Assembly: GCA_038849525.1 (NCBI GenBank)
Contig: JAWCMS010000001.1
Span: forward strand, 142,584 to 206,583
DNA from: Candidatus Pacearchaeota archaeon
Lineage (GTDB): Archaea > Nanobdellota > Nanobdellia > Pacearchaeales > JAHJTO01
DNA: 64,000 bases
Reading direction: 5' to 3'
Part shown: positions 1 to 64,000 of the stretch, one piece after another
How the letters are laid out: every line of letters begins with the position of its first letter
Numbering within the stretch: the first letter of the stretch is position 1
Position numbers and translations under genes: made by a program
Notes under the pieces: generated by a model
What the model saw: only the letters and a program-made list of their open reading frames with translations
Told to the model about the DNA's origin: nothing
Database searches by the model: none

Positions 1-53
1 TGTGTTATATGCTCTCTTGAGGCTGACCCATTTGACCGCTCTGGAACTCCCGC
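1..53 (-). tRNA. Partial tRNA (5' half only, runs off the window start). Type II Leu-like with anticodon loop CTCAAGA, so anticodon CAA.
   Basis: Reverse complement of 1-53 reads GCGGGAG-TT-CCA-GAGCGGTCAAA-TGG-G-TCAGC-CTCAAGA. This gives a 7-bp acceptor, a 3-bp D-stem with a long type II D-loop, and U33 with a CAA anticodon. It is truncated by the window edge. Confidence 0.4.
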
Positions 54-262
54 AAGTCTTACTAAATTTTGTGGAGTCCAAGCTCCCAAAGGGAACTCAG
101 TTAACACAAAACACCGAAGTGTTCTAAAGTTATGCTGAAACTTGGACTCCAATTTTAAAAAATTTAAGTAATATTTAAGGTTTTGTATTAAATTTGTTTA
201 TTAGATAGATTTTATTTAAAAATAAGGAAAAACTTTAAAAATCTAAAGAATACAAAGATATT

Positions 263-375
<113 letters not shown>

Positions 376-392
376 ATTGATTTTCTATTGAT

Positions 393-659
393 ATGACAAA
401 AAATAAAGAAAAAATAATTGAAGAAATAAAAGATTTATTTAAAAAAGCAGAAAACAATCCAAAAGATTCACAGAAAATTATAAAAGAAGCAAGAAAAAAG
501 GCTATGAGAGTAAACTTAAAATTACCTCTAGAATTAAGAAGGAAATTTTGCCATTATTGTAATTCCTTGCTAAAAGGAAGGATAAGACTAAAGAAAGGCA
601 AAAAAGTAATTTTTTGTGAAAAATGTAAAAAATTCACTAGAATACCATATAAAAATTAA
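393..659 (+). CDS. RNase P protein subunit Rpr2/Rpp21-like (zinc ribbon)
   Basis: 88 aa, basic. Motif R..C.YC...L.KGR.R.....KVIFCEKCKKF matches the Rpr2 C-x2-C...C-x2-C pattern. Confidence 0.55.
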   Translation: MTKNKEKIIEEIKDLFKKAENNPKDSQKIIKEARKKAMRVNLKLPLELRRKFCHYCNSLLKGRIRLKKGKKVIFCEKCKKFTRIPYKN

Positions 660-666
660 ATATCTT

Positions 667-864
667 TCAGAATTTTTTAAATTTACTAACTAATTCTAAT
701 AAGTCGACATGTCCTAGAAAAACAGCTCTGCAACAATATCTTTTCAATCCTAAATCATCGAGAACTTTTTTTACTTCTTCGCCTGCTGCTGTTCTTTTTT
801 TAAATTCTTCCCATAAATGAGCAATTGGCTTACCGCATGTAAAACATCTTACTGGTATTATCAT
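667..864 (-). CDS. rpoN: DNA-directed RNA polymerase subunit N (Rpo10/RpoN)
   Basis: 65 aa beginning MIIPVRCFTCGK with CC..RYCCR zinc motif. Sits at the conserved position next to uS9. Confidence 0.9.
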   Translation of the reverse strand: MIIPVRCFTCGKPIAHLWEEFKKRTAAGEEVKKVLDDLGLKRYCCRAVFLGHVDLLELVSKFKKF

Positions 865-940
865 TTTTTATTTATTAATATTAAATTTTTTAATCTATTA
901 AGGATTTATTAATGTTTTGATTAAATATTTTATAGTATAT

Positions 941-1396
941 TTATCTATATGATTTTTGTCTTGAAGCTCTTGCTCTCGAATCGTTAGGTTTATACATTTC
1001 TTTTCTTCTCGTATCCGCAACAAGTAATGAACGATCATAAGCAAGATATGCTGATTTTAACTCTTGAGATTTTGTAAATGCGACGAGTGATTTGGCTATA
1101 GCAAGCCTTGAAGCTTCTACTTGTGCTTCTGAACCCCCTCCTTTAACATTAACATTTATATCAAAAGCTAACTTTTGTTTTAATGTATCTTCTGCTATCC
1201 TTATCGGTTCAAGTAATGTAAGTTTTTGAAAATAAGGAAAAATTTCTATTGGTTTTTTATTTACCCTGACTATTCCTGTTCCAGCTTTTATTGTTGCTTT
1301 TGCTATAGCAGTTTTTCTTTTGCCTGAAACAGTAATAGCTATAGGTTTTGCTTCTTTTTCTTCCTTTATTTCTTTTTTTTCTTTTGTTTTTCTCAT
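941..1396 (-). CDS. rps9: 30S ribosomal protein uS9
   Basis: Motif GKRKTAIA. C-terminus ends ...SRQKSYR as is typical for S9. Confidence 0.9.
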   Translation of the reverse strand: MRKTKEKKEIKEEKEAKPIAITVSGKRKTAIAKATIKAGTGIVRVNKKPIEIFPYFQKLTLLEPIRIAEDTLKQKLAFDINVNVKGGGSEAQVEASRLAIAKSLVAFTKSQELKSAYLAYDRSLLVADTRRKEMYKPNDSRARASRQKSYR

Positions 1397-1436
1397 GAAA
1401 AATTCCTCTTTGATTTCTTCTTAATTTAAATTTTCA

Positions 1437-1838
1437 TTATAGTAATTCTTTTAGTATTTCCAGAGTAATGAAAGGAGGATTAGCTTTTGGAAATTTAATT
1501 ATCTTTTCACTTTTAGCATATTGTTCTGGTGATTCATTAAAGCATTTGATAAGCTTAAAAGCTTTTCTTCCCCTTGCAATATTCCATGGAAGCATACCCC
1601 TAATTGTCCTTTTAACAATTTTTTCAGGAATTTTTGAGATATAAGGTCCTTTCTGACTAAAGCCACCTCTTGCTAGCTTTTTTTGATATGCTTCAAGTAC
1701 TGCATGTTTTTTTCCCGTAATAACTGCTTTATTGCAATTTATTATAATTACCTTATTTCCAAGCAATGCCTGCTTCGCTGCAAAAGTTGAAAATCTTCCA
1801 AGAGCAGATCCTGCTGCATCAATTATTATTTCCTTCAT
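1437..1838 (-). CDS. rpl13: 50S ribosomal protein uL13
   Basis: Motifs IIDAAGSALGR, GNKVIIINCNKAVITGKK and RGMLP are L13 signatures. Confidence 0.9.
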   Translation of the reverse strand: MKEIIIDAAGSALGRFSTFAAKQALLGNKVIIINCNKAVITGKKHAVLEAYQKKLARGGFSQKGPYISKIPEKIVKRTIRGMLPWNIARGRKAFKLIKCFNESPEQYAKSEKIIKFPKANPPFITLEILKELL

Positions 1839-1839
1839 T

Positions 1840-2205
1840 TTAAATTAATAACATAATGCCTTCTCCTTTTTTATTTTCTTTTGCAAGTTCCTCTAAACTT
1901 ACAATTTTTGCAGTTTTCAGTTTTTGCCTTGCTTTTTCAGAAAATGAAAAAGCTGCTATTGTAATTGGCTTTGTTAATTCTCCTTCTGAAAGAACTTTTC
2001 CTGGAACTACTATTATTGAATTTGGTTTTGCAACTTTATCTATCTTGCTGATATTTACTTTAATTGATATCCTTTTAGGTTTTGCAAGATATTCAGAAAC
2101 TTTAAGCCAAAAAGGAGATTGTTTTCTAAGAAAATTAATTATTCTTATTTTTTGTGGATTTGATTTTCTCCTTATTTTTTCTTTTAATTTTGTTTGCGAT
2201 ATCAT
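1840..2205 (-). CDS. rpl18e: 50S ribosomal protein eL18 (L18e)
   Basis: 121 aa. Position in the operon and overall sequence fit the archaeal L18e pattern. Confidence 0.8.
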   Translation of the reverse strand: MISQTKLKEKIRRKSNPQKIRIINFLRKQSPFWLKVSEYLAKPKRISIKVNISKIDKVAKPNSIIVVPGKVLSEGELTKPITIAAFSFSEKARQKLKTAKIVSLEELAKENKKGEGIMLLI

Positions 2206-2245
2206 TATAAAAATTTCTTATAAGTTTCTATGAATTTTCAGTTTA

Positions 2246-2368
2246 TGCGGGGAAGAGGATTCGAACCTCTGTAGGCACTAAGCCATATGGTTTCAAAGAA
2301 CTTTGTTCTTTGTAATTCATATAAACATCTCCTTAGCCATACCCGTTTGGCCGCTCCGGCATCCCCGC
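2246..2368 (-). tRNA. tRNA, type II (Leu-like) with an intron of about 38 nt in the anticodon loop
   Basis: Minus strand reads GCGGGGA-TG-CCG-GAGCGGCCAAA-CGG-G-TATGG-CTAAGG[intron]A-CCATA-T-GGC-TTAGT-GCC-TAC-AGAGG-TTCGAAT-CCTCT-TCCCCGC-A. It has a long variable arm and a T-loop. The anticodon is ambiguous: AAG if the intron sits at 37/38. Confidence 0.75.
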
Positions 2369-2383
2369 ATTTTTTGGAAATAT

Positions 2384-3166
2384 TCAAAGTTTGTTAACAT
2401 CTTTATCTAATTCTTTAAGATTTTTTTTCAAGGCTTTAATAGATCCAATAAATATCTCTTTTGGGGTTATTTGCCCCCAGCTTTCTATTTCAAAGATAAA
2501 ATCTTTATCTGAGCCTTTTATTTTAATTTCATTTTTTCCTTTCGCTATGCATGCTTCAACACAAGCATTACATAAATCACAGTTTAAAATATTTTTTACT
2601 AAAATTTTTCCATTGCTTTCAAAAACGTTTTTTGGACACGACTTTATGCACTCTTTGCATAGGTTACAATCTTTTCCAATTTCTATATGCGGATATGCCC
2701 TAAACCAAACTAAGCCAGGAGAATATTTTGCATGTTCGATTCCTTTACCTAACCTTGCCTCTGCAGTCAGTTCAAGCTCTTGATTTTCTTGTAGCAAAAC
2801 AAGAGGAATATCAGGAAAAACAGGCTTTATTGTTTTACTTTTTAAATCGCCAGATTTTACCATACATGGACCTGTAATTTTTAATGTTAAAGTAGCTGTA
2901 CATTTCATGCAACCTTTGCCATTACAAGTACACTCTTCTGGTAAGGTAAAAGTTTTATCTGATTTTAAAGGAATAAGACCTATTCTTAAAGCAAGCATTT
3001 CATCATAAAGTACAGAATCATTTTTTGAAAATTCTATTGTATCAACTGCAAGTATTGGAACTTCTTCTGAAGACCTTCTGATAGCATTTGCATATGTACA
3101 ATTTATATCTTTAATTATAAAATTTAGTTCTTTATCATCACTTTTTAAAATTTCAATCATGCTCAT
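2384..3166 (-). CDS. rpoD: DNA-directed RNA polymerase subunit D (Rpo3) with 4Fe-4S ferredoxin-like Cys clusters
   Basis: 260 aa with CNLCKEC...CPKN and CDLCNACVEAC motifs. Position lies between uS11 and eL18. Confidence 0.85.
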   Translation of the reverse strand: MSMIEILKSDDKELNFIIKDINCTYANAIRRSSEEVPILAVDTIEFSKNDSVLYDEMLALRIGLIPLKSDKTFTLPEECTCNGKGCMKCTATLTLKITGPCMVKSGDLKSKTIKPVFPDIPLVLLQENQELELTAEARLGKGIEHAKYSPGLVWFRAYPHIEIGKDCNLCKECIKSCPKNVFESNGKILVKNILNCDLCNACVEACIAKGKNEIKIKGSDKDFIFEIESWGQITPKEIFIGSIKALKKNLKELDKDVNKL

Positions 3167-3546
3167 ACTCTTCTTCCTCGCTTACCACCTTTCGGCTTTG
3201 GTCCACCACGTGGTATAGGTGTAGTATCAAGTATATTTATTATTTTTAAACCTTCCTTTGCAAGGCTCTTTACTGCTGCATGCGCTCCTGGACCTGGAGC
3301 AGATGCTCCTGGTTTTGAAGAGATTCTTATATAAACAGAATCTATTCCAGCTTCTTTTGCAGCTTCTGCAATTCGTTTTGCACTAAACATTGCAATTGTA
3401 GGAGTAGCTTTTAACCTAGAGTGTTTTGTTATTTTCCCTCCAGAAACTTGCGCTATAGTTGTTCCAGCCATATCTGTTAAATGAAGGATAGTATTATTAA
3501 AAGTTGAATAAATATAAACTATTCCAGGAATTGATTTTTCAGGCAT
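3163..3546 (-). CDS. rps11: 30S ribosomal protein uS11
   Basis: Motifs GIVYIYSTFNNTI, DSVYIRISSKPGASAPGPGAHAA and a C-terminal PRGGPKPKGGKRGRRV tail. Confidence 0.92.
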   Translation of the reverse strand: MPEKSIPGIVYIYSTFNNTILHLTDMAGTTIAQVSGGKITKHSRLKATPTIAMFSAKRIAEAAKEAGIDSVYIRISSKPGASAPGPGAHAAVKSLAKEGLKIINILDTTPIPRGGPKPKGGKRGRRV

Positions 3547-4027
3547 TTTTTTCCTCCGTTTTTTTCTTGATTCTCTGTTCTTTTTTGGTAATTTGATTTT
3601 CTTCTTCTAAATCAACAAAATATGATGGAATATTAACTATTCTATCTTTAACTTTTATATGTTTATGGGTTATCAACTGCCTAGCTTCTTTTGGTGTTCT
3701 GGCGAGTTTTTTTTGGAAAACTATTGTTTGAAGTCTTCTTTCTAGAATCGCTTCTTTTGTTAATGCAAGAATATCATCTATTTGTGAATTTTTTTTCGCA
3801 ATTCCTTTATTTACAAGTCTCGCAATAAATTCCTGTTTTTTTTCTATTGGGGCAGTAATAAGTTTTCTCGCTTGATTTCTCAATCTGCTGAGATAATATT
3901 CTGCTTTCCAGATCTCTTTTTTATTTTTTAAGCCATATTTCTTTATTAATTGATTTTCTTCTTCTATTCTTGCTTTGTCAAATAACTTTTTTGGTTTTGA
4001 ATATTTTTTATGTTGTTTTCGAATCAT
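3539..4027 (-). CDS. rps4: 30S ribosomal protein uS4 (probable start at internal Met, position 4027)
   Basis: From MIRKQHKKYSKPKK... the sequence is S4-like. The upstream extension in the ORF track overlaps S13. An ATGA-type overlap with the rps13 stop is expected. Confidence 0.8.
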   Translation of the reverse strand: MIRKQHKKYSKPKKLFDKARIEEENQLIKKYGLKNKKEIWKAEYYLSRLRNQARKLITAPIEKKQEFIARLVNKGIAKKNSQIDDILALTKEAILERRLQTIVFQKKLARTPKEARQLITHKHIKVKDRIVNIPSYFVDLEEENQITKKEQRIKKKTEEKNA

Positions 4028-4566
4028 TTCTTCTCCTTTGATTGTGCGGCTGCTGTTCCTGGTTTTATTTTTGCTCTCATAACCCCCATTGTTGTACCTT
4101 TTCTGAAATGACTTTTTGTCCTCTGTCCACGCACAGGTTGTCCTAAGGCATGTCTCCATCCTTTATATGACTTTATTTTCTTCATTTTTCTTATATCAGA
4201 TTCTCTTGCAAAATCTAAATCAGTAGTAAGAAGATGCTTTGACTCACCTGTTTCTTCATCTTTTCTTCTATTAAGTAACCATTCTGGAATGCTTGGAGAA
4301 TGAATAAAATTTGTTATTTTCTCGATATCTTTATCGCTCAACTGTGCTATTTTCTTTTGTTTATCAATTTTCAAAGCATTGCAAATCGCATTTGACATCG
4401 CCCATGAAATTCCTTTTATTTTTGTTAAACCGTGATATACTGAAAAATTGCCAGGAATATCTGTAGAAAAAATCCTAACTAGAACTTCTGTTCTTTTTTT
4501 CTCATCTGGTTTTGTCTGAATTTTTGATAATTTTGCTTTATCCGTTATTTTTTCTTTTTCTATCAT
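4024..4566 (-). CDS. rps13: 30S ribosomal protein uS13
   Basis: Motifs RIFSTDIPGN, GISWAMSNAICN and KGWRHALGQPVRGQRTKSHFRKG are S13 signatures. Confidence 0.92.
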   Translation of the reverse strand: MIEKEKITDKAKLSKIQTKPDEKKRTEVLVRIFSTDIPGNFSVYHGLTKIKGISWAMSNAICNALKIDKQKKIAQLSDKDIEKITNFIHSPSIPEWLLNRRKDEETGESKHLLTTDLDFARESDIRKMKKIKSYKGWRHALGQPVRGQRTKSHFRKGTTMGVMRAKIKPGTAAAQSKEKK

Positions 4567-4568
4567 TT

Positions 4569-5108
4569 TTATGCAACAAAAAGTTTGTATTTTACCGTCT
4601 CTGTAAGTTCTTCCAACAAGCGCTTTTCTATTGTTTTTTTAGGATCTGGAATTGCTTTTATTCGCTTTTTTATATCTTCAAATGAAGTAAACGGCTTTTT
4701 TTCTCTTTCTTTCAGAACAGCTTGCATATGTTTTTTGCCAAATCCCGGGAGTAATTCAAATTGATGTACTCTTGTATTAATTGGTTCTGCCTTATTAAAA
4801 AAGTCTACAAATCTTTGTTCCTGTTCAGATACTACCTTTTGGACAAAATCTTGTAGTTCAATTTTTGCAGTTTCTGTAAGCTTTTCTTTTGGCAGTCTGC
4901 CAAGAATGTATGAAATTTTATCCCTCTTGCCAGAGCCTATGTAAATTTCTTCTTTTAGCTGTAAAGTTACACCTCGTCTTGGAACAAGTTGTAAAAGAGT
5001 AAAGTGTTTGGTGCCTATAGCCTGGGCTATCGGAATCATTTTTCCTTCCAATGGATAACCATTTGGTAGGAAGTCTAATACAATCGCGGTTTCTTCTTTT
5101 TCTTCCAT
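4569..5108 (-). CDS. DUF655/COG1491 predicted nucleic-acid-binding protein (OB plus HhH)
   Basis: 179 aa. Its conserved archaeal position is immediately downstream of rpoF and L21e. Confidence 0.55.
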   Translation of the reverse strand: MEEKEETAIVLDFLPNGYPLEGKMIPIAQAIGTKHFTLLQLVPRRGVTLQLKEEIYIGSGKRDKISYILGRLPKEKLTETAKIELQDFVQKVVSEQEQRFVDFFNKAEPINTRVHQFELLPGFGKKHMQAVLKEREKKPFTSFEDIKKRIKAIPDPKKTIEKRLLEELTETVKYKLFVA

Positions 5109-5110
5109 TT

Positions 5111-5443
5111 TTATTTAATTTGTTTAATAACTCCGAGTATTGAATCAATTTCATCTTGTTCAAGTGAAATATCCTCACCAACAAAAATTTTCTTTAAGTC
5201 TTCTGCATCCTCTGGCATTAAATCTATTATTTTGGCTATTATTTTTGGATTTAGTTTTATTATATTAAGGTTCTGAAGGTTATTTTTTAATTTTTTTATT
5301 TGTTCTGGTTTAAGTTTTACAAAATTTTTCAAATAAGTTAAAGTCTCCTTTGCTTTTTGATTCTCTTCTATCTCATTTTTTCCAAGATTTTCAATTATTT
5401 CTTTTACTTCTCCTAACGTCTGAACTTCTGCCGATTTTATCAT
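5111..5443 (-). CDS. rpoF: DNA-directed RNA polymerase subunit F (Rpo4/RpoF)
   Basis: 110 aa. Motifs FVKLKPEQIKKLKNNL and KIIDLMPEDAEDLKKIF resemble Methanocaldococcus RpoF (FAKLKPEQ..., LLPED...). Confidence 0.75.
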   Translation of the reverse strand: MIKSAEVQTLGEVKEIIENLGKNEIEENQKAKETLTYLKNFVKLKPEQIKKLKNNLQNLNIIKLNPKIIAKIIDLMPEDAEDLKKIFVGEDISLEQDEIDSILGVIKQIK

Positions 5444-5459
5444 TTTTATGTAGAAAAAA

Positions 5460-5714
5460 TTATGCTAAGAGCTTTTTTAAATGTATCTTTTGAACAATAA
5501 ATTTTTTGTCTTTCCTGCCATCATTAATACTAACAATAAGAGACTTTCCTTGTTTCCCTATAACTTTTCCAGTTTTTCCCTGAAAACGAATAGGAAAACC
5601 GCAACGATAACTAAGATCTTTTACTAAAGCGACTTTATCCCCTATATTAATTTCTGCAAAAACCCTGCTAAGACCAAGTTTACCTTTTTGCCTAATTTTT
5701 TTGTGGGATAACAT
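5460..5714 (-). CDS. rpl21e: 50S ribosomal protein eL21 (L21e)
   Basis: 84 aa with GDKV...GKTGKV motif. Lies in the conserved L21e-RpoF-DUF655 arrangement. Confidence 0.8.
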   Translation of the reverse strand: MLSHKKIRQKGKLGLSRVFAEINIGDKVALVKDLSYRCGFPIRFQGKTGKVIGKQGKSLIVSINDGRKDKKFIVQKIHLKKLLA

Positions 5715-5715
5715 T

Positions 5716-6081
5716 TTATCTTTGATAGGTCAATTTATCATGTCGTTGCTCTTTTTTTATAAATTTTACAACAGCTGTATAGATTTTTTCGCAAACATCT
5801 GAGACTGCATTGTAAAGATTCCACTTCGTAACACTTGCTGTGAACCTTGTATTTTTATCTATAAAAACAACACCATTGATTTCATGCTTAAAACTTTTGC
5901 CTTTTTGATGTTGTTGTAAGGTTAATTTCAATTCTTCAAAGGAACATACTTCTGAAAGCTTTTTTATGTATGTCATAACTATTTTTTGAATTTTTTCTAG
6001 TTCTACAGGTTCAAGAACTTCAAAGCCTATTAAAGCAACATTTCCTTTAATCTTGATTTCTTTCTGCATAGAGAATAGCAA
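5716..6081 (-). CDS. hypothetical protein
   Basis: 121-aa ORF co-oriented with the r-protein cluster. No recognisable motif. Confidence 0.4.
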   Translation of the reverse strand: MLFSMQKEIKIKGNVALIGFEVLEPVELEKIQKIVMTYIKKLSEVCSFEELKLTLQQHQKGKSFKHEINGVVFIDKNTRFTASVTKWNLYNAVSDVCEKIYTAVVKFIKKEQRHDKLTYQR

Positions 6082-6119
6082 ACCAAAAGCTTTTAAAAAG
6101 TTTTTTATTAGATAAATAG

Positions 6120-6845
6120 ATGAGTATATTAAAAAATCTGCTAAAAGGATTTATTAAAATCTTTTTGGTTCTTACAATAATACTTTTCATTTTGGCATCG
6201 ACAGGAGCTCATTTTACAGAAAAGGAAAATTTAAAGTATTTAATTCAAGAAATAATGGTTGAACAAATCGATAAAAACTATCTTAAAACAATAACCGATG
6301 AATTAAATAATTTATGTTATCAACATGAAAATGAGGTAATTAATAGATACGTTTATGAAATTAATACAACAATAAATATAGACTGCACTAAAATTAGTGA
6401 GGAATACGCAAAAAAGATATTCAAAGATTATGTAGTTGATAAAGAAATTGAAAATCTATATGCTCAAAAATGTACTGGATTTAAGTGTTTTGCAAATTTT
6501 TCAGCTGCTGCAAGCCAATCAGCGCATAGTTTTCTTAGAAAATTAGAAGTTGTTTTTGCAATTTTAGCATTAATTTTTGTAGTTTTGTTATTTTTATTGA
6601 CAAAAAAGGTTTCTAATAAAATGTTTGCAATTGGAATTCCTTTATTTATCTGTGGGGTTCCTTATTTCTTTATTGAAACTATAAAGAAAAAAATTTTTTT
6701 AACTATCTCTAATGCTGTTATAATAAAAATAATTATAGATGCAATTTTTGATTATGCTAGCAATTTATTTTTGGTGATATTAATAATAAGCATTATTCTC
6801 ATTGCTATTGGATTTATTATAAAAATAATTTTTAAAAAAAGCTAA
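6120..6845 (+). CDS. hypothetical membrane protein
   Basis: 241 aa with N-terminal and C-terminal hydrophobic segments. Confidence 0.45.
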   Translation: MSILKNLLKGFIKIFLVLTIILFILASTGAHFTEKENLKYLIQEIMVEQIDKNYLKTITDELNNLCYQHENEVINRYVYEINTTINIDCTKISEEYAKKIFKDYVVDKEIENLYAQKCTGFKCFANFSAAASQSAHSFLRKLEVVFAILALIFVVLLFLLTKKVSNKMFAIGIPLFICGVPYFFIETIKKKIFLTISNAVIIKIIIDAIFDYASNLFLVILIISIILIAIGFIIKIIFKKS

Positions 6846-7648
6846 AGAGAATCAAAAGGAGATTTAATTTTCTTTAACTCATCTGTTGAAACATGTGTAT
6901 ATATTTGGGTTGTATTAAGATTAGAATGACCAAGTAGTTCTTGGATGTAACGAATATCTGTTCCAGCTTCAAGAAGATGTGTAGCAAAGCTGTGTCTTAA
7001 AGTGTGAGGTGTAACTTTTTTTTGTATATTTGCTTTTTTTGTTGCTAATTTTACTATCTTTTGAATATTTCGCGTTGTTAAAGGTTTGTCTTTTGAAAAT
7101 AAGTATTGATAGTTTGGATGTTTATCTATGAATGCTTTTAGTTCTGGAATTATTTTCTCTGGTATAATAAAAATCCTATCCTTATTACCTTTTCCAGATT
7201 TTATTATTCCTGTTCGGTTTTCTAAATTCAAATCTAAAATTTTTAAATTTACCAATTCTGAAACTCTTAGACCAGTAGCATAAATAAAAGAAATTATTAA
7301 CTTCGACTTATTTGTATCTGCACTTTCTATTATTCTTTTAACTTCTTCTTTAGTTAATACCAAAGGTAGTTTTTTTTCCTTTTTTATTGGATGTATGTTA
7401 GCAAAAATTTCCTTTCCTAAAATTTTTTCATAATAAAATTTTAATGAAGCTAATGCAAGGGTGACAGTTGCTGTTGATTTTTTATCTAAAGATGCTATAA
7501 ACTGTTTTATATCATCTAAATTAACTAAATCTGCAGATTTTTTTATAAATTCAAGAAATTTTTTGTTGAAAAAAAGATAATTTTTTATTGTTTTTTCTGA
7601 TTTTCTTTGTAAACGCAATTCTGTTTCTAGTTTTTTTAGATCATCCAT
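6842..7648 (-). CDS. xerA: Tyrosine recombinase XerA/XerC-like
   Basis: C-terminal catalytic motif HTLRHSFATHLLEAGTDIRYIQELLGHSNLNTTQIYTHV (R, H-x-x-R, Y). Size of 268 aa is typical of XerA. Confidence 0.85.
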   Translation of the reverse strand: MDDLKKLETELRLQRKSEKTIKNYLFFNKKFLEFIKKSADLVNLDDIKQFIASLDKKSTATVTLALASLKFYYEKILGKEIFANIHPIKKEKKLPLVLTKEEVKRIIESADTNKSKLIISFIYATGLRVSELVNLKILDLNLENRTGIIKSGKGNKDRIFIIPEKIIPELKAFIDKHPNYQYLFSKDKPLTTRNIQKIVKLATKKANIQKKVTPHTLRHSFATHLLEAGTDIRYIQELLGHSNLNTTQIYTHVSTDELKKIKSPFDSL

Positions 7649-7678
7649 CTTTTTAGAATAAGAATATTAAACGAACTT

Positions 7679-7710
7679 GTTTTATAAATATTGCTATATT
7701 TTATATCTTA
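7679..7710. other. Candidate dif-like imperfect palindrome next to xerA
   Basis: TTTATAAATAT-TGC-TATATTTTATAT forms two imperfect inverted arms around a short spacer. It lies 30 bp upstream of xerA. Confidence 0.25.
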
Positions 7711-7783
7711 TTCAATTAAAGCTCTGTTACTTAGTAAAATATTAAATGTCAATTATTAGTTGTAAGATCCACACTATTCAAAA

Positions 7784-8491
7784 TTATTTTTTCTTTTTTT
7801 GAATTTCTGTTTCTAAATAAACTTGACCAAATAAAGAAAATGATATTACTCCAATAATAAAAGAGTATATTGCTGAGCCTACATAAGGAATCAAGCCCAG
7901 GATTATACTAAATAATATACCAATAAAGGCCATTAAGATCCAAGCAACAAAATATTTTCCAGTAAATGCTTTTTTAAATATTCTTTTAAACTTAAAAGCT
8001 CCTGAAAAATTATTTTCTTGTAAATAAGAAAGAACAGCTATTGGTATGACATAAATTGCAACTAAAAATAACAAAGTTGAAAAAATAATAAAAGGAATAG
8101 CGTTGATTAATAATGGCCTTAAATTATCTATTATGGGTGAGATCAGAGCCATCTTAGCTTCGTCTGTAGCAGCATTAGAGATATCTTCTAAAGACAGTAA
8201 TGTTAATAATTGAACCATTAATGAACCTACTCCCACTATAAAAATAATTATTGCAGGTAAAAAATAAATTATAGAAATGAGAAAATTAAAAAAACCTTTT
8301 ATAAAAAGATTACCAAAGTTTTTCCATTCTGGCATTTTTTTACTCGGCTTTGTTTTTCCTACGCCAGAACATTCTAATATAAAGCCTACAGCAAACCAGT
8401 TTATTATAGGGAGTATAGAAAAGAGTATTCCAATTATTAACTTTTTGATATCTGTAAAAGGCTTTTCAAATGCGCTTGTATAATCTACCAT
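7784..8491 (-). CDS. polytopic membrane protein (DUF4013-like)
   Basis: 235 aa with multiple TM helices. Confidence 0.45.
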   Translation of the reverse strand: MVDYTSAFEKPFTDIKKLIIGILFSILPIINWFAVGFILECSGVGKTKPSKKMPEWKNFGNLFIKGFFNFLISIIYFLPAIIIFIVGVGSLMVQLLTLLSLEDISNAATDEAKMALISPIIDNLRPLLINAIPFIIFSTLLFLVAIYVIPIAVLSYLQENNFSGAFKFKRIFKKAFTGKYFVAWILMAFIGILFSIILGLIPYVGSAIYSFIIGVISFSLFGQVYLETEIQKKKK

Positions 8492-8582
8492 CTTTTTAAA
8501 AAAAGAAAATAGGGTTAATAAAACTTTTGTAAATAATTTTCAGAAAAAACGAGAGCATAGATGTTAGATTGCTTAGGAAAAA

Positions 8583-9533
8583 TTGGCGTTAGCCAAGTCG
8601 AAAAGATTAAAAATAAGCAAGACACTCTATTATAGAGGTGATTCGCCTCAGACGATTTCTGAGATCAAAATGGTATATGAAGATAAAAACAAAAATGAAA
8701 GTTTATTCCATGCTACTTTAATATATTTAAAAATAGTTTCTGCAGGAACAGCTTCTGGAAATAAAAAACTTAAAGAGTTTCTCGAAAAATACGGTTCTTT
8801 TGAAGGAATCTATAATGTGTATAAAGGTTCTATGTCTATTGAAGATTCGTTAAAAAAAATAAAAGGGCTTGAAAACATAATAAACAAACTAAACAACTTG
8901 AATTTTGATTTTAAAGTTATTACAATAAAAGATATTAATTTTCCAGAACATCTTAGAAAAATTGAAAATGCAACTCCAGTATTGTATGCAAGAGGAGATT
9001 TAAATCTATTAAATAAAAAAAGCATTGCTGTTGTCGGCTCAAGGCATATTTATCCAAATAAGGACAGACAAGTTTATGAAGAAGCTTATGATGTCATGAA
9101 AAGGCTTGTTGAAAAAAAGTATGTAATTGTTTCAGGGTTAGCTGAAGGATGTGATACTATAGGACATATACAAACAATTGAAAATGGGGGAAAAACTATT
9201 GCTGTATTAGGAACTCCTTTGGATCAGTACTATCCTTCTTCTAACAAAAATTTGCAAGAGAAGATAGCAAGAGAGCATCTTTTAATCTCACAATATCCTA
9301 TAGGAATCAGAACATTTAAATCTTATTTCACAAACAGAAACCATACAACAGTCTCTTTGGCAACAGAGGGGATTGTTGTGATAAAGGCATCTGACAATTC
9401 AGGAACAATGCATGCTGTAAAATTTTGTTCAGAACAAAAAAAACCAATTTATGTTCTTGCTAATAATTTTTCAAATAACTATAAGTGGCTTGAAATTTAT
9501 AAAAATTTTATAAAAAGAGTTGATAAAAAATGA
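8583..9533 (+). CDS. dprA: DprA/Smf-like DNA-processing protein (Rossmann/SLOG fold)
   Basis: Motifs SIAVVGSRHIYP, VIVSGLAEGCDTIGHIQTIENGGKTIAVLGTPLDQYYP, LLISQYP, YFTNRNHTT and EGIVVIKASDNSGTMHA match the DprA core: VVSGLArGID...GrTiAVLG...YP..N, FP.RNR, SGslITA. Confidence 0.7.
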   Translation: MALAKSKRLKISKTLYYRGDSPQTISEIKMVYEDKNKNESLFHATLIYLKIVSAGTASGNKKLKEFLEKYGSFEGIYNVYKGSMSIEDSLKKIKGLENIINKLNNLNFDFKVITIKDINFPEHLRKIENATPVLYARGDLNLLNKKSIAVVGSRHIYPNKDRQVYEEAYDVMKRLVEKKYVIVSGLAEGCDTIGHIQTIENGGKTIAVLGTPLDQYYPSSNKNLQEKIAREHLLISQYPIGIRTFKSYFTNRNHTTVSLATEGIVVIKASDNSGTMHAVKFCSEQKKPIYVLANNFSNNYKWLEIYKNFIKRVDKK

Positions 9534-10792
9534 AAAAATATCTTTTTGATTTAGACAACACAATTGCAGACACATCAGAAATAAAAATATATAGAAAATC
9601 GGCTGAAGGAATGGAATATTTAGCAGAAAACATTGACAAATTTAATATATACTATAATCCTAAAATAACCAATCTTATAAACAAACTTAATGAAAAAGGA
9701 AAAATCAGCATAATAACAAATGCCCCTCTTAACTATGCAAAAGCTATTCTTAAAAAAGGAGAATTTTCTGAAAGCATTCCAATTTATTCGAACATGAAAA
9801 AACCTATCCCAACAAAAATTTATTTTGAGCTTAAAAGAAAAATAAATCCTAATGAAACAATTGTAATAGGAAATTCTCCAAAAGACATAATTGCTGCTCA
9901 TGGATATATAGAAGATTTTGCAGGATATGAATGGCCAGAAACTTTTAATCTTCCATCAGCAGGAGTTATTTTTAAAAGAGAGAATGAAAAAATAAGACTC
10001 AAAAAAGCCATCAAGTTGAATAAAGCAGAACCTAATAAAATTCTCAAAAATACAGAAGATCTTGAAGAGCTTGTTGATGAATTTGAATCAGGAAAAATAA
10101 CTTATCAAAGAAGGAAATCTATAGATGAGTATTTTTTCATTTCTAAGCAAGAACTTCCTGAAAAAGATATTAAAATTGAAATATTTTATCTTGGAAATTA
10201 TTATCCGAAGGACAAGTTTCCTGATATGAACAAAAAAGATGCTTTTTCCCAACATCTTTTAAGGTTCAAAAGAGCTCAAGATTGCCCTATAGAGAATATA
10301 AATGATAGGATAATTGATAAATATTTTTTCAATGGACAGATAAGAGGAATCTATACATATTGGCATTCAATAAAATTTTTTCTTGAAAAAGCAGAAGACA
10401 GAATAGATGAGATGAATCTTAAAGGAAAAACTGAAGTGATAGCTTCTCCGAATTCATACCCTGAATACTGCTATGATACTGATGTTAATCAAGCATTTGC
10501 AAGAAAACTTAATAATGATTGCTTTAACATTTCTGAAACAAAAAGAATTGTATATAGAGTGTTTCCTAAAGAAAAACATTCGAGAGGCATTGAAAATCAT
10601 CTTAAGACAATAGGTATTGAGAAGACAGCCTTATCACATATTCAGACTCTTAATAATATAATAATATTTGATGATAATATTACTTCAGGTTCTCAGATAA
10701 AAGCAATAGCTTATCTTTTAAGACAAAAATGTAATTTTCAAGGAAATATTTATGGCTTAACATTGGGAAAAACAGTTGGATCTATGCAATAA
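9530..10792 (+). CDS. Fusion of an N-terminal HAD-superfamily hydrolase and a C-terminal PRTase-fold (ComF-like) domain
   Basis: N-terminus has FDLDNTIADT (HAD motif I DxDxT), IITNAP (motif II) and K...GNSPKDIIAAHG (motifs III/IV). C-terminus has IIIFDDNITSGSQIKAIAYLL, a type I PRTase PRPP-binding loop as in ComF/ComFC. The 4-bp overlap with dprA suggests an operon. Confidence 0.6.
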   Translation: MKKYLFDLDNTIADTSEIKIYRKSAEGMEYLAENIDKFNIYYNPKITNLINKLNEKGKISIITNAPLNYAKAILKKGEFSESIPIYSNMKKPIPTKIYFELKRKINPNETIVIGNSPKDIIAAHGYIEDFAGYEWPETFNLPSAGVIFKRENEKIRLKKAIKLNKAEPNKILKNTEDLEELVDEFESGKITYQRRKSIDEYFFISKQELPEKDIKIEIFYLGNYYPKDKFPDMNKKDAFSQHLLRFKRAQDCPIENINDRIIDKYFFNGQIRGIYTYWHSIKFFLEKAEDRIDEMNLKGKTEVIASPNSYPEYCYDTDVNQAFARKLNNDCFNISETKRIVYRVFPKEKHSRGIENHLKTIGIEKTALSHIQTLNNIIIFDDNITSGSQIKAIAYLLRQKCNFQGNIYGLTLGKTVGSMQ

Positions 10793-10831
10793 AAGAGAAA
10801 TGATTAAATACAAAACATACTTACAATCTTT

Positions 10832-11083
10832 ATGAAACTGACGAGAAAAGAATATTCCGTTCTGTATGAAATACATTCAGGAAGAAGCGATATTGAAAGA
10901 TTATCTAAGGTTTTTAGTAAAGAATATGCCTTTAAAACAGTAAAAAAGCTTGAAAAACTTGGATTAATAAAAATAGTTTCTTGGAGAGACAATCCTTTAT
11001 ATGGATTAATGCTAACAGAAAAAGGTGAAAAACTTCTTCAGAGTAAAAAGTATATGAAATGGTTTATTGAAGAAGGAGATTAG
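10832..11083 (+). CDS. small winged-HTH transcription regulator
   Basis: 83 aa with SVLYEIHSG...RLSKVF...VKKLEKLGLIKIV, a MarR/TrmB-like wHTH. Confidence 0.5.
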   Translation: MKLTRKEYSVLYEIHSGRSDIERLSKVFSKEYAFKTVKKLEKLGLIKIVSWRDNPLYGLMLTEKGEKLLQSKKYMKWFIEEGD

Positions 11084-11143
11084 CGTGTGACGGCGCGGCT
11101 CGCTTCTAAAAATACTTAAATATAAGCTCTGCATGGAAAAAAC

Positions 11144-12607
11144 ATGCCAATTTTGACGAAATCAAAATATGTTGACGGCTTGAAATGCCTGAAGTACTTG
11201 TGGCTTCAATATAATAATCCATCAGCCATTCCGGCTCCTGACGAATATGCCTTGTTTGTGATAAATGAAGGCCATAAAGTTGGAGAGTTTGCAAAAACTC
11301 TTTATCCTGATGGAATTGCTGTAAGCACAGAAAGCAATGATGAGAACATAAGAAAAACTCAGCAATTATTGAAATTGAGAAAGCCCCTTTTTGAGGCAGG
11401 AATTTCTATAGATAATTGTTATGCAAGAACAGACATTCTTTTGCCTGTTGAAAAAGATGAATGGGACATTGTTGAAGTGAAAAGTTCAAGTAGAGTGAAA
11501 GAAGATGAGCATATTCCTGATGTTGCTTTCCAGAAATATGTTTATAGCAAAGCAGGATTAAAAATAAGAAAATGCATTATAATGCATGTTGATAGCAAAT
11601 ATGAAAGAAATGGGAATATAGATGCAGAAGCCCTGTTTGTAAGAGAGGATGTAACTGAAAAAGTTGGCAAAGTAATCAAGGAAGTTCCAAAAAACATAAG
11701 GAGATTTTTTACTGTTATAAAAAGCAAAAAATGCCCTGAAATTGATATAGGAAATTATTGTGCTGATGAATTTGGAGTGCATGAAAATGATGCATTCTGG
11801 AAAAAACATCCTGACTGCAATATCCTTCAATTGTATCACTCAAAAGACAAGGAAGAATTATTCAATAAGGGAATATTGAGGATAAAAGATATTCCTTCAA
11901 GTTATAGATTAGATGCAAAGCAGCTTATACAGAAGAAATGTGATGAAAATAACAGCATTCATATTAATAAGAAGGAGATATCAAATTTTCTTTCTAATTT
12001 GCAGTATCCTCTTCATTTCCTTGATTTTGAGACTTATAATACGGCAATTCCATTGTATGACAAGCTTAAGCCATGGGAAAAAGTGGCTTTTCAGTATTCA
12101 TTACATATTGTAAAAGATGAAAATGCAAAGCCATTGCATTATTCTTTTCTTGCAAAAAACAATTCTGATCCAAGAAAAGATTTTATTGAAAGCCTTGAAA
12201 AAAAGATTATGAAAAAAGGGAGTATAGTTGTATGGAATGCGGTATTTGAAAAAAGTATTCTTAAAAGCATTGCAGAGCATATGCCAGAATATGCAGTTTC
12301 TGTAAATGAAATAATTGGAAGGATTGAAGATTTGATGATTCCTTTCAAAGATTTTTCATATTATAATCCTAAACAGAAAGGAAGCAATTCCCTAAAAACA
12401 ATATTTCCTTTGCTTACAGGAAGAAGCTATCAAGGATTAAATATCTCAGAAGGAGGAATTGCAAGTGCAAGATATTATAAAGCGGTTCATGAATCGATAA
12501 AAGAAAGCGAAAAAGAAAAAATTTTTGATGATCTTGAAAAATACTGCTCTTTGGATACAGAGGCGATGATTTTTGTTCTTGACAAGCTTAATGAGATTGC
12601 AAAGTAA
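11144..12607 (+). CDS. Dual nuclease: N-terminal RecB/Cas4-like PD-(D/E)xK domain plus C-terminal DEDD/RNase H-like exonuclease domain (DUF2779-like)
   Basis: N-terminus has KSKYVDGLKCLKYLWLQY then D(ILLP)...WDIVEVKSS, a D/E-x-K triad. C-terminus has YPLHFLDFETYNTAIP, resembling DnaQ Exo I D-x-E. Confidence 0.55.
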   Translation: MPILTKSKYVDGLKCLKYLWLQYNNPSAIPAPDEYALFVINEGHKVGEFAKTLYPDGIAVSTESNDENIRKTQQLLKLRKPLFEAGISIDNCYARTDILLPVEKDEWDIVEVKSSSRVKEDEHIPDVAFQKYVYSKAGLKIRKCIIMHVDSKYERNGNIDAEALFVREDVTEKVGKVIKEVPKNIRRFFTVIKSKKCPEIDIGNYCADEFGVHENDAFWKKHPDCNILQLYHSKDKEELFNKGILRIKDIPSSYRLDAKQLIQKKCDENNSIHINKKEISNFLSNLQYPLHFLDFETYNTAIPLYDKLKPWEKVAFQYSLHIVKDENAKPLHYSFLAKNNSDPRKDFIESLEKKIMKKGSIVVWNAVFEKSILKSIAEHMPEYAVSVNEIIGRIEDLMIPFKDFSYYNPKQKGSNSLKTIFPLLTGRSYQGLNISEGGIASARYYKAVHESIKESEKEKIFDDLEKYCSLDTEAMIFVLDKLNEIAK

Positions 12608-12719
12608 AGGCAAGTGATGTGAAAAGGTTTAATCAAAAAATTTAAATTTCTTAATTTATTTGAAAAAATATCCAGAAAACTTATGTTTTCTGGCTTTACT
12701 CATGTGGAGGCATTCGTAA

Positions 12720-12959
12720 ATGGTAAAAGAGTTGATAAGAATTGACTTGCCTGGTTTTGAGAAGAAGGATGTTGTTGTCAAAGTAAAAGATAATAAAGTA
12801 TTTGTGAATGCAGAAAAAAAGCATCACTTTAAGAAAAAAGGAAAAAACTTTTATCATGAGGAAAGTTCTTATAGAGCAGTAAGTTATATGACAACAATTC
12901 CTAAAGGAAAAAAAGTCAAAACAGAATTTAAAAAAGGCAGGCTAAAGGTTGTTGCATAG
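12720..12959 (+). CDS. Hsp20/alpha-crystallin domain protein (short, ACD core only)
   Basis: Motifs IRIDLPGFEKKDVVVKVKDNKVFV...YRAVSYMTTIPKG...KGRLKVV match the ACD consensus. A stop lies immediately upstream of the ATG. Confidence 0.55.
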   Translation: MVKELIRIDLPGFEKKDVVVKVKDNKVFVNAEKKHHFKKKGKNFYHEESSYRAVSYMTTIPKGKKVKTEFKKGRLKVVA

Positions 12960-12970
12960 AATTGGAAAAG

Positions 12971-13609
12971 TTATTTAAGTTTATCAATGAATTTTTCTAT
13001 TGCTAACTTTATTCTGTAGTCTTTCTCATCTTTCAAAACAGATTTTCCTTCCAATTCAGAAAGAATTATCTCTGTAATCTTGATGTCATCATCAAGCTGC
13101 TTGTAATAAACATCCCATTTGACGCATCCCATGTCTTTGAAATCAGGGCAGTTATAAACAGAATATTCTTTTCCTGGATGAATGATGCATTTAGGATCCA
13201 TAAATTCTGATTCATCCGCATCTTTTGCATATGAACTCATATGACTACAGGCAGGACAGTATGATTTTGAATTTCTCTGCATTTTCACTTTTTTAAGCTC
13301 ATCCTCGAAAAATTCTCTGACTATTCTGCGCTTTATTCCAGGATCTGCTCCTTGTTCAACCAATGCTTCAATTCCTTCAATATTTCTTGCCAGCGCAATA
13401 TCTCCATGCTTCTTTCCATTGTATGCAATTTTATCAATATTTCTTGCAGCCATTTTATAAAATTCATCATTTGATTTCTCTATTTTTTCTTCTAGAATAG
13501 TAGGAGAATCAAGATGTATCTGACTAATAATCGACATTTTTACATTAAATGCAAGTTTCCAGTACAAAAATGCGAGCCTGCTATTTTTCGATTCCATTTT
13601 ATTCCGCAA
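12971..13609 (-). CDS. hypothetical Cys-rich (putative Zn-binding) protein
   Basis: 212 aa. C-terminal half has CPAC...C..HPG...CPDFKDMGC. Confidence 0.4.
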   Translation of the reverse strand: MRNKMESKNSRLAFLYWKLAFNVKMSIISQIHLDSPTILEEKIEKSNDEFYKMAARNIDKIAYNGKKHGDIALARNIEGIEALVEQGADPGIKRRIVREFFEDELKKVKMQRNSKSYCPACSHMSSYAKDADESEFMDPKCIIHPGKEYSVYNCPDFKDMGCVKWDVYYKQLDDDIKITEIILSELEGKSVLKDEKDYRIKLAIEKFIDKLK

Positions 13610-13674
13610 TAAACACAGAAATTTCTTCCATGTTTTTCAGCTTTTCTTTGATATAATTGTTTATTTCAGGACAA

Positions 13675-14280
13675 TTATTGTTTATATAAAAAAGCATTTT
13701 TATGTTTTTCTATAAATCCTTCAATGTTTTTTCCAGCCTTTAATTTTTCAGCATCCTGCAGAACAGCTTGAATGATGTCATCTGCAGTTTTATTGAAATA
13801 GTTCTTTTCTTTTATTCTTATTGGATCTCTTAAAAACATAAATTCTAAGCCATAAAGAACAATAGGCTTCGGCTGATTCTTCATATTATTCTTGACATCT
13901 TTCTTGAAAACTCTATAATCCTGGTTTCTTATTGTTAAATAGTCATTTTTCTCAACAAACTCTGGATTCAGCAAGAGAATGCCATATTTTCCTCTCCCGT
14001 ATCTTGAATCCTCTGGCTTTACTTCGAAATTTAAGCCTTTCATTGAGCATTTGAATGGAGTTGCATATTCCCTTCTTAAAAGATAAGCAGACTTTCCATC
14101 CTTATCTTTATGCTCAAGATTTATATTGTTTTTAAGAATATGACAAAAATCATTGATTATGTCATATTCATTTCCATAAAGAGTAGACTTCTGCTTGAAT
14201 AAATATTCTGATTTTTTGATTGTGTTTTCAACTGCTTTAATTATTTTTTTCTTATATTCTTGAACGTCCTTAGCCATCAT
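13675..14280 (-). CDS. hypothetical protein
   Basis: 201-aa ORF. Confidence 0.4.
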   Translation of the reverse strand: MMAKDVQEYKKKIIKAVENTIKKSEYLFKQKSTLYGNEYDIINDFCHILKNNINLEHKDKDGKSAYLLRREYATPFKCSMKGLNFEVKPEDSRYGRGKYGILLLNPEFVEKNDYLTIRNQDYRVFKKDVKNNMKNQPKPIVLYGLEFMFLRDPIRIKEKNYFNKTADDIIQAVLQDAEKLKAGKNIEGFIEKHKNAFLYKQ

Positions 14281-14341
14281 TTTTTCATTACTTTAGAATT
14301 TATAAAAGTTCGCTTAAACCTAAGATTATATATAAAAATAG

Positions 14342-14587
14342 CTTATATTTTGCATAAGAATAAATAATAGGCCTAAAGAAACAGGAAAATATAAAGTAGT
14401 TCAATTTTCAAAGCAGGATGAGCCTTATTTAAGATTTAGGAGGCAGGAGGAATATCATAATAGCATTGTTGAAAGTTTTGCAAAAGAGATTGAAGTTTCA
14501 TGCAGGAAGGATAGAGGGATTATTGGAGAAAAATTAGTGCTTCCAGAATATTCTTCTTATAAAATAGATGGGATTCTGCTCTTATAA
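14342..14587 (+). pseudogene. Gene remnant: 81-codon in-frame open segment without a start codon
   Basis: Open frame ...RPKETGKYKVVQFSKQDEPYLRFRRQEEYHNSIVESFAKEIEVSCRKDRGIIGEKLVLPEYSSYKIDGILLL* has no ATG/GTG/TTG and an upstream TAG. The GEKLVLPEY..K.DGIL stretch looks like the tail of a PD-(D/E)xK-type enzyme. Confidence 0.3.
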
Positions 14588-14761
14588 TAAAGAAGAAAAA
14601 TCAATGAAATTTTATACTGCCTATAAAAGCAAAAATTATGATATTTGAATAAATAAAAGACATTGAGATTTAGTAAAATTTATGGGAAAAGAAGTAAAAA
14701 TTATCATAGAAGAATAATTTTTGAATTCGCCTAAGGCTTATTAAAAGAACTTTATAGGTAG

Positions 14762-14986
14762 CTAAAAAGCGTTTTTGCCGAAATAGGCCATTGATTTTGA
14801 CCTTTCATCTCTTGTAGTAATATGATGTTTTGGTGGGCCTTTGCATTCATAGACTGAATTGCCAAAAGAGTCATTGCCATGATACTTGAGCTTTTTCTTA
14901 TGTTCTGGGCAATATTTTGATAATTCTGAAAAGCTATCAACTCTTTTTTCAAGATTTCTTAATTTTTTTGCAATATTTTTTTCCAT
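14762..14986 (-). CDS. small hypothetical Cys/His-rich protein
   Basis: 74 aa with YCPEHKKKLKYHG...YECKGPPKHH. Preferred over the overlapping 14752..14952 frame. Confidence 0.35.
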   Translation of the reverse strand: MEKNIAKKLRNLEKRVDSFSELSKYCPEHKKKLKYHGNDSFGNSVYECKGPPKHHITTRDERSKSMAYFGKNAF

Positions 14987-15027
14987 TTTTTTATGTTGTA
15001 AAATATTTTAGGTTTTGCTTAAAAATT

Positions 15028-15306
15028 TTAAGCGCTTAATTTTTCTTCTATTGATCTTGCTTTTTTTGAATTTTTTGGAATTATTTTTAATTTTGGGAAT
15101 GTTTTATAAAATATTTCTAAATTAAATCTTAAGTATCCTTTTTTGTATGCTTTTTTGTAAGGCCATAATCCAAAAAAAGGATAACTTAATAAGAGATTAT
15201 CATTGGAGTTTTCTTTAATTTTATAATAAATATCACTATAATCTGGCCATGAAATTTTAATATAATCACCAGGTTTTGCTGTTTTTAGTTGCTTTAAGGT
15301 TGTCAT
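15028..15306 (-). CDS. hypothetical protein
   Basis: 92-aa ORF. Confidence 0.35.
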   Translation of the reverse strand: MTTLKQLKTAKPGDYIKISWPDYSDIYYKIKENSNDNLLLSYPFFGLWPYKKAYKKGYLRFNLEIFYKTFPKLKIIPKNSKKARSIEEKLSA

Positions 15307-15451
15307 TTTCTTAAATTTTGACTTAGGTTATATAAATATCTTTCTTTAGAAGCTCTTAAAATTCAAAAAAACAATGGTTTTATGACTAAATATGGGTTCG
15401 TATAAGCATTCTTATGCGTACTTTATAGGGAAAAAGAATTTTGCTTAGAAG

Positions 15452-15706
15452 TTATTGTTGTGCTTTTGAAACTATCCAAATCCCAGCGACTGCAATTGCA
15501 GTTACAATTAATGCAGCTAAAACTTTTAGGAGATAAGAAGTTCCTGTCAGGCCCATGCTTGTAATCAAACTGTCAACTCCTGATTTTATTGCATCATTCC
15601 AAGAAAGAGCAATTACAAAAGCAAAGGCAGCTGCAATGGATGTAAGTACTTTTCCCTTGACTTCCTTAATAAAGTTTTTTGGTGTTTCCACCACTTTTTT
15701 TACCAT
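15452..15706 (-). CDS. small membrane protein (two TM helices)
   Basis: 84 aa, hydrophobic. Confidence 0.4.
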   Translation of the reverse strand: MVKKVVETPKNFIKEVKGKVLTSIAAAFAFVIALSWNDAIKSGVDSLITSMGLTGTSYLLKVLAALIVTAIAVAGIWIVSKAQQ

Positions 15707-15963
15707 TTTTTATTAAGTTTTTTCAAGTTTTTATAGTTTTCTTATATAGGCGGAAAGTTTTCAGCATTGCTTAAAACTTTTGATTTTTTTGTTCTTTATA
15801 TCGCTTGTATTTTTTCCAAAGATGTTTTTCTCCAATATAGATACATCATGCTTCAATACCTGTAATAAGTAAAGAGCTGAGAAAATATGCTCCTATCTTT
15901 CTAAGTTTTCAGATTCAAAATTTGCTTGCATACGATGATAATAACTATAAAAAAGTTTAAATA

Positions 15964-16620
15964 TTGAACAGGTGTTTAAATTTTATGATTTTTAATTTCT
16001 GGCCTTTTAAAAAAAGTAATGAGCATGAAACCTTAAAAAATGAGATTAAACAGGCTTTTTCTGCTGTTAAACAAGATATAAATAAAGCAGCAGAGTGGAT
16101 TTCTCACTTACATACTAAAGATAAGCATCATGAAACTAAGTTTGAAGTTATAAATTCACGTTTATCGATGATAGAAAAAGATTTGGAAGAGATAAAAAAT
16201 TTTATTTCTTTCTTTTCTACAAGGACTAATAGAGTATTGTTTAAACAGCTGTCTAAACAAGGACAAACACCTGTTTATAAACAAACAACTGTTGGTGGTG
16301 TTCAAACAGCTGTTCAAACAGCTGTTCAAACAGGTTTTTTAGGTAATTTAAGTGCAAATGAAAGATTAATTGTTTGGACCTTGTTAAATACAGATATGAA
16401 ATTGAGCTGTGAAGATATAGCAGCAATATTAAATAAAGAGAGATCTACTATTAGAGGTCAAATAAATGCAATAAAACAAAAAAGTGAGAATCTTATTAGC
16501 GAAATTTCTGAAAACAATGGTAAAAAAAGATTTTTTATTGATGAAAAAGTGAAAGAAATGTTATTATCAAAAATATCTGAATCTAGGCGCCAGCTAAAGC
16601 TAAAGGCTAAGGAAAAATAA
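15964..16620 (+). CDS. coiled-coil protein with C-terminal HTH (sigma-70 region 4 / LuxR-like). Paralog of 16889..17653.
   Basis: N-terminal heptad-rich region, in-frame (VQTA)n repeat, then LSANERLIVWTLLNTDMKLSCEDIAAILNKERSTIRGQINAIKQK. Confidence 0.5.
   Translation: MNRCLNFMIFNFWPFKKSNEHETLKNEIKQAFSAVKQDINKAAEWISHLHTKDKHHETKFEVINSRLSMIEKDLEEIKNFISFFSTRTNRVLFKQLSKQGQTPVYKQTTVGGVQTAVQTAVQTGFLGNLSANERLIVWTLLNTDMKLSCEDIAAILNKERSTIRGQINAIKQKSENLISEISENNGKKRFFIDEKVKEMLLSKISESRRQLKLKAKEK
16300..16333 (+). repeat. In-frame tandem 12-nt repeat (GTTCAAACAGCT, about 2.8 copies) inside CDS 15964..16620
   Basis: gttcaaacagct gttcaaacagct gttcaaacag, encoding (VQTA)n. Confidence 0.9.
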
Positions 16621-16840
16621 AAAAGTGAGGATTATTTTTTAATTAAAACGAACTTTATAGTTATAATTTAGTATATTAAACGAATCTTTTACTAATAAAA
16701 ATTAAAAAAGTGAGAGTTATAGAGATCTAAAAATTTTTAAAAAATTAAGAAAAATAAATAAAAATTAAATAAAAAAAGAAATTTTTAATAAAAAGTGAGG
16801 ATTAATTAAAAATATTCGGTTAAACGTAAAAAGTGAAAGC
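16621..16840. repeat. Reiterated AAAAAGTGAGGATTA motif, 4 copies (two exact, two degenerate) between the convergent paralogs
   Basis: Copies at 16621-16635, 16705-16720, 16791-16806 and 16828-16840. Spacing is irregular (about 85, 86 and 37 nt). Each copy is followed by A/T-rich tracts. Confidence 0.7.
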
Positions 16841-16888
16841 AAAAACATTTAATTAATTTAAAATTTTTATTAATTATAGCTTATTTCT

Positions 16889-17653
16889 TTAATTTTTTTT
16901 AGAATTGAACTCATTAAGACTGCTATTCGGCATCTGATTTCTTATTCTCAATAAAATGTCTAAAGTCGCTAAGTTCCTAATTTCATCAGGTATTTTTAGT
17001 ATTGTGACCTTATTATTAAGTCTTTCCTTAACTATTGGGATGCCTTTTTTTATTATTTTTTGTACATAATCACGTATACTTGACTCAGAAAGGCCTGTTT
17101 TTTCTGAAAGAGTCTTGTAAGTTATTGATTTTTGACTTTTATCGACGGTAAATAAGATTTGAAAAATATAAAATTCTTGTTTTGTTAATGACCTAAAACG
17201 CATTTTTAAGTCATTTTTTAAATTGTTTACTAGTTCTGTGATGCTTTCTGTTTGTTGTTTAGATGTGTTGAAATATGTATTTGTTTGTTGGATTTCTTTG
17301 TCTATCTGTTGGATATCTGTTGGATTTTGTGTTGGAATATATGTTGGAATTTTATTTTGCAAAGAGAATTTATCGTCGATAATTGTTGAAAATATGTTGG
17401 TTGTTGGTCTGTCTGTCTGTCTGTCTGTTGGAACCCCTTTATTTCCTATGGAAATTTGCTGTATAAAGTTCGTTTTAATTTCTTGTAATTCTTTTTTAAG
17501 TGTAATTATTTGTTCTGTTAGAGAATCTATATCTCTTTTTACTTTTTCAAAGGCTTCTTTTAGTTTTTCTTCATTCATCTTATTTTTAAATCTATGTTTA
17601 ATTAAATAATTTATTATAATAGAATGATTAGGTATAGGTATGATCTCTTTCAT
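16889..17653 (-). CDS. coiled-coil protein with C-terminal HTH. Paralog of 15964..16620. Contains a (GTCT)5 tetranucleotide repeat.
   Basis: N-terminus EKLKEAFEKVKRDIDSLTEQI is similar to the paralog. C-terminus has LTKQEFYIFQILF...YKTLSEKTGLSESSIRDYVQK (HTH). The repeat encodes TDRQTDRP. Confidence 0.5.
   Translation of the reverse strand: MKEIIPIPNHSIIINYLIKHRFKNKMNEEKLKEAFEKVKRDIDSLTEQIITLKKELQEIKTNFIQQISIGNKGVPTDRQTDRPTTNIFSTIIDDKFSLQNKIPTYIPTQNPTDIQQIDKEIQQTNTYFNTSKQQTESITELVNNLKNDLKMRFRSLTKQEFYIFQILFTVDKSQKSITYKTLSEKTGLSESSIRDYVQKIIKKGIPIVKERLNNKVTILKIPDEIRNLATLDILLRIRNQMPNSSLNEFNSKKN
17407..17426. repeat. (GTCT)5 simple sequence repeat within CDS 16889..17653
   Basis: ggtctgtctgtctgtctgtctgtt. 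Flanked by further TGTTGGA-type reiterations at 17280-17350. Confidence 0.9.
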
Positions 17654-17936
17654 TATAATAAATCTTTTGCTTTTCTATAGTGTTATATGCTTCAAATGCT
17701 TTTGACGAAAGTCTCCATCTCAACCTTCTTGAATAAAGAACTCCATTAGGATTTTTATTTATACTTACAACAATCTTTTGACTTTCTAGTTCTTTTAAGA
17801 CTTTTTTTGTAAACTCTTCATCCCGTATTATTTCAGATGCTATTTCTGAAGTAAACATAGGTTTAGGAGAGTTTCTATATAAAACAGCAATAATTACCTC
17901 TTTTATCTTATCTATTTTATCTTTTGAAAGTCTCAT
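17628..17936 (-). CDS. small winged-HTH DNA-binding protein
   Basis: 102 aa with IIAVLYRNSPKPMFTSEIASEI...VLKELESQKIV. Overlaps the 3' end of the preceding gene by 26 bp. Confidence 0.45.
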   Translation of the reverse strand: MRLSKDKIDKIKEVIIAVLYRNSPKPMFTSEIASEIIRDEEFTKKVLKELESQKIVVSINKNPNGVLYSRRLRWRLSSKAFEAYNTIEKQKIYYNERDHTYT

Positions 17937-18040
17937 AAAAATAATTATGTAAACAGGGTTTATTAAATATTCGGTATACGGAAAAAATAATTTTATTTAT
18001 TTTTACTATCAAAAGTTAAGTTTTTAAATAGTTTAATAAA

Positions 18041-20650
18041 TTGATAAAAACCATGGAAATAGCTGTAAGAAAAAGCGAACAAGAATTATTAAATATTCTT
18101 GATCCTTTAGTAAGAGAGTGGTTTTTTTCTCACTTTAAAGAATTTTCAGAACCGCAACTCTATGGAGTAGTGCCTATCTATGAAAGGAAAAATATACTTA
18201 TCTCTGCTCCTACTGGAGGAACTAAAACTTTGACTGCTTTTCTTTCTATAATAAATTATCTTGTTATTTTGGCAAAAAAAAATGAACTTGAAGATAAGGT
18301 TTATTGTATTTATACAAGCCCGCTTAAAGCTTTGGCAAATGACATTCTTGTTAATCTAATTAATCCTCTAAAAGAAATAAATGAAATAGCCAAGAAAAAA
18401 GGGATTATGCTGCAAGAAATAAGAGTTTCTGTAAGAACAGGAGACACAACAATAGATGAAAGACAGAAGATGCTTAAGAAGGTACCACATATTCTTATAA
18501 CAACCCCCGAAACATTAGCAATAATATTAAATTCAATAAAACTTATTGAAAAGCTATCTAATGTTGAGTTTCTTATTGTTGATGAAATTCATGCTCTAGC
18601 AAGTAACAAAAGGGGTGTTCATTTATCACTAAGTATTGAAAGACTTAATGAGTTATCAATGATAAAACCGGTAAGAATAGGATTATCCGCAACTATAGCT
18701 CCTTTGAAAGATATTGCTAGTTATCTTGTAGGGTATGAAAATGGAAAACAAAGAGAGTGTTTAATTGCAGATATACATTCAACAAAAAAAATTGATTTGA
18801 AAGTTATAACCCCTGTTGAAGACTTGATAGATTCGCCAACTATAGAACAACAAAAAGGATTATATGAGCTACTTGATAAATTAATACAAGAACACAAAAC
18901 AACATTGATATTTACAAATACAAGAAGTGCTACTGAAAGGGTTATTAATCATTTAAAAGAGAGGTTTCCATCTAAATATATTGATAATATAGGGGCGCAT
19001 CACTCTTCTTTAAGTAAAGAATTTAGGTTCAAAATTGAAGAAAAGCTTAGAAAAGGAGAATTAAAGGTTGTTGTTACTTCAACAAGTTTAGAGCTAGGAA
19101 TAGACATAGGGTATATTGATTTAGTCATAATGCTTGGAAGCCCTAAAAGTGTAGCAAGAGCATTACAGAGAACGGGAAGAGCAGGACATAGATTACATGA
19201 AGTAAGTAAAGGAAGATTTGTTGTTCTTGATAGAGATGATTTGGTTGAATGTGCAGTAATGTTAAAAGAAGCAAAAGAAAATAAGATTGATAGTGTTCAA
19301 ATTCCAAAAAATTGCCTTGATGTTTTAAGTCAGCAGATTTATGGAATGGCAATATCAAAGGTTTGGCATGTAGGTGATATGTTAAGATTAATAAGACAAA
19401 GTTATTGCTATCATGATCTCAAAACAGAAGACTTCTATTCTGTTATTTCTTATCTCAGTGGAGAGTACGCTTTAAATGCAAGAAATGTATATGCAAAAAT
19501 ATGGTTCGACAGCAAGACCGGTATGATAGGTAAAAAAGGAAAACTTGCAAGAGCAATTTATATGACAAATGTAGGAACTATACCTGAAGAAAGTTTTGTA
19601 AATGTTATAATACAATTGCCTGTTGAAAAAAGAGATATGAAAATAGGGGTAATAGATGAGGGTTTTTTGGAAAGACTGAAAAGAGGAGATGTTTTTGTTC
19701 TTGGAGGGCATAAATACGAGTTTCTTTATGCTAAGGGTATGAACGCTTATGTAAATGCATCTGTATCAAAATCACCAAACATCCCTTCATGGTTCTCTGA
19801 GATGCTACCTTTATCCTTTGATCTTGCAATGGCTGAGCAAAGGTTTAGAAAACTGGTTGCAGAAAAATTTGAAATAAAAAAACCAGCAAATGAAATAATA
19901 AAATTTATTTCTAACTATCTTTATGTTGATGAAAAAACTGCCGAAATAATTTATTCTTATTTTTATGAGCAGTTTAGATATAGCAAGATACCACATCTTG
20001 AAAGATTATTAATAGAGTATTGGAATGATGGGAGGAAAAATTATGCTATATTCCACAGTTTATTTGGGAGGAGAATCAATGATGCTTTATCTAGAGCTTT
20101 GGCTTATGTTGTTGGAAGATTTGGGGGGAGAGATATAGAAATTGGAATAAATGATAATGGCTTTTATCTTGCTTCTCAGACAGAGATGCAGGTTGAAAGA
20201 GCAATCCATGAAATTAATAGTAAAAATCTGCGAGATATATTAGAAGAAGCTATTTCAAAGACAGAAGTCTTTAAGAGAAGATTTAGACATTGTGCCACAA
20301 GAGCACTAATGTTGCTAAGGAATTATAAAGGACATAGAAAAAGTGTTGGAAAACAGCAGATGTCTAGTCACTTTTTACTTACGGCAAGTCAAAAAGCATC
20401 GGCAGATTTTCCTATTTTAAAGGAGACTAAAAGAGAAATAATGAATGATTTAATGGATTTGGAAAATGCAAAATTAGTATTGGATTTGATAAAGGAAGGA
20501 AAGATAAAGATTGAAATATTAAACAAAGAATTGCCTTCTCCTTTTTCTCTTGGGTTAATAATACAAGGACATACAGATTTGATGAGAATAGAAGATAAAA
20601 TAGAATTTTTAAAAAGAATGCATAAAGAAATAATAAAAAAGATAGAGTAA
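18041..20650 (+). CDS. lhr: Lhr-core type superfamily 2 (SF2) ATP-dependent helicase
   Basis: 869 aa. Motif I APTGGTKTL (non-canonical G-T-K), II DEIH, III SAT, VI QRTGRAGHR. The long C-terminal extension is typical of Lhr-core. Followed by MPE. Confidence 0.75.
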   Translation: MIKTMEIAVRKSEQELLNILDPLVREWFFSHFKEFSEPQLYGVVPIYERKNILISAPTGGTKTLTAFLSIINYLVILAKKNELEDKVYCIYTSPLKALANDILVNLINPLKEINEIAKKKGIMLQEIRVSVRTGDTTIDERQKMLKKVPHILITTPETLAIILNSIKLIEKLSNVEFLIVDEIHALASNKRGVHLSLSIERLNELSMIKPVRIGLSATIAPLKDIASYLVGYENGKQRECLIADIHSTKKIDLKVITPVEDLIDSPTIEQQKGLYELLDKLIQEHKTTLIFTNTRSATERVINHLKERFPSKYIDNIGAHHSSLSKEFRFKIEEKLRKGELKVVVTSTSLELGIDIGYIDLVIMLGSPKSVARALQRTGRAGHRLHEVSKGRFVVLDRDDLVECAVMLKEAKENKIDSVQIPKNCLDVLSQQIYGMAISKVWHVGDMLRLIRQSYCYHDLKTEDFYSVISYLSGEYALNARNVYAKIWFDSKTGMIGKKGKLARAIYMTNVGTIPEESFVNVIIQLPVEKRDMKIGVIDEGFLERLKRGDVFVLGGHKYEFLYAKGMNAYVNASVSKSPNIPSWFSEMLPLSFDLAMAEQRFRKLVAEKFEIKKPANEIIKFISNYLYVDEKTAEIIYSYFYEQFRYSKIPHLERLLIEYWNDGRKNYAIFHSLFGRRINDALSRALAYVVGRFGGRDIEIGINDNGFYLASQTEMQVERAIHEINSKNLRDILEEAISKTEVFKRRFRHCATRALMLLRNYKGHRKSVGKQQMSSHFLLTASQKASADFPILKETKREIMNDLMDLENAKLVLDLIKEGKIKIEILNKELPSPFSLGLIIQGHTDLMRIEDKIEFLKRMHKEIIKKIE

Positions 20651-20661
20651 AAAATAAAAAA

Positions 20662-21381
20662 ATGAAAATTTTAAATGATATCGAAATTGTTGATAAGTGT
20701 CTTTTAATAAAGAAAAGAATTCTTGTAATAGCAGATTTACACATTGGTTATGAAGAAGCATTGAATAAACAAGGTATTTTTGTTCCGAGAATGCAATTTA
20801 AAGAAACAAAAAAAGAGATTAATAAAGTATTTAAAAAACTAAATAGAAAAAAAATAGAGAATATAATTATAAATGGTGATTTGAAGCATGAGTTTGGTGA
20901 AATTTCAACACAGGAATGGTTTGAAACATATGAAATTCTTAACATCTTTGAAAAACATTGTAAGAAAATTATTTTGGTAAAAGGAAATCATGATACAATC
21001 TTAAAACCGATAGCAAAGAGGAAGGGATTAAAGATAGAAAAAAAGTATATTATTGATAATGAAATAGCAATAATTCATGGTGATGAAATTATTGAAGATA
21101 AAGAAATTAATAAATGTAAAATATTAATTATTGCTCATGAACATCCTGCAATTTCACTATATGAAGAACCGAAAAGTGAAAAATATAAATGTTTTTTACT
21201 TGGTAATTTCAGAAATAAAAAGTTAGTTGTTATGCCTTCATTTCTTCCAATTATTGAAGGAACTGATGTAAGAAAAGAAGAACTTCTTTCTCCTTACCTT
21301 AAAAGAGATATTGGAAACTTTAAAGTTTTTATTGTAGGAGATAAAACATATAAGTTTGGAAAATTGAAAAATATAGGATAA
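20662..21381 (+). CDS. Metallophosphoesterase (MPE, Mre11/SbcD-related calcineurin-like) partner of Lhr
   Basis: Motifs ADLHIGYEE, INGDLKHE, VKGNHD and IAHEHP are phosphoesterase signatures. The Lhr-MPE gene pair is a known conserved arrangement. Confidence 0.7.
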   Translation: MKILNDIEIVDKCLLIKKRILVIADLHIGYEEALNKQGIFVPRMQFKETKKEINKVFKKLNRKKIENIIINGDLKHEFGEISTQEWFETYEILNIFEKHCKKIILVKGNHDTILKPIAKRKGLKIEKKYIIDNEIAIIHGDEIIEDKEINKCKILIIAHEHPAISLYEEPKSEKYKCFLLGNFRNKKLVVMPSFLPIIEGTDVRKEELLSPYLKRDIGNFKVFIVGDKTYKFGKLKNIG

Positions 21382-21431
21382 ATTTGATGTTTAAACAATA
21401 AGTATTTAATTAATTTTTATTTTATTTTTTA

Positions 21432-21513
21432 GGCAGGTTGCCAGAATGGTAATGGGATGGTCTCGAAAACCATTGTCCGCAAGGACTTACAGGTTCAAAT
21501 CCTGTACCTGCCG
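21432..21513 (+). tRNA. tRNA-Ser (anticodon CGA), type II with long variable arm, no intron
   Basis: GGCAGGT...ACCTGCC acceptor, anticodon loop TCTCGAA, variable arm TGTCCGCAAGGACTTAC, T-arm CAGGTTCAAATCCTG. Confidence 0.8.
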
Positions 21514-21548
21514 CTTAAATTTTTAAATTGTGATATATTAGAAAGAAT

Positions 21549-21980
21549 ATGAAAACAAGAAAAGGAATCGTAGCGATAATTTTTGTGAGGAATAAAGAAA
21601 AGAAATATTTACTTCTAAGAAGAAAAATGTATTGGATTGGTTGGGAGTGGCTTAAAGGTGGAAGAAAAAAAGGGGAAAAAGAAATTGAATGTTTAAAAAG
21701 AGAAATAAAAGAAGAGACTGGAAAAAATGTTGAAGAGTATATTGTTAAAAAAACTAATTATATTTTTTCTTTTAAATATGAAAGACCGTTTGTTCATGAT
21801 AAAGAGTTATGGAGGGGGGCAAAAAACAGAGTATATTTAGTTGAATTTAATAATAAAAAGATAAAACTTGATAAGGATGAGCATTCTTCTTTTAGATGGG
21901 TAACAAGAAAAAAAGCCTTAAAAATGATAACGTGGGATGATCAAAGAAAGGTATTTGAAAAGTTAACAAAAAATCTCTAA
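21549..21980 (+). CDS. Nudix hydrolase
   Basis: Nudix box GGRKKGEKEIECLKREIKEETG (G-x5-E-x7-REUxEExGU). Confidence 0.75.
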   Translation: MKTRKGIVAIIFVRNKEKKYLLLRRKMYWIGWEWLKGGRKKGEKEIECLKREIKEETGKNVEEYIVKKTNYIFSFKYERPFVHDKELWRGAKNRVYLVEFNNKKIKLDKDEHSSFRWVTRKKALKMITWDDQRKVFEKLTKNL

Positions 21981-21987
21981 AATTAAT

Positions 21988-22428
21988 TTAACCTGTATAA
22001 GTTGAGGATTTCGATGTTTTTTCTTCTTCTGGCCTTATTATTGGGAGTCTTAGATGAGGGGGTAAATTGAAGTCTTCTTCTAGTTCAAGAGCTTTAATAT
22101 TGCATTTATGAAAAATAGTATTAAATACACGAAGTTTTATATCAGATTCTAAAATCTTTTTCTTTTTCCATTCTTCAAGAATGCCTTTTGCTTCTTTTGG
22201 TTCGGCCATAACAAGAATAAATCCTCTAAAAAGCAATTCTGCAAGTTCTGGTTCGTAATTTATAGAATATTCAAAATCAAATTTCAGAACATCTTTATTC
22301 TCAACAAGCTTTATTTTTTCTTCTTTGACATCTTTTATATCAATCTTAGAAGAAACCTGAAATTTTCCTTTCATATCGTTTTTTCTATCAATTAAAATCT
22401 TTGTTAATGTAAATCCTACTATTTGCAT
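21988..22428 (-). CDS. hypothetical protein
   Basis: 146-aa ORF. Confidence 0.4.
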   Translation of the reverse strand: MQIVGFTLTKILIDRKNDMKGKFQVSSKIDIKDVKEEKIKLVENKDVLKFDFEYSINYEPELAELLFRGFILVMAEPKEAKGILEEWKKKKILESDIKLRVFNTIFHKCNIKALELEEDFNLPPHLRLPIIRPEEEKTSKSSTYTG

Positions 22429-22493
22429 AAATATAATGATAAAAGAACATTTTTAAATGTTTTTGAAGTTTATAATATAATAAAAATTTAGAA

Positions 22494-22754
22494 TTATGCT
22501 AAATCTTCTTCACTTACAACTACAAAATCACCTATTGCTATAATTGCACTATAAGGAATAAGTAAATCATTATCTTTTGTTTTTTCTAACCCTAAAGAGA
22601 GAGCATAAGCTGTAGGTTGTGTAAGCATTAGATGTATTAATTCACCAGTTTTTATTTCAAAAGTAATATCTTTTACTACACCAAGCCTCCTACCTTCTTT
22701 TGTTACTACGCTTTTAGTAAGAATTTCTTTAAGAGGCTTTTTTTCTAATGCCAT
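22494..22754 (-). CDS. PRC-barrel domain protein
   Basis: 86 aa with VVTKEGRRLGVVKDITFEIKTGELIHLML, a PRC-barrel pattern. A paralog lies at 44483..44758. Confidence 0.55.
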   Translation of the reverse strand: MALEKKPLKEILTKSVVTKEGRRLGVVKDITFEIKTGELIHLMLTQPTAYALSLGLEKTKDNDLLIPYSAIIAIGDFVVVSEEDLA

Positions 22755-22895
22755 ATTCTTTTATAAGTTAATTAATTTATAAATGTTTCTATTTTATAAT
22801 GACTTTTTTATAATAAAGTAGTAAGAGCTTTAAAATTTAAATTTATGTTTAATTTGATATCTAAAATAATTTTAAAAATTCGTTTAATTTTTTAA

Positions 22896-22926
22896 GTGTC
22901 CCCTTCATTGCTTATGGAAATATAAA
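22896..22926. repeat. ORB-like box 1 (G-string plus ATGGAAATATA)
   Basis: gtgtccccttcattgcttATGGAAATATAaa. Its reverse complement, TTCCATAAGCAATGAAGGGGA, resembles the archaeal ORB dyad TTCCAGTGGAAAC...GGGG. Confidence 0.45.
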
Positions 22927-23080
22927 AAAATTTAAAAAGATTGTCAAAAATTTTATTTTCTTTTTTTATTTAATTTATAAATTTTTATATATTTTTATAT
23001 TATATATTATAAATATATTTTTCTAATATATTTTTTAAAAATAAATTATCTTATAAAATAAATAAATATTTTTAAATTTT

Positions 23081-23104
23081 GTTTCCAATGGAAATATAGG
23101 TCTG
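23081..23104. repeat. mini-ORB-like box 2 (TTCCAATGGAAA dyad)
   Basis: gTTTCCAATGGAAATATAgg contains the palindromic core TTCCA-ATGGAA, like the mini-ORB TTCCAGTGGAAA. Confidence 0.5.
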
Positions 23105-23232
23105 TATTATTATTTTTCATTTGAAATATATTTATAAAAGGAGCTTTTTTTAAAAAATAACAAAAAATGTAAAAGGAGGCAAAAGAGGCTAAGGATTTAA
23201 TAAATTTTATAATTTATTTTTAAGATAGCCTT

Positions 23233-24447
23233 TTGTTTTTCATGTCAATAAAATTAGACAAAATTTTTGATTCTTTTACTAAGGAAAGTATATTTAAAAA
23301 TAAATTTATTCTTCAATCAAATTATGTACCAGAAGCAATACAACATAGAGATAAACAAATAAAACAAGTTGCATCAATACTTGCACCTTGTCTTAGATTA
23401 GAAAGGCCTAGTAATCTTTTTATTTATGGTAAAACAGGTACTGGCAAAACAATTTCAATAACTTTTGTTAAAAATGAACTGTTGAAAAGAGCACAAGAGC
23501 AAGATATTCCGTTAACAATAGAGTATATAAATTGTAAACTAAAAAAAGTTGCGGATACAGAATATAGAATTTTAGCAGAACTTATTAAAAAACTCGGTGG
23601 AAATGTTCCATCTACAGGACTCCCTACAGATCAAGTATACCAAAAATTTATTGAAATTGTGGATTCAAAAAAACAATTATTAATTATTATACTTGATGAA
23701 ATAGATCAAGCAGTTAAGAAAATAGATGATAATTTTCTTTATAATCTTACAAGACTAAATTCAGAGCTTACTAAAGCCCAAATGTCAATTATAGGGATAA
23801 GTAATGATGTGAGATTTCTTGATTATATTGATCCAAGAATAAAAAGTAGCTTATCAGAGGAAGAACTTGTTTTTCCACCATATAATGCTTTACAATTAAA
23901 AGATATTTTAAAAGAAAGAGCAATAAAAGCATTTAAAGAAAATGTAATTGGAGAAGGAGTTATAGAAAAATGTGCTGCATATGCTGCACGTGAACATGGT
24001 GATGCAAGAAGGGCATTAGATTTATTAAGAATAGCTGGAGAGCTAGCAGAAAGAGATGGAAAAAATATTGTTTTATTAGAATATATAGACAAGGCAAATG
24101 AAAAAATAGAACGTGATAAAATTTTTGATGTTGTTGCAACACAACCAAAACAATTTCAGCTTGTTCTTATGGCTATTATAATTTCAGAAGAAAAAAAAAT
24201 GGAACAAATTTTTACTGGTGACATCTATAATATTTATCAAGCTTTATGTAATAAAACCTCTACTGAACCACTAACACAAAGAAGAATAGGGGATATTATT
24301 GCAGAATTTGATATGCTTGGGATAATAAACGCAAGAGTAGTAAGCAAAGGCAGATATGGAAGGACAAGGGAAATTAAACTTGCAATTCCATCTACCATTC
24401 TTGACAAAATAAAAGAAATGATAAAAGATTCTTTAGGTTTAAAATGA
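23233..24447 (+). CDS. cdc6: Orc1/Cdc6 replication initiator (AAA+ with C-terminal winged helix)
   Basis: Walker A GKTGTGKT, Walker B LIIILDEID, sensor regions and C-terminal wH. Confidence 0.9.
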   Translation: MFFMSIKLDKIFDSFTKESIFKNKFILQSNYVPEAIQHRDKQIKQVASILAPCLRLERPSNLFIYGKTGTGKTISITFVKNELLKRAQEQDIPLTIEYINCKLKKVADTEYRILAELIKKLGGNVPSTGLPTDQVYQKFIEIVDSKKQLLIIILDEIDQAVKKIDDNFLYNLTRLNSELTKAQMSIIGISNDVRFLDYIDPRIKSSLSEEELVFPPYNALQLKDILKERAIKAFKENVIGEGVIEKCAAYAAREHGDARRALDLLRIAGELAERDGKNIVLLEYIDKANEKIERDKIFDVVATQPKQFQLVLMAIIISEEKKMEQIFTGDIYNIYQALCNKTSTEPLTQRRIGDIIAEFDMLGIINARVVSKGRYGRTREIKLAIPSTILDKIKEMIKDSLGLK

Positions 24448-25961
24448 GTATTATTAAAGCCTTTTTACAAGAAGGAATCCTTATAGAACCATCACTTTTA
24501 GAATTTTTTAAAACAAATCAAATAAGTTATAATCTCATTGATGTTATAAAGAGTCTTAATATAAGTTTTTTATCAAAAGATGTATTATTTCAAAATAATG
24601 AAAAAATAAAATTCTTTTTAGAGAGTATTAAACATGGAAAAAATGATGAAGAAAAAGCGTTGATAGAAAAAACAATTGAGTGTTTGTCTATTTTCAAAAA
24701 AGAAATAAAAAATGAAACAAAAGAAAATAAAATTAAATTTAAAATTCTTGAATCATGGAAAATTCCAAGTAGAAAAATAAATGTTGATGATTTTGTAAAA
24801 TATTTCAAAAATAGACTTGTTATATTAAAAACTGCTCTACAAGAAAGAGCTGAACTTGTAAATTTAACTGCAATAAATAAAATATCAAATCAAAAACAAA
24901 ATAATATAAGTATTATTGGAATCGTATATGAAAAGATAATTACAAAAAATAAAAATATAATTTTAGAGATAGAAGATTTTACTGGAAGAATTTCTGTTCT
25001 TGTAAATTTTAATAAGGAAGATGTTTATAAAAAAGCTGAAAAGGTACTGCTTGATGATGTTATTGGTATAAAAGGAAGTGGAAATTCCGAACTTTTATTT
25101 GCAAACGATATCTTTTTTCCAGATGCATTTATACCAAAGAAAGAGGGTGATAAAGAAGATTTTGCCGCTTTTATTTCAGATATTCATATAGGTTCAAGTA
25201 TGTTTTTGGAGGATGAATTTTTAAGATTTATTAATTGGTTAAACTTAGAAAAAGGGAGCGATGAACAAAAAGAGATAGCTAAAAAGGTAAAATATCTTTT
25301 TATAGTAGGAGACACAGTAGATGGTGTAGGAGTTTATCCAGGTCAAGAAGATTTATTAAAAATTAAAGATGTAAAAGAACAATATATGAAATTAGCAGAG
25401 TTTTTAAATAATATAAGAAAAGATATTACAATTTTTATGATTCCTGGACAACATGATGCTGTAAGAATTGCAGAGCCACAACCTCCAATAGATGAAGATT
25501 ACGCTCCAGAACTTTATAAAATAAATAATCTTGTTTTATTAAGCAACCCTTCTATGGTAGAAGTTTGTGGAAGAAAAATTTTACTTTATCACGGTGCAAG
25601 TTTTCATAATATTATAGATGGCATTGAAGAATTAAGACTTGCAAATGCACATAACAATCCTTCTAAAGTGATTAAAACAATTTTAAACAAAAGACATTTA
25701 GCACCAACACACGCATCAACAGTATATATTCCTACTAAAGATACAGACCCGTTAGCAATAAGAGAAGTACCTGATGTTATTGCAACAGGAGAGCTACATA
25801 AAGTAGATATTGGTTTTTATAACAATATTAGAATAATAGCTTCTTCATGTTGGCAATCTCAAACACCCTTTGAAGAAAAAGTTGGCAATTTATCTGAACC
25901 ATGTAAGGTTCCTATTTTGAATTTAAAAAATAATTCAGTAAAAATAATGGATTTTTCATAA
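24444..25961 (+). CDS. polB: DNA polymerase II (PolD) small subunit DP1 (3'-5' exonuclease, calcineurin-like)
   Basis: Phosphoesterase motifs FISDIHIGS, FIVGDTVDG, IPGQHDA and LYHGASF. 4-bp overlap with cdc6. Confidence 0.85.
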   Translation: MSIIKAFLQEGILIEPSLLEFFKTNQISYNLIDVIKSLNISFLSKDVLFQNNEKIKFFLESIKHGKNDEEKALIEKTIECLSIFKKEIKNETKENKIKFKILESWKIPSRKINVDDFVKYFKNRLVILKTALQERAELVNLTAINKISNQKQNNISIIGIVYEKIITKNKNIILEIEDFTGRISVLVNFNKEDVYKKAEKVLLDDVIGIKGSGNSELLFANDIFFPDAFIPKKEGDKEDFAAFISDIHIGSSMFLEDEFLRFINWLNLEKGSDEQKEIAKKVKYLFIVGDTVDGVGVYPGQEDLLKIKDVKEQYMKLAEFLNNIRKDITIFMIPGQHDAVRIAEPQPPIDEDYAPELYKINNLVLLSNPSMVEVCGRKILLYHGASFHNIIDGIEELRLANAHNNPSKVIKTILNKRHLAPTHASTVYIPTKDTDPLAIREVPDVIATGELHKVDIGFYNNIRIIASSCWQSQTPFEEKVGNLSEPCKVPILNLKNNSVKIMDFS

Positions 25962-25968
25962 TAAAAAC

Positions 25969-28900
25969 ATGCAACAATATTTTAAAGAAATAGAGAATAA
26001 AGTAAAGGTTGCTTATTCGATAGCTGGAGAAGCAAGAGCGAAAGGCTTAGATCCAGTGTCAATAGTAGAAATACCTCTGGCTACAAGTTTGGCTGAAAGA
26101 GTTACAGGATTAATTTCAACAAAATATCCTCAAGTTAGAAATTCTGGAATAGAAAAAAGGATTAAAGAACTAGAAAAACAATATGGTTTTCTTGACTCTG
26201 CTATTTGTTTACAAATTGCAGAAGAAGTTGCTAAAGAACGTTTTTGCAAATTCCAAAATATGGAAGAAGCATTAGATGCAGGAATAAGAATTGCATTTGC
26301 TTATATAACTCTTGGCGTTGTATCATCACCATTAGAAGGATTTACTCATTTTAAAATAAAGAAAACAATAGATGGAAAAGATTATATGGCTGTTTATTAT
26401 TCTGGGCCAATAAGGTCTGCTGGTTCAACTACAGCTGCTTTTTCTCTTTTAATTATAGATCATCTAAGAGAAGTTTTTGGATTCGCAAAATATGATCCTA
26501 CTGAACAAGAAATCAAAAGAATGATTACTGAGATATATGATTATCATGAAAGAGTTGCTAATCTACAATATTTACCTACTGAACAAGAAATATATTTTAT
26601 GTTTAAGAATTTACCTATACAAGTTACAGGGGATCCATCAGAAGAAAGAGAAGTTTCAAATTACAAAGATCTGGCCAGAATTGAAACAAATAAAATTAGG
26701 AATGGACCATGTCTTGTTTTAGGGGAAGGGCTGGCACAAAAATCTTTCAAAATTTTAAAGAGATTGAATCATCTAAGAGAAAAAGGTTTTAAACTAACGG
26801 ATTGGGATTGGTTAAAAGATTTTACTGAATTACAGAAAAAATTAATTGCCGAAAAAAAAGAGAAAGCAACGGGAACTTATATACAGGATATCGTTGCTGG
26901 AAGACCTGTTTTTTCTCACCCCTCTAGATCTGGAGGATTTAGGCTTAGGTACGGAAGGGCAAGAACATCAGGATATAGTGCTATTGCTATTTCTCCTTTA
27001 ACTATGGTTCTATTGAATAATTTTATTGCTATTGGAACACAAATAAAACTAGAAAAACCAACAAAAGCTGCAGCAGTAACTTCTTGTGATACAATAGAAG
27101 GTCCTATAGTAAAATTAAAAGATGGTTCGCTTGTTAAGATTAAAGATTTAAAAGAAGCAAATGAAATAAAACCTTATGTAGAAGAAATAGTTTATTTAGG
27201 AGATATATTAATTTCTTATGGGGATTTTTTGAATAGAAATCATATTCTTCTTCCTGCAGGATATAATGAAGAGTGGTGGTATGCAGAATTATTAGAAAAA
27301 GATAAAATAGAAGCAGAAAAAATAAACCCTTTAGATATAAGTCTTGATAAAGCAATAGAATTAAGTGAAAAATATGAAATTCCTTTACATCCAAAATACA
27401 TTTTTTACTGGTCACAAATAAATTACGAATTATTTTTTGCAATGTTAAAATGGCTTGAAAAAGCAAAAATAATAAACGGAAAATTAATTCTTGATTATAC
27501 TGAAAAAGAAAAAAAAGCAAAACGCGCTCTTGAATTGCTTGGAGTAGAGCATAAAAAAGAAGGAGACAAATTTGTTGTCGATGAAATAATAACAAAAGCA
27601 TTTTTTTTGAATTTGGGTAAACGTATAGAAGAAATCAACGAACTAATAAGACAACCAGAACAAAGAGAAGGAGTTCTTGAATTTATAAATTCTTTTTCTA
27701 AATATAAAATCAAAGATAAAGCAGGGACTTTTATAGGTGCGAGGATGGGTCGACCTGAAAAAGCAAAGTTGAGAAAACTTGTTGGTTCTCCACATGTTTT
27801 GTTTCCTGTAGGCGAAGCAGGAGGAAGAATGAGGAGTGTACAAGAAGCTATGAAATCTTATGTCGAAGCTGATTTTCCTATTTATTTCTGTGATAATTGT
27901 AAACAAGAAACCATTTATTTTATTTGTGAAAAATGTAATAATAAAACAAGGAAACTATGTTACTGTCCATTATGTGAAAGAATTGTAGGTGAAAATTGCC
28001 CTCAACATGGGGGGATACAAGGAGGAAAAGTTAAAACATTTATGCAAAAAAGAATTGATCTTAGTTATTATGTAAATAGTGCTTTAAATTATTTGAATAT
28101 CCAGAAAACTGATATACCAGAATTAATAAAAGGTGTTAGGGGAACAAGTTCTGAGGAACATATACCAGAACATATAGCAAAAGGAATTCTAAGAGCTCAG
28201 TTCTCACTTAATGTAAATAAAGATGGAACAATAAGATATGACGCAAGTGAAGTTCCGATTACACATTTTAAACCAAAAGAAATAGATACTGAAATAAAAA
28301 AATTAAAAGAGCTAGGATATACAAAAGATATTTTTGGAAAAGAACTAGTTGATAAAGAACAAATTTTATGTTTGAAGCCACAAGATATTATTCTCCCTTC
28401 ATGTCCTGAAACTCTTGATGAAAAAGCAGATGATGTTTTTGTAAATATTGCAAAATTTATTGATAATTTGCTTGTGAGATTTTACAAACAAAAACCATTT
28501 TATAATGTTAAATCAAGAGATGATTTAGTAGGACATTTAGTTGTTGGAATTGCTCCACATAACTGTGCGGGGGTAGTTGGAAGAATAATAGGGTTTAGTA
28601 AGACGCAAACTTTTTTGGCAAGCCCATATATGCATGCTGCAATGCGTAGAGATTGCGATGGCGATGAAGCTGCGATAATGTTACTTTTAGATTTACTGCT
28701 TAATTTTTCAAAAAAATTTTTACCTGCACATAGAGGAGGGACACAAGATGCACCTTTAGTTTTAAATGCAAGAATAAGAGCTTCTGAAGTTGATGATATG
28801 ATTCTTGATATGGATATTACAAAAAATTTACCATTAGAACTTTACAAAGCAGCTGAAGAGTTTAAATCTCCAAGTAGTATTAAGATTGAAAACATTGGTA

Positions 28901-29412
28901 CTAGGCTTGGAGAAGAGGAAAAAGATGCAAATGTTTTCGAGGATTTATGGTTTACTCATGATACTTTAGATATCAATAATGGAACTATTTGTTCTTCTTA
29001 TAAAACACTTGAAACAATGCAAGACAAAGTAAAAGCGCAGATGGAACTTGCAGAAAAAATTCGGGCTGTAGATACAACAGATGTTGCAAGGCTTGTTATC
29101 GAAAGACATTTTATTCGTGATATTAGGGGAAATTTGAGAAAATTTTCAGGACAGCAATTTCGCTGTGTTGATTGTAATACGAAATACAGAAGGCCACCTT
29201 TGACTGGCAAATGTTTAAATTGTAATGGAAGAATAATATTCACAATTGCTGAAGGTTCTATTGTTAAGTATCTTGAGCCTGCTCTTCAACTAGCTGAAAA
29301 ATATAATATCTCACCTTATCTTAAACAAAGTTTAGAATTAACAAAGTCTTACATCGAGAGTATTTTCGGTAAAGAATTAGAAAAACAGCAAGACTTAGAA
29401 AGGTGGTTTTAA
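25969..29412 (+). CDS. polC: DNA polymerase II (PolD) large catalytic subunit DP2
   Basis: 1147 aa. Zn fingers CDNCKQET...CEKCNNKT...CPLCE and C-terminal CVDCNTKY...CLNCNG. No intein-sized insertion. Confidence 0.85.
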   Translation: MQQYFKEIENKVKVAYSIAGEARAKGLDPVSIVEIPLATSLAERVTGLISTKYPQVRNSGIEKRIKELEKQYGFLDSAICLQIAEEVAKERFCKFQNMEEALDAGIRIAFAYITLGVVSSPLEGFTHFKIKKTIDGKDYMAVYYSGPIRSAGSTTAAFSLLIIDHLREVFGFAKYDPTEQEIKRMITEIYDYHERVANLQYLPTEQEIYFMFKNLPIQVTGDPSEEREVSNYKDLARIETNKIRNGPCLVLGEGLAQKSFKILKRLNHLREKGFKLTDWDWLKDFTELQKKLIAEKKEKATGTYIQDIVAGRPVFSHPSRSGGFRLRYGRARTSGYSAIAISPLTMVLLNNFIAIGTQIKLEKPTKAAAVTSCDTIEGPIVKLKDGSLVKIKDLKEANEIKPYVEEIVYLGDILISYGDFLNRNHILLPAGYNEEWWYAELLEKDKIEAEKINPLDISLDKAIELSEKYEIPLHPKYIFYWSQINYELFFAMLKWLEKAKIINGKLILDYTEKEKKAKRALELLGVEHKKEGDKFVVDEIITKAFFLNLGKRIEEINELIRQPEQREGVLEFINSFSKYKIKDKAGTFIGARMGRPEKAKLRKLVGSPHVLFPVGEAGGRMRSVQEAMKSYVEADFPIYFCDNCKQETIYFICEKCNNKTRKLCYCPLCERIVGENCPQHGGIQGGKVKTFMQKRIDLSYYVNSALNYLNIQKTDIPELIKGVRGTSSEEHIPEHIAKGILRAQFSLNVNKDGTIRYDASEVPITHFKPKEIDTEIKKLKELGYTKDIFGKELVDKEQILCLKPQDIILPSCPETLDEKADDVFVNIAKFIDNLLVRFYKQKPFYNVKSRDDLVGHLVVGIAPHNCAGVVGRIIGFSKTQTFLASPYMHAAMRRDCDGDEAAIMLLLDLLLNFSKKFLPAHRGGTQDAPLVLNARIRASEVDDMILDMDITKNLPLELYKAAEEFKSPSSIKIENIGTRLGEEEKDANVFEDLWFTHDTLDINNGTICSSYKTLETMQDKVKAQMELAEKIRAVDTTDVARLVIERHFIRDIRGNLRKFSGQQFRCVDCNTKYRRPPLTGKCLNCNGRIIFTIAEGSIVKYLEPALQLAEKYNISPYLKQSLELTKSYIESIFGKELEKQQDLERWF

Positions 29413-29418
29413 TTAAAA

Positions 29419-30618
29419 TTACAATAAAAAATACAAGATAACAGGAACAATTAAACAACCCATAAGATGCATTCTTTTAACACCTGAATTAATCGCAATA
29501 ATGCCAAGAGCAGTTGATATTATCAAGACAAAGAGTGAAAACCATCCTGAAATCAAGACGGACATTATAATTAAAATAATTAAAATTACAAAATTCATTT
29601 TTGTGTAATCTATTTTTGAGACATATTTTATGAATATTTTTACAAAGAAAATTGAAAGAAAAACTGCAATTGAACCTGAAATTAGCATTATAATAAGAAG
29701 AAGTGAGAGATGGGTTAGTGTTATCTCTTCAAGAAATTTTTGTATTATTATCCCTGTTCCACTTCTTGCTTTACCTATTATATACAAAGCAGCAAAATTA
29801 AGCCCTAAAACAAGCGTAGAAATAGAGCCAAGTAAAAACAAGAAGGCCCTTTCATCTTCTGTTTTTTTCATTTGTGAGCCAAGAACTGCTGCTTGCGATG
29901 AACCTAATCCTGGAAGGAATGCACATAAAGAAGATGAAATAACTGATGATGGTAAAATCTTAAAAACCTCTTTTTTATCAAATTTTTCAAATATTATCTT
30001 TTGCTCTGGCAATTTTGTCTTTTGGTTTATACTTGTTAAAATTGTTGAAATCCCAAATAATCCTGTAAGCAATGGAAATAAAGGTTCTTTTATTAAATAA
30101 AAATTCAAAGTAAGAATTCCAAGAATTCCTGCAAATAAAAAAATGGTTAAAGCAAGAAAAGGATTTTTTTCTTTTATTATTAAAAATATAGAAGCAGCAA
30201 TAAGAACAAAGGGAATAAGAAAATTTAATGTTTCATAAATATTTGGAAGAAAGATTATAAATAAAGGAACTAACAAAAAAAGAAGAATTATTCCGATATA
30301 ACAACCGAAGGTTGTGAGCATTATAGCTTCATAACCCTTTCCTTTAAGTAAAAGTTTATGTCCTGGAAGAATAGACAAAGCAGTAGATTCTTCTGGACAA
30401 CCTAAAAATATCGAAGGGATAAAATCAATGAATGTATGCACTATTGCCATTGAAACAATAAAGCATGCAACAACAATTGGTGATGTAATTGAAAGCAATA
30501 ATTCAGAATTTACAAAAAGCAATAATGCAACGAGATTTATATGAATTCCCGGAGCGATGCCTGTAAAAGTGCCTGCAAGAATACCAAGTAAAAGAGCAAG
30601 CAAAATCTCTATTATCAT
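29419..30618 (-). CDS. TctA/DUF112-family polytopic membrane transporter-like protein
   Basis: 399 aa, 10 or more TM helices. N-terminus ILLALLLGILAGTFTGIAPGIH is typical of DUF112. Confidence 0.5.
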   Translation of the reverse strand: MIIEILLALLLGILAGTFTGIAPGIHINLVALLLFVNSELLLSITSPIVVACFIVSMAIVHTFIDFIPSIFLGCPEESTALSILPGHKLLLKGKGYEAIMLTTFGCYIGIILLFLLVPLFIIFLPNIYETLNFLIPFVLIAASIFLIIKEKNPFLALTIFLFAGILGILTLNFYLIKEPLFPLLTGLFGISTILTSINQKTKLPEQKIIFEKFDKKEVFKILPSSVISSSLCAFLPGLGSSQAAVLGSQMKKTEDERAFLFLLGSISTLVLGLNFAALYIIGKARSGTGIIIQKFLEEITLTHLSLLLIIMLISGSIAVFLSIFFVKIFIKYVSKIDYTKMNFVILIILIIMSVLISGWFSLFVLIISTALGIIAINSGVKRMHLMGCLIVPVILYFLL

Positions 30619-30625
30619 TCCTTAT

Positions 30626-31990
30626 TTATACCTTTGTTTTATTGATACTTTGGTTCATTAAATTTTTTAAGAGTTTGTAAAATCCATAAAATATGATAAC
30701 AGATATCCCTAATAATTTTATTTTATAGACTATATCTTTTCTGATTAAAAAATTTATACAATTAATGAGAGAATTTTGATTATTGCCTATAATTGTAAAT
30801 GCATTAACTGTTCCAATTAAAGAAATAATCATTGATAAAACAGCGAGTAAAATAAATAATCCTTTTTTAATCTTTGATTTTTCTATATCTTTTGATATTC
30901 TGCCTAAAGGTAAAAGGCAAAGAAGTATTATTGTTGCAAACCATCGCACTCCAAAAGAATTACCACTATAATTTGTAGTACGAATTATATAAAAAATTAT
31001 AAACATAAGTGAAGATAAAAGGATATACAAATAATATTTTGTATAATAATCTTTTCTTTTAAAATTAATAGCTAAGGCATAGACAGAAAAAAGTAGTATT
31101 GGTGTATAAGAAAAAAACCCTCTATTTCCAAAAATCATATGAAATGCATAAATTAATAAATCTTTAACATTATTATGCATCGCAAGCCCACACATGGTAT
31201 TTTTGTTCATATAACTCCCAACATAATTATGGAGTTCTTCATTTATTGAAGGAGGGATTATACTCCCTGAAGTATAATAGTTGATAAGAAAGAAAATAAT
31301 TGTTAAAGGTATGGCTGCAAGAATGAATGTTATTTTCGATTTAATGTTTTCTTTTCTAAAAACAATAAAAAAAGCAAATGGAATAAATAAGAATGTTACG
31401 GTATCTATGCTTCCTGCAAGAGACATTAAAAAACCAGCAATTATAACGTGTTTTAAATTTTTTAATTTAAGAAGAAAATAAAAACTAATCATTAATAATG
31501 CGCCACTTATTACATGGTTATTATAAACTGTAGAGTAGGGTAATATCAAAGTTCCGGTACCAGCAATAAATGTAAGTATCTTAGACCATTTTTCATCTAC
31601 TTTCATAAGTCTTAATGATTTATAAAAATAAACAAGTCCCAATGCAGATATTACTCCCACTGTAAGTAAAGTTAGCAAATAATACGTCATTGCATAATGC
31701 TTTGAAAAAGTGATACCAAATAATTTTAAACCAAAATAAAGAATTGAAGAGTAAATTGAAAGAAGAGGGGGTTTGTCAGAATAAAAATGACCATTATAAA
31801 AATATTTATCACCAGTACCATTAAATATTGAATTGTCTATTGCAAGAGTATTTCTTTCTACTATCGATTCAATAGTAGCCATTCTTGCTTCATCATTCCA
31901 GCTGGTTACTTTTGTTTCTGTCAATAAAGAGAAAAGAGCTAAAAATAAAATAAAAATTATTAAAACATGTTTTTTTTCTTTTATAGCCAT
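30626..31990 (-). CDS. GT-C fold glycosyltransferase (ArnT/PMT-like, family 39-like) membrane protein
   Basis: 454 aa, polytopic. N-terminal loop WNDEARMATIESIV...GHFYSDKPPLLS resembles the DE..A...KPPL catalytic loop of PMT/ArnT enzymes. Confidence 0.5.
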   Translation of the reverse strand: MAIKEKKHVLIIFILFLALFSLLTETKVTSWNDEARMATIESIVERNTLAIDNSIFNGTGDKYFYNGHFYSDKPPLLSIYSSILYFGLKLFGITFSKHYAMTYYLLTLLTVGVISALGLVYFYKSLRLMKVDEKWSKILTFIAGTGTLILPYSTVYNNHVISGALLMISFYFLLKLKNLKHVIIAGFLMSLAGSIDTVTFLFIPFAFFIVFRKENIKSKITFILAAIPLTIIFFLINYYTSGSIIPPSINEELHNYVGSYMNKNTMCGLAMHNNVKDLLIYAFHMIFGNRGFFSYTPILLFSVYALAINFKRKDYYTKYYLYILLSSLMFIIFYIIRTTNYSGNSFGVRWFATIILLCLLPLGRISKDIEKSKIKKGLFILLAVLSMIISLIGTVNAFTIIGNNQNSLINCINFLIRKDIVYKIKLLGISVIIFYGFYKLLKNLMNQSINKTKV

Positions 31991-32048
31991 ATTCTTAGAG
32001 CTGTATCGAAAGATTTAAATACTACTTATAAAGTGTTATCATTATAAA

Positions 32049-32960
32049 ATGACGACTAATCTTATTAAAAGAACATTTAAAGAAGCATATAAACCATTTA
32101 TTCTCATAACAGGCCTAACTTTCTTGACAAATTTTGCTAATGCAAAAGAAATTAACAAAAGTAGCGATACTATTGTTAGCAAGAGTAACGAAGATGATTT
32201 TAATCCGTATGTCTCTCCAACTGGAAAATACACAATTGATTTTTATTTTGACTTCGAAGGTTTTTCTTCCCAAAGTAATGATTCAAAAGGTAATTTTTTA
32301 GGATTAAATCCTAAAGCAGAATTTTTTGGTAGAATGAATCTACCAAAAGGGCACAATTTATATGCATCCGCAAACATAGCCATCCAAAATAATGGGGGTA
32401 GTATAACTCATGAAAAAACAGAAATAGCAAAACTTGATATTCTAAACAAAGAAATTTCAGCAATTTTAGGATATTTTTCAAGATATGGTATTTATGGAGG
32501 ATTAGGGTACCATATTAAATCAAGAGATGTAGATGTAGGAGGGTGGTTTGGAGATGTAGATCATAATGAACAGATAACTGGTTCTGTCTTAAACTTAGGC
32601 TATAAAAGCAAGAAAGGCGAATTAGCTTTTGATTGTCGTTATAAACATGAAAAAGGGAATATTGAAGATAAACTAAATGATCAAATCAATAAAGAAGATA
32701 TTTCAGGTAGTAATGAAATTTATGGAAAATTTAATTTTGTTGTTGATGAATGCGACTTATTTTTTGAATTAAGTAAAGAAAGTTACAATAATGGAACAAT
32801 AAATACTTCTATAAAAGGAGGTATTTATAAAGAGATTAGTAAAAATTTGAATCTCGGTTTTACTACAGGGCATACAACAACTAAAAAAGACAATTACAAG
32901 GATAATCACATTCATGCTGGGCTTAATGTAAAATATAAAACACAGAAAATAATAAAATGA
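32049..32960 (+). CDS. secreted hypothetical protein (signal peptide)
   Basis: N-terminal hydrophobic segment ILITGLTFLTNFANA. Gly/Tyr-rich beta-rich composition. Confidence 0.45.
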   Translation: MTTNLIKRTFKEAYKPFILITGLTFLTNFANAKEINKSSDTIVSKSNEDDFNPYVSPTGKYTIDFYFDFEGFSSQSNDSKGNFLGLNPKAEFFGRMNLPKGHNLYASANIAIQNNGGSITHEKTEIAKLDILNKEISAILGYFSRYGIYGGLGYHIKSRDVDVGGWFGDVDHNEQITGSVLNLGYKSKKGELAFDCRYKHEKGNIEDKLNDQINKEDISGSNEIYGKFNFVVDECDLFFELSKESYNNGTINTSIKGGIYKEISKNLNLGFTTGHTTTKKDNYKDNHIHAGLNVKYKTQKIIK

Positions 32961-34807
32961 AAAAGTTGATTTTATTTTTGTTTAGTATTACGATCTTAAT
33001 AACTTTGGTTTTAGCAGCTTCAATAACAATAAGTCCCGAGATCGCATATAATAATGATAATTTGATATGTAGTGTAAGTGAACATCCGAATGCTTATATT
33101 TACAAATGGTATGAAATAAACAACTATATAAAAACAGGTTCTGTTTTAGAAAATGAATATACAGCAGTAGGTTCTACTTATGTCTGCAAGGTATTTTTGC
33201 CTCCAACTCCTTGGACAAATGAAATTTATGTTGGAGAGGAAAGCAGATTTATTTCTGCAACAACACAAATACTAAATAATCCTCCAAGTATTCCAAATCT
33301 CAATCTTACTTTAGGACCTTATTATGCCGATTCTATTATTACAGCAAACGCTTTCGGAAGTTTAGACTCTGATGGCCCTCAAAATGTAACTTATGAATAT
33401 AGGTTTGAAGTTAATGGTTTAATTGTAAGCGATAGCAATACTCTTAATTGCTTAGGGGTTTGTACAAAAGGAGATAATGTAACGGTTTATGCAAGAGCTT
33501 ATGATGGCTTAAATTATTCTGATTGGGTTTTTAGGGAAATAACAATCAATAATTCTATTCCAATAATAACTAATGTTTCTTATTCACCGATAGATGTTTA
33601 TGATAATGATACGTTAATTGTTAGTGTAAATGCTACTGACATTGATAATGATCTTTTAAAATATTTCATTGCTTTTGTAGATACAAATAAAGAAATGCTC
33701 TTAAAGCAAAATTATAGTAATTCAAATACCTTAAACTATACATTTAATTCAAGTTTTATTAATGATACAATAGCAATATTTGCAGTAGTAACCGATGATA
33801 TAAATGGCAATATTTACATAAATTCTAGTGGATTTATTGTTTATGAAAATATTTCTTATTTTGATTATGAGTTATTTTTCATTACTATAAAAAATTCTAG
33901 CTTACAAAATCAAACTAAAACTTTTAATTTTTGTAGTATAAATTCCGTTCATTCACCCATTATACTTAAAGATATAATAAATGATAATAAAATAAATGGA
34001 AAAAAATTCAAACCGTTAGATGAAATTGAAATTAAAGTTAAAGTTGAAAATACTGATGATAATGATGAAAAGGATGTTGTTGTTGAAGCTGTTTTAGTTA
34101 AAAATAATATTGAAGTTTCTGATACGAGTGTAGATACAACAATTTCGTTAGAAGATGGTGATACTGAAACAGTTGTTCTCAAAATGACTCTTCCTTTAGA
34201 TATAGATAATGGAAATTATTTACTTTATGTTAGGGCTTATGATGAAGATAATCAGAATAACTGCCAGCAAGCTTCGCTTAACATAACTGTTGCAAGAATT
34301 TCTCATGAAGTTATTATTAGTTCTATAATAATACCTTCATTTGTATACAATGGCAGTTTAATGACTTTGCAAGGAGAAATAGCAAATATTGGAAATGAAG
34401 AAGAAGAAAAAGTAAAGATAGTTTATAGTGATGATATGAGCAATAATTTATATGAAGAGAAAAGAAATTTAGATTCAAAAGAAGCCAGTATGTTTAGTTT
34501 TAATGTAAATATTCCTGGGGATGTATCAATTGGGAATCATAAGATCTTACTTAAGGTATATTATGATTATGATGATGGGGTTTATGGTAAAAGCAATGAA
34601 TTAGAATATAATTTGAATGTCATTGAAAAACCTTCTAAAACAATCAGTAGTCAAAGTATTTCAGTTCAACCACAGACTGTAACAGCTGAGAAAATATCCT
34701 TTTCTGATTTTTTAAATGAAAATTGGAAATCTCTTTTGTTAGGATTAGAAATTATAGTTATTACAGTAATTTTAATAAAAATTCTTTTATTAATTAAAGT
34801 AATTTAA
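32957..34807 (+). CDS. large cell-surface protein with signal peptide, many N-glycosylation sequons and a C-terminal TM anchor
   Basis: 616 aa. C-terminus LLLGLEIIVITVILIKILLLIKVI. Numerous N-x-S/T sites. Confidence 0.5.
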   Translation: MKKLILFLFSITILITLVLAASITISPEIAYNNDNLICSVSEHPNAYIYKWYEINNYIKTGSVLENEYTAVGSTYVCKVFLPPTPWTNEIYVGEESRFISATTQILNNPPSIPNLNLTLGPYYADSIITANAFGSLDSDGPQNVTYEYRFEVNGLIVSDSNTLNCLGVCTKGDNVTVYARAYDGLNYSDWVFREITINNSIPIITNVSYSPIDVYDNDTLIVSVNATDIDNDLLKYFIAFVDTNKEMLLKQNYSNSNTLNYTFNSSFINDTIAIFAVVTDDINGNIYINSSGFIVYENISYFDYELFFITIKNSSLQNQTKTFNFCSINSVHSPIILKDIINDNKINGKKFKPLDEIEIKVKVENTDDNDEKDVVVEAVLVKNNIEVSDTSVDTTISLEDGDTETVVLKMTLPLDIDNGNYLLYVRAYDEDNQNNCQQASLNITVARISHEVIISSIIIPSFVYNGSLMTLQGEIANIGNEEEEKVKIVYSDDMSNNLYEEKRNLDSKEASMFSFNVNIPGDVSIGNHKILLKVYYDYDDGVYGKSNELEYNLNVIEKPSKTISSQSISVQPQTVTAEKISFSDFLNENWKSLLLGLEIIVITVILIKILLLIKVI

Positions 34808-35123
34808 TAATCTTTTCAGCTTCTATTTCTAGTATTCCACGATATTCTTTTACTTTTCCAATTACTTCTATTTTTCCTTTTGTTATATTTGTTTTTGATG
34901 TAATTATATTTATTGTTTCTGTGCTATCGTTAATTGTCATAATTGTCAAAGTATCATAATTTTTTATTTTTATTATATCTCCTTGTATTTTGACATAATT
35001 GTCTAACATTTTTTTATTTATTTCTGAAATCTTTATTAGTTTTGGTTCTAAATTTTGTGAAAGAAAAAATAAAATGATTAATCCTATCAAAAATGTTAGT
35101 AAAGCATATTTTGTCAAATCCAT
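34794..35123 (-). CDS. membrane-anchored OB-fold-like protein
   Basis: 109 aa with an N-terminal TM helix followed by a beta-rich domain. Confidence 0.35.
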   Translation of the reverse strand: MDLTKYALLTFLIGLIILFFLSQNLEPKLIKISEINKKMLDNYVKIQGDIIKIKNYDTLTIMTINDSTETINIITSKTNITKGKIEVIGKVKEYRGILEIEAEKIIKLL

Positions 35124-35175
35124 TTATTATAAAGCATAAAGAAAGGTTTAAATTTTATGTTTTTATTATTTTTAA

Positions 35176-36276
35176 ATGGATATTGAAACAAGAATAAATT
35201 TAATAAAAAGAAATACAGAAGAAATATTAACAGAGGAAGAGTTGAGAAAAAAATTAGAAAATGGAAAAAAATTAAAACATTATATCGGTTTTGAAATATC
35301 TGGTTTTATTCATCTTGGGACAGGCATTGCCAGTGGAATAAAAATTGCCGATTTTCAGAAAGCAAAAGTTGATTGTAGTTATTTTCTTGCAGATTGGCAT
35401 TCTTGGATAAATGAAAAGCTTGGTGGAGATATGGAAACAATAAAAAAAGTAGCCTTAAATTATTTTAAGGAGGGTTTGAAGGCATCTTTAAAATGTTGTA
35501 AAGGCGATGCGGAAGATATAAAATTTATTCTCGGCTCTGATTTGTATCATAACAATGATGATTATTGGAAGACAGTGATTGATATTTCAAAACATTTGAC
35601 TCTTAATAGAGTAGAAAGAAGTATCACTATCATGGGTAGACAGCTTGGTGGAAGCATGCCTTTTGCATGGCTTATTTACCCTCCAATGCAAGCAGCTGAT
35701 ATATTTGCCTTAAATATAAACTTGTGTCATGCGGGCACGGACCAAAGAAGTGCACATGTTATTGCTATAGATGTAGCCCATAAAATAAAAAAAGAAAAAC
35801 CTGTAGCTATTCATCAGCATCTTCTTTTAGGTGCACAAAAACCATATACATGGCCTATTCCAGAAGGAAAGATAAAAGAAATTCTTTCTGAAATGAAAAT
35901 GTCAAAATCGATTCCAAAAACAGCCATATTTATTCATGATTCTGAAGAAGAAATTAGAGAAAAAGTTAAAGAAGCTTTTTGTTTGCCAAAAGACATTAGT
36001 TTTAATCCAATTCTTGATTGGGTAAAGTGGCTTATCTTTCCATTAAAAAATTCTTTTGAAGTAAAAAGAAAAGAAAAATTTGGAGGAAGTATTAATTTTG
36101 AGAGTTATGAAAAATTGGAAAAAGCATATAGCGAAGGAGAATTACATCCTCTTGATTTAAAAAATGCTGTGGCAGAAGTACTGATTGAAATTCTTGAACC
36201 AGCAAGAAAACATTTTATGCAACCAAAAATCAAAAAATTCAAAGAAGAGTTAGAAAAATTACGAATAACAAGATAA
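35176..36276 (+). CDS. tyrS: Tyrosyl-tRNA synthetase (archaeal type)
   Basis: HIGH-region GFEISGFIHLGT and KMSKS motifs. C-terminus ELHPLDLKNAVAEVLIEILEPARKHF is nearly identical in pattern to the M. jannaschii TyrRS C-terminus. Confidence 0.85.
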   Translation: MDIETRINLIKRNTEEILTEEELRKKLENGKKLKHYIGFEISGFIHLGTGIASGIKIADFQKAKVDCSYFLADWHSWINEKLGGDMETIKKVALNYFKEGLKASLKCCKGDAEDIKFILGSDLYHNNDDYWKTVIDISKHLTLNRVERSITIMGRQLGGSMPFAWLIYPPMQAADIFALNINLCHAGTDQRSAHVIAIDVAHKIKKEKPVAIHQHLLLGAQKPYTWPIPEGKIKEILSEMKMSKSIPKTAIFIHDSEEEIREKVKEAFCLPKDISFNPILDWVKWLIFPLKNSFEVKRKEKFGGSINFESYEKLEKAYSEGELHPLDLKNAVAEVLIEILEPARKHFMQPKIKKFKEELEKLRITR

Positions 36277-36328
36277 AATATTTATAAAAAATTCAAAAAT
36301 AAAAATGTTTTTTTGTGTTAGTTTAAGT

Positions 36329-36496
36329 CTATTTCTTTTTATAAGAATAATTTCTTATAAGCTTACCTATACCAATCACAAGAACGCCTATAGGTATAAG
36401 CCACTTGTCTAGCAATTCTCCAAGACTTACTCCAGCAGCTGCAAGAATAAGCAAAATACCTATAATCGTTACAACCCAAGCAGTGAGTTTAGCCAT
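36329..36496 (-). CDS. possible small membrane protein (55 aa, below the ORF-track cutoff)
   Basis: MAKLTAWVVTIIGILLILAAAGVSLGELLDKWLIPIGVLVIGIGKLIRNYSYKKK. Two hydrophobic helices. Preceded by ggaggt. Confidence 0.3.
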   Translation of the reverse strand: MAKLTAWVVTIIGILLILAAAGVSLGELLDKWLIPIGVLVIGIGKLIRNYSYKKK

Positions 36497-36592
36497 TTCA
36501 ACCTCCTTTTGAATAATTATTATTTCTATAAAGAAATTTGAGTTTATAAGATTTTAGTAAAAATTTAATACGAACTTTTATTTAACATAAAA

Positions 36593-37048
36593 TTAAATTT
36601 TAATTCCAAATTGCTCTCTTGGATCTTCTGTTGTTTTTTGGGAGTTCATCTCTTTTCTCCATTTATTAATTAATTCAAAAGCTGTAAAATCTGGAAGCTT
36701 TAGCATATCCCTCATATAAGCAAGTATTCTATGTTCTGGCTCTTCTCCACATTTAAACTTTTTTTCAAGTTCTTCATAGCTAAGAAGGGTTATAGGAACT
36801 TCGGTAGCTTTTTGCCGTTCTGTTTTTGTTCCACATTCAGGACAAAATTTTTCATTTCCTTCAAGTTTTATATTACACTTATTACATCTCAATTCTTCTT
36901 TTTTTCTTTCAATTATTGTTTTATATCCAAACTTACCTCCAGAAACAAGTTTCGAAAAAGCGTCTGCTACTTTTTCATCATTTTCATATTTTCTTAAATC
37001 CCTGCAACCTCCAGCTGTTATTCCCATCTTTATAAATAGTATCAACAA
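36593..37048 (-). CDS. zinc-ribbon protein, function unknown
   Basis: C-x2-C...C-x2-C (CNKCNIKLEGNEKFCPECGTK) ribbon. Confidence 0.4.
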   Translation of the reverse strand: MLILFIKMGITAGGCRDLRKYENDEKVADAFSKLVSGGKFGYKTIIERKKEELRCNKCNIKLEGNEKFCPECGTKTERQKATEVPITLLSYEELEKKFKCGEEPEHRILAYMRDMLKLPDFTAFELINKWRKEMNSQKTTEDPREQFGIKI

Positions 37049-37075
37049 AAATTTAATTTATAAATTTTTATGCTT

Positions 37076-37978
37076 TTATTTAATATATAATTCTACAATG
37101 TCTTTATCTTGAAGAACATGTTCTATCCCTACAATTTGGCCAGGAAATTTTGCAGATTGTCCCCATACTTTTGCTTTTATAAATCGTTCAGGAAAATCTT
37201 TTCTTATTTTTTCCGCCATTTCTTTTATCGTTGAACCAGATTTTATAACAAGTGGTTTATCAAGTTTTGGTTTCTTTCCCGGCTCTTTCGTGTAAATCCT
37301 TATAAGCCCTATTGAATGAAAAATTTTTTGCTTTATGTCCTCAATTCCAATTTTTTCTTTTATTGAAACTTTTAATACATCAAGTTTAGAAAATTTTTTT
37401 AATTCATCTTGCTCTAGCATTTCAACTTTATTTAAAATAAAAATTTTTTTGTTAGTTATATTTTCTTTTTTTAGTATTTCTGAAATACGTATGAGTTCGT
37501 CAAGGGAAGTAATCATAACTAAAATTAAATCAGAGGTTCTTGCAATACTTAATAGTTCTTTATCTTCTATATATGCCGGTAATTCAATTAATTGAATTTT
37601 TATTCCTTCTAAGTCTAAAGTCCCTATTTCTGGCTTTAATGTTATAAAAGGAATTTCAGAAATTTTTGGTTTAGCATTTGTCAATGTTGCAAGTAGCGAT
37701 GATTTGCCTGATTTTGTGTATCCTATGATAACGACTTGAGCATCACCTTCTTTTTTTATTCCTACGCTTTTTCCTTTCTTTTTTGCTTTTTCTTTTTCAA
37801 ATTCTTGTTTTAATTTTGATAATCTTAATCTTAATTGAGCTCTTAAGTTTTCAGCTCCTTTATGAGAAGGAGAAAGCGAAATCATTTTCTTTAATTTTTC
37901 TATTTTTTCTTCTAAAGTACAAGCTGCAAGAAATTCACGCTCTGCTTGCATGTATTCTGGAGATGCATTAATTGACAT
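37076..37978 (-). CDS. Obg/DRG-family GTPase with C-terminal TGS domain
   Basis: G1 GYTKSGKSSLL and G-domain motifs. C-terminus IRIYTKEPG...PLVIKSGSTIKEMAEKI is a TGS domain. Confidence 0.6.
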   Translation of the reverse strand: MSINASPEYMQAEREFLAACTLEEKIEKLKKMISLSPSHKGAENLRAQLRLRLSKLKQEFEKEKAKKKGKSVGIKKEGDAQVVIIGYTKSGKSSLLATLTNAKPKISEIPFITLKPEIGTLDLEGIKIQLIELPAYIEDKELLSIARTSDLILVMITSLDELIRISEILKKENITNKKIFILNKVEMLEQDELKKFSKLDVLKVSIKEKIGIEDIKQKIFHSIGLIRIYTKEPGKKPKLDKPLVIKSGSTIKEMAEKIRKDFPERFIKAKVWGQSAKFPGQIVGIEHVLQDKDIVELYIK

Positions 37979-38029
37979 GCTTATTTTTAGAATAGAAAAT
38001 TTAAAAGATTTCTGCTTGAAAATAATAAA

Positions 38030-38626
38030 TTATAATATAGCCGGCTCTATTAATTTATGTTCTTCTATTTTTGGTTTTAATTGCTGTATTTTATTTCTTA
38101 GATCTTTGTAAAATATCCATTTGCCATGGTGAACTTCGCTTTCTTTTAATAATTTATAGAATATACATGAATAATTATCTGCCCATTCTTTAAAATCTTT
38201 CTCCTTTGAACCTAACCAATTTAAAATAAGATTAATTTGTTCCATATTATAAAATTCTTGAAATGTAGTCTGGTCATTCATTATTGCAAAATATTCAGCA
38301 TTTTTTACCCAATCTTCTATTTCTAAACAATACTCAAGTCCTTTAAGGTCTGGATAGTTATCACGGTTAAATTTGTTTTCTGACCAATTTAAAGCCCCTT
38401 CATAAAATCCCACATTGAAACCATTTTTTTCAGAGATAATATACTTATCATCTTTTATTTCTTTTAACATTCCATATTCTTCATCACGTATCTTTCGATG
38501 AAGAGGGCTTTTTAGGTGCTTTTCAGAAATATAAATAAAAACTCTCCCATCAATCGTGTTTTTGTCAGGATAATCTAAATCTAGCTCTTCTTTAACATAA
38601 CCTGGAAAGCCAATGGTATTATCCAT
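38030..38626 (-). CDS. hypothetical protein
   Basis: 198-aa ORF. Confidence 0.4.
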   Translation of the reverse strand: MDNTIGFPGYVKEELDLDYPDKNTIDGRVFIYISEKHLKSPLHRKIRDEEYGMLKEIKDDKYIISEKNGFNVGFYEGALNWSENKFNRDNYPDLKGLEYCLEIEDWVKNAEYFAIMNDQTTFQEFYNMEQINLILNWLGSKEKDFKEWADNYSCIFYKLLKESEVHHGKWIFYKDLRNKIQQLKPKIEEHKLIEPAIL

Positions 38627-38801
38627 GACTAATTTTCTTAGCCTAGATTTCTATTTTTACTTATCTTTTTAGAAATTATTTAAATATAAAAATCTTTCTT
38701 TTTCTTACTTATTAGTAATTAGAATGAGTATGGTGGAAAAGTTTATATTAAATAAAAAACAATGTTAGTATTAAAATAAAATAAAGAGGATTTATTTCGG
38801 A

Positions 38802-40076
38802 ATGAGAGTAGACAATAATTTCTTTAGACAGGTTTTACCTAACGGTATGACTGTAATCTTCGAAAAAAGACAGTTTCCTTTAGTATCAATTTCAGCAGCT
38901 GTAAAGTTTGGTTCTGCTTATGAAAATGAAAGGTTGAAAGGTATGGCTCATTTTATAGAGCATGCTGTTTTCAAGGGTACAAAAAAAAGAACAAGACAGC
39001 AAATAGTAGAGGAAATAGAAAAAAAAGGTGGAATAATAAATGCATACACAGATGAAGAGATGACTGTTTTCTGGACAAAGCTTAGATCAAAATATTTTGA
39101 AACAGGAATAGACATTCTTGCAGACATAATGCTCAATCCTTTACTTAGTAAGAAAGATATTGATATGGAAAGAAACGTTATTTTAGAAGAGATAAAAATG
39201 TATCACGACTTGCCAAAATACTATGTCGCTGTAAAATTAAAGGAACAACTTTACGAATCTCCTTTTGGTTTATCTTCGTTAGGGACAGACAAAATTATAA
39301 AGAGTATTTCAAGACAAACGCTACAGAAATATCATAACATTCATTATTCTCCTTCTAATATTGTAGTCTCTATTGTTGGTGATGCGGATGTTGATAAAAT
39401 TTGGAATCTTTCAAAAAAAATGTTTTGTAAGGGACAAATTCAGGAACAAATAATAAAACCTTCTTTAACAATAAAGCCAGGAAAGTTTGGTAAAATAATA
39501 GAACCAAGAAAAGGAATTGATCAATTGCATCTTGCCTTAGGGTTTTATATGCCTAGTAAATCTGATAAATTAAGATATGCAGCAGAGATTTTTAATACTG
39601 CTTTTGGAGTAGGAATGTCTTCAAAACTTTGGCAAGAAATGAGAGAAAAGAGAGGGCTTGCTTATGACATAAGTAGTTGGCTTGATCAAGGAAAAAATTT
39701 TGGATATTGTTTTGTTACAGCAGGAATATTAAAAGGAAAACAAGAAATTGCGAAAAAAATAATTCTTGAAGAATTGAATAAATTTAAAGAATGGAATGCA
39801 AAAGAACTCGAAGAGACAAAAGAACAATTGATAGGTCAAAGAGAATCTGAGAATGAAATAAGCGAAAAAGTTGCAGATAATCTATTAAGAGAACAGCTAA
39901 TAGGGGACGCAAAAGAATACTATAAATATGCTGAAAAGATCTCTTCTGTAACGCTCGAGGACATTAAACAAATAATAACTAACATAAAGGATTATGCTTT
40001 TGTTGCTTTAGCTCCAGAGTCTGAAAAAAGTGTAAGAAAAAAAGATACAGTAAAAGAAGTATCTGAATTGAAATGA
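38802..40076 (+). CDS. M16-family (insulinase/pitrilysin-like) zinc peptidase
   Basis: Inverted zinc motif HFIEH (HxxEH) near the N-terminus. 424 aa. Confidence 0.75.
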   Translation: MRVDNNFFRQVLPNGMTVIFEKRQFPLVSISAAVKFGSAYENERLKGMAHFIEHAVFKGTKKRTRQQIVEEIEKKGGIINAYTDEEMTVFWTKLRSKYFETGIDILADIMLNPLLSKKDIDMERNVILEEIKMYHDLPKYYVAVKLKEQLYESPFGLSSLGTDKIIKSISRQTLQKYHNIHYSPSNIVVSIVGDADVDKIWNLSKKMFCKGQIQEQIIKPSLTIKPGKFGKIIEPRKGIDQLHLALGFYMPSKSDKLRYAAEIFNTAFGVGMSSKLWQEMREKRGLAYDISSWLDQGKNFGYCFVTAGILKGKQEIAKKIILEELNKFKEWNAKELEETKEQLIGQRESENEISEKVADNLLREQLIGDAKEYYKYAEKISSVTLEDIKQIITNIKDYAFVALAPESEKSVRKKDTVKEVSELK

Positions 40077-40612
40077 GATGTTTTATAGCGATAGATCTAC
40101 CAAAAGAAGTTAAAAAAGAAATTTCAGAAATACAAACTAAACTACCTGAAGGGAAATTGCTTTTTGTAAAACCTGAAATAGCACATTTAACAATAAAATT
40201 TCTTGGAGAAGTAGATGATTATAAATTAAACAGAATTAAAGAAATATTGAAAAAATTGCATTTTAAAAAATTTAAAGCTAAACTCAGTAATATTGGAGTA
40301 TTCACTCCCCATTTTATTAAGGTGGTATGGGTTAAATTAGAACCTGAAAAAGAATTTGAAGAAATTCATAATTTAATCGATAATTCTCTTTCCCTTGAAA
40401 ATTTTAAAAAAGATAAAAAATGGGAGAGTCATGTAACGCTTGCAAGAGTAAAGCATATTAAAAATAAAAACGAATTCATTAAAAAATTAAATGAAATAAA
40501 AGTAAAGCCAATTGAATTTAATGTTGATAATATTACATTAAAAAAATCAATTCTTACACCAGAAGGACCAATTTATGAAGATATTTTTAGTATAAGTTTA
40601 CTCAATAATTAA
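40073..40612 (+). CDS. thpR: RNA 2',3'-cyclic phosphodiesterase (2H family, LigT/ThpR-like)
   Basis: Two H-x-T/S-x motifs: AHLTIKFLG and SHVTLAR. Confidence 0.75.
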   Translation: MRCFIAIDLPKEVKKEISEIQTKLPEGKLLFVKPEIAHLTIKFLGEVDDYKLNRIKEILKKLHFKKFKAKLSNIGVFTPHFIKVVWVKLEPEKEFEEIHNLIDNSLSLENFKKDKKWESHVTLARVKHIKNKNEFIKKLNEIKVKPIEFNVDNITLKKSILTPEGPIYEDIFSISLLNN

Positions 40613-41249
40613 TTTCGAGAAGTTTTTTTATTATAAGTGCCTTTTTCTTTCCTAATTTTGGAACTTTTTCAAGTTCTTCAAGGGAAGCATTAGAAATATT
40701 TTTAATACTTTTAAAATGTCTTAACATTTCTTTTGCAAGAGAAGGGCCTATTCCAGGAAAACTTTCAACAATCATTTGTTGTTGTTCTTTTATTGAATAA
40801 ACTTTTCTTTTTACTATTAAAGAGATATCCTTTCTTCTTTTTAATTGTTTTTTTGCTAGCAACATTAGATAATTTGCAGTATCTTCGTATCCTTCTGTAA
40901 ATATAAAAGGAATTTGAAATTCTGTTGCTATGCTTAACAGCATCCCTCTAACTGCATTTTCATGAATTCTTGAATGCAAAGAAGGTTTGTATAACGAATG
41001 ATAATCTTCTTTTTCTATTATTAACAAAGGAATTTTAAAATTATTTTTCAAATCATATAACTGTTTAGGAAGTCTTTTATTTATCATCGATGAAATAAAG
41101 TCATTTATTGTTTTTCTTTCTACCGCTATTTCATTGCTAATTAAATAATCTGCCAGAGTAAGATGTTTTAATTCAACTTCAACTCCAAGATTTTTTAATT
41201 CTGCTATTACAAGAGAATTTTTTTCTCTTATATCTGCAATGATTTTCAT
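40602..41249 (-). CDS. xpf: Short XPF/ERCC4-family nuclease with C-terminal HhH2
   Basis: Motifs ADIRE and DYLISNEIAVERKTINDF carry the ERK signature of the ERCC4 nuclease. C-terminus GIGPSLAKEML...LEELEKVPKLGKKKA is a (HhH)2. Confidence 0.75.
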   Translation of the reverse strand: MKIIADIREKNSLVIAELKNLGVEVELKHLTLADYLISNEIAVERKTINDFISSMINKRLPKQLYDLKNNFKIPLLIIEKEDYHSLYKPSLHSRIHENAVRGMLLSIATEFQIPFIFTEGYEDTANYLMLLAKKQLKRRKDISLIVKRKVYSIKEQQQMIVESFPGIGPSLAKEMLRHFKSIKNISNASLEELEKVPKLGKKKALIIKKLLEINY

Positions 41250-41336
41250 TTTTTATGCTTTATTTGTTTATTATCTTTTTAATTATATCTAATAAATTGC
41301 ATCAATATTTTTAATATCTTACTAATCATATATCTC

Positions 41337-41744
41337 ATGATGAGGCTTAATTGGGATAATTATCTTATGGAAATTGCCAAAATAGTAATGAAAAGATCAA
41401 CTTGCTTAAGAAGACAGACAGGAGCTGTTTTAGTAAAAGACAAGAGGATAATATCAATAGGCTATAATGGGGCTCCTACAAAATTGAAGCACTGCAATGA
41501 AATCGGTTGTTTAAGATTAAAGATAAATATTACGCCAGGAGAGAGAATGGAAATATGTAGAGCTGTTTATGCAGAAGAAAATACAATACTCCAAGCAGCA
41601 TTATACGGGGTAAGCACGAAAAATTCTATTTTATACACTGTGCTCTCACCATGTTCGCACTGTGCAAAATCTATAATAAATGCAAAAATTAAAGAAGTTG
41701 TTTGTTTAAAAAATATCCTGATAATCTTAGTATTAAATTGTTAA
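41337..41744 (+). CDS. dCMP/cytidine deaminase-family zinc enzyme
   Basis: AEEN (H/C-A-E) and PCSHC zinc-ligand motifs. Confidence 0.65.
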   Translation: MMRLNWDNYLMEIAKIVMKRSTCLRRQTGAVLVKDKRIISIGYNGAPTKLKHCNEIGCLRLKINITPGERMEICRAVYAEENTILQAALYGVSTKNSILYTVLSPCSHCAKSIINAKIKEVVCLKNILIILVLNC

Positions 41745-41779
41745 AAGAAGCTTGGATAAAATTAGGATTTCTTTAATAG

Positions 41780-43315
41780 TTAAAAAAATTCATTCATATT
41801 TTTTTGTTTTATTTTCTTGCTAAATTTTCTGTTTATGTTGTTAAGGACACCATACATTTTTCTTTCTTTACTAATAGAAGCATAGTGGTATGCTTCATCT
41901 CTTGTCATTTTTGTTATCAGTATAATTAATTTACCAGGTTTTAATCGCGCTGTTCTTCCTGTTCTTTGAATCTTTCTAATTGCAGATGGGATAGGTTCAT
42001 AAAAGACTACGCAATCAACTTCTGGCAAATCCAAACCTTCTTCTCCAATGCTTGTAGCAACGAGAACATTTATTTCACCAATCTTAAACTGATTGATTAT
42101 TTCATTTTGCTCTTTTTGACTAAGTCCTGTTTCTTCTTTACCAATAGTTTTTTTTGTTTGCCCCACAAAAATCTTTGCTTTTATACCTTGAATTTTATTT
42201 AGCCTTTTTGTTATTAAAACAACCGTATCACGATATTGGGAAAATACAATAAATCTTGCTTTAGGATTTTTCGATATTTCTTCTTTTATTATTTCTTCTA
42301 TTTTTTCAAGTTTTGGATGTTCTATATTATTTAATAGTTTTGATAATTCAATATATGCTGATGTAAATTGTTGAGATTTTATTATTTGTGAAACAGCCTT
42401 GCTTTTTTGCTTTTTTGCTTGTTCAAACAAAGAATGAATATATTTATACAAGGAGGATATTCCTTGGGTTTCAAGTAGTTCGAGAGCATGGTCAATTTTT
42501 ATTGCTTGGGCACATACACTTAATCCGCGAAGAATATTAAAATGATTGTTTCCAGAATAGACTTGTTTAGCTAATTTTGATTGAAGCTCTAAAAGATGAG
42601 TTTTTGTTGCGTTGCCGAAGAGAAGTTGTCTATTTTTAAGCTCGTCAATTTTTTTGTCATAAATATCTTTTAATAGTGAACGAATTCTTTTAAAACTATC
42701 TGGAAAATCAACTTTTATTATTTCAGTTTTTAACTCTTGAATATATGGTCTTACATCTTCACTGAATCTGTTTCTTATCTCAACTTTTTCTATCTTTAAA
42801 TTATTACATATTTCTTGTATTATTTTTGGATCTGAACCGGGAGATGCAGTTAGTCCTAAAATCTTACCATTACTTTGTTCACTAAATTTTTTAGCAACAA
42901 AAACATAATCATAGTTTTTAAGGCATCTATGGCATTCGTCCTCTATAAGTAAAGAGACATTTTCAAGAGAGATTTTATTTTTTCTTAAATCATTGGCAAT
43001 ACATTGCGGAGTTGAGAATACTATATCAGCAATCTTCCAAAGACTTTCTCTTTTTGTAGCATTTATTTTTCCAGTAAAAAGTTGCATTTCAGCATAAAGC
43101 TCTGGCAGATTTTCTTTAAAATAATTGAAATGTTGTTGGGTTAAAGGGCGTGTAGGAGCAAGAAACAATATTTTTGATTTTGGATTTTTAGATAGGTGAT
43201 ATTTTGTTAAAAGTAATGCTATCAAAGTTTTACCCATCCCCGTAGGCAAAATAACAAGGGTATTATTGTTTTTTGCTGTTTCAAAAATATTACGTTGATA
43301 TTCTCTAGGTTCCAT
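41780..43315 (-). CDS. hef: Hef/FANCM-like SF2 helicase domain protein (no nuclease domain)
   Basis: N-terminus PREYQRNIFETAK...LVILPTGMGKT, motif II DECH, motif VI QRTGRTAR. 511 aa. Confidence 0.7.
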   Translation of the reverse strand: MEPREYQRNIFETAKNNNTLVILPTGMGKTLIALLLTKYHLSKNPKSKILFLAPTRPLTQQHFNYFKENLPELYAEMQLFTGKINATKRESLWKIADIVFSTPQCIANDLRKNKISLENVSLLIEDECHRCLKNYDYVFVAKKFSEQSNGKILGLTASPGSDPKIIQEICNNLKIEKVEIRNRFSEDVRPYIQELKTEIIKVDFPDSFKRIRSLLKDIYDKKIDELKNRQLLFGNATKTHLLELQSKLAKQVYSGNNHFNILRGLSVCAQAIKIDHALELLETQGISSLYKYIHSLFEQAKKQKSKAVSQIIKSQQFTSAYIELSKLLNNIEHPKLEKIEEIIKEEISKNPKARFIVFSQYRDTVVLITKRLNKIQGIKAKIFVGQTKKTIGKEETGLSQKEQNEIINQFKIGEINVLVATSIGEEGLDLPEVDCVVFYEPIPSAIRKIQRTGRTARLKPGKLIILITKMTRDEAYHYASISKERKMYGVLNNINRKFSKKIKQKNMNEFF

Positions 43316-43368
43316 TTGCTTTCATAACTATTCAATAAATTTTTAAATTTATTTAGAATTTAAAATTA

Positions 43369-43638
43369 ATGATAATGCAGTTTTTAGGTATTATTGATCT
43401 TTTAATAAGCCTAAATATTGGATTAATGATATATGGTATTTATTTAAAATTAATTATTTTAATCGCCGGAATTTATCTTATTATAAAAGGATTGATATTT
43501 TTAAGTTCTTTAGCTAGTGTGATAGACATAATAACCGGGATTTTACTGATCGCAGGATATTTTTTTATTATCCCAAAATTTTTATTGATAATTATAACAT
43601 TAATTTTACTACAAAAAGGAATTTTTAGTCTTTTTTAA
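43369..43638 (+). CDS. small membrane protein
   Basis: 89 aa, three hydrophobic segments. Confidence 0.35.
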   Translation: MIMQFLGIIDLLISLNIGLMIYGIYLKLIILIAGIYLIIKGLIFLSSLASVIDIITGILLIAGYFFIIPKFLLIIITLILLQKGIFSLF

Positions 43639-43676
43639 TATTCAGTCTTATACAAACTGTTCTCTAAAGTTAATTT

Positions 43677-44366
43677 TCAAGTATGCATTGAAATATAAAA
43701 AAGAATTACTGCTATTATTGCGATAAGTACTGCAGAGATTATTGTTGTTATTGGGGAAACTGTACCTAAAAGCAAGATAAGAACTATAGTTAAAACAAGA
43801 GAGAAAATCCAGAGCATTATCGAGCCAAAAAATATTTTTCCACCATCTAATTTTGAAATGGGGATTAGATTAAATAGGATAAAATAGAGATTTAGCATTG
43901 CGAAGTTGTTCCATCCGAATATTTGCGAAATTACTGCAAGTAAGGCATTAAAAAATAATCCTCCTACAGTTATAAGAGCAAGATCCCATTCTGTCAGTTC
44001 AGCATATTTTCTTCTGACACGAGAAGGTAATGGTATTGCTTCAAACGTTGTTAAAGCAAGCCATTTTACAAAACCAAAGGTGAATATTACTAGTAAAACA
44101 GGTAGTACAACCCATAAAGGAAAATTAAATTTGAAATAACTTTTTTTAGCAAGCCAAAATTGTTTTACTGTCCATAAGTTCACTTCTATAGAACAATCGT
44201 AAAATAAAGCTGTAAGCTTTTGGCCTATATGATGCACAAAAAGCACTATTAAAGCAAGCCCTGCAGCTGAAATCCATCCAAGCCATGTTATTGTTTTGAA
44301 TGAAATTGTATAACCTATTACAATTGCCGCAAGTAAAATTGAAATTGCTTCTTTTTTATTAAACAT
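43677..44366 (-). CDS. polytopic membrane protein (possibly a degenerate M50-like metalloprotease)
   Basis: 229 aa. FVHHIGQK near TM2. Confidence 0.35.
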   Translation of the reverse strand: MFNKKEAISILLAAIVIGYTISFKTITWLGWISAAGLALIVLFVHHIGQKLTALFYDCSIEVNLWTVKQFWLAKKSYFKFNFPLWVVLPVLLVIFTFGFVKWLALTTFEAIPLPSRVRRKYAELTEWDLALITVGGLFFNALLAVISQIFGWNNFAMLNLYFILFNLIPISKLDGGKIFFGSIMLWIFSLVLTIVLILLLGTVSPITTIISAVLIAIIAVILFYISMHT

Positions 44367-44482
44367 CTATTTTAAAGAATCTCTTTTTTTAAAAATCTTT
44401 TTATAATAAATCTAAAAATTCTTTTTTTATATTAGAAAAATATATAAAGGATATGTTGCTTTTTAAAAAATAGGAGATTAGA

Positions 44483-44758
44483 ATGCTAAAAACAAAAAGA
44501 CTAAGAGAAGTTATAGGTATAAAAGTTTTTACTGACGGTGGTGACTATTTTGGAGAAGTTGAAGAAGTAAATATTATGGAAAACAAAGTAGACGGATGGA
44601 GAATAAAAATTGCGCGAGATTCTAGTTTGTCAGCCTTTTTAGGTAGCGCAAAGGGGCTTATTATTCCACATCAGTTTGTTAAAGCAATAGGTGATGTGAT
44701 GGTTGTAAGTCGTTCAGCTGTGCCAAGTAAAGAGGAAGAAACAGAAGAGACAGTGTAA
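44483..44758 (+). CDS. PRC-barrel domain protein
   Basis: LREVIGIKVFTDGGDYFGEVEEVNI...GWRIKI. Confidence 0.55.
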   Translation: MLKTKRLREVIGIKVFTDGGDYFGEVEEVNIMENKVDGWRIKIARDSSLSAFLGSAKGLIIPHQFVKAIGDVMVVSRSAVPSKEEETEETV

Positions 44759-44829
44759 TTAAACTAAACTTTTTGAAAGTAAGGTTGGATCAAGTGTAGA
44801 ATATTAATACATTTTAAAAAAGGTGTGAG

Positions 44830-45324
44830 ATGGTTGCTTTAGGAATTTTAGGATCTGAAATTTTTACTAATGTTATTCTCCCATTTTTGTTTATTTTTAC
44901 AGTTATATTCGCAATTTTGGAAAAAACAAAATTTCTTGGAGAAAAGAAAGACATAAGTGCTATAGTTGCTCTTGTTTTTGGTTTAGTAAGTGTAGGTGTC
45001 CCATGGGCAATAGGCGTAGTTTTGAATATTATTCCGATAGTCGCAGTAATAGTTGTGATACTAATATCTTGGCTTATGACTTATGGGTTCATGGGTGGCT
45101 ATGAACCTGGAAAAGGAATTTCTGATGCTTGGAAAAAGACCTTTCAAATCTTATTAGGATTAGCTTTTATAGGAATAATAGTATTTTCAACTGGCATTTA
45201 TAAATTAGTAATGAACAAACCAGATTTAGCACGTCAAATAGGAGAGGCTATATTAATGATTGGAGCAATTATTGCAGTTATTGCTATAGTTATTTCTGGT
45301 GAAAAAGCTACGCCTGGCAGGTAG
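44830..45324 (+). CDS. membrane protein, paralog 1 of a tandem triplet
   Basis: Conserved N-terminal block ILPFLFIFTVIFAILEKTKFLGEKKDI shared with the next two ORFs. Confidence 0.5.
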   Translation: MVALGILGSEIFTNVILPFLFIFTVIFAILEKTKFLGEKKDISAIVALVFGLVSVGVPWAIGVVLNIIPIVAVIVVILISWLMTYGFMGGYEPGKGISDAWKKTFQILLGLAFIGIIVFSTGIYKLVMNKPDLARQIGEAILMIGAIIAVIAIVISGEKATPGR

Positions 45325-45341
45325 AAGTCGAGACTCTTAAA

Positions 45342-45911
45342 ATGGTACACTTTTTTGATTTTAGGTATGCATTAATGCAATGGGAAGCGATAGGTATTTT
45401 TGATGTTATGCTGCCTTTTTTTCTTATATTTACTATTATATTTGCAATTCTTCAGAAAACCAAGATTTTTGGAGCAAGAAAAGGAATCGATGTTATTATC
45501 GCAATGACTATTTCTGCGCTTACGATTTTAAATCCTTTTGTAAATGATATTTTGAAAATAATATTGCAAAATGCAGTTATAGCTATTCTTATTATAATTG
45601 CTTTAATGCTTCTTTTAGGATTAATTTGGGGAGCGAAAAGACCTGAAATATGGACATATATTGGTGGAATGATTGGGCTTGTGATTTTTGTCTGGATTTT
45701 AGGAAGAGTGGCAGATTATTATGAAATGTATTATCCAGGAACTATAATCTTTTCGAGAGTGTGGTGGGAAAATAATTTACCATGGATAATTCCTCTTTTG
45801 ATTATAATTATTTTTGCAATAGTAGTTATAAGCTCTAGCAAAGAAAGACCATCTGGAACCCCTGCAGAGAAAATATGGAATGCATTAATGGAACGAAAAG
45901 AGGAATGGTAA
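45342..45911 (+). CDS. membrane protein, paralog 2
   Basis: MLPFFLIFTIIFAILQKTKIFGARKGID. Confidence 0.5.
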   Translation: MVHFFDFRYALMQWEAIGIFDVMLPFFLIFTIIFAILQKTKIFGARKGIDVIIAMTISALTILNPFVNDILKIILQNAVIAILIIIALMLLLGLIWGAKRPEIWTYIGGMIGLVIFVWILGRVADYYEMYYPGTIIFSRVWWENNLPWIIPLLIIIIFAIVVISSSKERPSGTPAEKIWNALMERKEEW

Positions 45912-46036
45912 ATATTGCATAAAATTTTTGCAGAGTATAGTTAATGTTAATTGATTATGAGATAGCCAACATAAATTATTTTAATTCTTATTGTAACTAT
46001 AACAAATTTTAAATAGTTCTTTAATTTTTTAGAGAA

Positions 46037-46513
46037 ATGACATTATTATTACCAATAATGGCATTTTTGTTCGTATTTTTTGTAACTTATGCCTTACTTG
46101 CGAAAATCAGAATTTTGGGAGAAAACAATTTTATACATCTATTTATTAGCTTTATAATAGCAATAATTTTTGCAATTTCTCCAGGTGCAAAGGAGTTTAC
46201 TGTTATGACAATGCCATGGATCGCTGTTCTTCTTGTAATAATTTTTTCAGTTTTAATTGCATTTGCATTTGTCAAAGGAAGTATAGAAGACATAGTAAAA
46301 AGTTCTGCAGTTGCGATAATTATTGTGACTATTGTACTATTGATTTTTTTTATTTCAGCACTTAACGTCTTTGGACCTTTTTTTAGTCAGTATATGCCGG
46401 GACCAGAACAAAAACCTGGAATAATTAGTTTTTTAATTAACCCTGCTGTACTTGGAGCAATTATCTTATTAATAATTGCGGCTATTACATCATGGATACT
46501 TACAAAGCATTAG
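46037..46513 (+). CDS. membrane protein, paralog 3
   Basis: LLPIMAFLFVFFVTYALLAKIRILGENNFI. Confidence 0.45.
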   Translation: MTLLLPIMAFLFVFFVTYALLAKIRILGENNFIHLFISFIIAIIFAISPGAKEFTVMTMPWIAVLLVIIFSVLIAFAFVKGSIEDIVKSSAVAIIIVTIVLLIFFISALNVFGPFFSQYMPGPEQKPGIISFLINPAVLGAIILLIIAAITSWILTKH

Positions 46514-46541
46514 AATTAAATGTAAAAATTGAGGATTAAAA

Positions 46542-47447
46542 TTATTTTTTCTCTACTGTTTTAGTAATTTTTGTTACTTCTTTTACAACCTTACCATCTT
46601 CTTTTTTATGATGTGCCTGCTTATGTAGATTTTTTAGTTTTGGATGTTTATGGATAGCTATTGTTTTTATTTCTCTTTTGGCGGGCATTTGTTTAGGTTT
46701 TGCTTTTTTATGTATTATTGTTATTTCTTTTTTTATAGGGGGCGATGGTTTTTGAATAGATGGTTTTTTTAACTTTGCAACTTTCAGTTCTTCTGTTATC
46801 CTACTCAATTCTTTCATGTTTTCTACAAATGGAGAAAGAATCTTGCCAAATGCTCCTTCAAGCCCCACCATTTCTGCACTTAGATTTTTTATATCTCTCT
46901 GGTATTCTTGAACTTTTGATAGCAATGCAGCTTGTAATCTATCCATTGAAGACTCTATCCTTTTTATTCTTTCATCAATGCTTGAAATTCTTTTTTCAGC
47001 ATAAATTTTCCATTCTATAACATCTGAGATTTTTCCTTTTATTTCAGACCATTTTTCATTTACTATTTCTTCTGCTATCTCTTCTATTGCTTCTGTTTCT
47101 ATTTTTGGAGCAATTTCTGGTGCAACAGGATATTGATAAGGATAGGCGGGATATTCTGTTGAAGGTGTAGTAGGAGTTATTACGGGAGCTGGAACAATAG
47201 ATGGTTTAGGAATCGGTGTTTCATAAGCTGAAGGTGTTGGAATTTGTGAAGTTTCTTTTGTTAGTATAGATGGCTGCAAACCTTCTACTCCTATAATTTC
47301 TTTTTTTATTTTAGCCTGATTTAAAGCATCTGTAATTTGGACTGGCGAATATCCAGCGTCTGTAAGCCTTTTTATTATATCCATATCAGAAAGGCCTTGT
47401 TGTAACATATTCAAAACTTCAGATACTGGTGTTTCTCTATCAACCAT
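46542..47447 (-). CDS. coiled-coil protein with Pro-rich linker and Lys-rich tail. Possible pilus/archaellum accessory.
   Basis: 301 aa. Lies upstream of the pilus ATPase operon. Confidence 0.35.
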   Translation of the reverse strand: MVDRETPVSEVLNMLQQGLSDMDIIKRLTDAGYSPVQITDALNQAKIKKEIIGVEGLQPSILTKETSQIPTPSAYETPIPKPSIVPAPVITPTTPSTEYPAYPYQYPVAPEIAPKIETEAIEEIAEEIVNEKWSEIKGKISDVIEWKIYAEKRISSIDERIKRIESSMDRLQAALLSKVQEYQRDIKNLSAEMVGLEGAFGKILSPFVENMKELSRITEELKVAKLKKPSIQKPSPPIKKEITIIHKKAKPKQMPAKREIKTIAIHKHPKLKNLHKQAHHKKEDGKVVKEVTKITKTVEKK

Positions 47448-47517
47448 CTTTTTATATTATTTTTAAGAAATCTGATATTTAAAATGTTTGTGATTTCTTT
47501 TATTAGCAAAATATTTA

Positions 47518-47877
47518 TTATTTTTTCAACTTTTCATTAATCATTCTTTTAACATCATCTTCTTTTACAAATTTAAGAGGCTCGAACATTTTTATATATT
47601 TTTCAAGAATTAGCAATTCTTCTCTGCGTACGAAATCAGCGCTGTCTCTAATTAAAGACTGGAGATTTTCTTTAATACGGTCTAAATCTAAACGCATCTC
47701 TTTAACTTCATCTTTTAAAAGTGCAAATTCTTTTGACATTCTTTCTTCTGCTCTAAGAAATGATTGTGAAATAAGAAGAACCCTTTCTTTTAACATTTCA
47801 TGCCTTTCTTCAATATCTTTTATTTTTGTATTCCATTCAGCTAACAGTGCAGAAATTTCACCTATTTCTTCTACCAT
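47518..47877 (-). CDS. small coiled-coil protein
   Basis: 119 aa, heptad-rich. Confidence 0.35.
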   Translation of the reverse strand: MVEEIGEISALLAEWNTKIKDIEERHEMLKERVLLISQSFLRAEERMSKEFALLKDEVKEMRLDLDRIKENLQSLIRDSADFVRREELLILEKYIKMFEPLKFVKEDDVKRMINEKLKK

Positions 47878-47946
47878 CTTTTTTCTATATTCTCATAGAA
47901 AGGTATTTTAATAAACTTTTCTTTCTATAAACATAAAAGAGGAAAA

Positions 47947-50241
47947 ATGATTTTCAGACCAGAAACAAAGTTATATTCTTATGAAGTAGTCAGAGAAGCA
48001 GGGCAGGATGTAATGTATATAAATTATATTGGACATCCAAGTGTACCTTCTATCGCTGATTCTGCAATTGTGATGGCAAGGACAATTGATAATCTAATAG
48101 AATCTCCAAGGGTTAGTAAAATTGTTTTTGTACAACAGAGAAATTATGTTTATGATCTTAATCAAACTTCATTACTCATAGAAATCGCACAGCTTTATAC
48201 TTTTCTCATCGAACAAGAAAAAATTCTTTCTCCAAAGAAATTAATTCCTTTTGGAGAGCAGCAATTTTTGCAGCAAAGGTATAATGCTATGAGGTGGCTG
48301 ATTTTAACTTTGTTAAAGCAAGATCCAATAGGTTGTTATATTGAAGCTAAGAGGTTATTAAGAGAAGAAAAAATAAATGCAGAAAGAATTGCTGCAGAGT
48401 ATGTTCATTCTGAAAATGCTTACATAAGATTACTAAGTAAAATTGTTGAAATGCTTGAAGGAACTAGGTTAATTAGAGAGGCTAGAGATATTGATATTGA
48501 AGCACATAAAATAGGAGACAGAGAAATTTATAGAAAATTTTTTAGACCAGATGTTGTTCCAAATTTCACTTTTACGAGATTAATGGCGAGTTTACCAATC
48601 GGAGCAGATATTTTAGATGAATATAAAGTAGAATCTGGATATGATAAGAGTTTAGTAACTATCTTAAAAATACCTGGAACTGGAAGACCTATTTACCATT
48701 TACAAAGTCCTGAATTTATGTTAGAAGAAAATTTTTACAGCTTAATCGATTTAGCAAGAAGTGTTTTAATTGAGCACAGGCCAAAAGCAGAAGAATTTAT
48801 CGATCCACAAAGAACAAGACAGGTTTTTTTTAATATATCTCGAGATTTATTAAGAGAATTAGCTGAAAGTAGAAAAATTTCTTTGTCTTACAGGCAACTT
48901 AACAAACTTGCAACAATTCTTGTTAGACATACAATCGGATTTGGCTTAATTGAAGTGCTTTTACAAGATGAAAGGTTACAAGATATTGTTGTAAATGCAC
49001 CTGTTTCACAAACGCCAATATTTGTAAGGCATCAGGATTTTGATGAATGTGTTACTAACATTATTCCTGCATATGAAGATGCAGAAGCGTGGGCTGCTCG
49101 TTTTAGATTAATTTCAGGAAGGCCTTTAGACGAAGCAAATCCTGTTCTTGATACTGATTTGGAGATAGAAAATGTAAGGGCAAGAGTAGCAATTATACAA
49201 CAACCATTGTCTCCGTATGGACTTGCTTATGCTTTAAGAAGACATAGAGAAAAGCCATGGACCTTACCTTTGTTCATAAAAAATAGGATGATAAACCCTA
49301 TAACTGCAGGATTATTAAGTTTTTTAATTGATGGTTCAAGAACAATTCTTTTTGCAGGGACAAGAAGTGCAGGAAAAACATCTTTGCTTGCCGCAGCAAT
49401 GCTTGAAATAATACCTAAATATAGAATAATAGTTATAGAAGATACATTAGAGATGCCCGTAAATGCATTTAAAAAACTGGGCTATGACATATTGAGAATG
49501 AAAGTTCGTTCTGCGTTGCTTAGAGAGAGCACTGAAATGGAAGCTGCTGACGGAATAAGAACGAGTTTGAGATTAGGAGATTCTTCTTTAATAGTTGGAG
49601 AAGTAAGAAGTGATGAAGCGAAAGCATTATATGAGGCAATGAGGATTGGAGCGTTAGCTAATGTTGTTGCAGGAACGATACATGGCGGCTCGCCATATGC
49701 TGTTTTTGATAGGGTTGTTAATGATTTAGGAGTGCCAATAACTTCATTTAAAGCAACCGATATCGTATTAGTTGCAAATCCGATAAAGAGTCCAGATGGG
49801 ATACATAGCTGGAGAAGAGTTACACAATTTGCAGAAATAAGGAAGCATTGGCAGAGAGATCCTTTGGAAGAAAAAGGTTTTGTTGACTTGTTAACTTATG
49901 ATGTAAAAAAAGATTCTTTAGAGCCAAGTACAGATTTAATAAACGGCGAGTCAGAAGTGATCAAAACAGTTGCAGGACAAGTAAAAGGATGGGCTGGAGA
50001 TTGGGATGCTGTATGGGATAATATTTTGCTGAGAGCAAATATAAAACAAGAATTAGTTGAAAAAGCAAAAATTACAGGTATAAAAGATCTACTTGAAGCT
50101 CCTTTTGTATTGAAGAGCAATAATATGTTTCATGAATTTTCAGATAAAATTACTAAGGAGATAGGCATTCCTGAAGGTAAAAGAGTATTTAGCGAATGGA
50201 AAGACTGGTTAAATGAAGAAATAAGAAAAAGAACTTTATAA
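47947..50241 (+). CDS. Type II/IV secretion-family ATPase (FlaI/PilB/VirB11-like) with long N-terminal extension
   Basis: Walker A GTRSAGKTS, Asp box RIIVIEDTLE, Walker B LIVGEVRSDEA, His box GTIHGGSP. 764 aa. Confidence 0.75.
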   Translation: MIFRPETKLYSYEVVREAGQDVMYINYIGHPSVPSIADSAIVMARTIDNLIESPRVSKIVFVQQRNYVYDLNQTSLLIEIAQLYTFLIEQEKILSPKKLIPFGEQQFLQQRYNAMRWLILTLLKQDPIGCYIEAKRLLREEKINAERIAAEYVHSENAYIRLLSKIVEMLEGTRLIREARDIDIEAHKIGDREIYRKFFRPDVVPNFTFTRLMASLPIGADILDEYKVESGYDKSLVTILKIPGTGRPIYHLQSPEFMLEENFYSLIDLARSVLIEHRPKAEEFIDPQRTRQVFFNISRDLLRELAESRKISLSYRQLNKLATILVRHTIGFGLIEVLLQDERLQDIVVNAPVSQTPIFVRHQDFDECVTNIIPAYEDAEAWAARFRLISGRPLDEANPVLDTDLEIENVRARVAIIQQPLSPYGLAYALRRHREKPWTLPLFIKNRMINPITAGLLSFLIDGSRTILFAGTRSAGKTSLLAAAMLEIIPKYRIIVIEDTLEMPVNAFKKLGYDILRMKVRSALLRESTEMEAADGIRTSLRLGDSSLIVGEVRSDEAKALYEAMRIGALANVVAGTIHGGSPYAVFDRVVNDLGVPITSFKATDIVLVANPIKSPDGIHSWRRVTQFAEIRKHWQRDPLEEKGFVDLLTYDVKKDSLEPSTDLINGESEVIKTVAGQVKGWAGDWDAVWDNILLRANIKQELVEKAKITGIKDLLEAPFVLKSNNMFHEFSDKITKEIGIPEGKRVFSEWKDWLNEEIRKRTL

Positions 50242-50252
50242 TCTAAATAAAA

Positions 50253-52376
50253 ATGGTAAATAAAAAGGTTGAAGAAATACTAAGGAGATATAGCTCACAG
50301 ATCGAAAGAGCAGTAAGGACTGAAAAGTTTGAGTCTGAATATTCAAAAGAATATCTTAAATTTAAAGAAGAACTTTCTCCAGAACTCTCAAACTATGAAA
50401 AGTTTGCAAAAAATGCTGGCAAAATAATAAAATTAAAAATAAATGAAAAAGATAAAGCAAAAATAAATGAACATTTGGAAAGAGCACATTTGGATGTTAA
50501 AGCAGAAGATGCTGTAGCATTTTCTCTTCTTTCTTTTATTATTTCACTTTTGATTTTTTCACTTTTAATTGCAACACTCTTTCTTTTAGATATTGAAGTT
50601 CCAATATTAATTATTATTCTTGCTTTTTTAATCTCTATTTTTATTTATTTTTATGTTTCTTCACTACCAGAAAAAATAAGCCAACAATGGAAATTAAAAG
50701 CAAGTTCTCAGATGGTTCCTGCAATTTTGTATATTGTTGTTTACATGAAACACACAAGCAATTTAGAGAGAGCAATTAAATTTGCAAGTCAGCATTTACA
50801 ACCTCCACTATCTCTTGATTTCAAAAAGATACTATGGGATGTTGAAACTGGAAAATATACAACAATAAAAGAGTCTTTAGATTCTTATCTTGAAGGCTGG
50901 AGAACATACAGCCCAGAATTTATAGAATCATTTCATCTTATTGAAAGTTCATTGTATGAGCCGAGCGAGGCAAGAAGGATTGCTGTTTTGGAAAAAGCAT
51001 TATCTGTCATTCTCGATGGGGTTTATGACAAAATGTTAAAATATACTCATGATGTTCAAGCACCTTTAACTAATCTTTATATGCTTGGTATTGTACTTCC
51101 AACATTAGCGATAGCCTTGTTACCTCTAGCTTCTACTTTACTTGCAGGTACAATAAAGTGGTGGTATGTTGCGATATTCTTTAATTTGATTATACCTTTT
51201 TTTGTTTATTATCTTACTTCTGGTGTTCTTGTAAAACGACCCGGAGGATATGGAGATACAGAAATGCTTGAGCTTAATCCAGAATATCCTTATTACAAAA
51301 GTAGCATTCATTATTACAAAGCTCTTATTGTTGCAATTCCTTTTTTTATAATTGGTATAATACCTTTGATGGTTTATTTTGGATTTTTCCCAGATTATAG
51401 TTTTAAAGAAATAGGAATGCAGTTTCCTTCTTTAGAAGAAATGAAAATATTTGGTTTTATAGATGGCAAAGGTCCTTTTGGTTTAGGTGCATTGATACTT
51501 AGCTTTTTTATTCCTCTTAGCATTGCATCTTTTTTATGGATTTCTTACTCATCAAAAACAAAAAAAATTTTAAAGATGAAAGAAGAGACCTTAAAGCTTG
51601 AAAGTGAATTTTCAAGTTCTTTATTTCAGCTTGGAAACAGACTGGGGGACAATATTCCAGCTGAAATGGCTTTTGGAAGAGTCGCTGAAAGTTCTAAGGG
51701 AACAGCAACAGAAGGTTTCTTTAGAACAGTCAACAGCAATATTCAGCAATTTGGAATGTCAGTAAAAGAAGCTATTTTTAATTCTAGTAGAGGAGCAATA
51801 ATCTACTATCCATCTGAACTTATCAGAACAAGCATGGAAATTCTTGTTGAATCTGTCAAACAAGGATTACAGGTTGCTGCAAATGCGATGATAAGCATTT
51901 CACAATATGTAAAAAATATCGGAAAAATAAATGAAAGGCTAAAGGATTTACTTGCAGATATAATAAGTAGTATGAAAAGCAATATGTCTTTCCTTGCACC
52001 TCTACTTGCAGGAATAGTTGTTGGCTTAGCAGCAATGATTACCACGATACTAACCAAATTGCAGCAAATGCTATCTCTTCCTGGAGGAGAAAATATCCCT
52101 CTTGCAGGTTCTACCTTAGGAAATTTAACAAAATCTTTTAATCTTGAAGCGATGATCCCTCCTTACTGGCTACAAATAGTAGTAGGAATATACTTAATAG
52201 AAATAATTTATATTTTAAGTATAACTCTTGTTTCAGTAGAGTCAGGAGTAGACAAATTAAAAGAAAAATCAGAAATTGCGAGAAATATGAAAGCCGGAAT
52301 CTTGCTTTATATACTTACTGCTCTTGCAGCATCATTGATATTATCAATGCTTGCAAGTATAGCTATAACTGTATAA
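50253..52376 (+). CDS. FlaJ/TadC/PilC-like polytopic membrane platform protein
   Basis: 707 aa. Two blocks of TM helices separated by cytoplasmic domains. Immediately follows the ATPase. Confidence 0.65.
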   Translation: MVNKKVEEILRRYSSQIERAVRTEKFESEYSKEYLKFKEELSPELSNYEKFAKNAGKIIKLKINEKDKAKINEHLERAHLDVKAEDAVAFSLLSFIISLLIFSLLIATLFLLDIEVPILIIILAFLISIFIYFYVSSLPEKISQQWKLKASSQMVPAILYIVVYMKHTSNLERAIKFASQHLQPPLSLDFKKILWDVETGKYTTIKESLDSYLEGWRTYSPEFIESFHLIESSLYEPSEARRIAVLEKALSVILDGVYDKMLKYTHDVQAPLTNLYMLGIVLPTLAIALLPLASTLLAGTIKWWYVAIFFNLIIPFFVYYLTSGVLVKRPGGYGDTEMLELNPEYPYYKSSIHYYKALIVAIPFFIIGIIPLMVYFGFFPDYSFKEIGMQFPSLEEMKIFGFIDGKGPFGLGALILSFFIPLSIASFLWISYSSKTKKILKMKEETLKLESEFSSSLFQLGNRLGDNIPAEMAFGRVAESSKGTATEGFFRTVNSNIQQFGMSVKEAIFNSSRGAIIYYPSELIRTSMEILVESVKQGLQVAANAMISISQYVKNIGKINERLKDLLADIISSMKSNMSFLAPLLAGIVVGLAAMITTILTKLQQMLSLPGGENIPLAGSTLGNLTKSFNLEAMIPPYWLQIVVGIYLIEIIYILSITLVSVESGVDKLKEKSEIARNMKAGILLYILTALAASLILSMLASIAITV

Positions 52377-52414
52377 ATAAGCAAGTAAAAATAGAATAAA
52401 AATATAAAGATATA

Positions 52415-53341
52415 GTGGATGATAAAAATATGAAAAATAAAAAAGGACTTACTATCACAACAATTGTAATAACTATTGTGATAATTATGTCTTTTATAAT
52501 TCTTTTAGCAGTTGTCAATCAAATAGTTGAACTAATTCCTTCTACTTTTAACAAAGAAGCATGTCGTGATTCTGTAATTGCAAGAGCAGCAATTAAGAAT
52601 CTTCCTGTTGGAGGAGAATTGGCTACAAAAAAAATTCCGTTAAAGTGTAAAACAGAATATATCTGCCTTACAATGGGGGGAGAATGTCCAACTGGTTATA
52701 ATAAAATATCTGTAAGAAATAAAGAAGACATAAACAAAGAGATTGCAAATGCGATACATGACTGTTGGTGGATGTTTGGAGAAGGAAAACTAAATTTTCT
52801 GTCTTCAGAATGGATAACAAAAGAAAAGTGTATTATTTGTTCTATAATTGCATTTGACGACAAAATTCAACAAGAGTATCCTGAAATAGCCGGATTAAAC
52901 AATTATTTATCTTATAACTTAGTTCCTAATAAAAATGTTACCTATTTACAGTATATTTCAAATAATATGGATGTACAACCTTCAATAAGTGAGAATGATA
53001 GATATTCTACTAAAGAGAAATATTCTATAATCTTCGGATATGTTGCCAAAGGAAATCTTGCAAAAAGAGTTGGTTGTATAGTTGGGGGAGGGGCAGGAGC
53101 TACAGTAGGATTTACCTTAGGAAGCGTAGTTCCTATAATTGGAAATATCGCTGGAACAGGGCTTGGTTTTACAATCGGTGCAGCAGGCTGTTACTTTGGT
53201 GCCAAAGGTGGAACAGAAGCAATAAATTTTATAAATAATTTTTTCGGAGATTACAGCAATACGGTATTGTTACAATTCTTACAATTTAACCAAAAAAACA
53301 TTGAACAGTTCGGATGTGATAAAATTGAATCAATTCCTTAA
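52415..53341 (+). CDS. large pilin-like protein with class III (prepilin) signal peptide and Cys/Gly-rich C-terminus
   Basis: N-terminus MKNKKG|LTITTIVITIVII (K-G cleavage motif plus hydrophobic helix). Confidence 0.5.
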   Translation: MDDKNMKNKKGLTITTIVITIVIIMSFIILLAVVNQIVELIPSTFNKEACRDSVIARAAIKNLPVGGELATKKIPLKCKTEYICLTMGGECPTGYNKISVRNKEDINKEIANAIHDCWWMFGEGKLNFLSSEWITKEKCIICSIIAFDDKIQQEYPEIAGLNNYLSYNLVPNKNVTYLQYISNNMDVQPSISENDRYSTKEKYSIIFGYVAKGNLAKRVGCIVGGGAGATVGFTLGSVVPIIGNIAGTGLGFTIGAAGCYFGAKGGTEAINFINNFFGDYSNTVLLQFLQFNQKNIEQFGCDKIESIP

Positions 53342-54147
53342 TTAAGTCTATTCAAATTTGTATAGAACTCTTTTACACTTAAATTATATCCTGGATCTAA
53401 ACCTACATCCATTACTATAATGTTATTTTTTGTTTTTAATATTAAAAGAGGGTAGTTGTCTTCTAATTTATATTTCCATTTCAACCTAGCACCCTTAACA
53501 TACGTCCTGAGTGGTTTTTCACTTTTTGAGACTTTAATATTTTTAATTCGAGACTGCACAGCCCGGCTAAAATTAAATTGATTGGCATTTATATTTTTTA
53601 TTGTATCAACTTCTTCTTGATTGATGTTAACATTAAACTTCTTTAATGACAATACTTTTTCTTCTAAACATGTACCTTTTCCATTTTCTATTTCACTTAT
53701 TTCTTTTTCGGTAAAATCAAATTCAGAAAGAAGATATGGTTTATCTTTAAATCTTCTATAGGTATTAGTTCTTACGTTTTCATAACCGTAAAGCGCATTG
53801 ATCTTTTTTTCAGTAAAATCATTGTCAACAAAAATATTGGCGGTAACATCAACATAGTCCCCCTTTATAAAAATTTTTGGCACTATAAGAAACTCTACTT
53901 TATTGTTATCAGCGAATTTGTTATAAAGAGAAAATAATGATTTCTCTTGAACAATTTCTATAGGTGCAAGAGTCCATCCCCAATATACGCTATCAAGATA
54001 CTCATTACCATTTAAACGTAAATTTGTTATTGTCCTATAATCTATAAAAATTGGAGATTTAAACTTTGAAAATTCTTTTTTTTGGCATCCAGTAATTGTC
54101 AGATAAGCTGCAAGAAAGCCAATCTTAGCAAGTTTAGATATACTCAT
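53338..54147 (-). CDS. putative lipoprotein / secreted protein
   Basis: N-terminus LAAYLTITGCQK is lipobox-like. Confidence 0.35.
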   Translation of the reverse strand: MSISKLAKIGFLAAYLTITGCQKKEFSKFKSPIFIDYRTITNLRLNGNEYLDSVYWGWTLAPIEIVQEKSLFSLYNKFADNNKVEFLIVPKIFIKGDYVDVTANIFVDNDFTEKKINALYGYENVRTNTYRRFKDKPYLLSEFDFTEKEISEIENGKGTCLEEKVLSLKKFNVNINQEEVDTIKNINANQFNFSRAVQSRIKNIKVSKSEKPLRTYVKGARLKWKYKLEDNYPLLILKTKNNIIVMDVGLDPGYNLSVKEFYTNLNRLN

Positions 54148-54299
54148 TTCATAATAAAGATATTTGTTTTATTTAAGGATTTATATAGAAAAAAAATATA
54201 TTTATATAAATTAACATTTGGTTAGCTGATTTTTGATGGTTCATGATAAACACCTCTTTTATTATCTCTTTAAGTTTCTATACCTAAAAGATATACTTT

Positions 54300-55274
54300 T
54301 TAGCATGTAGCAGTTGAAGGAATATGATTTGGCAGCCCTATTCTTGCCCAATCAAAATTACTCGGATCTATTTTTCTATCTCTCATGCCTTGAAGAGTTT
54401 CATAATGGCCAATGATATGTTTATCATCATATTTTATATCAGGCCATCTTTTTATTATATCTTTAATTAAATTATTTAATGATGAGTACTGTGCATCTGT
54501 ATATCCAAAATTTTTGCATCCTGTGCTAACAAGTTCTATACCTATTGAAAAATCATTGTATGGGTATCCAGCATGGATAGCTTTTTGAGTTTCATCAACA
54601 AGATAATATATTTTGCCATCTCTATCTATTATATAATGAACAGAATTTCCAGAATTTTTGAGAAAATTATAAGCCTCTATAAAATTTGTTCCAGCGGTAT
54701 GATGCAAGACGATAGTATTAATTTTTGTATCTTTATCTCTTGGTTTTGATTGAAGGGTATAAGATGTATTGACTTTTATTTCTGGTATAGTTGTTCTTTC
54801 ATATTCTTTTAGTGTTCCTTGTTCTGAAATAACACTTAAAATAGAATATTCTGTAGGGTTATTTTTAATATAAAGTTCCATTATCTTAATTTGCATGGAA
54901 ATGCTTTTACCATCTTTTTTTAATGGTTTTTCTATATTATTACAGTATTTTTCTTCTGATTTAACTGGACAGTCTTTATCTTTGCAGATACATATACAAT
55001 TTTGGCTAGCACATATTATGGGGCTACTTTCTATTTTATCATAAGAAACAAGCCAGTATCCTTGAGGAGCATAAACAATAAAAGAATCGATATTTTCATT
55101 TTTTATATCTCTTAAAAAATTTATTAGATTTGTTAAAGTCTCTTTTGCTTGTTGTTCCTCTTTACTTTTTAAAAAATTACCATAGATGTTAGTGCATGCG
55201 CCTATTACTGCTATTATAAGAAAAACTGTAAGAAGCAGATACATTACTTCTTTTAATAAAGACATTTCGGGCAT
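54300..55274 (-). CDS. Secreted N-acetylmuramoyl-L-alanine amidase (Amidase_2/PGRP-type) with Cys-rich linker
   Basis: C-terminal domain IVLHHTAGTNF...SVHYIIDRDGKIYYLVD...AIHAG...NDFSIGIELV...HYE...RKIDPSNFDW matches the H-H/T-A-G...H-A-G...IGIE pattern of T7-lysozyme/AmiD-type amidases. N-terminal signal/TM plus C-x-C-x-C-x-C region. Confidence 0.7.
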   Translation of the reverse strand: MPEMSLLKEVMYLLLTVFLIIAVIGACTNIYGNFLKSKEEQQAKETLTNLINFLRDIKNENIDSFIVYAPQGYWLVSYDKIESSPIICASQNCICICKDKDCPVKSEEKYCNNIEKPLKKDGKSISMQIKIMELYIKNNPTEYSILSVISEQGTLKEYERTTIPEIKVNTSYTLQSKPRDKDTKINTIVLHHTAGTNFIEAYNFLKNSGNSVHYIIDRDGKIYYLVDETQKAIHAGYPYNDFSIGIELVSTGCKNFGYTDAQYSSLNNLIKDIIKRWPDIKYDDKHIIGHYETLQGMRDRKIDPSNFDWARIGLPNHIPSTATC

Positions 55275-55372
55275 TTTGCTAAAAAGAAAAAGAATTATTT
55301 AAATTTACTTGTTTATCTTATAAACAAATAAGAAAAAATGACTATTGACTAGTTACTAACCCAAATGGCTTT

Positions 55373-55648
55373 TTAGCAACTAGTAATCTCTTTACAATAT
55401 TTTACACCAATATTTCTTATTGTAACAGTTGCATTATCAAATAACTCTTGTTTGCCTACAGCCCTTGCACTCGTGCATATATCATCACATCTTGCTTTTG
55501 CTTGAGACAATTCTATTTCTGTCGTACCCATAATTTTATCCCAAAGATTTTTCATTCCTCCAGAAAAGGCTGCGGCTACTACAACTAAAACAATCAAAGC
55601 CAAGATTATTATTATAATAGTCTCGATTGAAATAGCCCCTCTTTTCAT
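55373..55648 (-). CDS. archaeal type IV pilin (class III signal peptide, DUF361-like)
   Basis: MKRG|AISIETIIIIILALIVLVVVAAAF is the classic archaeal prepilin motif. Confidence 0.65.
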   Translation of the reverse strand: MKRGAISIETIIIIILALIVLVVVAAAFSGGMKNLWDKIMGTTEIELSQAKARCDDICTSARAVGKQELFDNATVTIRNIGVKYCKEITSC

Positions 55649-55715
55649 GTTAGTTAGAATAAAAAAGTATATTTAAATATTTCTAATCCTTCAATTAAAC
55701 TAGGAATATCTAAAC

Positions 55716-57893
55716 ATGTTAGAGAGTATATTATTAAAAACAAAGAAAGCAATTCTTCCTTTAGCCATTTCTTCTACTATTCTTTCATTTTCAAATGCAT
55801 CTACACCATACATCTCAATTGTTAATCTAGATAATAAAAATTATAGAGTCTTATTTGATGAAAATAACAAACCCCATGTTAATGCTGAAAATCTAGAGAT
55901 TGCAAAAAAAGCTGCTTTTAAAGCCCTAATCAATCAAAAGTCAGAGGAGCTTGAGACGCATGTAAAATCTCTGACTTATGAGTCTCTTCAAACAATCTTT
56001 GGACCTATTGAAAGAGGCAAGGAAATTGACAATAAAATCAATACTATTGATAAATATCTTGGTTTAGACGAAGATATTCCTTTCTGGATTTTCTCTGTTC
56101 TTGAATATAGGGAAAAATTCGATAAAAAGCTTCTTGCTGATGTTTTTGAAGCATGGAAATATAGGAATAATGCATTAAAATTTTTGAAAAGCATTGAAGA
56201 AAGAGAAGATTTAGCTAATACCTACAAAAATCTTTGCATAATAGATGAAAATATTCTTGATATGACTGAAAATATAAAAGAAAAAAATGAACTTACAAGT
56301 ATTAAATTTATTCTTGATAAGAAACACATAGATTTTTTTCTTGATAAACTTTTAAGAACATGGAATTTAGAAGAAGCTAAAGAAAAAATTGAAGAAATAA
56401 AAAAAGAACTTGAAAATCCTGCTGTTAGAGAATTAAAAGAAGATTTAGAGAAAACATTAGAAGAAAGTCGAGATTATAGGAAGAATAAAGAAAAATCAAA
56501 AGAAAAAGAGATAGGAAAAATTATAAGAGATCAAGATATTATCTCGGAAACTCCTGAAAAAATTTTCCAAAAAAATTTTATTGTTCCTTTATTTACTCAA
56601 TCAAATCCTTCTTTTCAAACTTTTGAAAATCAAGAAAAAGCATCTTTAGATATTTCAATTGAAAAATATAATTTAAAGGAAGGTTGTATCTTAGAATTAA
56701 TAGTTCTTTCAGATAAAGTATTCAATAAAGCAAAAACAAATATTTTTTGCATACATTTACCAGAAACAAGAATAGGAAAGATAGGCCAAAAAGCATACAC
56801 TTTTAGTACAAGATACAGGCAGTTTAGACAATGGGAGGAAATTCTACCATATGGCCAAGATAAGTATATTCTTCTTGAGATGGATGCAACAAAATGGGCA
56901 TTCAACAAAATGATTTCGATGACAATGAAAGGAAATATAATAAAAACAAAAAATCTTCTGAGATTTATAGGTGAAAATATTTACGGAGTTGAACTTGAAA
57001 GAGATGTGAATAAGCTAAATGATAATGTTATAAAAAAATTAAATGATGCATACTCTGTTCATGGTATAAAAATTAATCCTGTAGGGGCTTTTAGGCAGGC
57101 TCAAGGTTATCTTTTTCTTATTCCGATATATAATTTTCAAAAAGACGTTATTCTCTATATGAACTTAACGATGCAATCTGGTTTGATACCATCAGAAAAA
57201 GGCTTCGGTGTACCTTCGGGATATGAGGAAGCAGAAGGAAGACTTGAAGATTTAGTGATTTCAGTAAATAAAAAAACAGCTTTTCAAGGTTTTATAACAG
57301 CCGAAGAACAGCAACAAGAAAAATATGATAAAAGTCTTATTAATTTCCTAGAGAATAAAAAAAATGAATTTGAAAAAGAAAATCCTTTCGCCACTTATGA
57401 CTATGAAATTACAGCTTATGATAAAAACAAAGCTGAAGTTAAAGTTAACTTGACATTTACGAGAAAAATTGGGCTACAAGAATGGAAAAACGAAGCTCTT
57501 AGTTTGGGGACTAAAATCCTTAATTCAAACCCTGCTGATTTAGGAAGAATTCTTGAACAAAGCAATACTGATTTATTAAACTCTGAAAAAAAAGAATTTC
57601 ATTCTTTAAAACTTTGGCTAGAAAAACAAGGAGAAAGGTGGTATGAAAAATATTCTACAGAAAAAGATATCAAAAGAAGTTTAGAGATAATAAGAAGAAT
57701 GATTAATATTTATTACGAAAATCATAAAAAGTATCCTCAAGCCCTTAAAGATTTAAGAGAAGATTTTAATGAAAAAAGTCCAGAAGTATTAGAATTATGT
57801 GAGATCGGTTCAAGAACTTTTGTAAGAGAAAGTGAACTCATTTATGATAAAAACAATGGAAAAATTTATTATAAACCATTTCTTAAATGGTAG
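55716..57893 (+). CDS. large secreted hypothetical protein
   Basis: 725 aa. N-terminal signal-like segment ILPLAISSTILSFSNAS. Confidence 0.45.
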   Translation: MLESILLKTKKAILPLAISSTILSFSNASTPYISIVNLDNKNYRVLFDENNKPHVNAENLEIAKKAAFKALINQKSEELETHVKSLTYESLQTIFGPIERGKEIDNKINTIDKYLGLDEDIPFWIFSVLEYREKFDKKLLADVFEAWKYRNNALKFLKSIEEREDLANTYKNLCIIDENILDMTENIKEKNELTSIKFILDKKHIDFFLDKLLRTWNLEEAKEKIEEIKKELENPAVRELKEDLEKTLEESRDYRKNKEKSKEKEIGKIIRDQDIISETPEKIFQKNFIVPLFTQSNPSFQTFENQEKASLDISIEKYNLKEGCILELIVLSDKVFNKAKTNIFCIHLPETRIGKIGQKAYTFSTRYRQFRQWEEILPYGQDKYILLEMDATKWAFNKMISMTMKGNIIKTKNLLRFIGENIYGVELERDVNKLNDNVIKKLNDAYSVHGIKINPVGAFRQAQGYLFLIPIYNFQKDVILYMNLTMQSGLIPSEKGFGVPSGYEEAEGRLEDLVISVNKKTAFQGFITAEEQQQEKYDKSLINFLENKKNEFEKENPFATYDYEITAYDKNKAEVKVNLTFTRKIGLQEWKNEALSLGTKILNSNPADLGRILEQSNTDLLNSEKKEFHSLKLWLEKQGERWYEKYSTEKDIKRSLEIIRRMINIYYENHKKYPQALKDLREDFNEKSPEVLELCEIGSRTFVRESELIYDKNNGKIYYKPFLKW

Positions 57894-57899
57894 TAGATT

Positions 57900-58520
57900 T
57901 TAACAAGCCTCTATTTTAGAGAAAAAGGCTTGCTGCTCTTCTTTGCTTTTACCAAAAATAAATAAATTTTCAAATCCTTTTTCTTTATATACAATAAATG
58001 ATAAAGTAGAAGAATTTTTATAAATGTTTGGTGAGATTATTTCATCGCCATTAAATTCTGCTATTTTTTCAAATGTTATCAAATTTTCTATTTCTTCTTT
58101 TATTTCTATTATATTTTCATCTTTGTTTAAAACTCCTGTAATAGACACATTATTCATGGTATAACTTCTAAAAGTTTTATCATTATATTTGAAATTAATA
58201 TTTGCATAACGATTAATTAAAGTACCCCTATTTATTATCTGCATGCTTACTTCTTTAGGAAGATTTACGAAAGCATCTTTACACAAGCAATTGTTTTTTT
58301 GCTTTAATTTGCATTCTTCAAGTTTTGAAATAAAATTATCTACTGCGCTATTGATAGAATATTTGGTAGTTACAGGCAGTGATTGAAAATCTATTTTTGT
58401 TTCTGGTGCTAAGTAAGTATTATAAAAAGAGTAAATCAACAAAAATATTATTGCTACTGCGATTATAACAAGTATAAGATTTATTAATTTTTCAAAAGTT
58501 AGCTCCATTTTATCTTCCAA
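57900..58520 (-). CDS. hypothetical protein with N-terminal TM helix
   Basis: 206 aa with LINLILVIIAVAIIFLLIYSF. Confidence 0.4.
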   Translation of the reverse strand: MEDKMELTFEKLINLILVIIAVAIIFLLIYSFYNTYLAPETKIDFQSLPVTTKYSINSAVDNFISKLEECKLKQKNNCLCKDAFVNLPKEVSMQIINRGTLINRYANINFKYNDKTFRSYTMNNVSITGVLNKDENIIEIKEEIENLITFEKIAEFNGDEIISPNIYKNSSTLSFIVYKEKGFENLFIFGKSKEEQQAFFSKIEAC

Positions 58521-58668
58521 ATCTAAAAATATCTAATATATTCTGAAGGGCTGCAGCTAATCTCCCTGTTGCTAACGAATTTATAAACAAAATAAGTATC
58601 ACAAGCACAGCCAGTCCTATTATCCATTTTCCAATTTCAGCAAATTCGAATCCTTTTTTATTTTTCAT
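58510..58668 (-). CDS. small pilin-like protein (52 aa) with class III signal peptide. Not in the ORF track.
   Basis: Manual translation: MKNKKG|FEFAEIGKWIIGLAVLVILILFINSLATGRLAAALQNILDIFRFGR. Confidence 0.4.
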   Translation of the reverse strand: MKNKKGFEFAEIGKWIIGLAVLVILILFINSLATGRLAAALQNILDIFRFGR

Positions 58669-58830
58669 GTTAGTAACGAAGGAATTATCTTTTTTAAAAT
58701 TACATAATAGGCAAGCATAATAATTATTATATAAAGCAGTATTTTTAGTAACAGTTCTAAACTTAATGAACCTTTTTTCATAATTCTTAATGATAAATAT
58801 TGTTAATAAACTTTATTAATTAGATATTGT

Positions 58831-59169
58831 TTGAAAAATAAGAAAATGAACAGAGGTGGGACTGAAGATTTGTTGTGGAATCTAGGACTTATTCTTATCT
58901 TTCTTTTTGTTGCAGGAATATTATTTGTATGGGAATCAAATCAAGTAACAGGAAAGGCTGTTAAATCAGAAATTATTGCAAAACAGACAGCATTGCTTAT
59001 TGATAGTGGTAAACCAGGAACAATAATATTTGTTGATGCAAATATTACTATAGAAGGAAATAAAATAATTGCATATTATGAAAATAGCAAATTTGAATAT
59101 TCATTTTTTAATAAGAATAAAATTTCATATAAGCAAACAGGAAGAGGAACTGAAATTAAGATAGAATGA
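58831..59169 (+). CDS. pilin-like / secreted small protein
   Basis: N-terminus MKNKKMNRGG|TEDLLWNLGLILIFLFVAGILFV. Atypical class III motif. Confidence 0.4.
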   Translation: MKNKKMNRGGTEDLLWNLGLILIFLFVAGILFVWESNQVTGKAVKSEIIAKQTALLIDSGKPGTIIFVDANITIEGNKIIAYYENSKFEYSFFNKNKISYKQTGRGTEIKIE

Positions 59170-59630
59170 ATCGCAAAGGACAGGTTTTGAGTGAAGGAAT
59201 AATACTAGTATGGAAAATTTTTCTTATCATATTTGTAATATTATTTGTTGTAATTACAATAACACCTGTTTTTACAACGAAATTAGATATAAGGCAGCCA
59301 GAAGGTCTGCTTATTGCAAAGAGTATTCTTGAATGTGTTTCCAATAATGGAATTGTAGAACAAGGTATTGATTTTAAAAATTGCATAATTTTAGATGAAA
59401 ATGAATACTATATTAATACTTCTTTAACCTCATTTGATTCAAATTTGAAAAAAGAAAGTATTTTCGGAATAGATTTAGAGGTCCTATGCTCTTTTCCTGG
59501 AAAATATTTATCATCACCTTCATGTATAAGACAAAAATATTATGTTTTAATTAACAACAATGGGAAAATAGAAAAAGGAACTCTTAATTTACTTATTGGA
59601 ATAAAAAAATTTGCTGAAAATGTCAAATAA
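59166..59630 (+). CDS. pilin-like protein (class III signal peptide)
   Basis: MNRKG|QVLSEGIILVWKIFLIIFVILFVV. 4-bp overlaps suggest an operon. Confidence 0.55.
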   Translation: MNRKGQVLSEGIILVWKIFLIIFVILFVVITITPVFTTKLDIRQPEGLLIAKSILECVSNNGIVEQGIDFKNCIILDENEYYINTSLTSFDSNLKKESIFGIDLEVLCSFPGKYLSSPSCIRQKYYVLINNNGKIEKGTLNLLIGIKKFAENVK

Positions 59631-60078
59631 AAAGGGTCAATTATTAGGAGAAACAGCAGCATTAATTGTAGCAACTATCATAATATTCATTTTGCTAGTT
59701 GTTTTCTTTTTTCTTATAAAAAGTATTTCAATAGCAAAAGGAACTGATTCAGAAACTATTCTATTACAAGAACAAAATATAGTTTCATTAATGGCTTATT
59801 TAAACACTCCTGTTAATATTCAAGAACAAGAGATGAAAATGATTGATTTAATTAGACTTACATCTATTGATAAGAATTATAAACTTTTATTGGAAGAAAA
59901 AACAAAAGAAATTTTTAATAAGGTTTATGGAAATGATTATCAATTTTGGATTATTCAAGATAGTAAGACTATAATTCAAATAAGTCCATTAGAAACTACG
60001 AAATATGGGTGGGTTCAGACTAAAATGGAATTGCCTGGAAAAATAATTGTCTATCTCCAACTAAAAAAACTAAAATGA
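59611..60078 (+). CDS. pilin-like protein (class III signal peptide)
   Basis: MSNKKG|QLLGETAALIVATIIIFILLVVFFF. Confidence 0.55.
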   Translation: MLKMSNKKGQLLGETAALIVATIIIFILLVVFFFLIKSISIAKGTDSETILLQEQNIVSLMAYLNTPVNIQEQEMKMIDLIRLTSIDKNYKLLLEEKTKEIFNKVYGNDYQFWIIQDSKTIIQISPLETTKYGWVQTKMELPGKIIVYLQLKKLK

Positions 60079-60785
60079 ACAGCAAATCACAGATTCCAGA
60101 AGCTGTATTAATTTTGATAGCTCTTGTTGTTTGTGGGACTACTTTATATTATATAGTAACATATGGAACAATAAAAGCAGAAACAATAAATATAAATAAA
60201 TCTATTGATATATTTAATGAAGCAGAAAAATTTGATTATTATATTCGCGATTTCTCTGACATGGCTTTACAAGAAAGCTATGCTGAAGTTACTAAAAAAC
60301 CCTTGGTTTGTCAGGAGCAAATAGGAACAGTAGCTATCTGGAGTGAGAAATGCAAACCTAATAATCAAGAAATTAAAAATAAAATAAAGTTAAAATTTGA
60401 TGAAAAATTATCAAAAATTGGAAAACTTTTTAGTTCTGAGATAAAAGAAAAAATAAATGTAAAATTTGAACCAATTATTTTTAATAATTCTAATAAAAAT
60501 AAGTTTGTTTCTTATAATATAAGTTATACATTATTTCCATCATTTTCTCTTGATTATCCAAAAATTGATTTCGAAGAGATATATTCTGCAATTATAACAA
60601 AAAAAGTAGAATGTGAAAATAAAGACAATCAGCAGGAATGCATGCAGCAATTAAATTTTGAAAATTGGAATTTTAGGCTGGAGTCAAGCACAAATTATTA
60701 TCTCTTTACTCTTTATTCAAAAAAATCATATTTTTATGATAATTCATTCAAACCTGTTGAATTTTCATTTGCCATAAAAAAATAA
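60075..60785 (+). CDS. pilin-like protein (probable class III signal peptide)
   Basis: MNSKS|QIPEAVLILIALVVCGTTLYYIV. Confidence 0.45.
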   Translation: MNSKSQIPEAVLILIALVVCGTTLYYIVTYGTIKAETININKSIDIFNEAEKFDYYIRDFSDMALQESYAEVTKKPLVCQEQIGTVAIWSEKCKPNNQEIKNKIKLKFDEKLSKIGKLFSSEIKEKINVKFEPIIFNNSNKNKFVSYNISYTLFPSFSLDYPKIDFEEIYSAIITKKVECENKDNQQECMQQLNFENWNFRLESSTNYYLFTLYSKKSYFYDNSFKPVEFSFAIKK

Positions 60786-60839
60786 TCGTTATAATTCAAA
60801 CTAAGAAAATTTATAAATAGGTTTTCTTTTAAAAGAAAA

Positions 60840-61796
60840 ATGATTAAGGCAAATTATTCTCAGCTTGTTGAAAGGATTTCTAAGGCTACAGGTTTAGATA
60901 TCGCAGATATAGAAAGAAGAATAGATGCAAAAAAAGCAAAACTTTCTGATTTAATTTCAAGAGAAGGAGCAGCGCAGATAGTTGCTGCAGAACTTGGAGT
61001 TAATTTTGACAATATAAAAGTTAAGATTAATGAATTGCTTGTAGGAATGAGAAAAGTAACTGTCGTCGGAAAAATAATAAAAATCTTTCCTATAAAAACA
61101 TTCAAAACAAAATTTGCAGAAAGTAAGGTATGCTCTTTCTTACTTGCAGATGAAACTGCTAATGTAAGATGTGTTTTATGGGATACCAATCATATAAAGA
61201 TGATTGAAGAAGGAAAAATTAAGGAAAATGATATAGTAGAAATTAAAGATGCTACTGTAAGAGAAGGGACAACCAAAGAGCTACATTTAAGTTCATTATC
61301 AGAATTTAATTTATCTACAGAAATAATTGAAAATCCTGTAATAGAAGAAACTATAGCAATAAAAGATATTTCTGAACTAAAAGAAAATGATAAAGTAGTG
61401 GTAAGGGCTACTGTAGTACAAGCATTTGAACCAAAATTTTTTAACATATGTCCAGAATGTGGTAGAAAAGTAACCTATGAGTCAGATAAATTTTTATGTC
61501 CACAACACGGTTTTGTCATCCCAAAAGAAAGGGCCCTATTTAATTTTGTGCTTGATGATGGGAAAGAAAATATCCGTGCAATAGCTTTTTCTGAAGCAAT
61601 AAAAAAATTTTTTAATATCACTGATGAAGAACTTAAAAATCTTGCTGAAAAAAGACAGAGCTTGCTTGGGAAGGAAGTAATGTGTAATGGAATTGTAAGA
61701 ATGAACAAAGCATTTGGCAATTTGGAGTTAGTTGTTTCTGATTTTGAAGAAGCAGATCCTGAAAAATTGATTCAAGAGCTTACCATAAATAGATAA
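60840..61796 (+). CDS. rpa: Replication protein A (RPA, ssDNA-binding) with OB folds and Zn ribbon
   Basis: N-terminal RPA-like helical region. OB-fold blocks (VTVVGKIIKIFPIKTFK.., VVVRATVVQAFEPKFF). C4 ribbon CPECGRKV...CPQHG. Confidence 0.7.
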   Translation: MIKANYSQLVERISKATGLDIADIERRIDAKKAKLSDLISREGAAQIVAAELGVNFDNIKVKINELLVGMRKVTVVGKIIKIFPIKTFKTKFAESKVCSFLLADETANVRCVLWDTNHIKMIEEGKIKENDIVEIKDATVREGTTKELHLSSLSEFNLSTEIIENPVIEETIAIKDISELKENDKVVVRATVVQAFEPKFFNICPECGRKVTYESDKFLCPQHGFVIPKERALFNFVLDDGKENIRAIAFSEAIKKFFNITDEELKNLAEKRQSLLGKEVMCNGIVRMNKAFGNLELVVSDFEEADPEKLIQELTINR

Positions 61797-61857
61797 ACCT
61801 TTTAATTATTTAAAATATATTATTTATTAGTATAAACCTTATAAACTGCTTTTTATT

Positions 61858-62853
61858 TTGTACTTTATGGCTAAGGTGAAAGAAGAAAAAGAAAAATCTG
61901 AGATTGAAGAATTACCAGGTGTAGGGCCTGCTATTGCTCAAAAATTAAAGGATGCTGGAATAAATGATATCATTTCTGTTGCTGTTATGTCTCCTTCTGA
62001 ATTAGCTGAAAGTGCAGGAATGACAGAAGCAACTGCAAGAAAAACGATTCAAGCAGCAAGAAAAATGGCTAATCTTGATTTTAAAGATGCAACTCAATAT
62101 ATGAAAAACAGAGAAGATATGTTCACTATATCGACAGGAAGTAAGAATCTTGATACTCTACTCGGTGGGAGAGGTTTAGAAACAGGTGCATTAACAGAAG
62201 CTTATGGAGCATATGGTTCTGGAAAATCCCAAATTGCACATTCACTAGCGGTTCATGTCCAATTACCTAAAGAGCTTGGTGGAGCAGATGGGATGGCTGT
62301 TTTTATTGATACAGAAGGAACATTTAGACCAGAAAGAATAAAACAAATTGCAGCTGCATTAGGAATAGAACCTCAAGAAGCATTAAAAAAGATTTATGCT
62401 GCTAGAGCATTTAATTCAGATCACCAAATGCTATTAGTTGAAAAAATCCCAGAACTTATTAATGAGAAAAAATTGCCTATTAAACTTGTTATTATTGATT
62501 CCTTAACATCGCATTTTCGTGCAGAGTTTTCAGGAAGAGGACAACTTGCAGACAGACAACAAAAACTTAATAGACATATACATAATTTAATTAGGCTTGC
62601 TGAACAATATAATCTTGCTGTTTATGTTACTAACCAAGTTATGGCAAATCCTGCTGTGATGTTTGGTGATCCAACAACAGCAATTGGAGGGCATATTGTT
62701 GGACATGCTTCTACTTATAGAATATATTTAAGAAGAGGTAGAGAAGGAAGTAGGGTAGCTAAAATGATCGATGCTCCTAATTTGCCTGAAAACGAAACTG
62801 TTTTTTGGATTACCACTAGGGGATTAAGTGATATTGAGCCTAAAGAAGAATAA
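61858..62853 (+). CDS. radA: DNA repair and recombination protein RadA
   Basis: N-terminal Hh[18 protein letters not shown]. Walker [10 protein letters not shown], Walker B VIIDSL. RecA/Rad51 core. Confidence 0.9.
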
Positions 62854-62932
62854 AATTTTTGTTAATTTAATCTTCTTATATATATTAGGAAAAATTTATT
62901 TATTAAGGATATCTGTTTTATTTAAACAATTT

Positions 62933-63042
62933 GCCCCTGTCGGCTAACGGATAGGCCACGACCTTGCGGTATAAAACTAATGTTTTTATTTCCTTAAAAA
63001 TGCAGAAAGGTTGAAATCGGGGTTCGAATCCTCGTAGGGGCA
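62933..63042 (+). tRNA. tRNA with intron of about 38 nt in anticodon loop. Anticodon GCG (Arg) under the canonical 37/38 intron position.
   Basis: Acceptor GCCCCTG/TAGGGGC (one G-U) with discriminator A. Anticodon stem CGACC...GGTTG, loop TTGCGG[intron]A. T-arm CGGGG-TTCGAAT-CCTCG. Confidence 0.7.
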
Positions 63043-63124
63043 TATTAAATAGTCATTAATTAGTAGTTAAAGCGAAAGTTTTAAATAAGGTTTTTTTCTT
63101 TAAGTATTCTCTTAAAAAATTAAA

Positions 63125-63832
63125 ATGGAAATTATTATAAATAAATTTAAAGAATTATTCAAGATAGATTCTATTGAAACAACTGAGATAGACATTGATA
63201 ACACACCTCTTACCAATAATGTTAAAAAAGAACTTCTTGATAATTGCAAACAAAGCATGGGAAAAATAAAGGCCTACTTTAAGATTCTTAAAAATATGGA
63301 CGATTCCTATACATTTGAGGGAGCTTTAGTATATCGCGACAATGGCAAAAATAAAATACTCTATCTAAATCAAAATTTTCGTCGCCCCCCTGTTCAAGGA
63401 ACTATAATAAGCCATATGATGCCGAATGAAGAATTATCTTGGCATGAATATGCAGACAGTTACAAAGAAATGGCTTTAAAACTAGAAAAGTATCTTTTTC
63501 CAAATGAGTCAAAAAATAATGAAAATGGATATGATCGTATTTTTATAGAAATCAAAAACAGATTTGGGTTGCATGCAAGAGCCGCAGGTTTATTTGTTAA
63601 AGAAGCAACAAAATACAATTCAGAGATTTATGTAAGAAATGGAAGAGAAACTGCATTTGCAAGCAAAGAAATAGATGGAAAAAATTATGTTGATGGTAAA
63701 TCAATAATGAGCCTTTTGACATTAGCAGCTGAAAAAGGAAGCATTCTTGAAATAATTGTAAAAGGTGATGACTCAAAAAAAGCAATAGAAGGCCTTACCA
63801 ACTTAATAAATAATAAATTCTATGAAGACTAA
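63125..63832 (+). CDS. Two-domain protein: N-terminal domain of unknown function plus C-terminal HPr-like phosphocarrier domain
   Basis: C-terminal 90 aa: IKNRFGLHARAAGLFVKEATKYNSEIYVRNGRETA...NGKSIMSLLTLAAEKGSILEIIVKGDDSKKAIEGL. Matches the HPr fold signature (H-A-R-P/A-A, KS-I/L-M, G...G.D...A). Confidence 0.55.
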   Translation: MEIIINKFKELFKIDSIETTEIDIDNTPLTNNVKKELLDNCKQSMGKIKAYFKILKNMDDSYTFEGALVYRDNGKNKILYLNQNFRRPPVQGTIISHMMPNEELSWHEYADSYKEMALKLEKYLFPNESKNNENGYDRIFIEIKNRFGLHARAAGLFVKEATKYNSEIYVRNGRETAFASKEIDGKNYVDGKSIMSLLTLAAEKGSILEIIVKGDDSKKAIEGLTNLINNKFYED

Positions 63833-63865
63833 AGTTTTATATAGTCCTTTATTTTATTGAAAAAA

Positions 63866-64000
63866 TGAAATGTGTGAGTTGCGGCAAAAATTTTGTAAAA
63901 GGGGTTTGTTTTATATGCCCCGAGTGTGGCAAACGAAAAATTGCTAGATGTTTTGAATGCAAGAAACTAAATGTTACTTATAAATGCGAATGTGGTTTTC
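63866..64000 (+). CDS. partial ORF (5' portion), Zn-ribbon (C-x2-C...C-x2-C repeats). Runs off the window.
   Basis: MKCVSCGKNF...CPECGKRK...CFECKK... Confidence 0.3.

Follow-up and report, generated by a model that had tools for sequence, protein, structure and literature searches.

Close to the 3′ end of the window (by which we mean the whole 64-kb stretch of DNA analyzed here), a complete ORF on the forward strand encodes a 235-aa protein in which an N-terminal domain of no known family is followed by an HPr-family phosphocarrier domain. The ORF begins at the first possible start codon downstream of a stop. Its GenBank entry, which comes from a metagenome-assembled genome (MAG), already reads [quoted passage not shown] and the HPr domain itself is thus already known by automatic annotation. 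The gene and its parts are as follows.

63080..63087, + strand: TTTAAATA, candidate archaeal TATA box, 37 nt 5′ of the ATG
63125..63832, + strand: orphan-domain–HPr fusion, complete ORF, 235 aa plus stop (GenBank MEM2956199.1)
63125..63532, + strand: N-terminal orphan domain, aa 1 to 136 (AF2 model; no known family match)
63533..63829, + strand: C-terminal HPr-family phosphocarrier domain, aa 137 to 235 (Pfam match at 141 to 229)
63572..63580, + strand: codons of His150-Ala151-Arg152, equivalent to His15 and Arg17 of HPr (from the sequence)
63635..63670, + strand: 12-residue insertion, R171 to E182, that lengthens the β2-β3 hairpin of the HPr domain (from alignments and AF2)
63701..63703, + strand: codon of Ser193, equivalent to the regulatory Ser46, within GKSIM at 191 to 195 (from the sequence)

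The candidate TATA box may be the gene’s own promoter. The TATA-like motif is not enriched across the 29% GC window (24 copies found versus 35 expected), and several of the copies stand 20 to 45 nt upstream of gene starts. The fusion gene is probably monocistronic.

Genomic context

The contig that carries the gene is clearly archaeal. Encoded in the window are ribosomal proteins S9, L13, L18e, S11, S13, and S4; Rpo3 (with a 4Fe-4S insert) and Rpo4; Orc1/Cdc6 and PolD DP1/DP2; Lhr and Hef/XPF-type proteins, RPA, and RadA; and a class I (Trp/Tyr-type) aminoacyl-tRNA synthetase. Downstream, past the end of the window, are genes for aEF-1β, a HIT protein, a prepilin peptidase, and a geranylgeranyl-reductase-like flavoprotein. 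The GC content of the fusion gene is 29.8%, versus 28.7% for the window.

The original prediction had noted that no EI, EII, or HprK gene was visible nearby, and our wider inspection agrees. We found no PTS, HprK, or Dha family among the about 60 ORFs of ≥90 aa in the 64-kb window, and no EI, EII, HprK, or Dha gene either in the 10 kb downstream or in the surroundings, 10 kb to each side, of three further members of the family. Sequence upstream of the window, sought via ribosomal protein S9, yielded nothing new (the Logan contig ends there). Close relatives are syntenic, with the order RPA-RadA-variable-fusion-aEF1β-HIT-peptidase A24 (the prepilin peptidase), but this arrangement is confined to them and consists of housekeeping genes. 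In a divergent member of the family (P0012), the fusion lies between PAC2 chaperone and Xer-like integrase genes, among archaeal ribosomal protein genes. No gene was a conserved partner across all of the family contexts examined, and we rejected the HIT-family and aEF-1β neighbors as functional partners because their linkage is lost in P0012.

Other features of the window were recorded alongside the fusion gene. An intron-containing tRNA gene lies 82 nt upstream of it (62933-63042, +); this tRNA scores 39.4 bits against Rfam RF00005 and was missed by ARAGORN, has an intron of about 38 to 41 nt after the anticodon loop, and carries the anticodon GCG (tRNA-Arg), as read by hand. Downstream of the fusion gene, a Cys-rich zinc-ribbon ORF (MKCVSCGKNF...CPECGK...CFECKK...CECGF; 63867-64000, +) runs past the window end and sits directly upstream of aEF-1β (L001 1467-1739). 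Gene calling on the Logan contig missed it, and together with aEF-1β it resembles the Zn-ribbon/aEF-1β gene pair that archaea conserve.

At 47947-60785 lies a type IV pilus-like locus. It encodes a PilB/T2SSE-type ATPase of 764 aa, two large proteins that carry no annotation (707 and 725 aa), a run of small pilin-like ORFs with N-terminal hydrophobic helices, and an Amidase_2 (peptidoglycan amidase-like) protein at 54300-55274; the same run of pilin-like ORFs also precedes RPA-RadA in the relative L002. Orc1/Cdc6, PolD DP1 (small), and PolD DP2 (large) are encoded consecutively at 23233-29412, and the 800-nt gap upstream of them (about 22430-23230) could hold a replication origin. A Xer-like tyrosine recombinase is encoded at 6842-7648 (−), and the Xer-like recombinase gene of P0012 (L007 10837-11658) stands immediately downstream of the fusion gene there; the two occurrences are probably coincidental. 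A 487-aa protein encoded at 11144-12607 (+) contains DUF2779 and a weak Cas4-like nuclease domain.

The HPr domain and its active site

On each testable criterion, the C-terminal domain is a member of the HPr family, as had been predicted from the letters of the sequence. It matches Pfam PF00381 with 78.5 bits (E = 4e-22; cut-off, 23) and TIGR01003 with 67.4 bits (cut-off, 47.9), both above the curated cut-offs. The closest solved structure is the HPr of Thermoanaerobacter tengcongensis (3le1, E = 9e-15; 3le5, E about 1e-14); Crh and further HPrs come next. The motifs quoted in the original prediction are all present where it placed them (GLHARAAGLFVKEA at 148 to 161, KSIMSLLTL at 192 to 200, and GDDSKKAIEGL at 214 to 224).

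An AF2 model, built from six family sequences, has a pLDDT of 83 to 94 over residues 136 to 229, which is most of the C-terminal domain. The expected open-faced β-sandwich HPr fold (β-α-β-β-α-β-α) was obtained in this model, and at E ≤ 1e-3 Foldseek paired it with 37 chains from solved structures of HPr, Crh, and NPr. The best superpositions on solved HPrs gave target-normalized TM scores of 0.85 to 0.92 and an rmsd of 1.1 to 2.7 Å. We conclude that the gene almost certainly encodes a real HPr-domain fusion.

Conservation of the two phosphorylatable residues, the other point on which the prediction could be checked, also held. GLHARA at 148 to 153 fits the active-site pattern G-[LIM]-H-[AT]-R-[PA], and its His150 (codon 63572-63574) is invariant across the 12 sequences of the family; 11 of them also have Arg152, and the other has Lys in its place. 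GKSIM fits the regulatory pattern K-S-[IL]-[MF], and Ser193, which aligns with Ser46 of 3le1 and Crh, is likewise invariant (12/12). The residues invariant across the alignment are N145, G148, H150, Y164, Y188, S193, A202, G214, and F232. Given that His150 and Ser193 are invariant and Arg152 is nearly so among sequences only 26 to 58% identical overall, we infer that phosphotransfer chemistry is still selected. Crh lost His15 where His phosphotransfer is dispensable, and by analogy the invariant His suggests that His150 may still be phosphorylated. The conservation of His and Ser could in part be a legacy of recent bacterial origin.

All members of the fusion family have the 12-aa insertion in the β2-β3 hairpin, and neither the closest bacterial HPrs nor the HPrs of solved structure contain it. 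AF2 predicts extra strands in this region at 181 to 183 and 186 to 190.

The N-terminal domain

The original prediction had described the N-terminal part of this archaeal protein as uncharacterized, and that description stands. No Pfam or NCBIfam family matched this part of the 235-aa protein, no Pfam, PHROGs, or PADLOC family was common to more than one of the 12 N-domains, and a sequence search of the PDB returned no match. An AF2 model of the domain, built on the 12 sequences, has a pLDDT of 73.7 and a pTM of 0.64, and the five models were concordant (pLDDT of 70.5 to 73.7). It predicts helix 2-12, strand 18-23, helix 35-40, strands 48-56, 62-72, and 75-85, a short helix at 94-97, strand 103-110, and helix 113-124, that is, an N-terminal helix followed by β-α-β-β-β-α-β-α. 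A low-confidence linker after these elements ends in a conserved ENGY motif.

Foldseek searches of this model against PDB and BFVD gave nothing below E = 1e-3 and TM scores of at most 0.36. Because the model is only moderately confident, these missing matches are soft evidence, and the domain appears, provisionally, to have no known fold relatives. In its alignment, no His, Cys, or Asp is invariant in a way that would point to catalysis or to acceptance of a phosphoryl group. Several identities were considered and rejected: EIIA or EIIB (none of the 12 N-domains matches such a Pfam family at E ≤ 10), the IIA or M domain of FruB (hhalign probability of 0.1% against Escherichia coli FruB), and a phage or defense domain (no shared PHROGs or PADLOC family).

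Distribution, selection, and origin

The two-domain architecture is common to 12 sequences of 208 to 253 aa. When 5.8 billion proteins were searched by word index, only six full-length relatives emerged (41 to 100% identity). An HMMER profile search with the N-terminal domain alone found only six clusters among 1.84 billion representatives of 50%-identity clusters, and all six, being 229 to 253 aa long, must also carry the HPr domain. Altogether, the orphan-domain family comprises ∼12 to 15 sequences among >15 billion proteins. Across the 1.84 billion representatives, the N-terminal domain is thus a conserved α/β domain that occurs only in HPr fusions.

A full-length-alignment scan of genome contigs gave, among the matches listed, bacterial HPr-only proteins and no member of the fusion family, and the family-specific DNA pattern GK[KN]Y[VI]DGKSIM matched just three short metagenome contigs, with no new context. 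In the literature searched on HPr and PTS in DPANN and Pacearchaeota, we found no description of an HPr in Pacearchaeota or of an orphan-domain–HPr fusion.

For the closest pair of family members (the window gene and L002), the N-terminal domain has a dN of 0.30 and a dS of 1.65 (dN/dS of about 0.18), and the HPr domain has a dN of 0.26 and a dS of 1.31 (dN/dS of about 0.20). Based on these ratios, both domains are translated and constrained.

The nearest stand-alone HPrs are proteins of 91 to 92 aa on contigs of uncultured bacteria (P0013/P0014/P0022). They share 53% identity with the HPr domain of the fusion over the whole domain and 57 to 60% outside the insertion, and some of them also share its Pro18-to-Ala substitution. 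These bacterial genes lie in rpoN-hpf-ptsN-hprK-rapZ-EIIA/B/C/D(Man)-HPr-ptsI clusters. Since general HPrs whose genes adjoin hprK and ptsI are the nearest relatives, the simplest reading is that the HPr module is a bacterial general HPr acquired horizontally by a DPANN lineage. After acquisition, the gene would have gained the 12-aa hairpin insertion and been fused to the N-terminal domain, and its base composition would have ameliorated to that of the host.

Comparison with known HPr-type systems

The domain scores far below the equivalog cut-offs of the haloarchaeal HPr, NPr, E. coli HPr, FruB, and DhaM models. It has the same family and fold as the general HPr (PtsH), with Pfam and TIGR scores above cut-off and TM scores of about 0.9. 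Both have GLHAR(A/P)A with His15 and Arg17, KSIM with Ser46, and a KFGED tail, and the fusion domain is 40 to 41% identical to T. tengcongensis HPr (3lfg/3le1). Whereas general HPrs are stand-alone proteins of 85 to 95 aa encoded beside ptsI, hprK, and EII genes, the fusion has 136 extra N-terminal residues, the 12-aa hairpin, an archaeal host, and no PTS neighbor in the regions inspected.

The original prediction had compared the domain to NPr and Crh, and neither assignment survives. NPr (PtsO) is a single-domain HPr paralogue that acts in regulation, not in sugar transport, and serves as our working model for the fusion. However, the NPr equivalog NF008146 gives only 39.8 bits (cut-off, 119), the NPr structure 5t17 is matched only at E = 0.016, and, unlike in the NPr context, no rpoN, ptsN, or ptsP gene is present in the window or the 10 kb downstream. 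With the equivalog below cut-off, no linked genes, and the domain closer to general HPrs than to NPr, we rejected NPr membership. Crh has the HPr fold and Ser46, and PDB Crh chains match the fusion domain at about 1e-8. Crh has Gln at position 15 and acts only through Ser-P with CcpA, whereas the fusion family keeps an invariant His, and a Crh-type protein is therefore ruled out.

As in the fusion, the HPr domain is C-terminal within a larger polypeptide in E. coli FruB/FPr (IIA-Fru-M-HPr) and in DhaM. The FruB HPr domain is 28% identical to that of the fusion (E = 2e-10), but the N-terminal domain is unrelated to the IIA or M domains of FruB, and the DhaM model gives 15.6 bits (cut-off, 520). 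We rejected an FPr/FruB or DhaM type on the basis of these scores and the lack of an EIIA/M domain in the N-terminal part.

To our knowledge, archaeal HPr is known essentially only from complete PTS clusters that haloarchaea and a few other archaea acquired horizontally. The HPrs of Haloferax, Haloarcula, and the nanohaloarchaeal “Ca. Nanohalovita” are archaeal HPrs of bacterial origin (PMC2405797, PMC10266531). Unlike the fusion, these are single-domain proteins encoded inside complete EI-HPr-EIIABC clusters. The fusion domain does not belong to this group (NF041319, 39.4 bits versus a cut-off of 140), and this low score points to an acquisition that would be independent of the haloarchaeal PTS.

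Proposed function and alternatives

We conclude that the fusion is a two-domain cytoplasmic protein specific to Pacearchaeota-type DPANN archaea. We put the chance that it is a regulatory, non-transport phosphocarrier at a little under even. Among the roles considered, a regulatory one is the most likely because PTS transport genes are absent from the examined neighborhoods and the PTS is reported to be uncommon in DPANN, with a single exception among nanohaloarchaea (PMC10266531), a source that also backs, for DPANN, the original claim that PTS components are very rare in archaea. The protein would serve no sugar-transporting PTS and would instead be a self-contained regulatory phosphocarrier. 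In this proposal, His150 would take its phosphoryl group from a PEP-dependent Enzyme-I-type donor encoded elsewhere, and Ser193 would be phosphorylated, additionally or instead, by an ATP-dependent kinase. The phosphorylation state would change binding by the N-terminal domain or by the HPr surface, with the N-terminal domain acting as an output, targeting, or oligomerization module.

Such switching would resemble that of NPr and of HPr acting outside the PTS, which control bacterial enzymes and regulators. Bacterial HPr regulates non-PTS enzymes such as glycogen phosphorylase (PMC13324651), and orphan ptsH genes without ptsI occur in bacteria such as Bartonella and Ureaplasma (PMC2405797). 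Our analysis pointed to no phosphodonor, kinase, partner, target, or output activity. The phrase “novel signalling protein” in the original prediction is nonetheless a reasonable inference.

The protein could instead be a general HPr of the ordinary kind, serving a complete PTS or DhaKLM system whose other genes are located elsewhere, with the N-terminal domain as a lineage-specific decoration. The intact catalytic His, Arg, and Ser fit this explanation, as does the position of the closest relatives, general HPrs beside ptsI and mannose-type EII genes. In addition, our inspection for PTS genes spanned only about 74 kb of genome, and the NCBI contig alone is 400,615 bp. We nevertheless consider an ordinary HPr unlikely: ptsH usually sits close to ptsI or EII genes, yet no PTS gene was found in four different neighborhoods. 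Pacearchaeota-type genomes are also small and metabolically reduced, and the reported rarity of the PTS in DPANN (PMC10266531) argues in the same direction.

Alternatively, the HPr fold could serve as a phosphorylation-independent scaffold, that is, a protein-binding module in which His150 and Ser193 are kept for structure or binding. Unphosphorylated HPr binds some bacterial targets, and the solved Rsd-HPr complex 4xwj is among the fold matches of the domain. Both the lack of a donor or kinase gene nearby and the insertion beside the Ser46 region, which alters the canonical surface, would be compatible with a scaffold. However, His15 is readily lost where it is dispensable (Gln15 in Crh), yet in the fusion family it is invariant in 12 sequences down to 26% identity, with the Arg17 equivalent nearly invariant alongside it. 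We regard a scaffold as quite unlikely.

A more speculative version of the preferred phosphocarrier role, to which we assign a distinctly low probability, is an HPr phospho-switch that operates in a reduced DPANN genome with no Enzyme I of its own. Its phosphoryl group would come from a PEP-utilizing enzyme outside the PTS (of the PPDK or PEP-synthase type) or from a Ser kinase; alternatively, the archaeon, as an episymbiont, would plug the switch into the PTS/HprK signaling of a bacterial host or donor lineage. Output or targeting would fall to the orphan domain, which might be a decayed second copy of HPr.

Such a decayed copy would make the protein a tandem HPr in which the N-terminal, duplicated HPr-like domain has degenerated and lost its His and Ser. 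This idea concerns origin, is compatible with the other readings, and is a lead rather than a finding; we consider it improbable. The predicted order of secondary structure is equal in the two domains once the insertion hairpin of the HPr domain is counted, and the sole hhalign match of the two profiles places β5-α3 of the N-terminal domain in register with β4-α3 of HPr. The score of this match is 15.6, versus 10.5 ± 2.0 for column shuffles, and it was reached by 2 of 100 shuffles; column shuffling also destroys helical periodicity, however, and the marginal excess may be generic. Against a degenerate copy, the hhalign probability of the two domains is at most 1%, Pfam PTS-HPr does not match any of the 12 N-domains at E ≤ 10, and no HPr structure appears in the best 50 Foldseek matches of the N-domain model.

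We also observed that the consensus of the N-terminal helix, MxNLxNxLKELFGL, resembles the C-terminal helix and tail of HPr (LxxLIxNKFGED). Global hhalign pairs residues 1 to 15 (63125-63169) with residues 221 to 235 (63785-63829) at a nonsignificant probability, and the resemblance may be chance or the trace of a duplication.

Bacterial contamination, a chimeric assembly, or an error of sequencing or gene calling that joined two genes could account for an HPr domain of bacterial type, but the chance of this is negligible: the architecture recurs in 12 sequences that come from independent samples and different assemblers, close relatives keep the archaeal synteny, the composition is native, and both domains are under purifying selection.

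Significance

HPr is the hub of bacterial carbon signaling. The fusion places this known phosphocarrier domain in a new architecture and in an unusual phyletic and genomic setting, and the family adds an orphan domain for which we found no sequence or fold relatives. If ptsI is present elsewhere in these genomes, the finding would reduce to an unusual architecture of an ordinary HPr. If a switch free of Enzyme I is real, archaea would be putting the HPr fold to a new use outside the PTS. Should the genomes that carry the fusion truly have no Enzyme I, the protein would point to a PTS-independent use of the HPr phospho-switch and would offer a handle on signaling in DPANN organisms, whose physiology is almost unknown.
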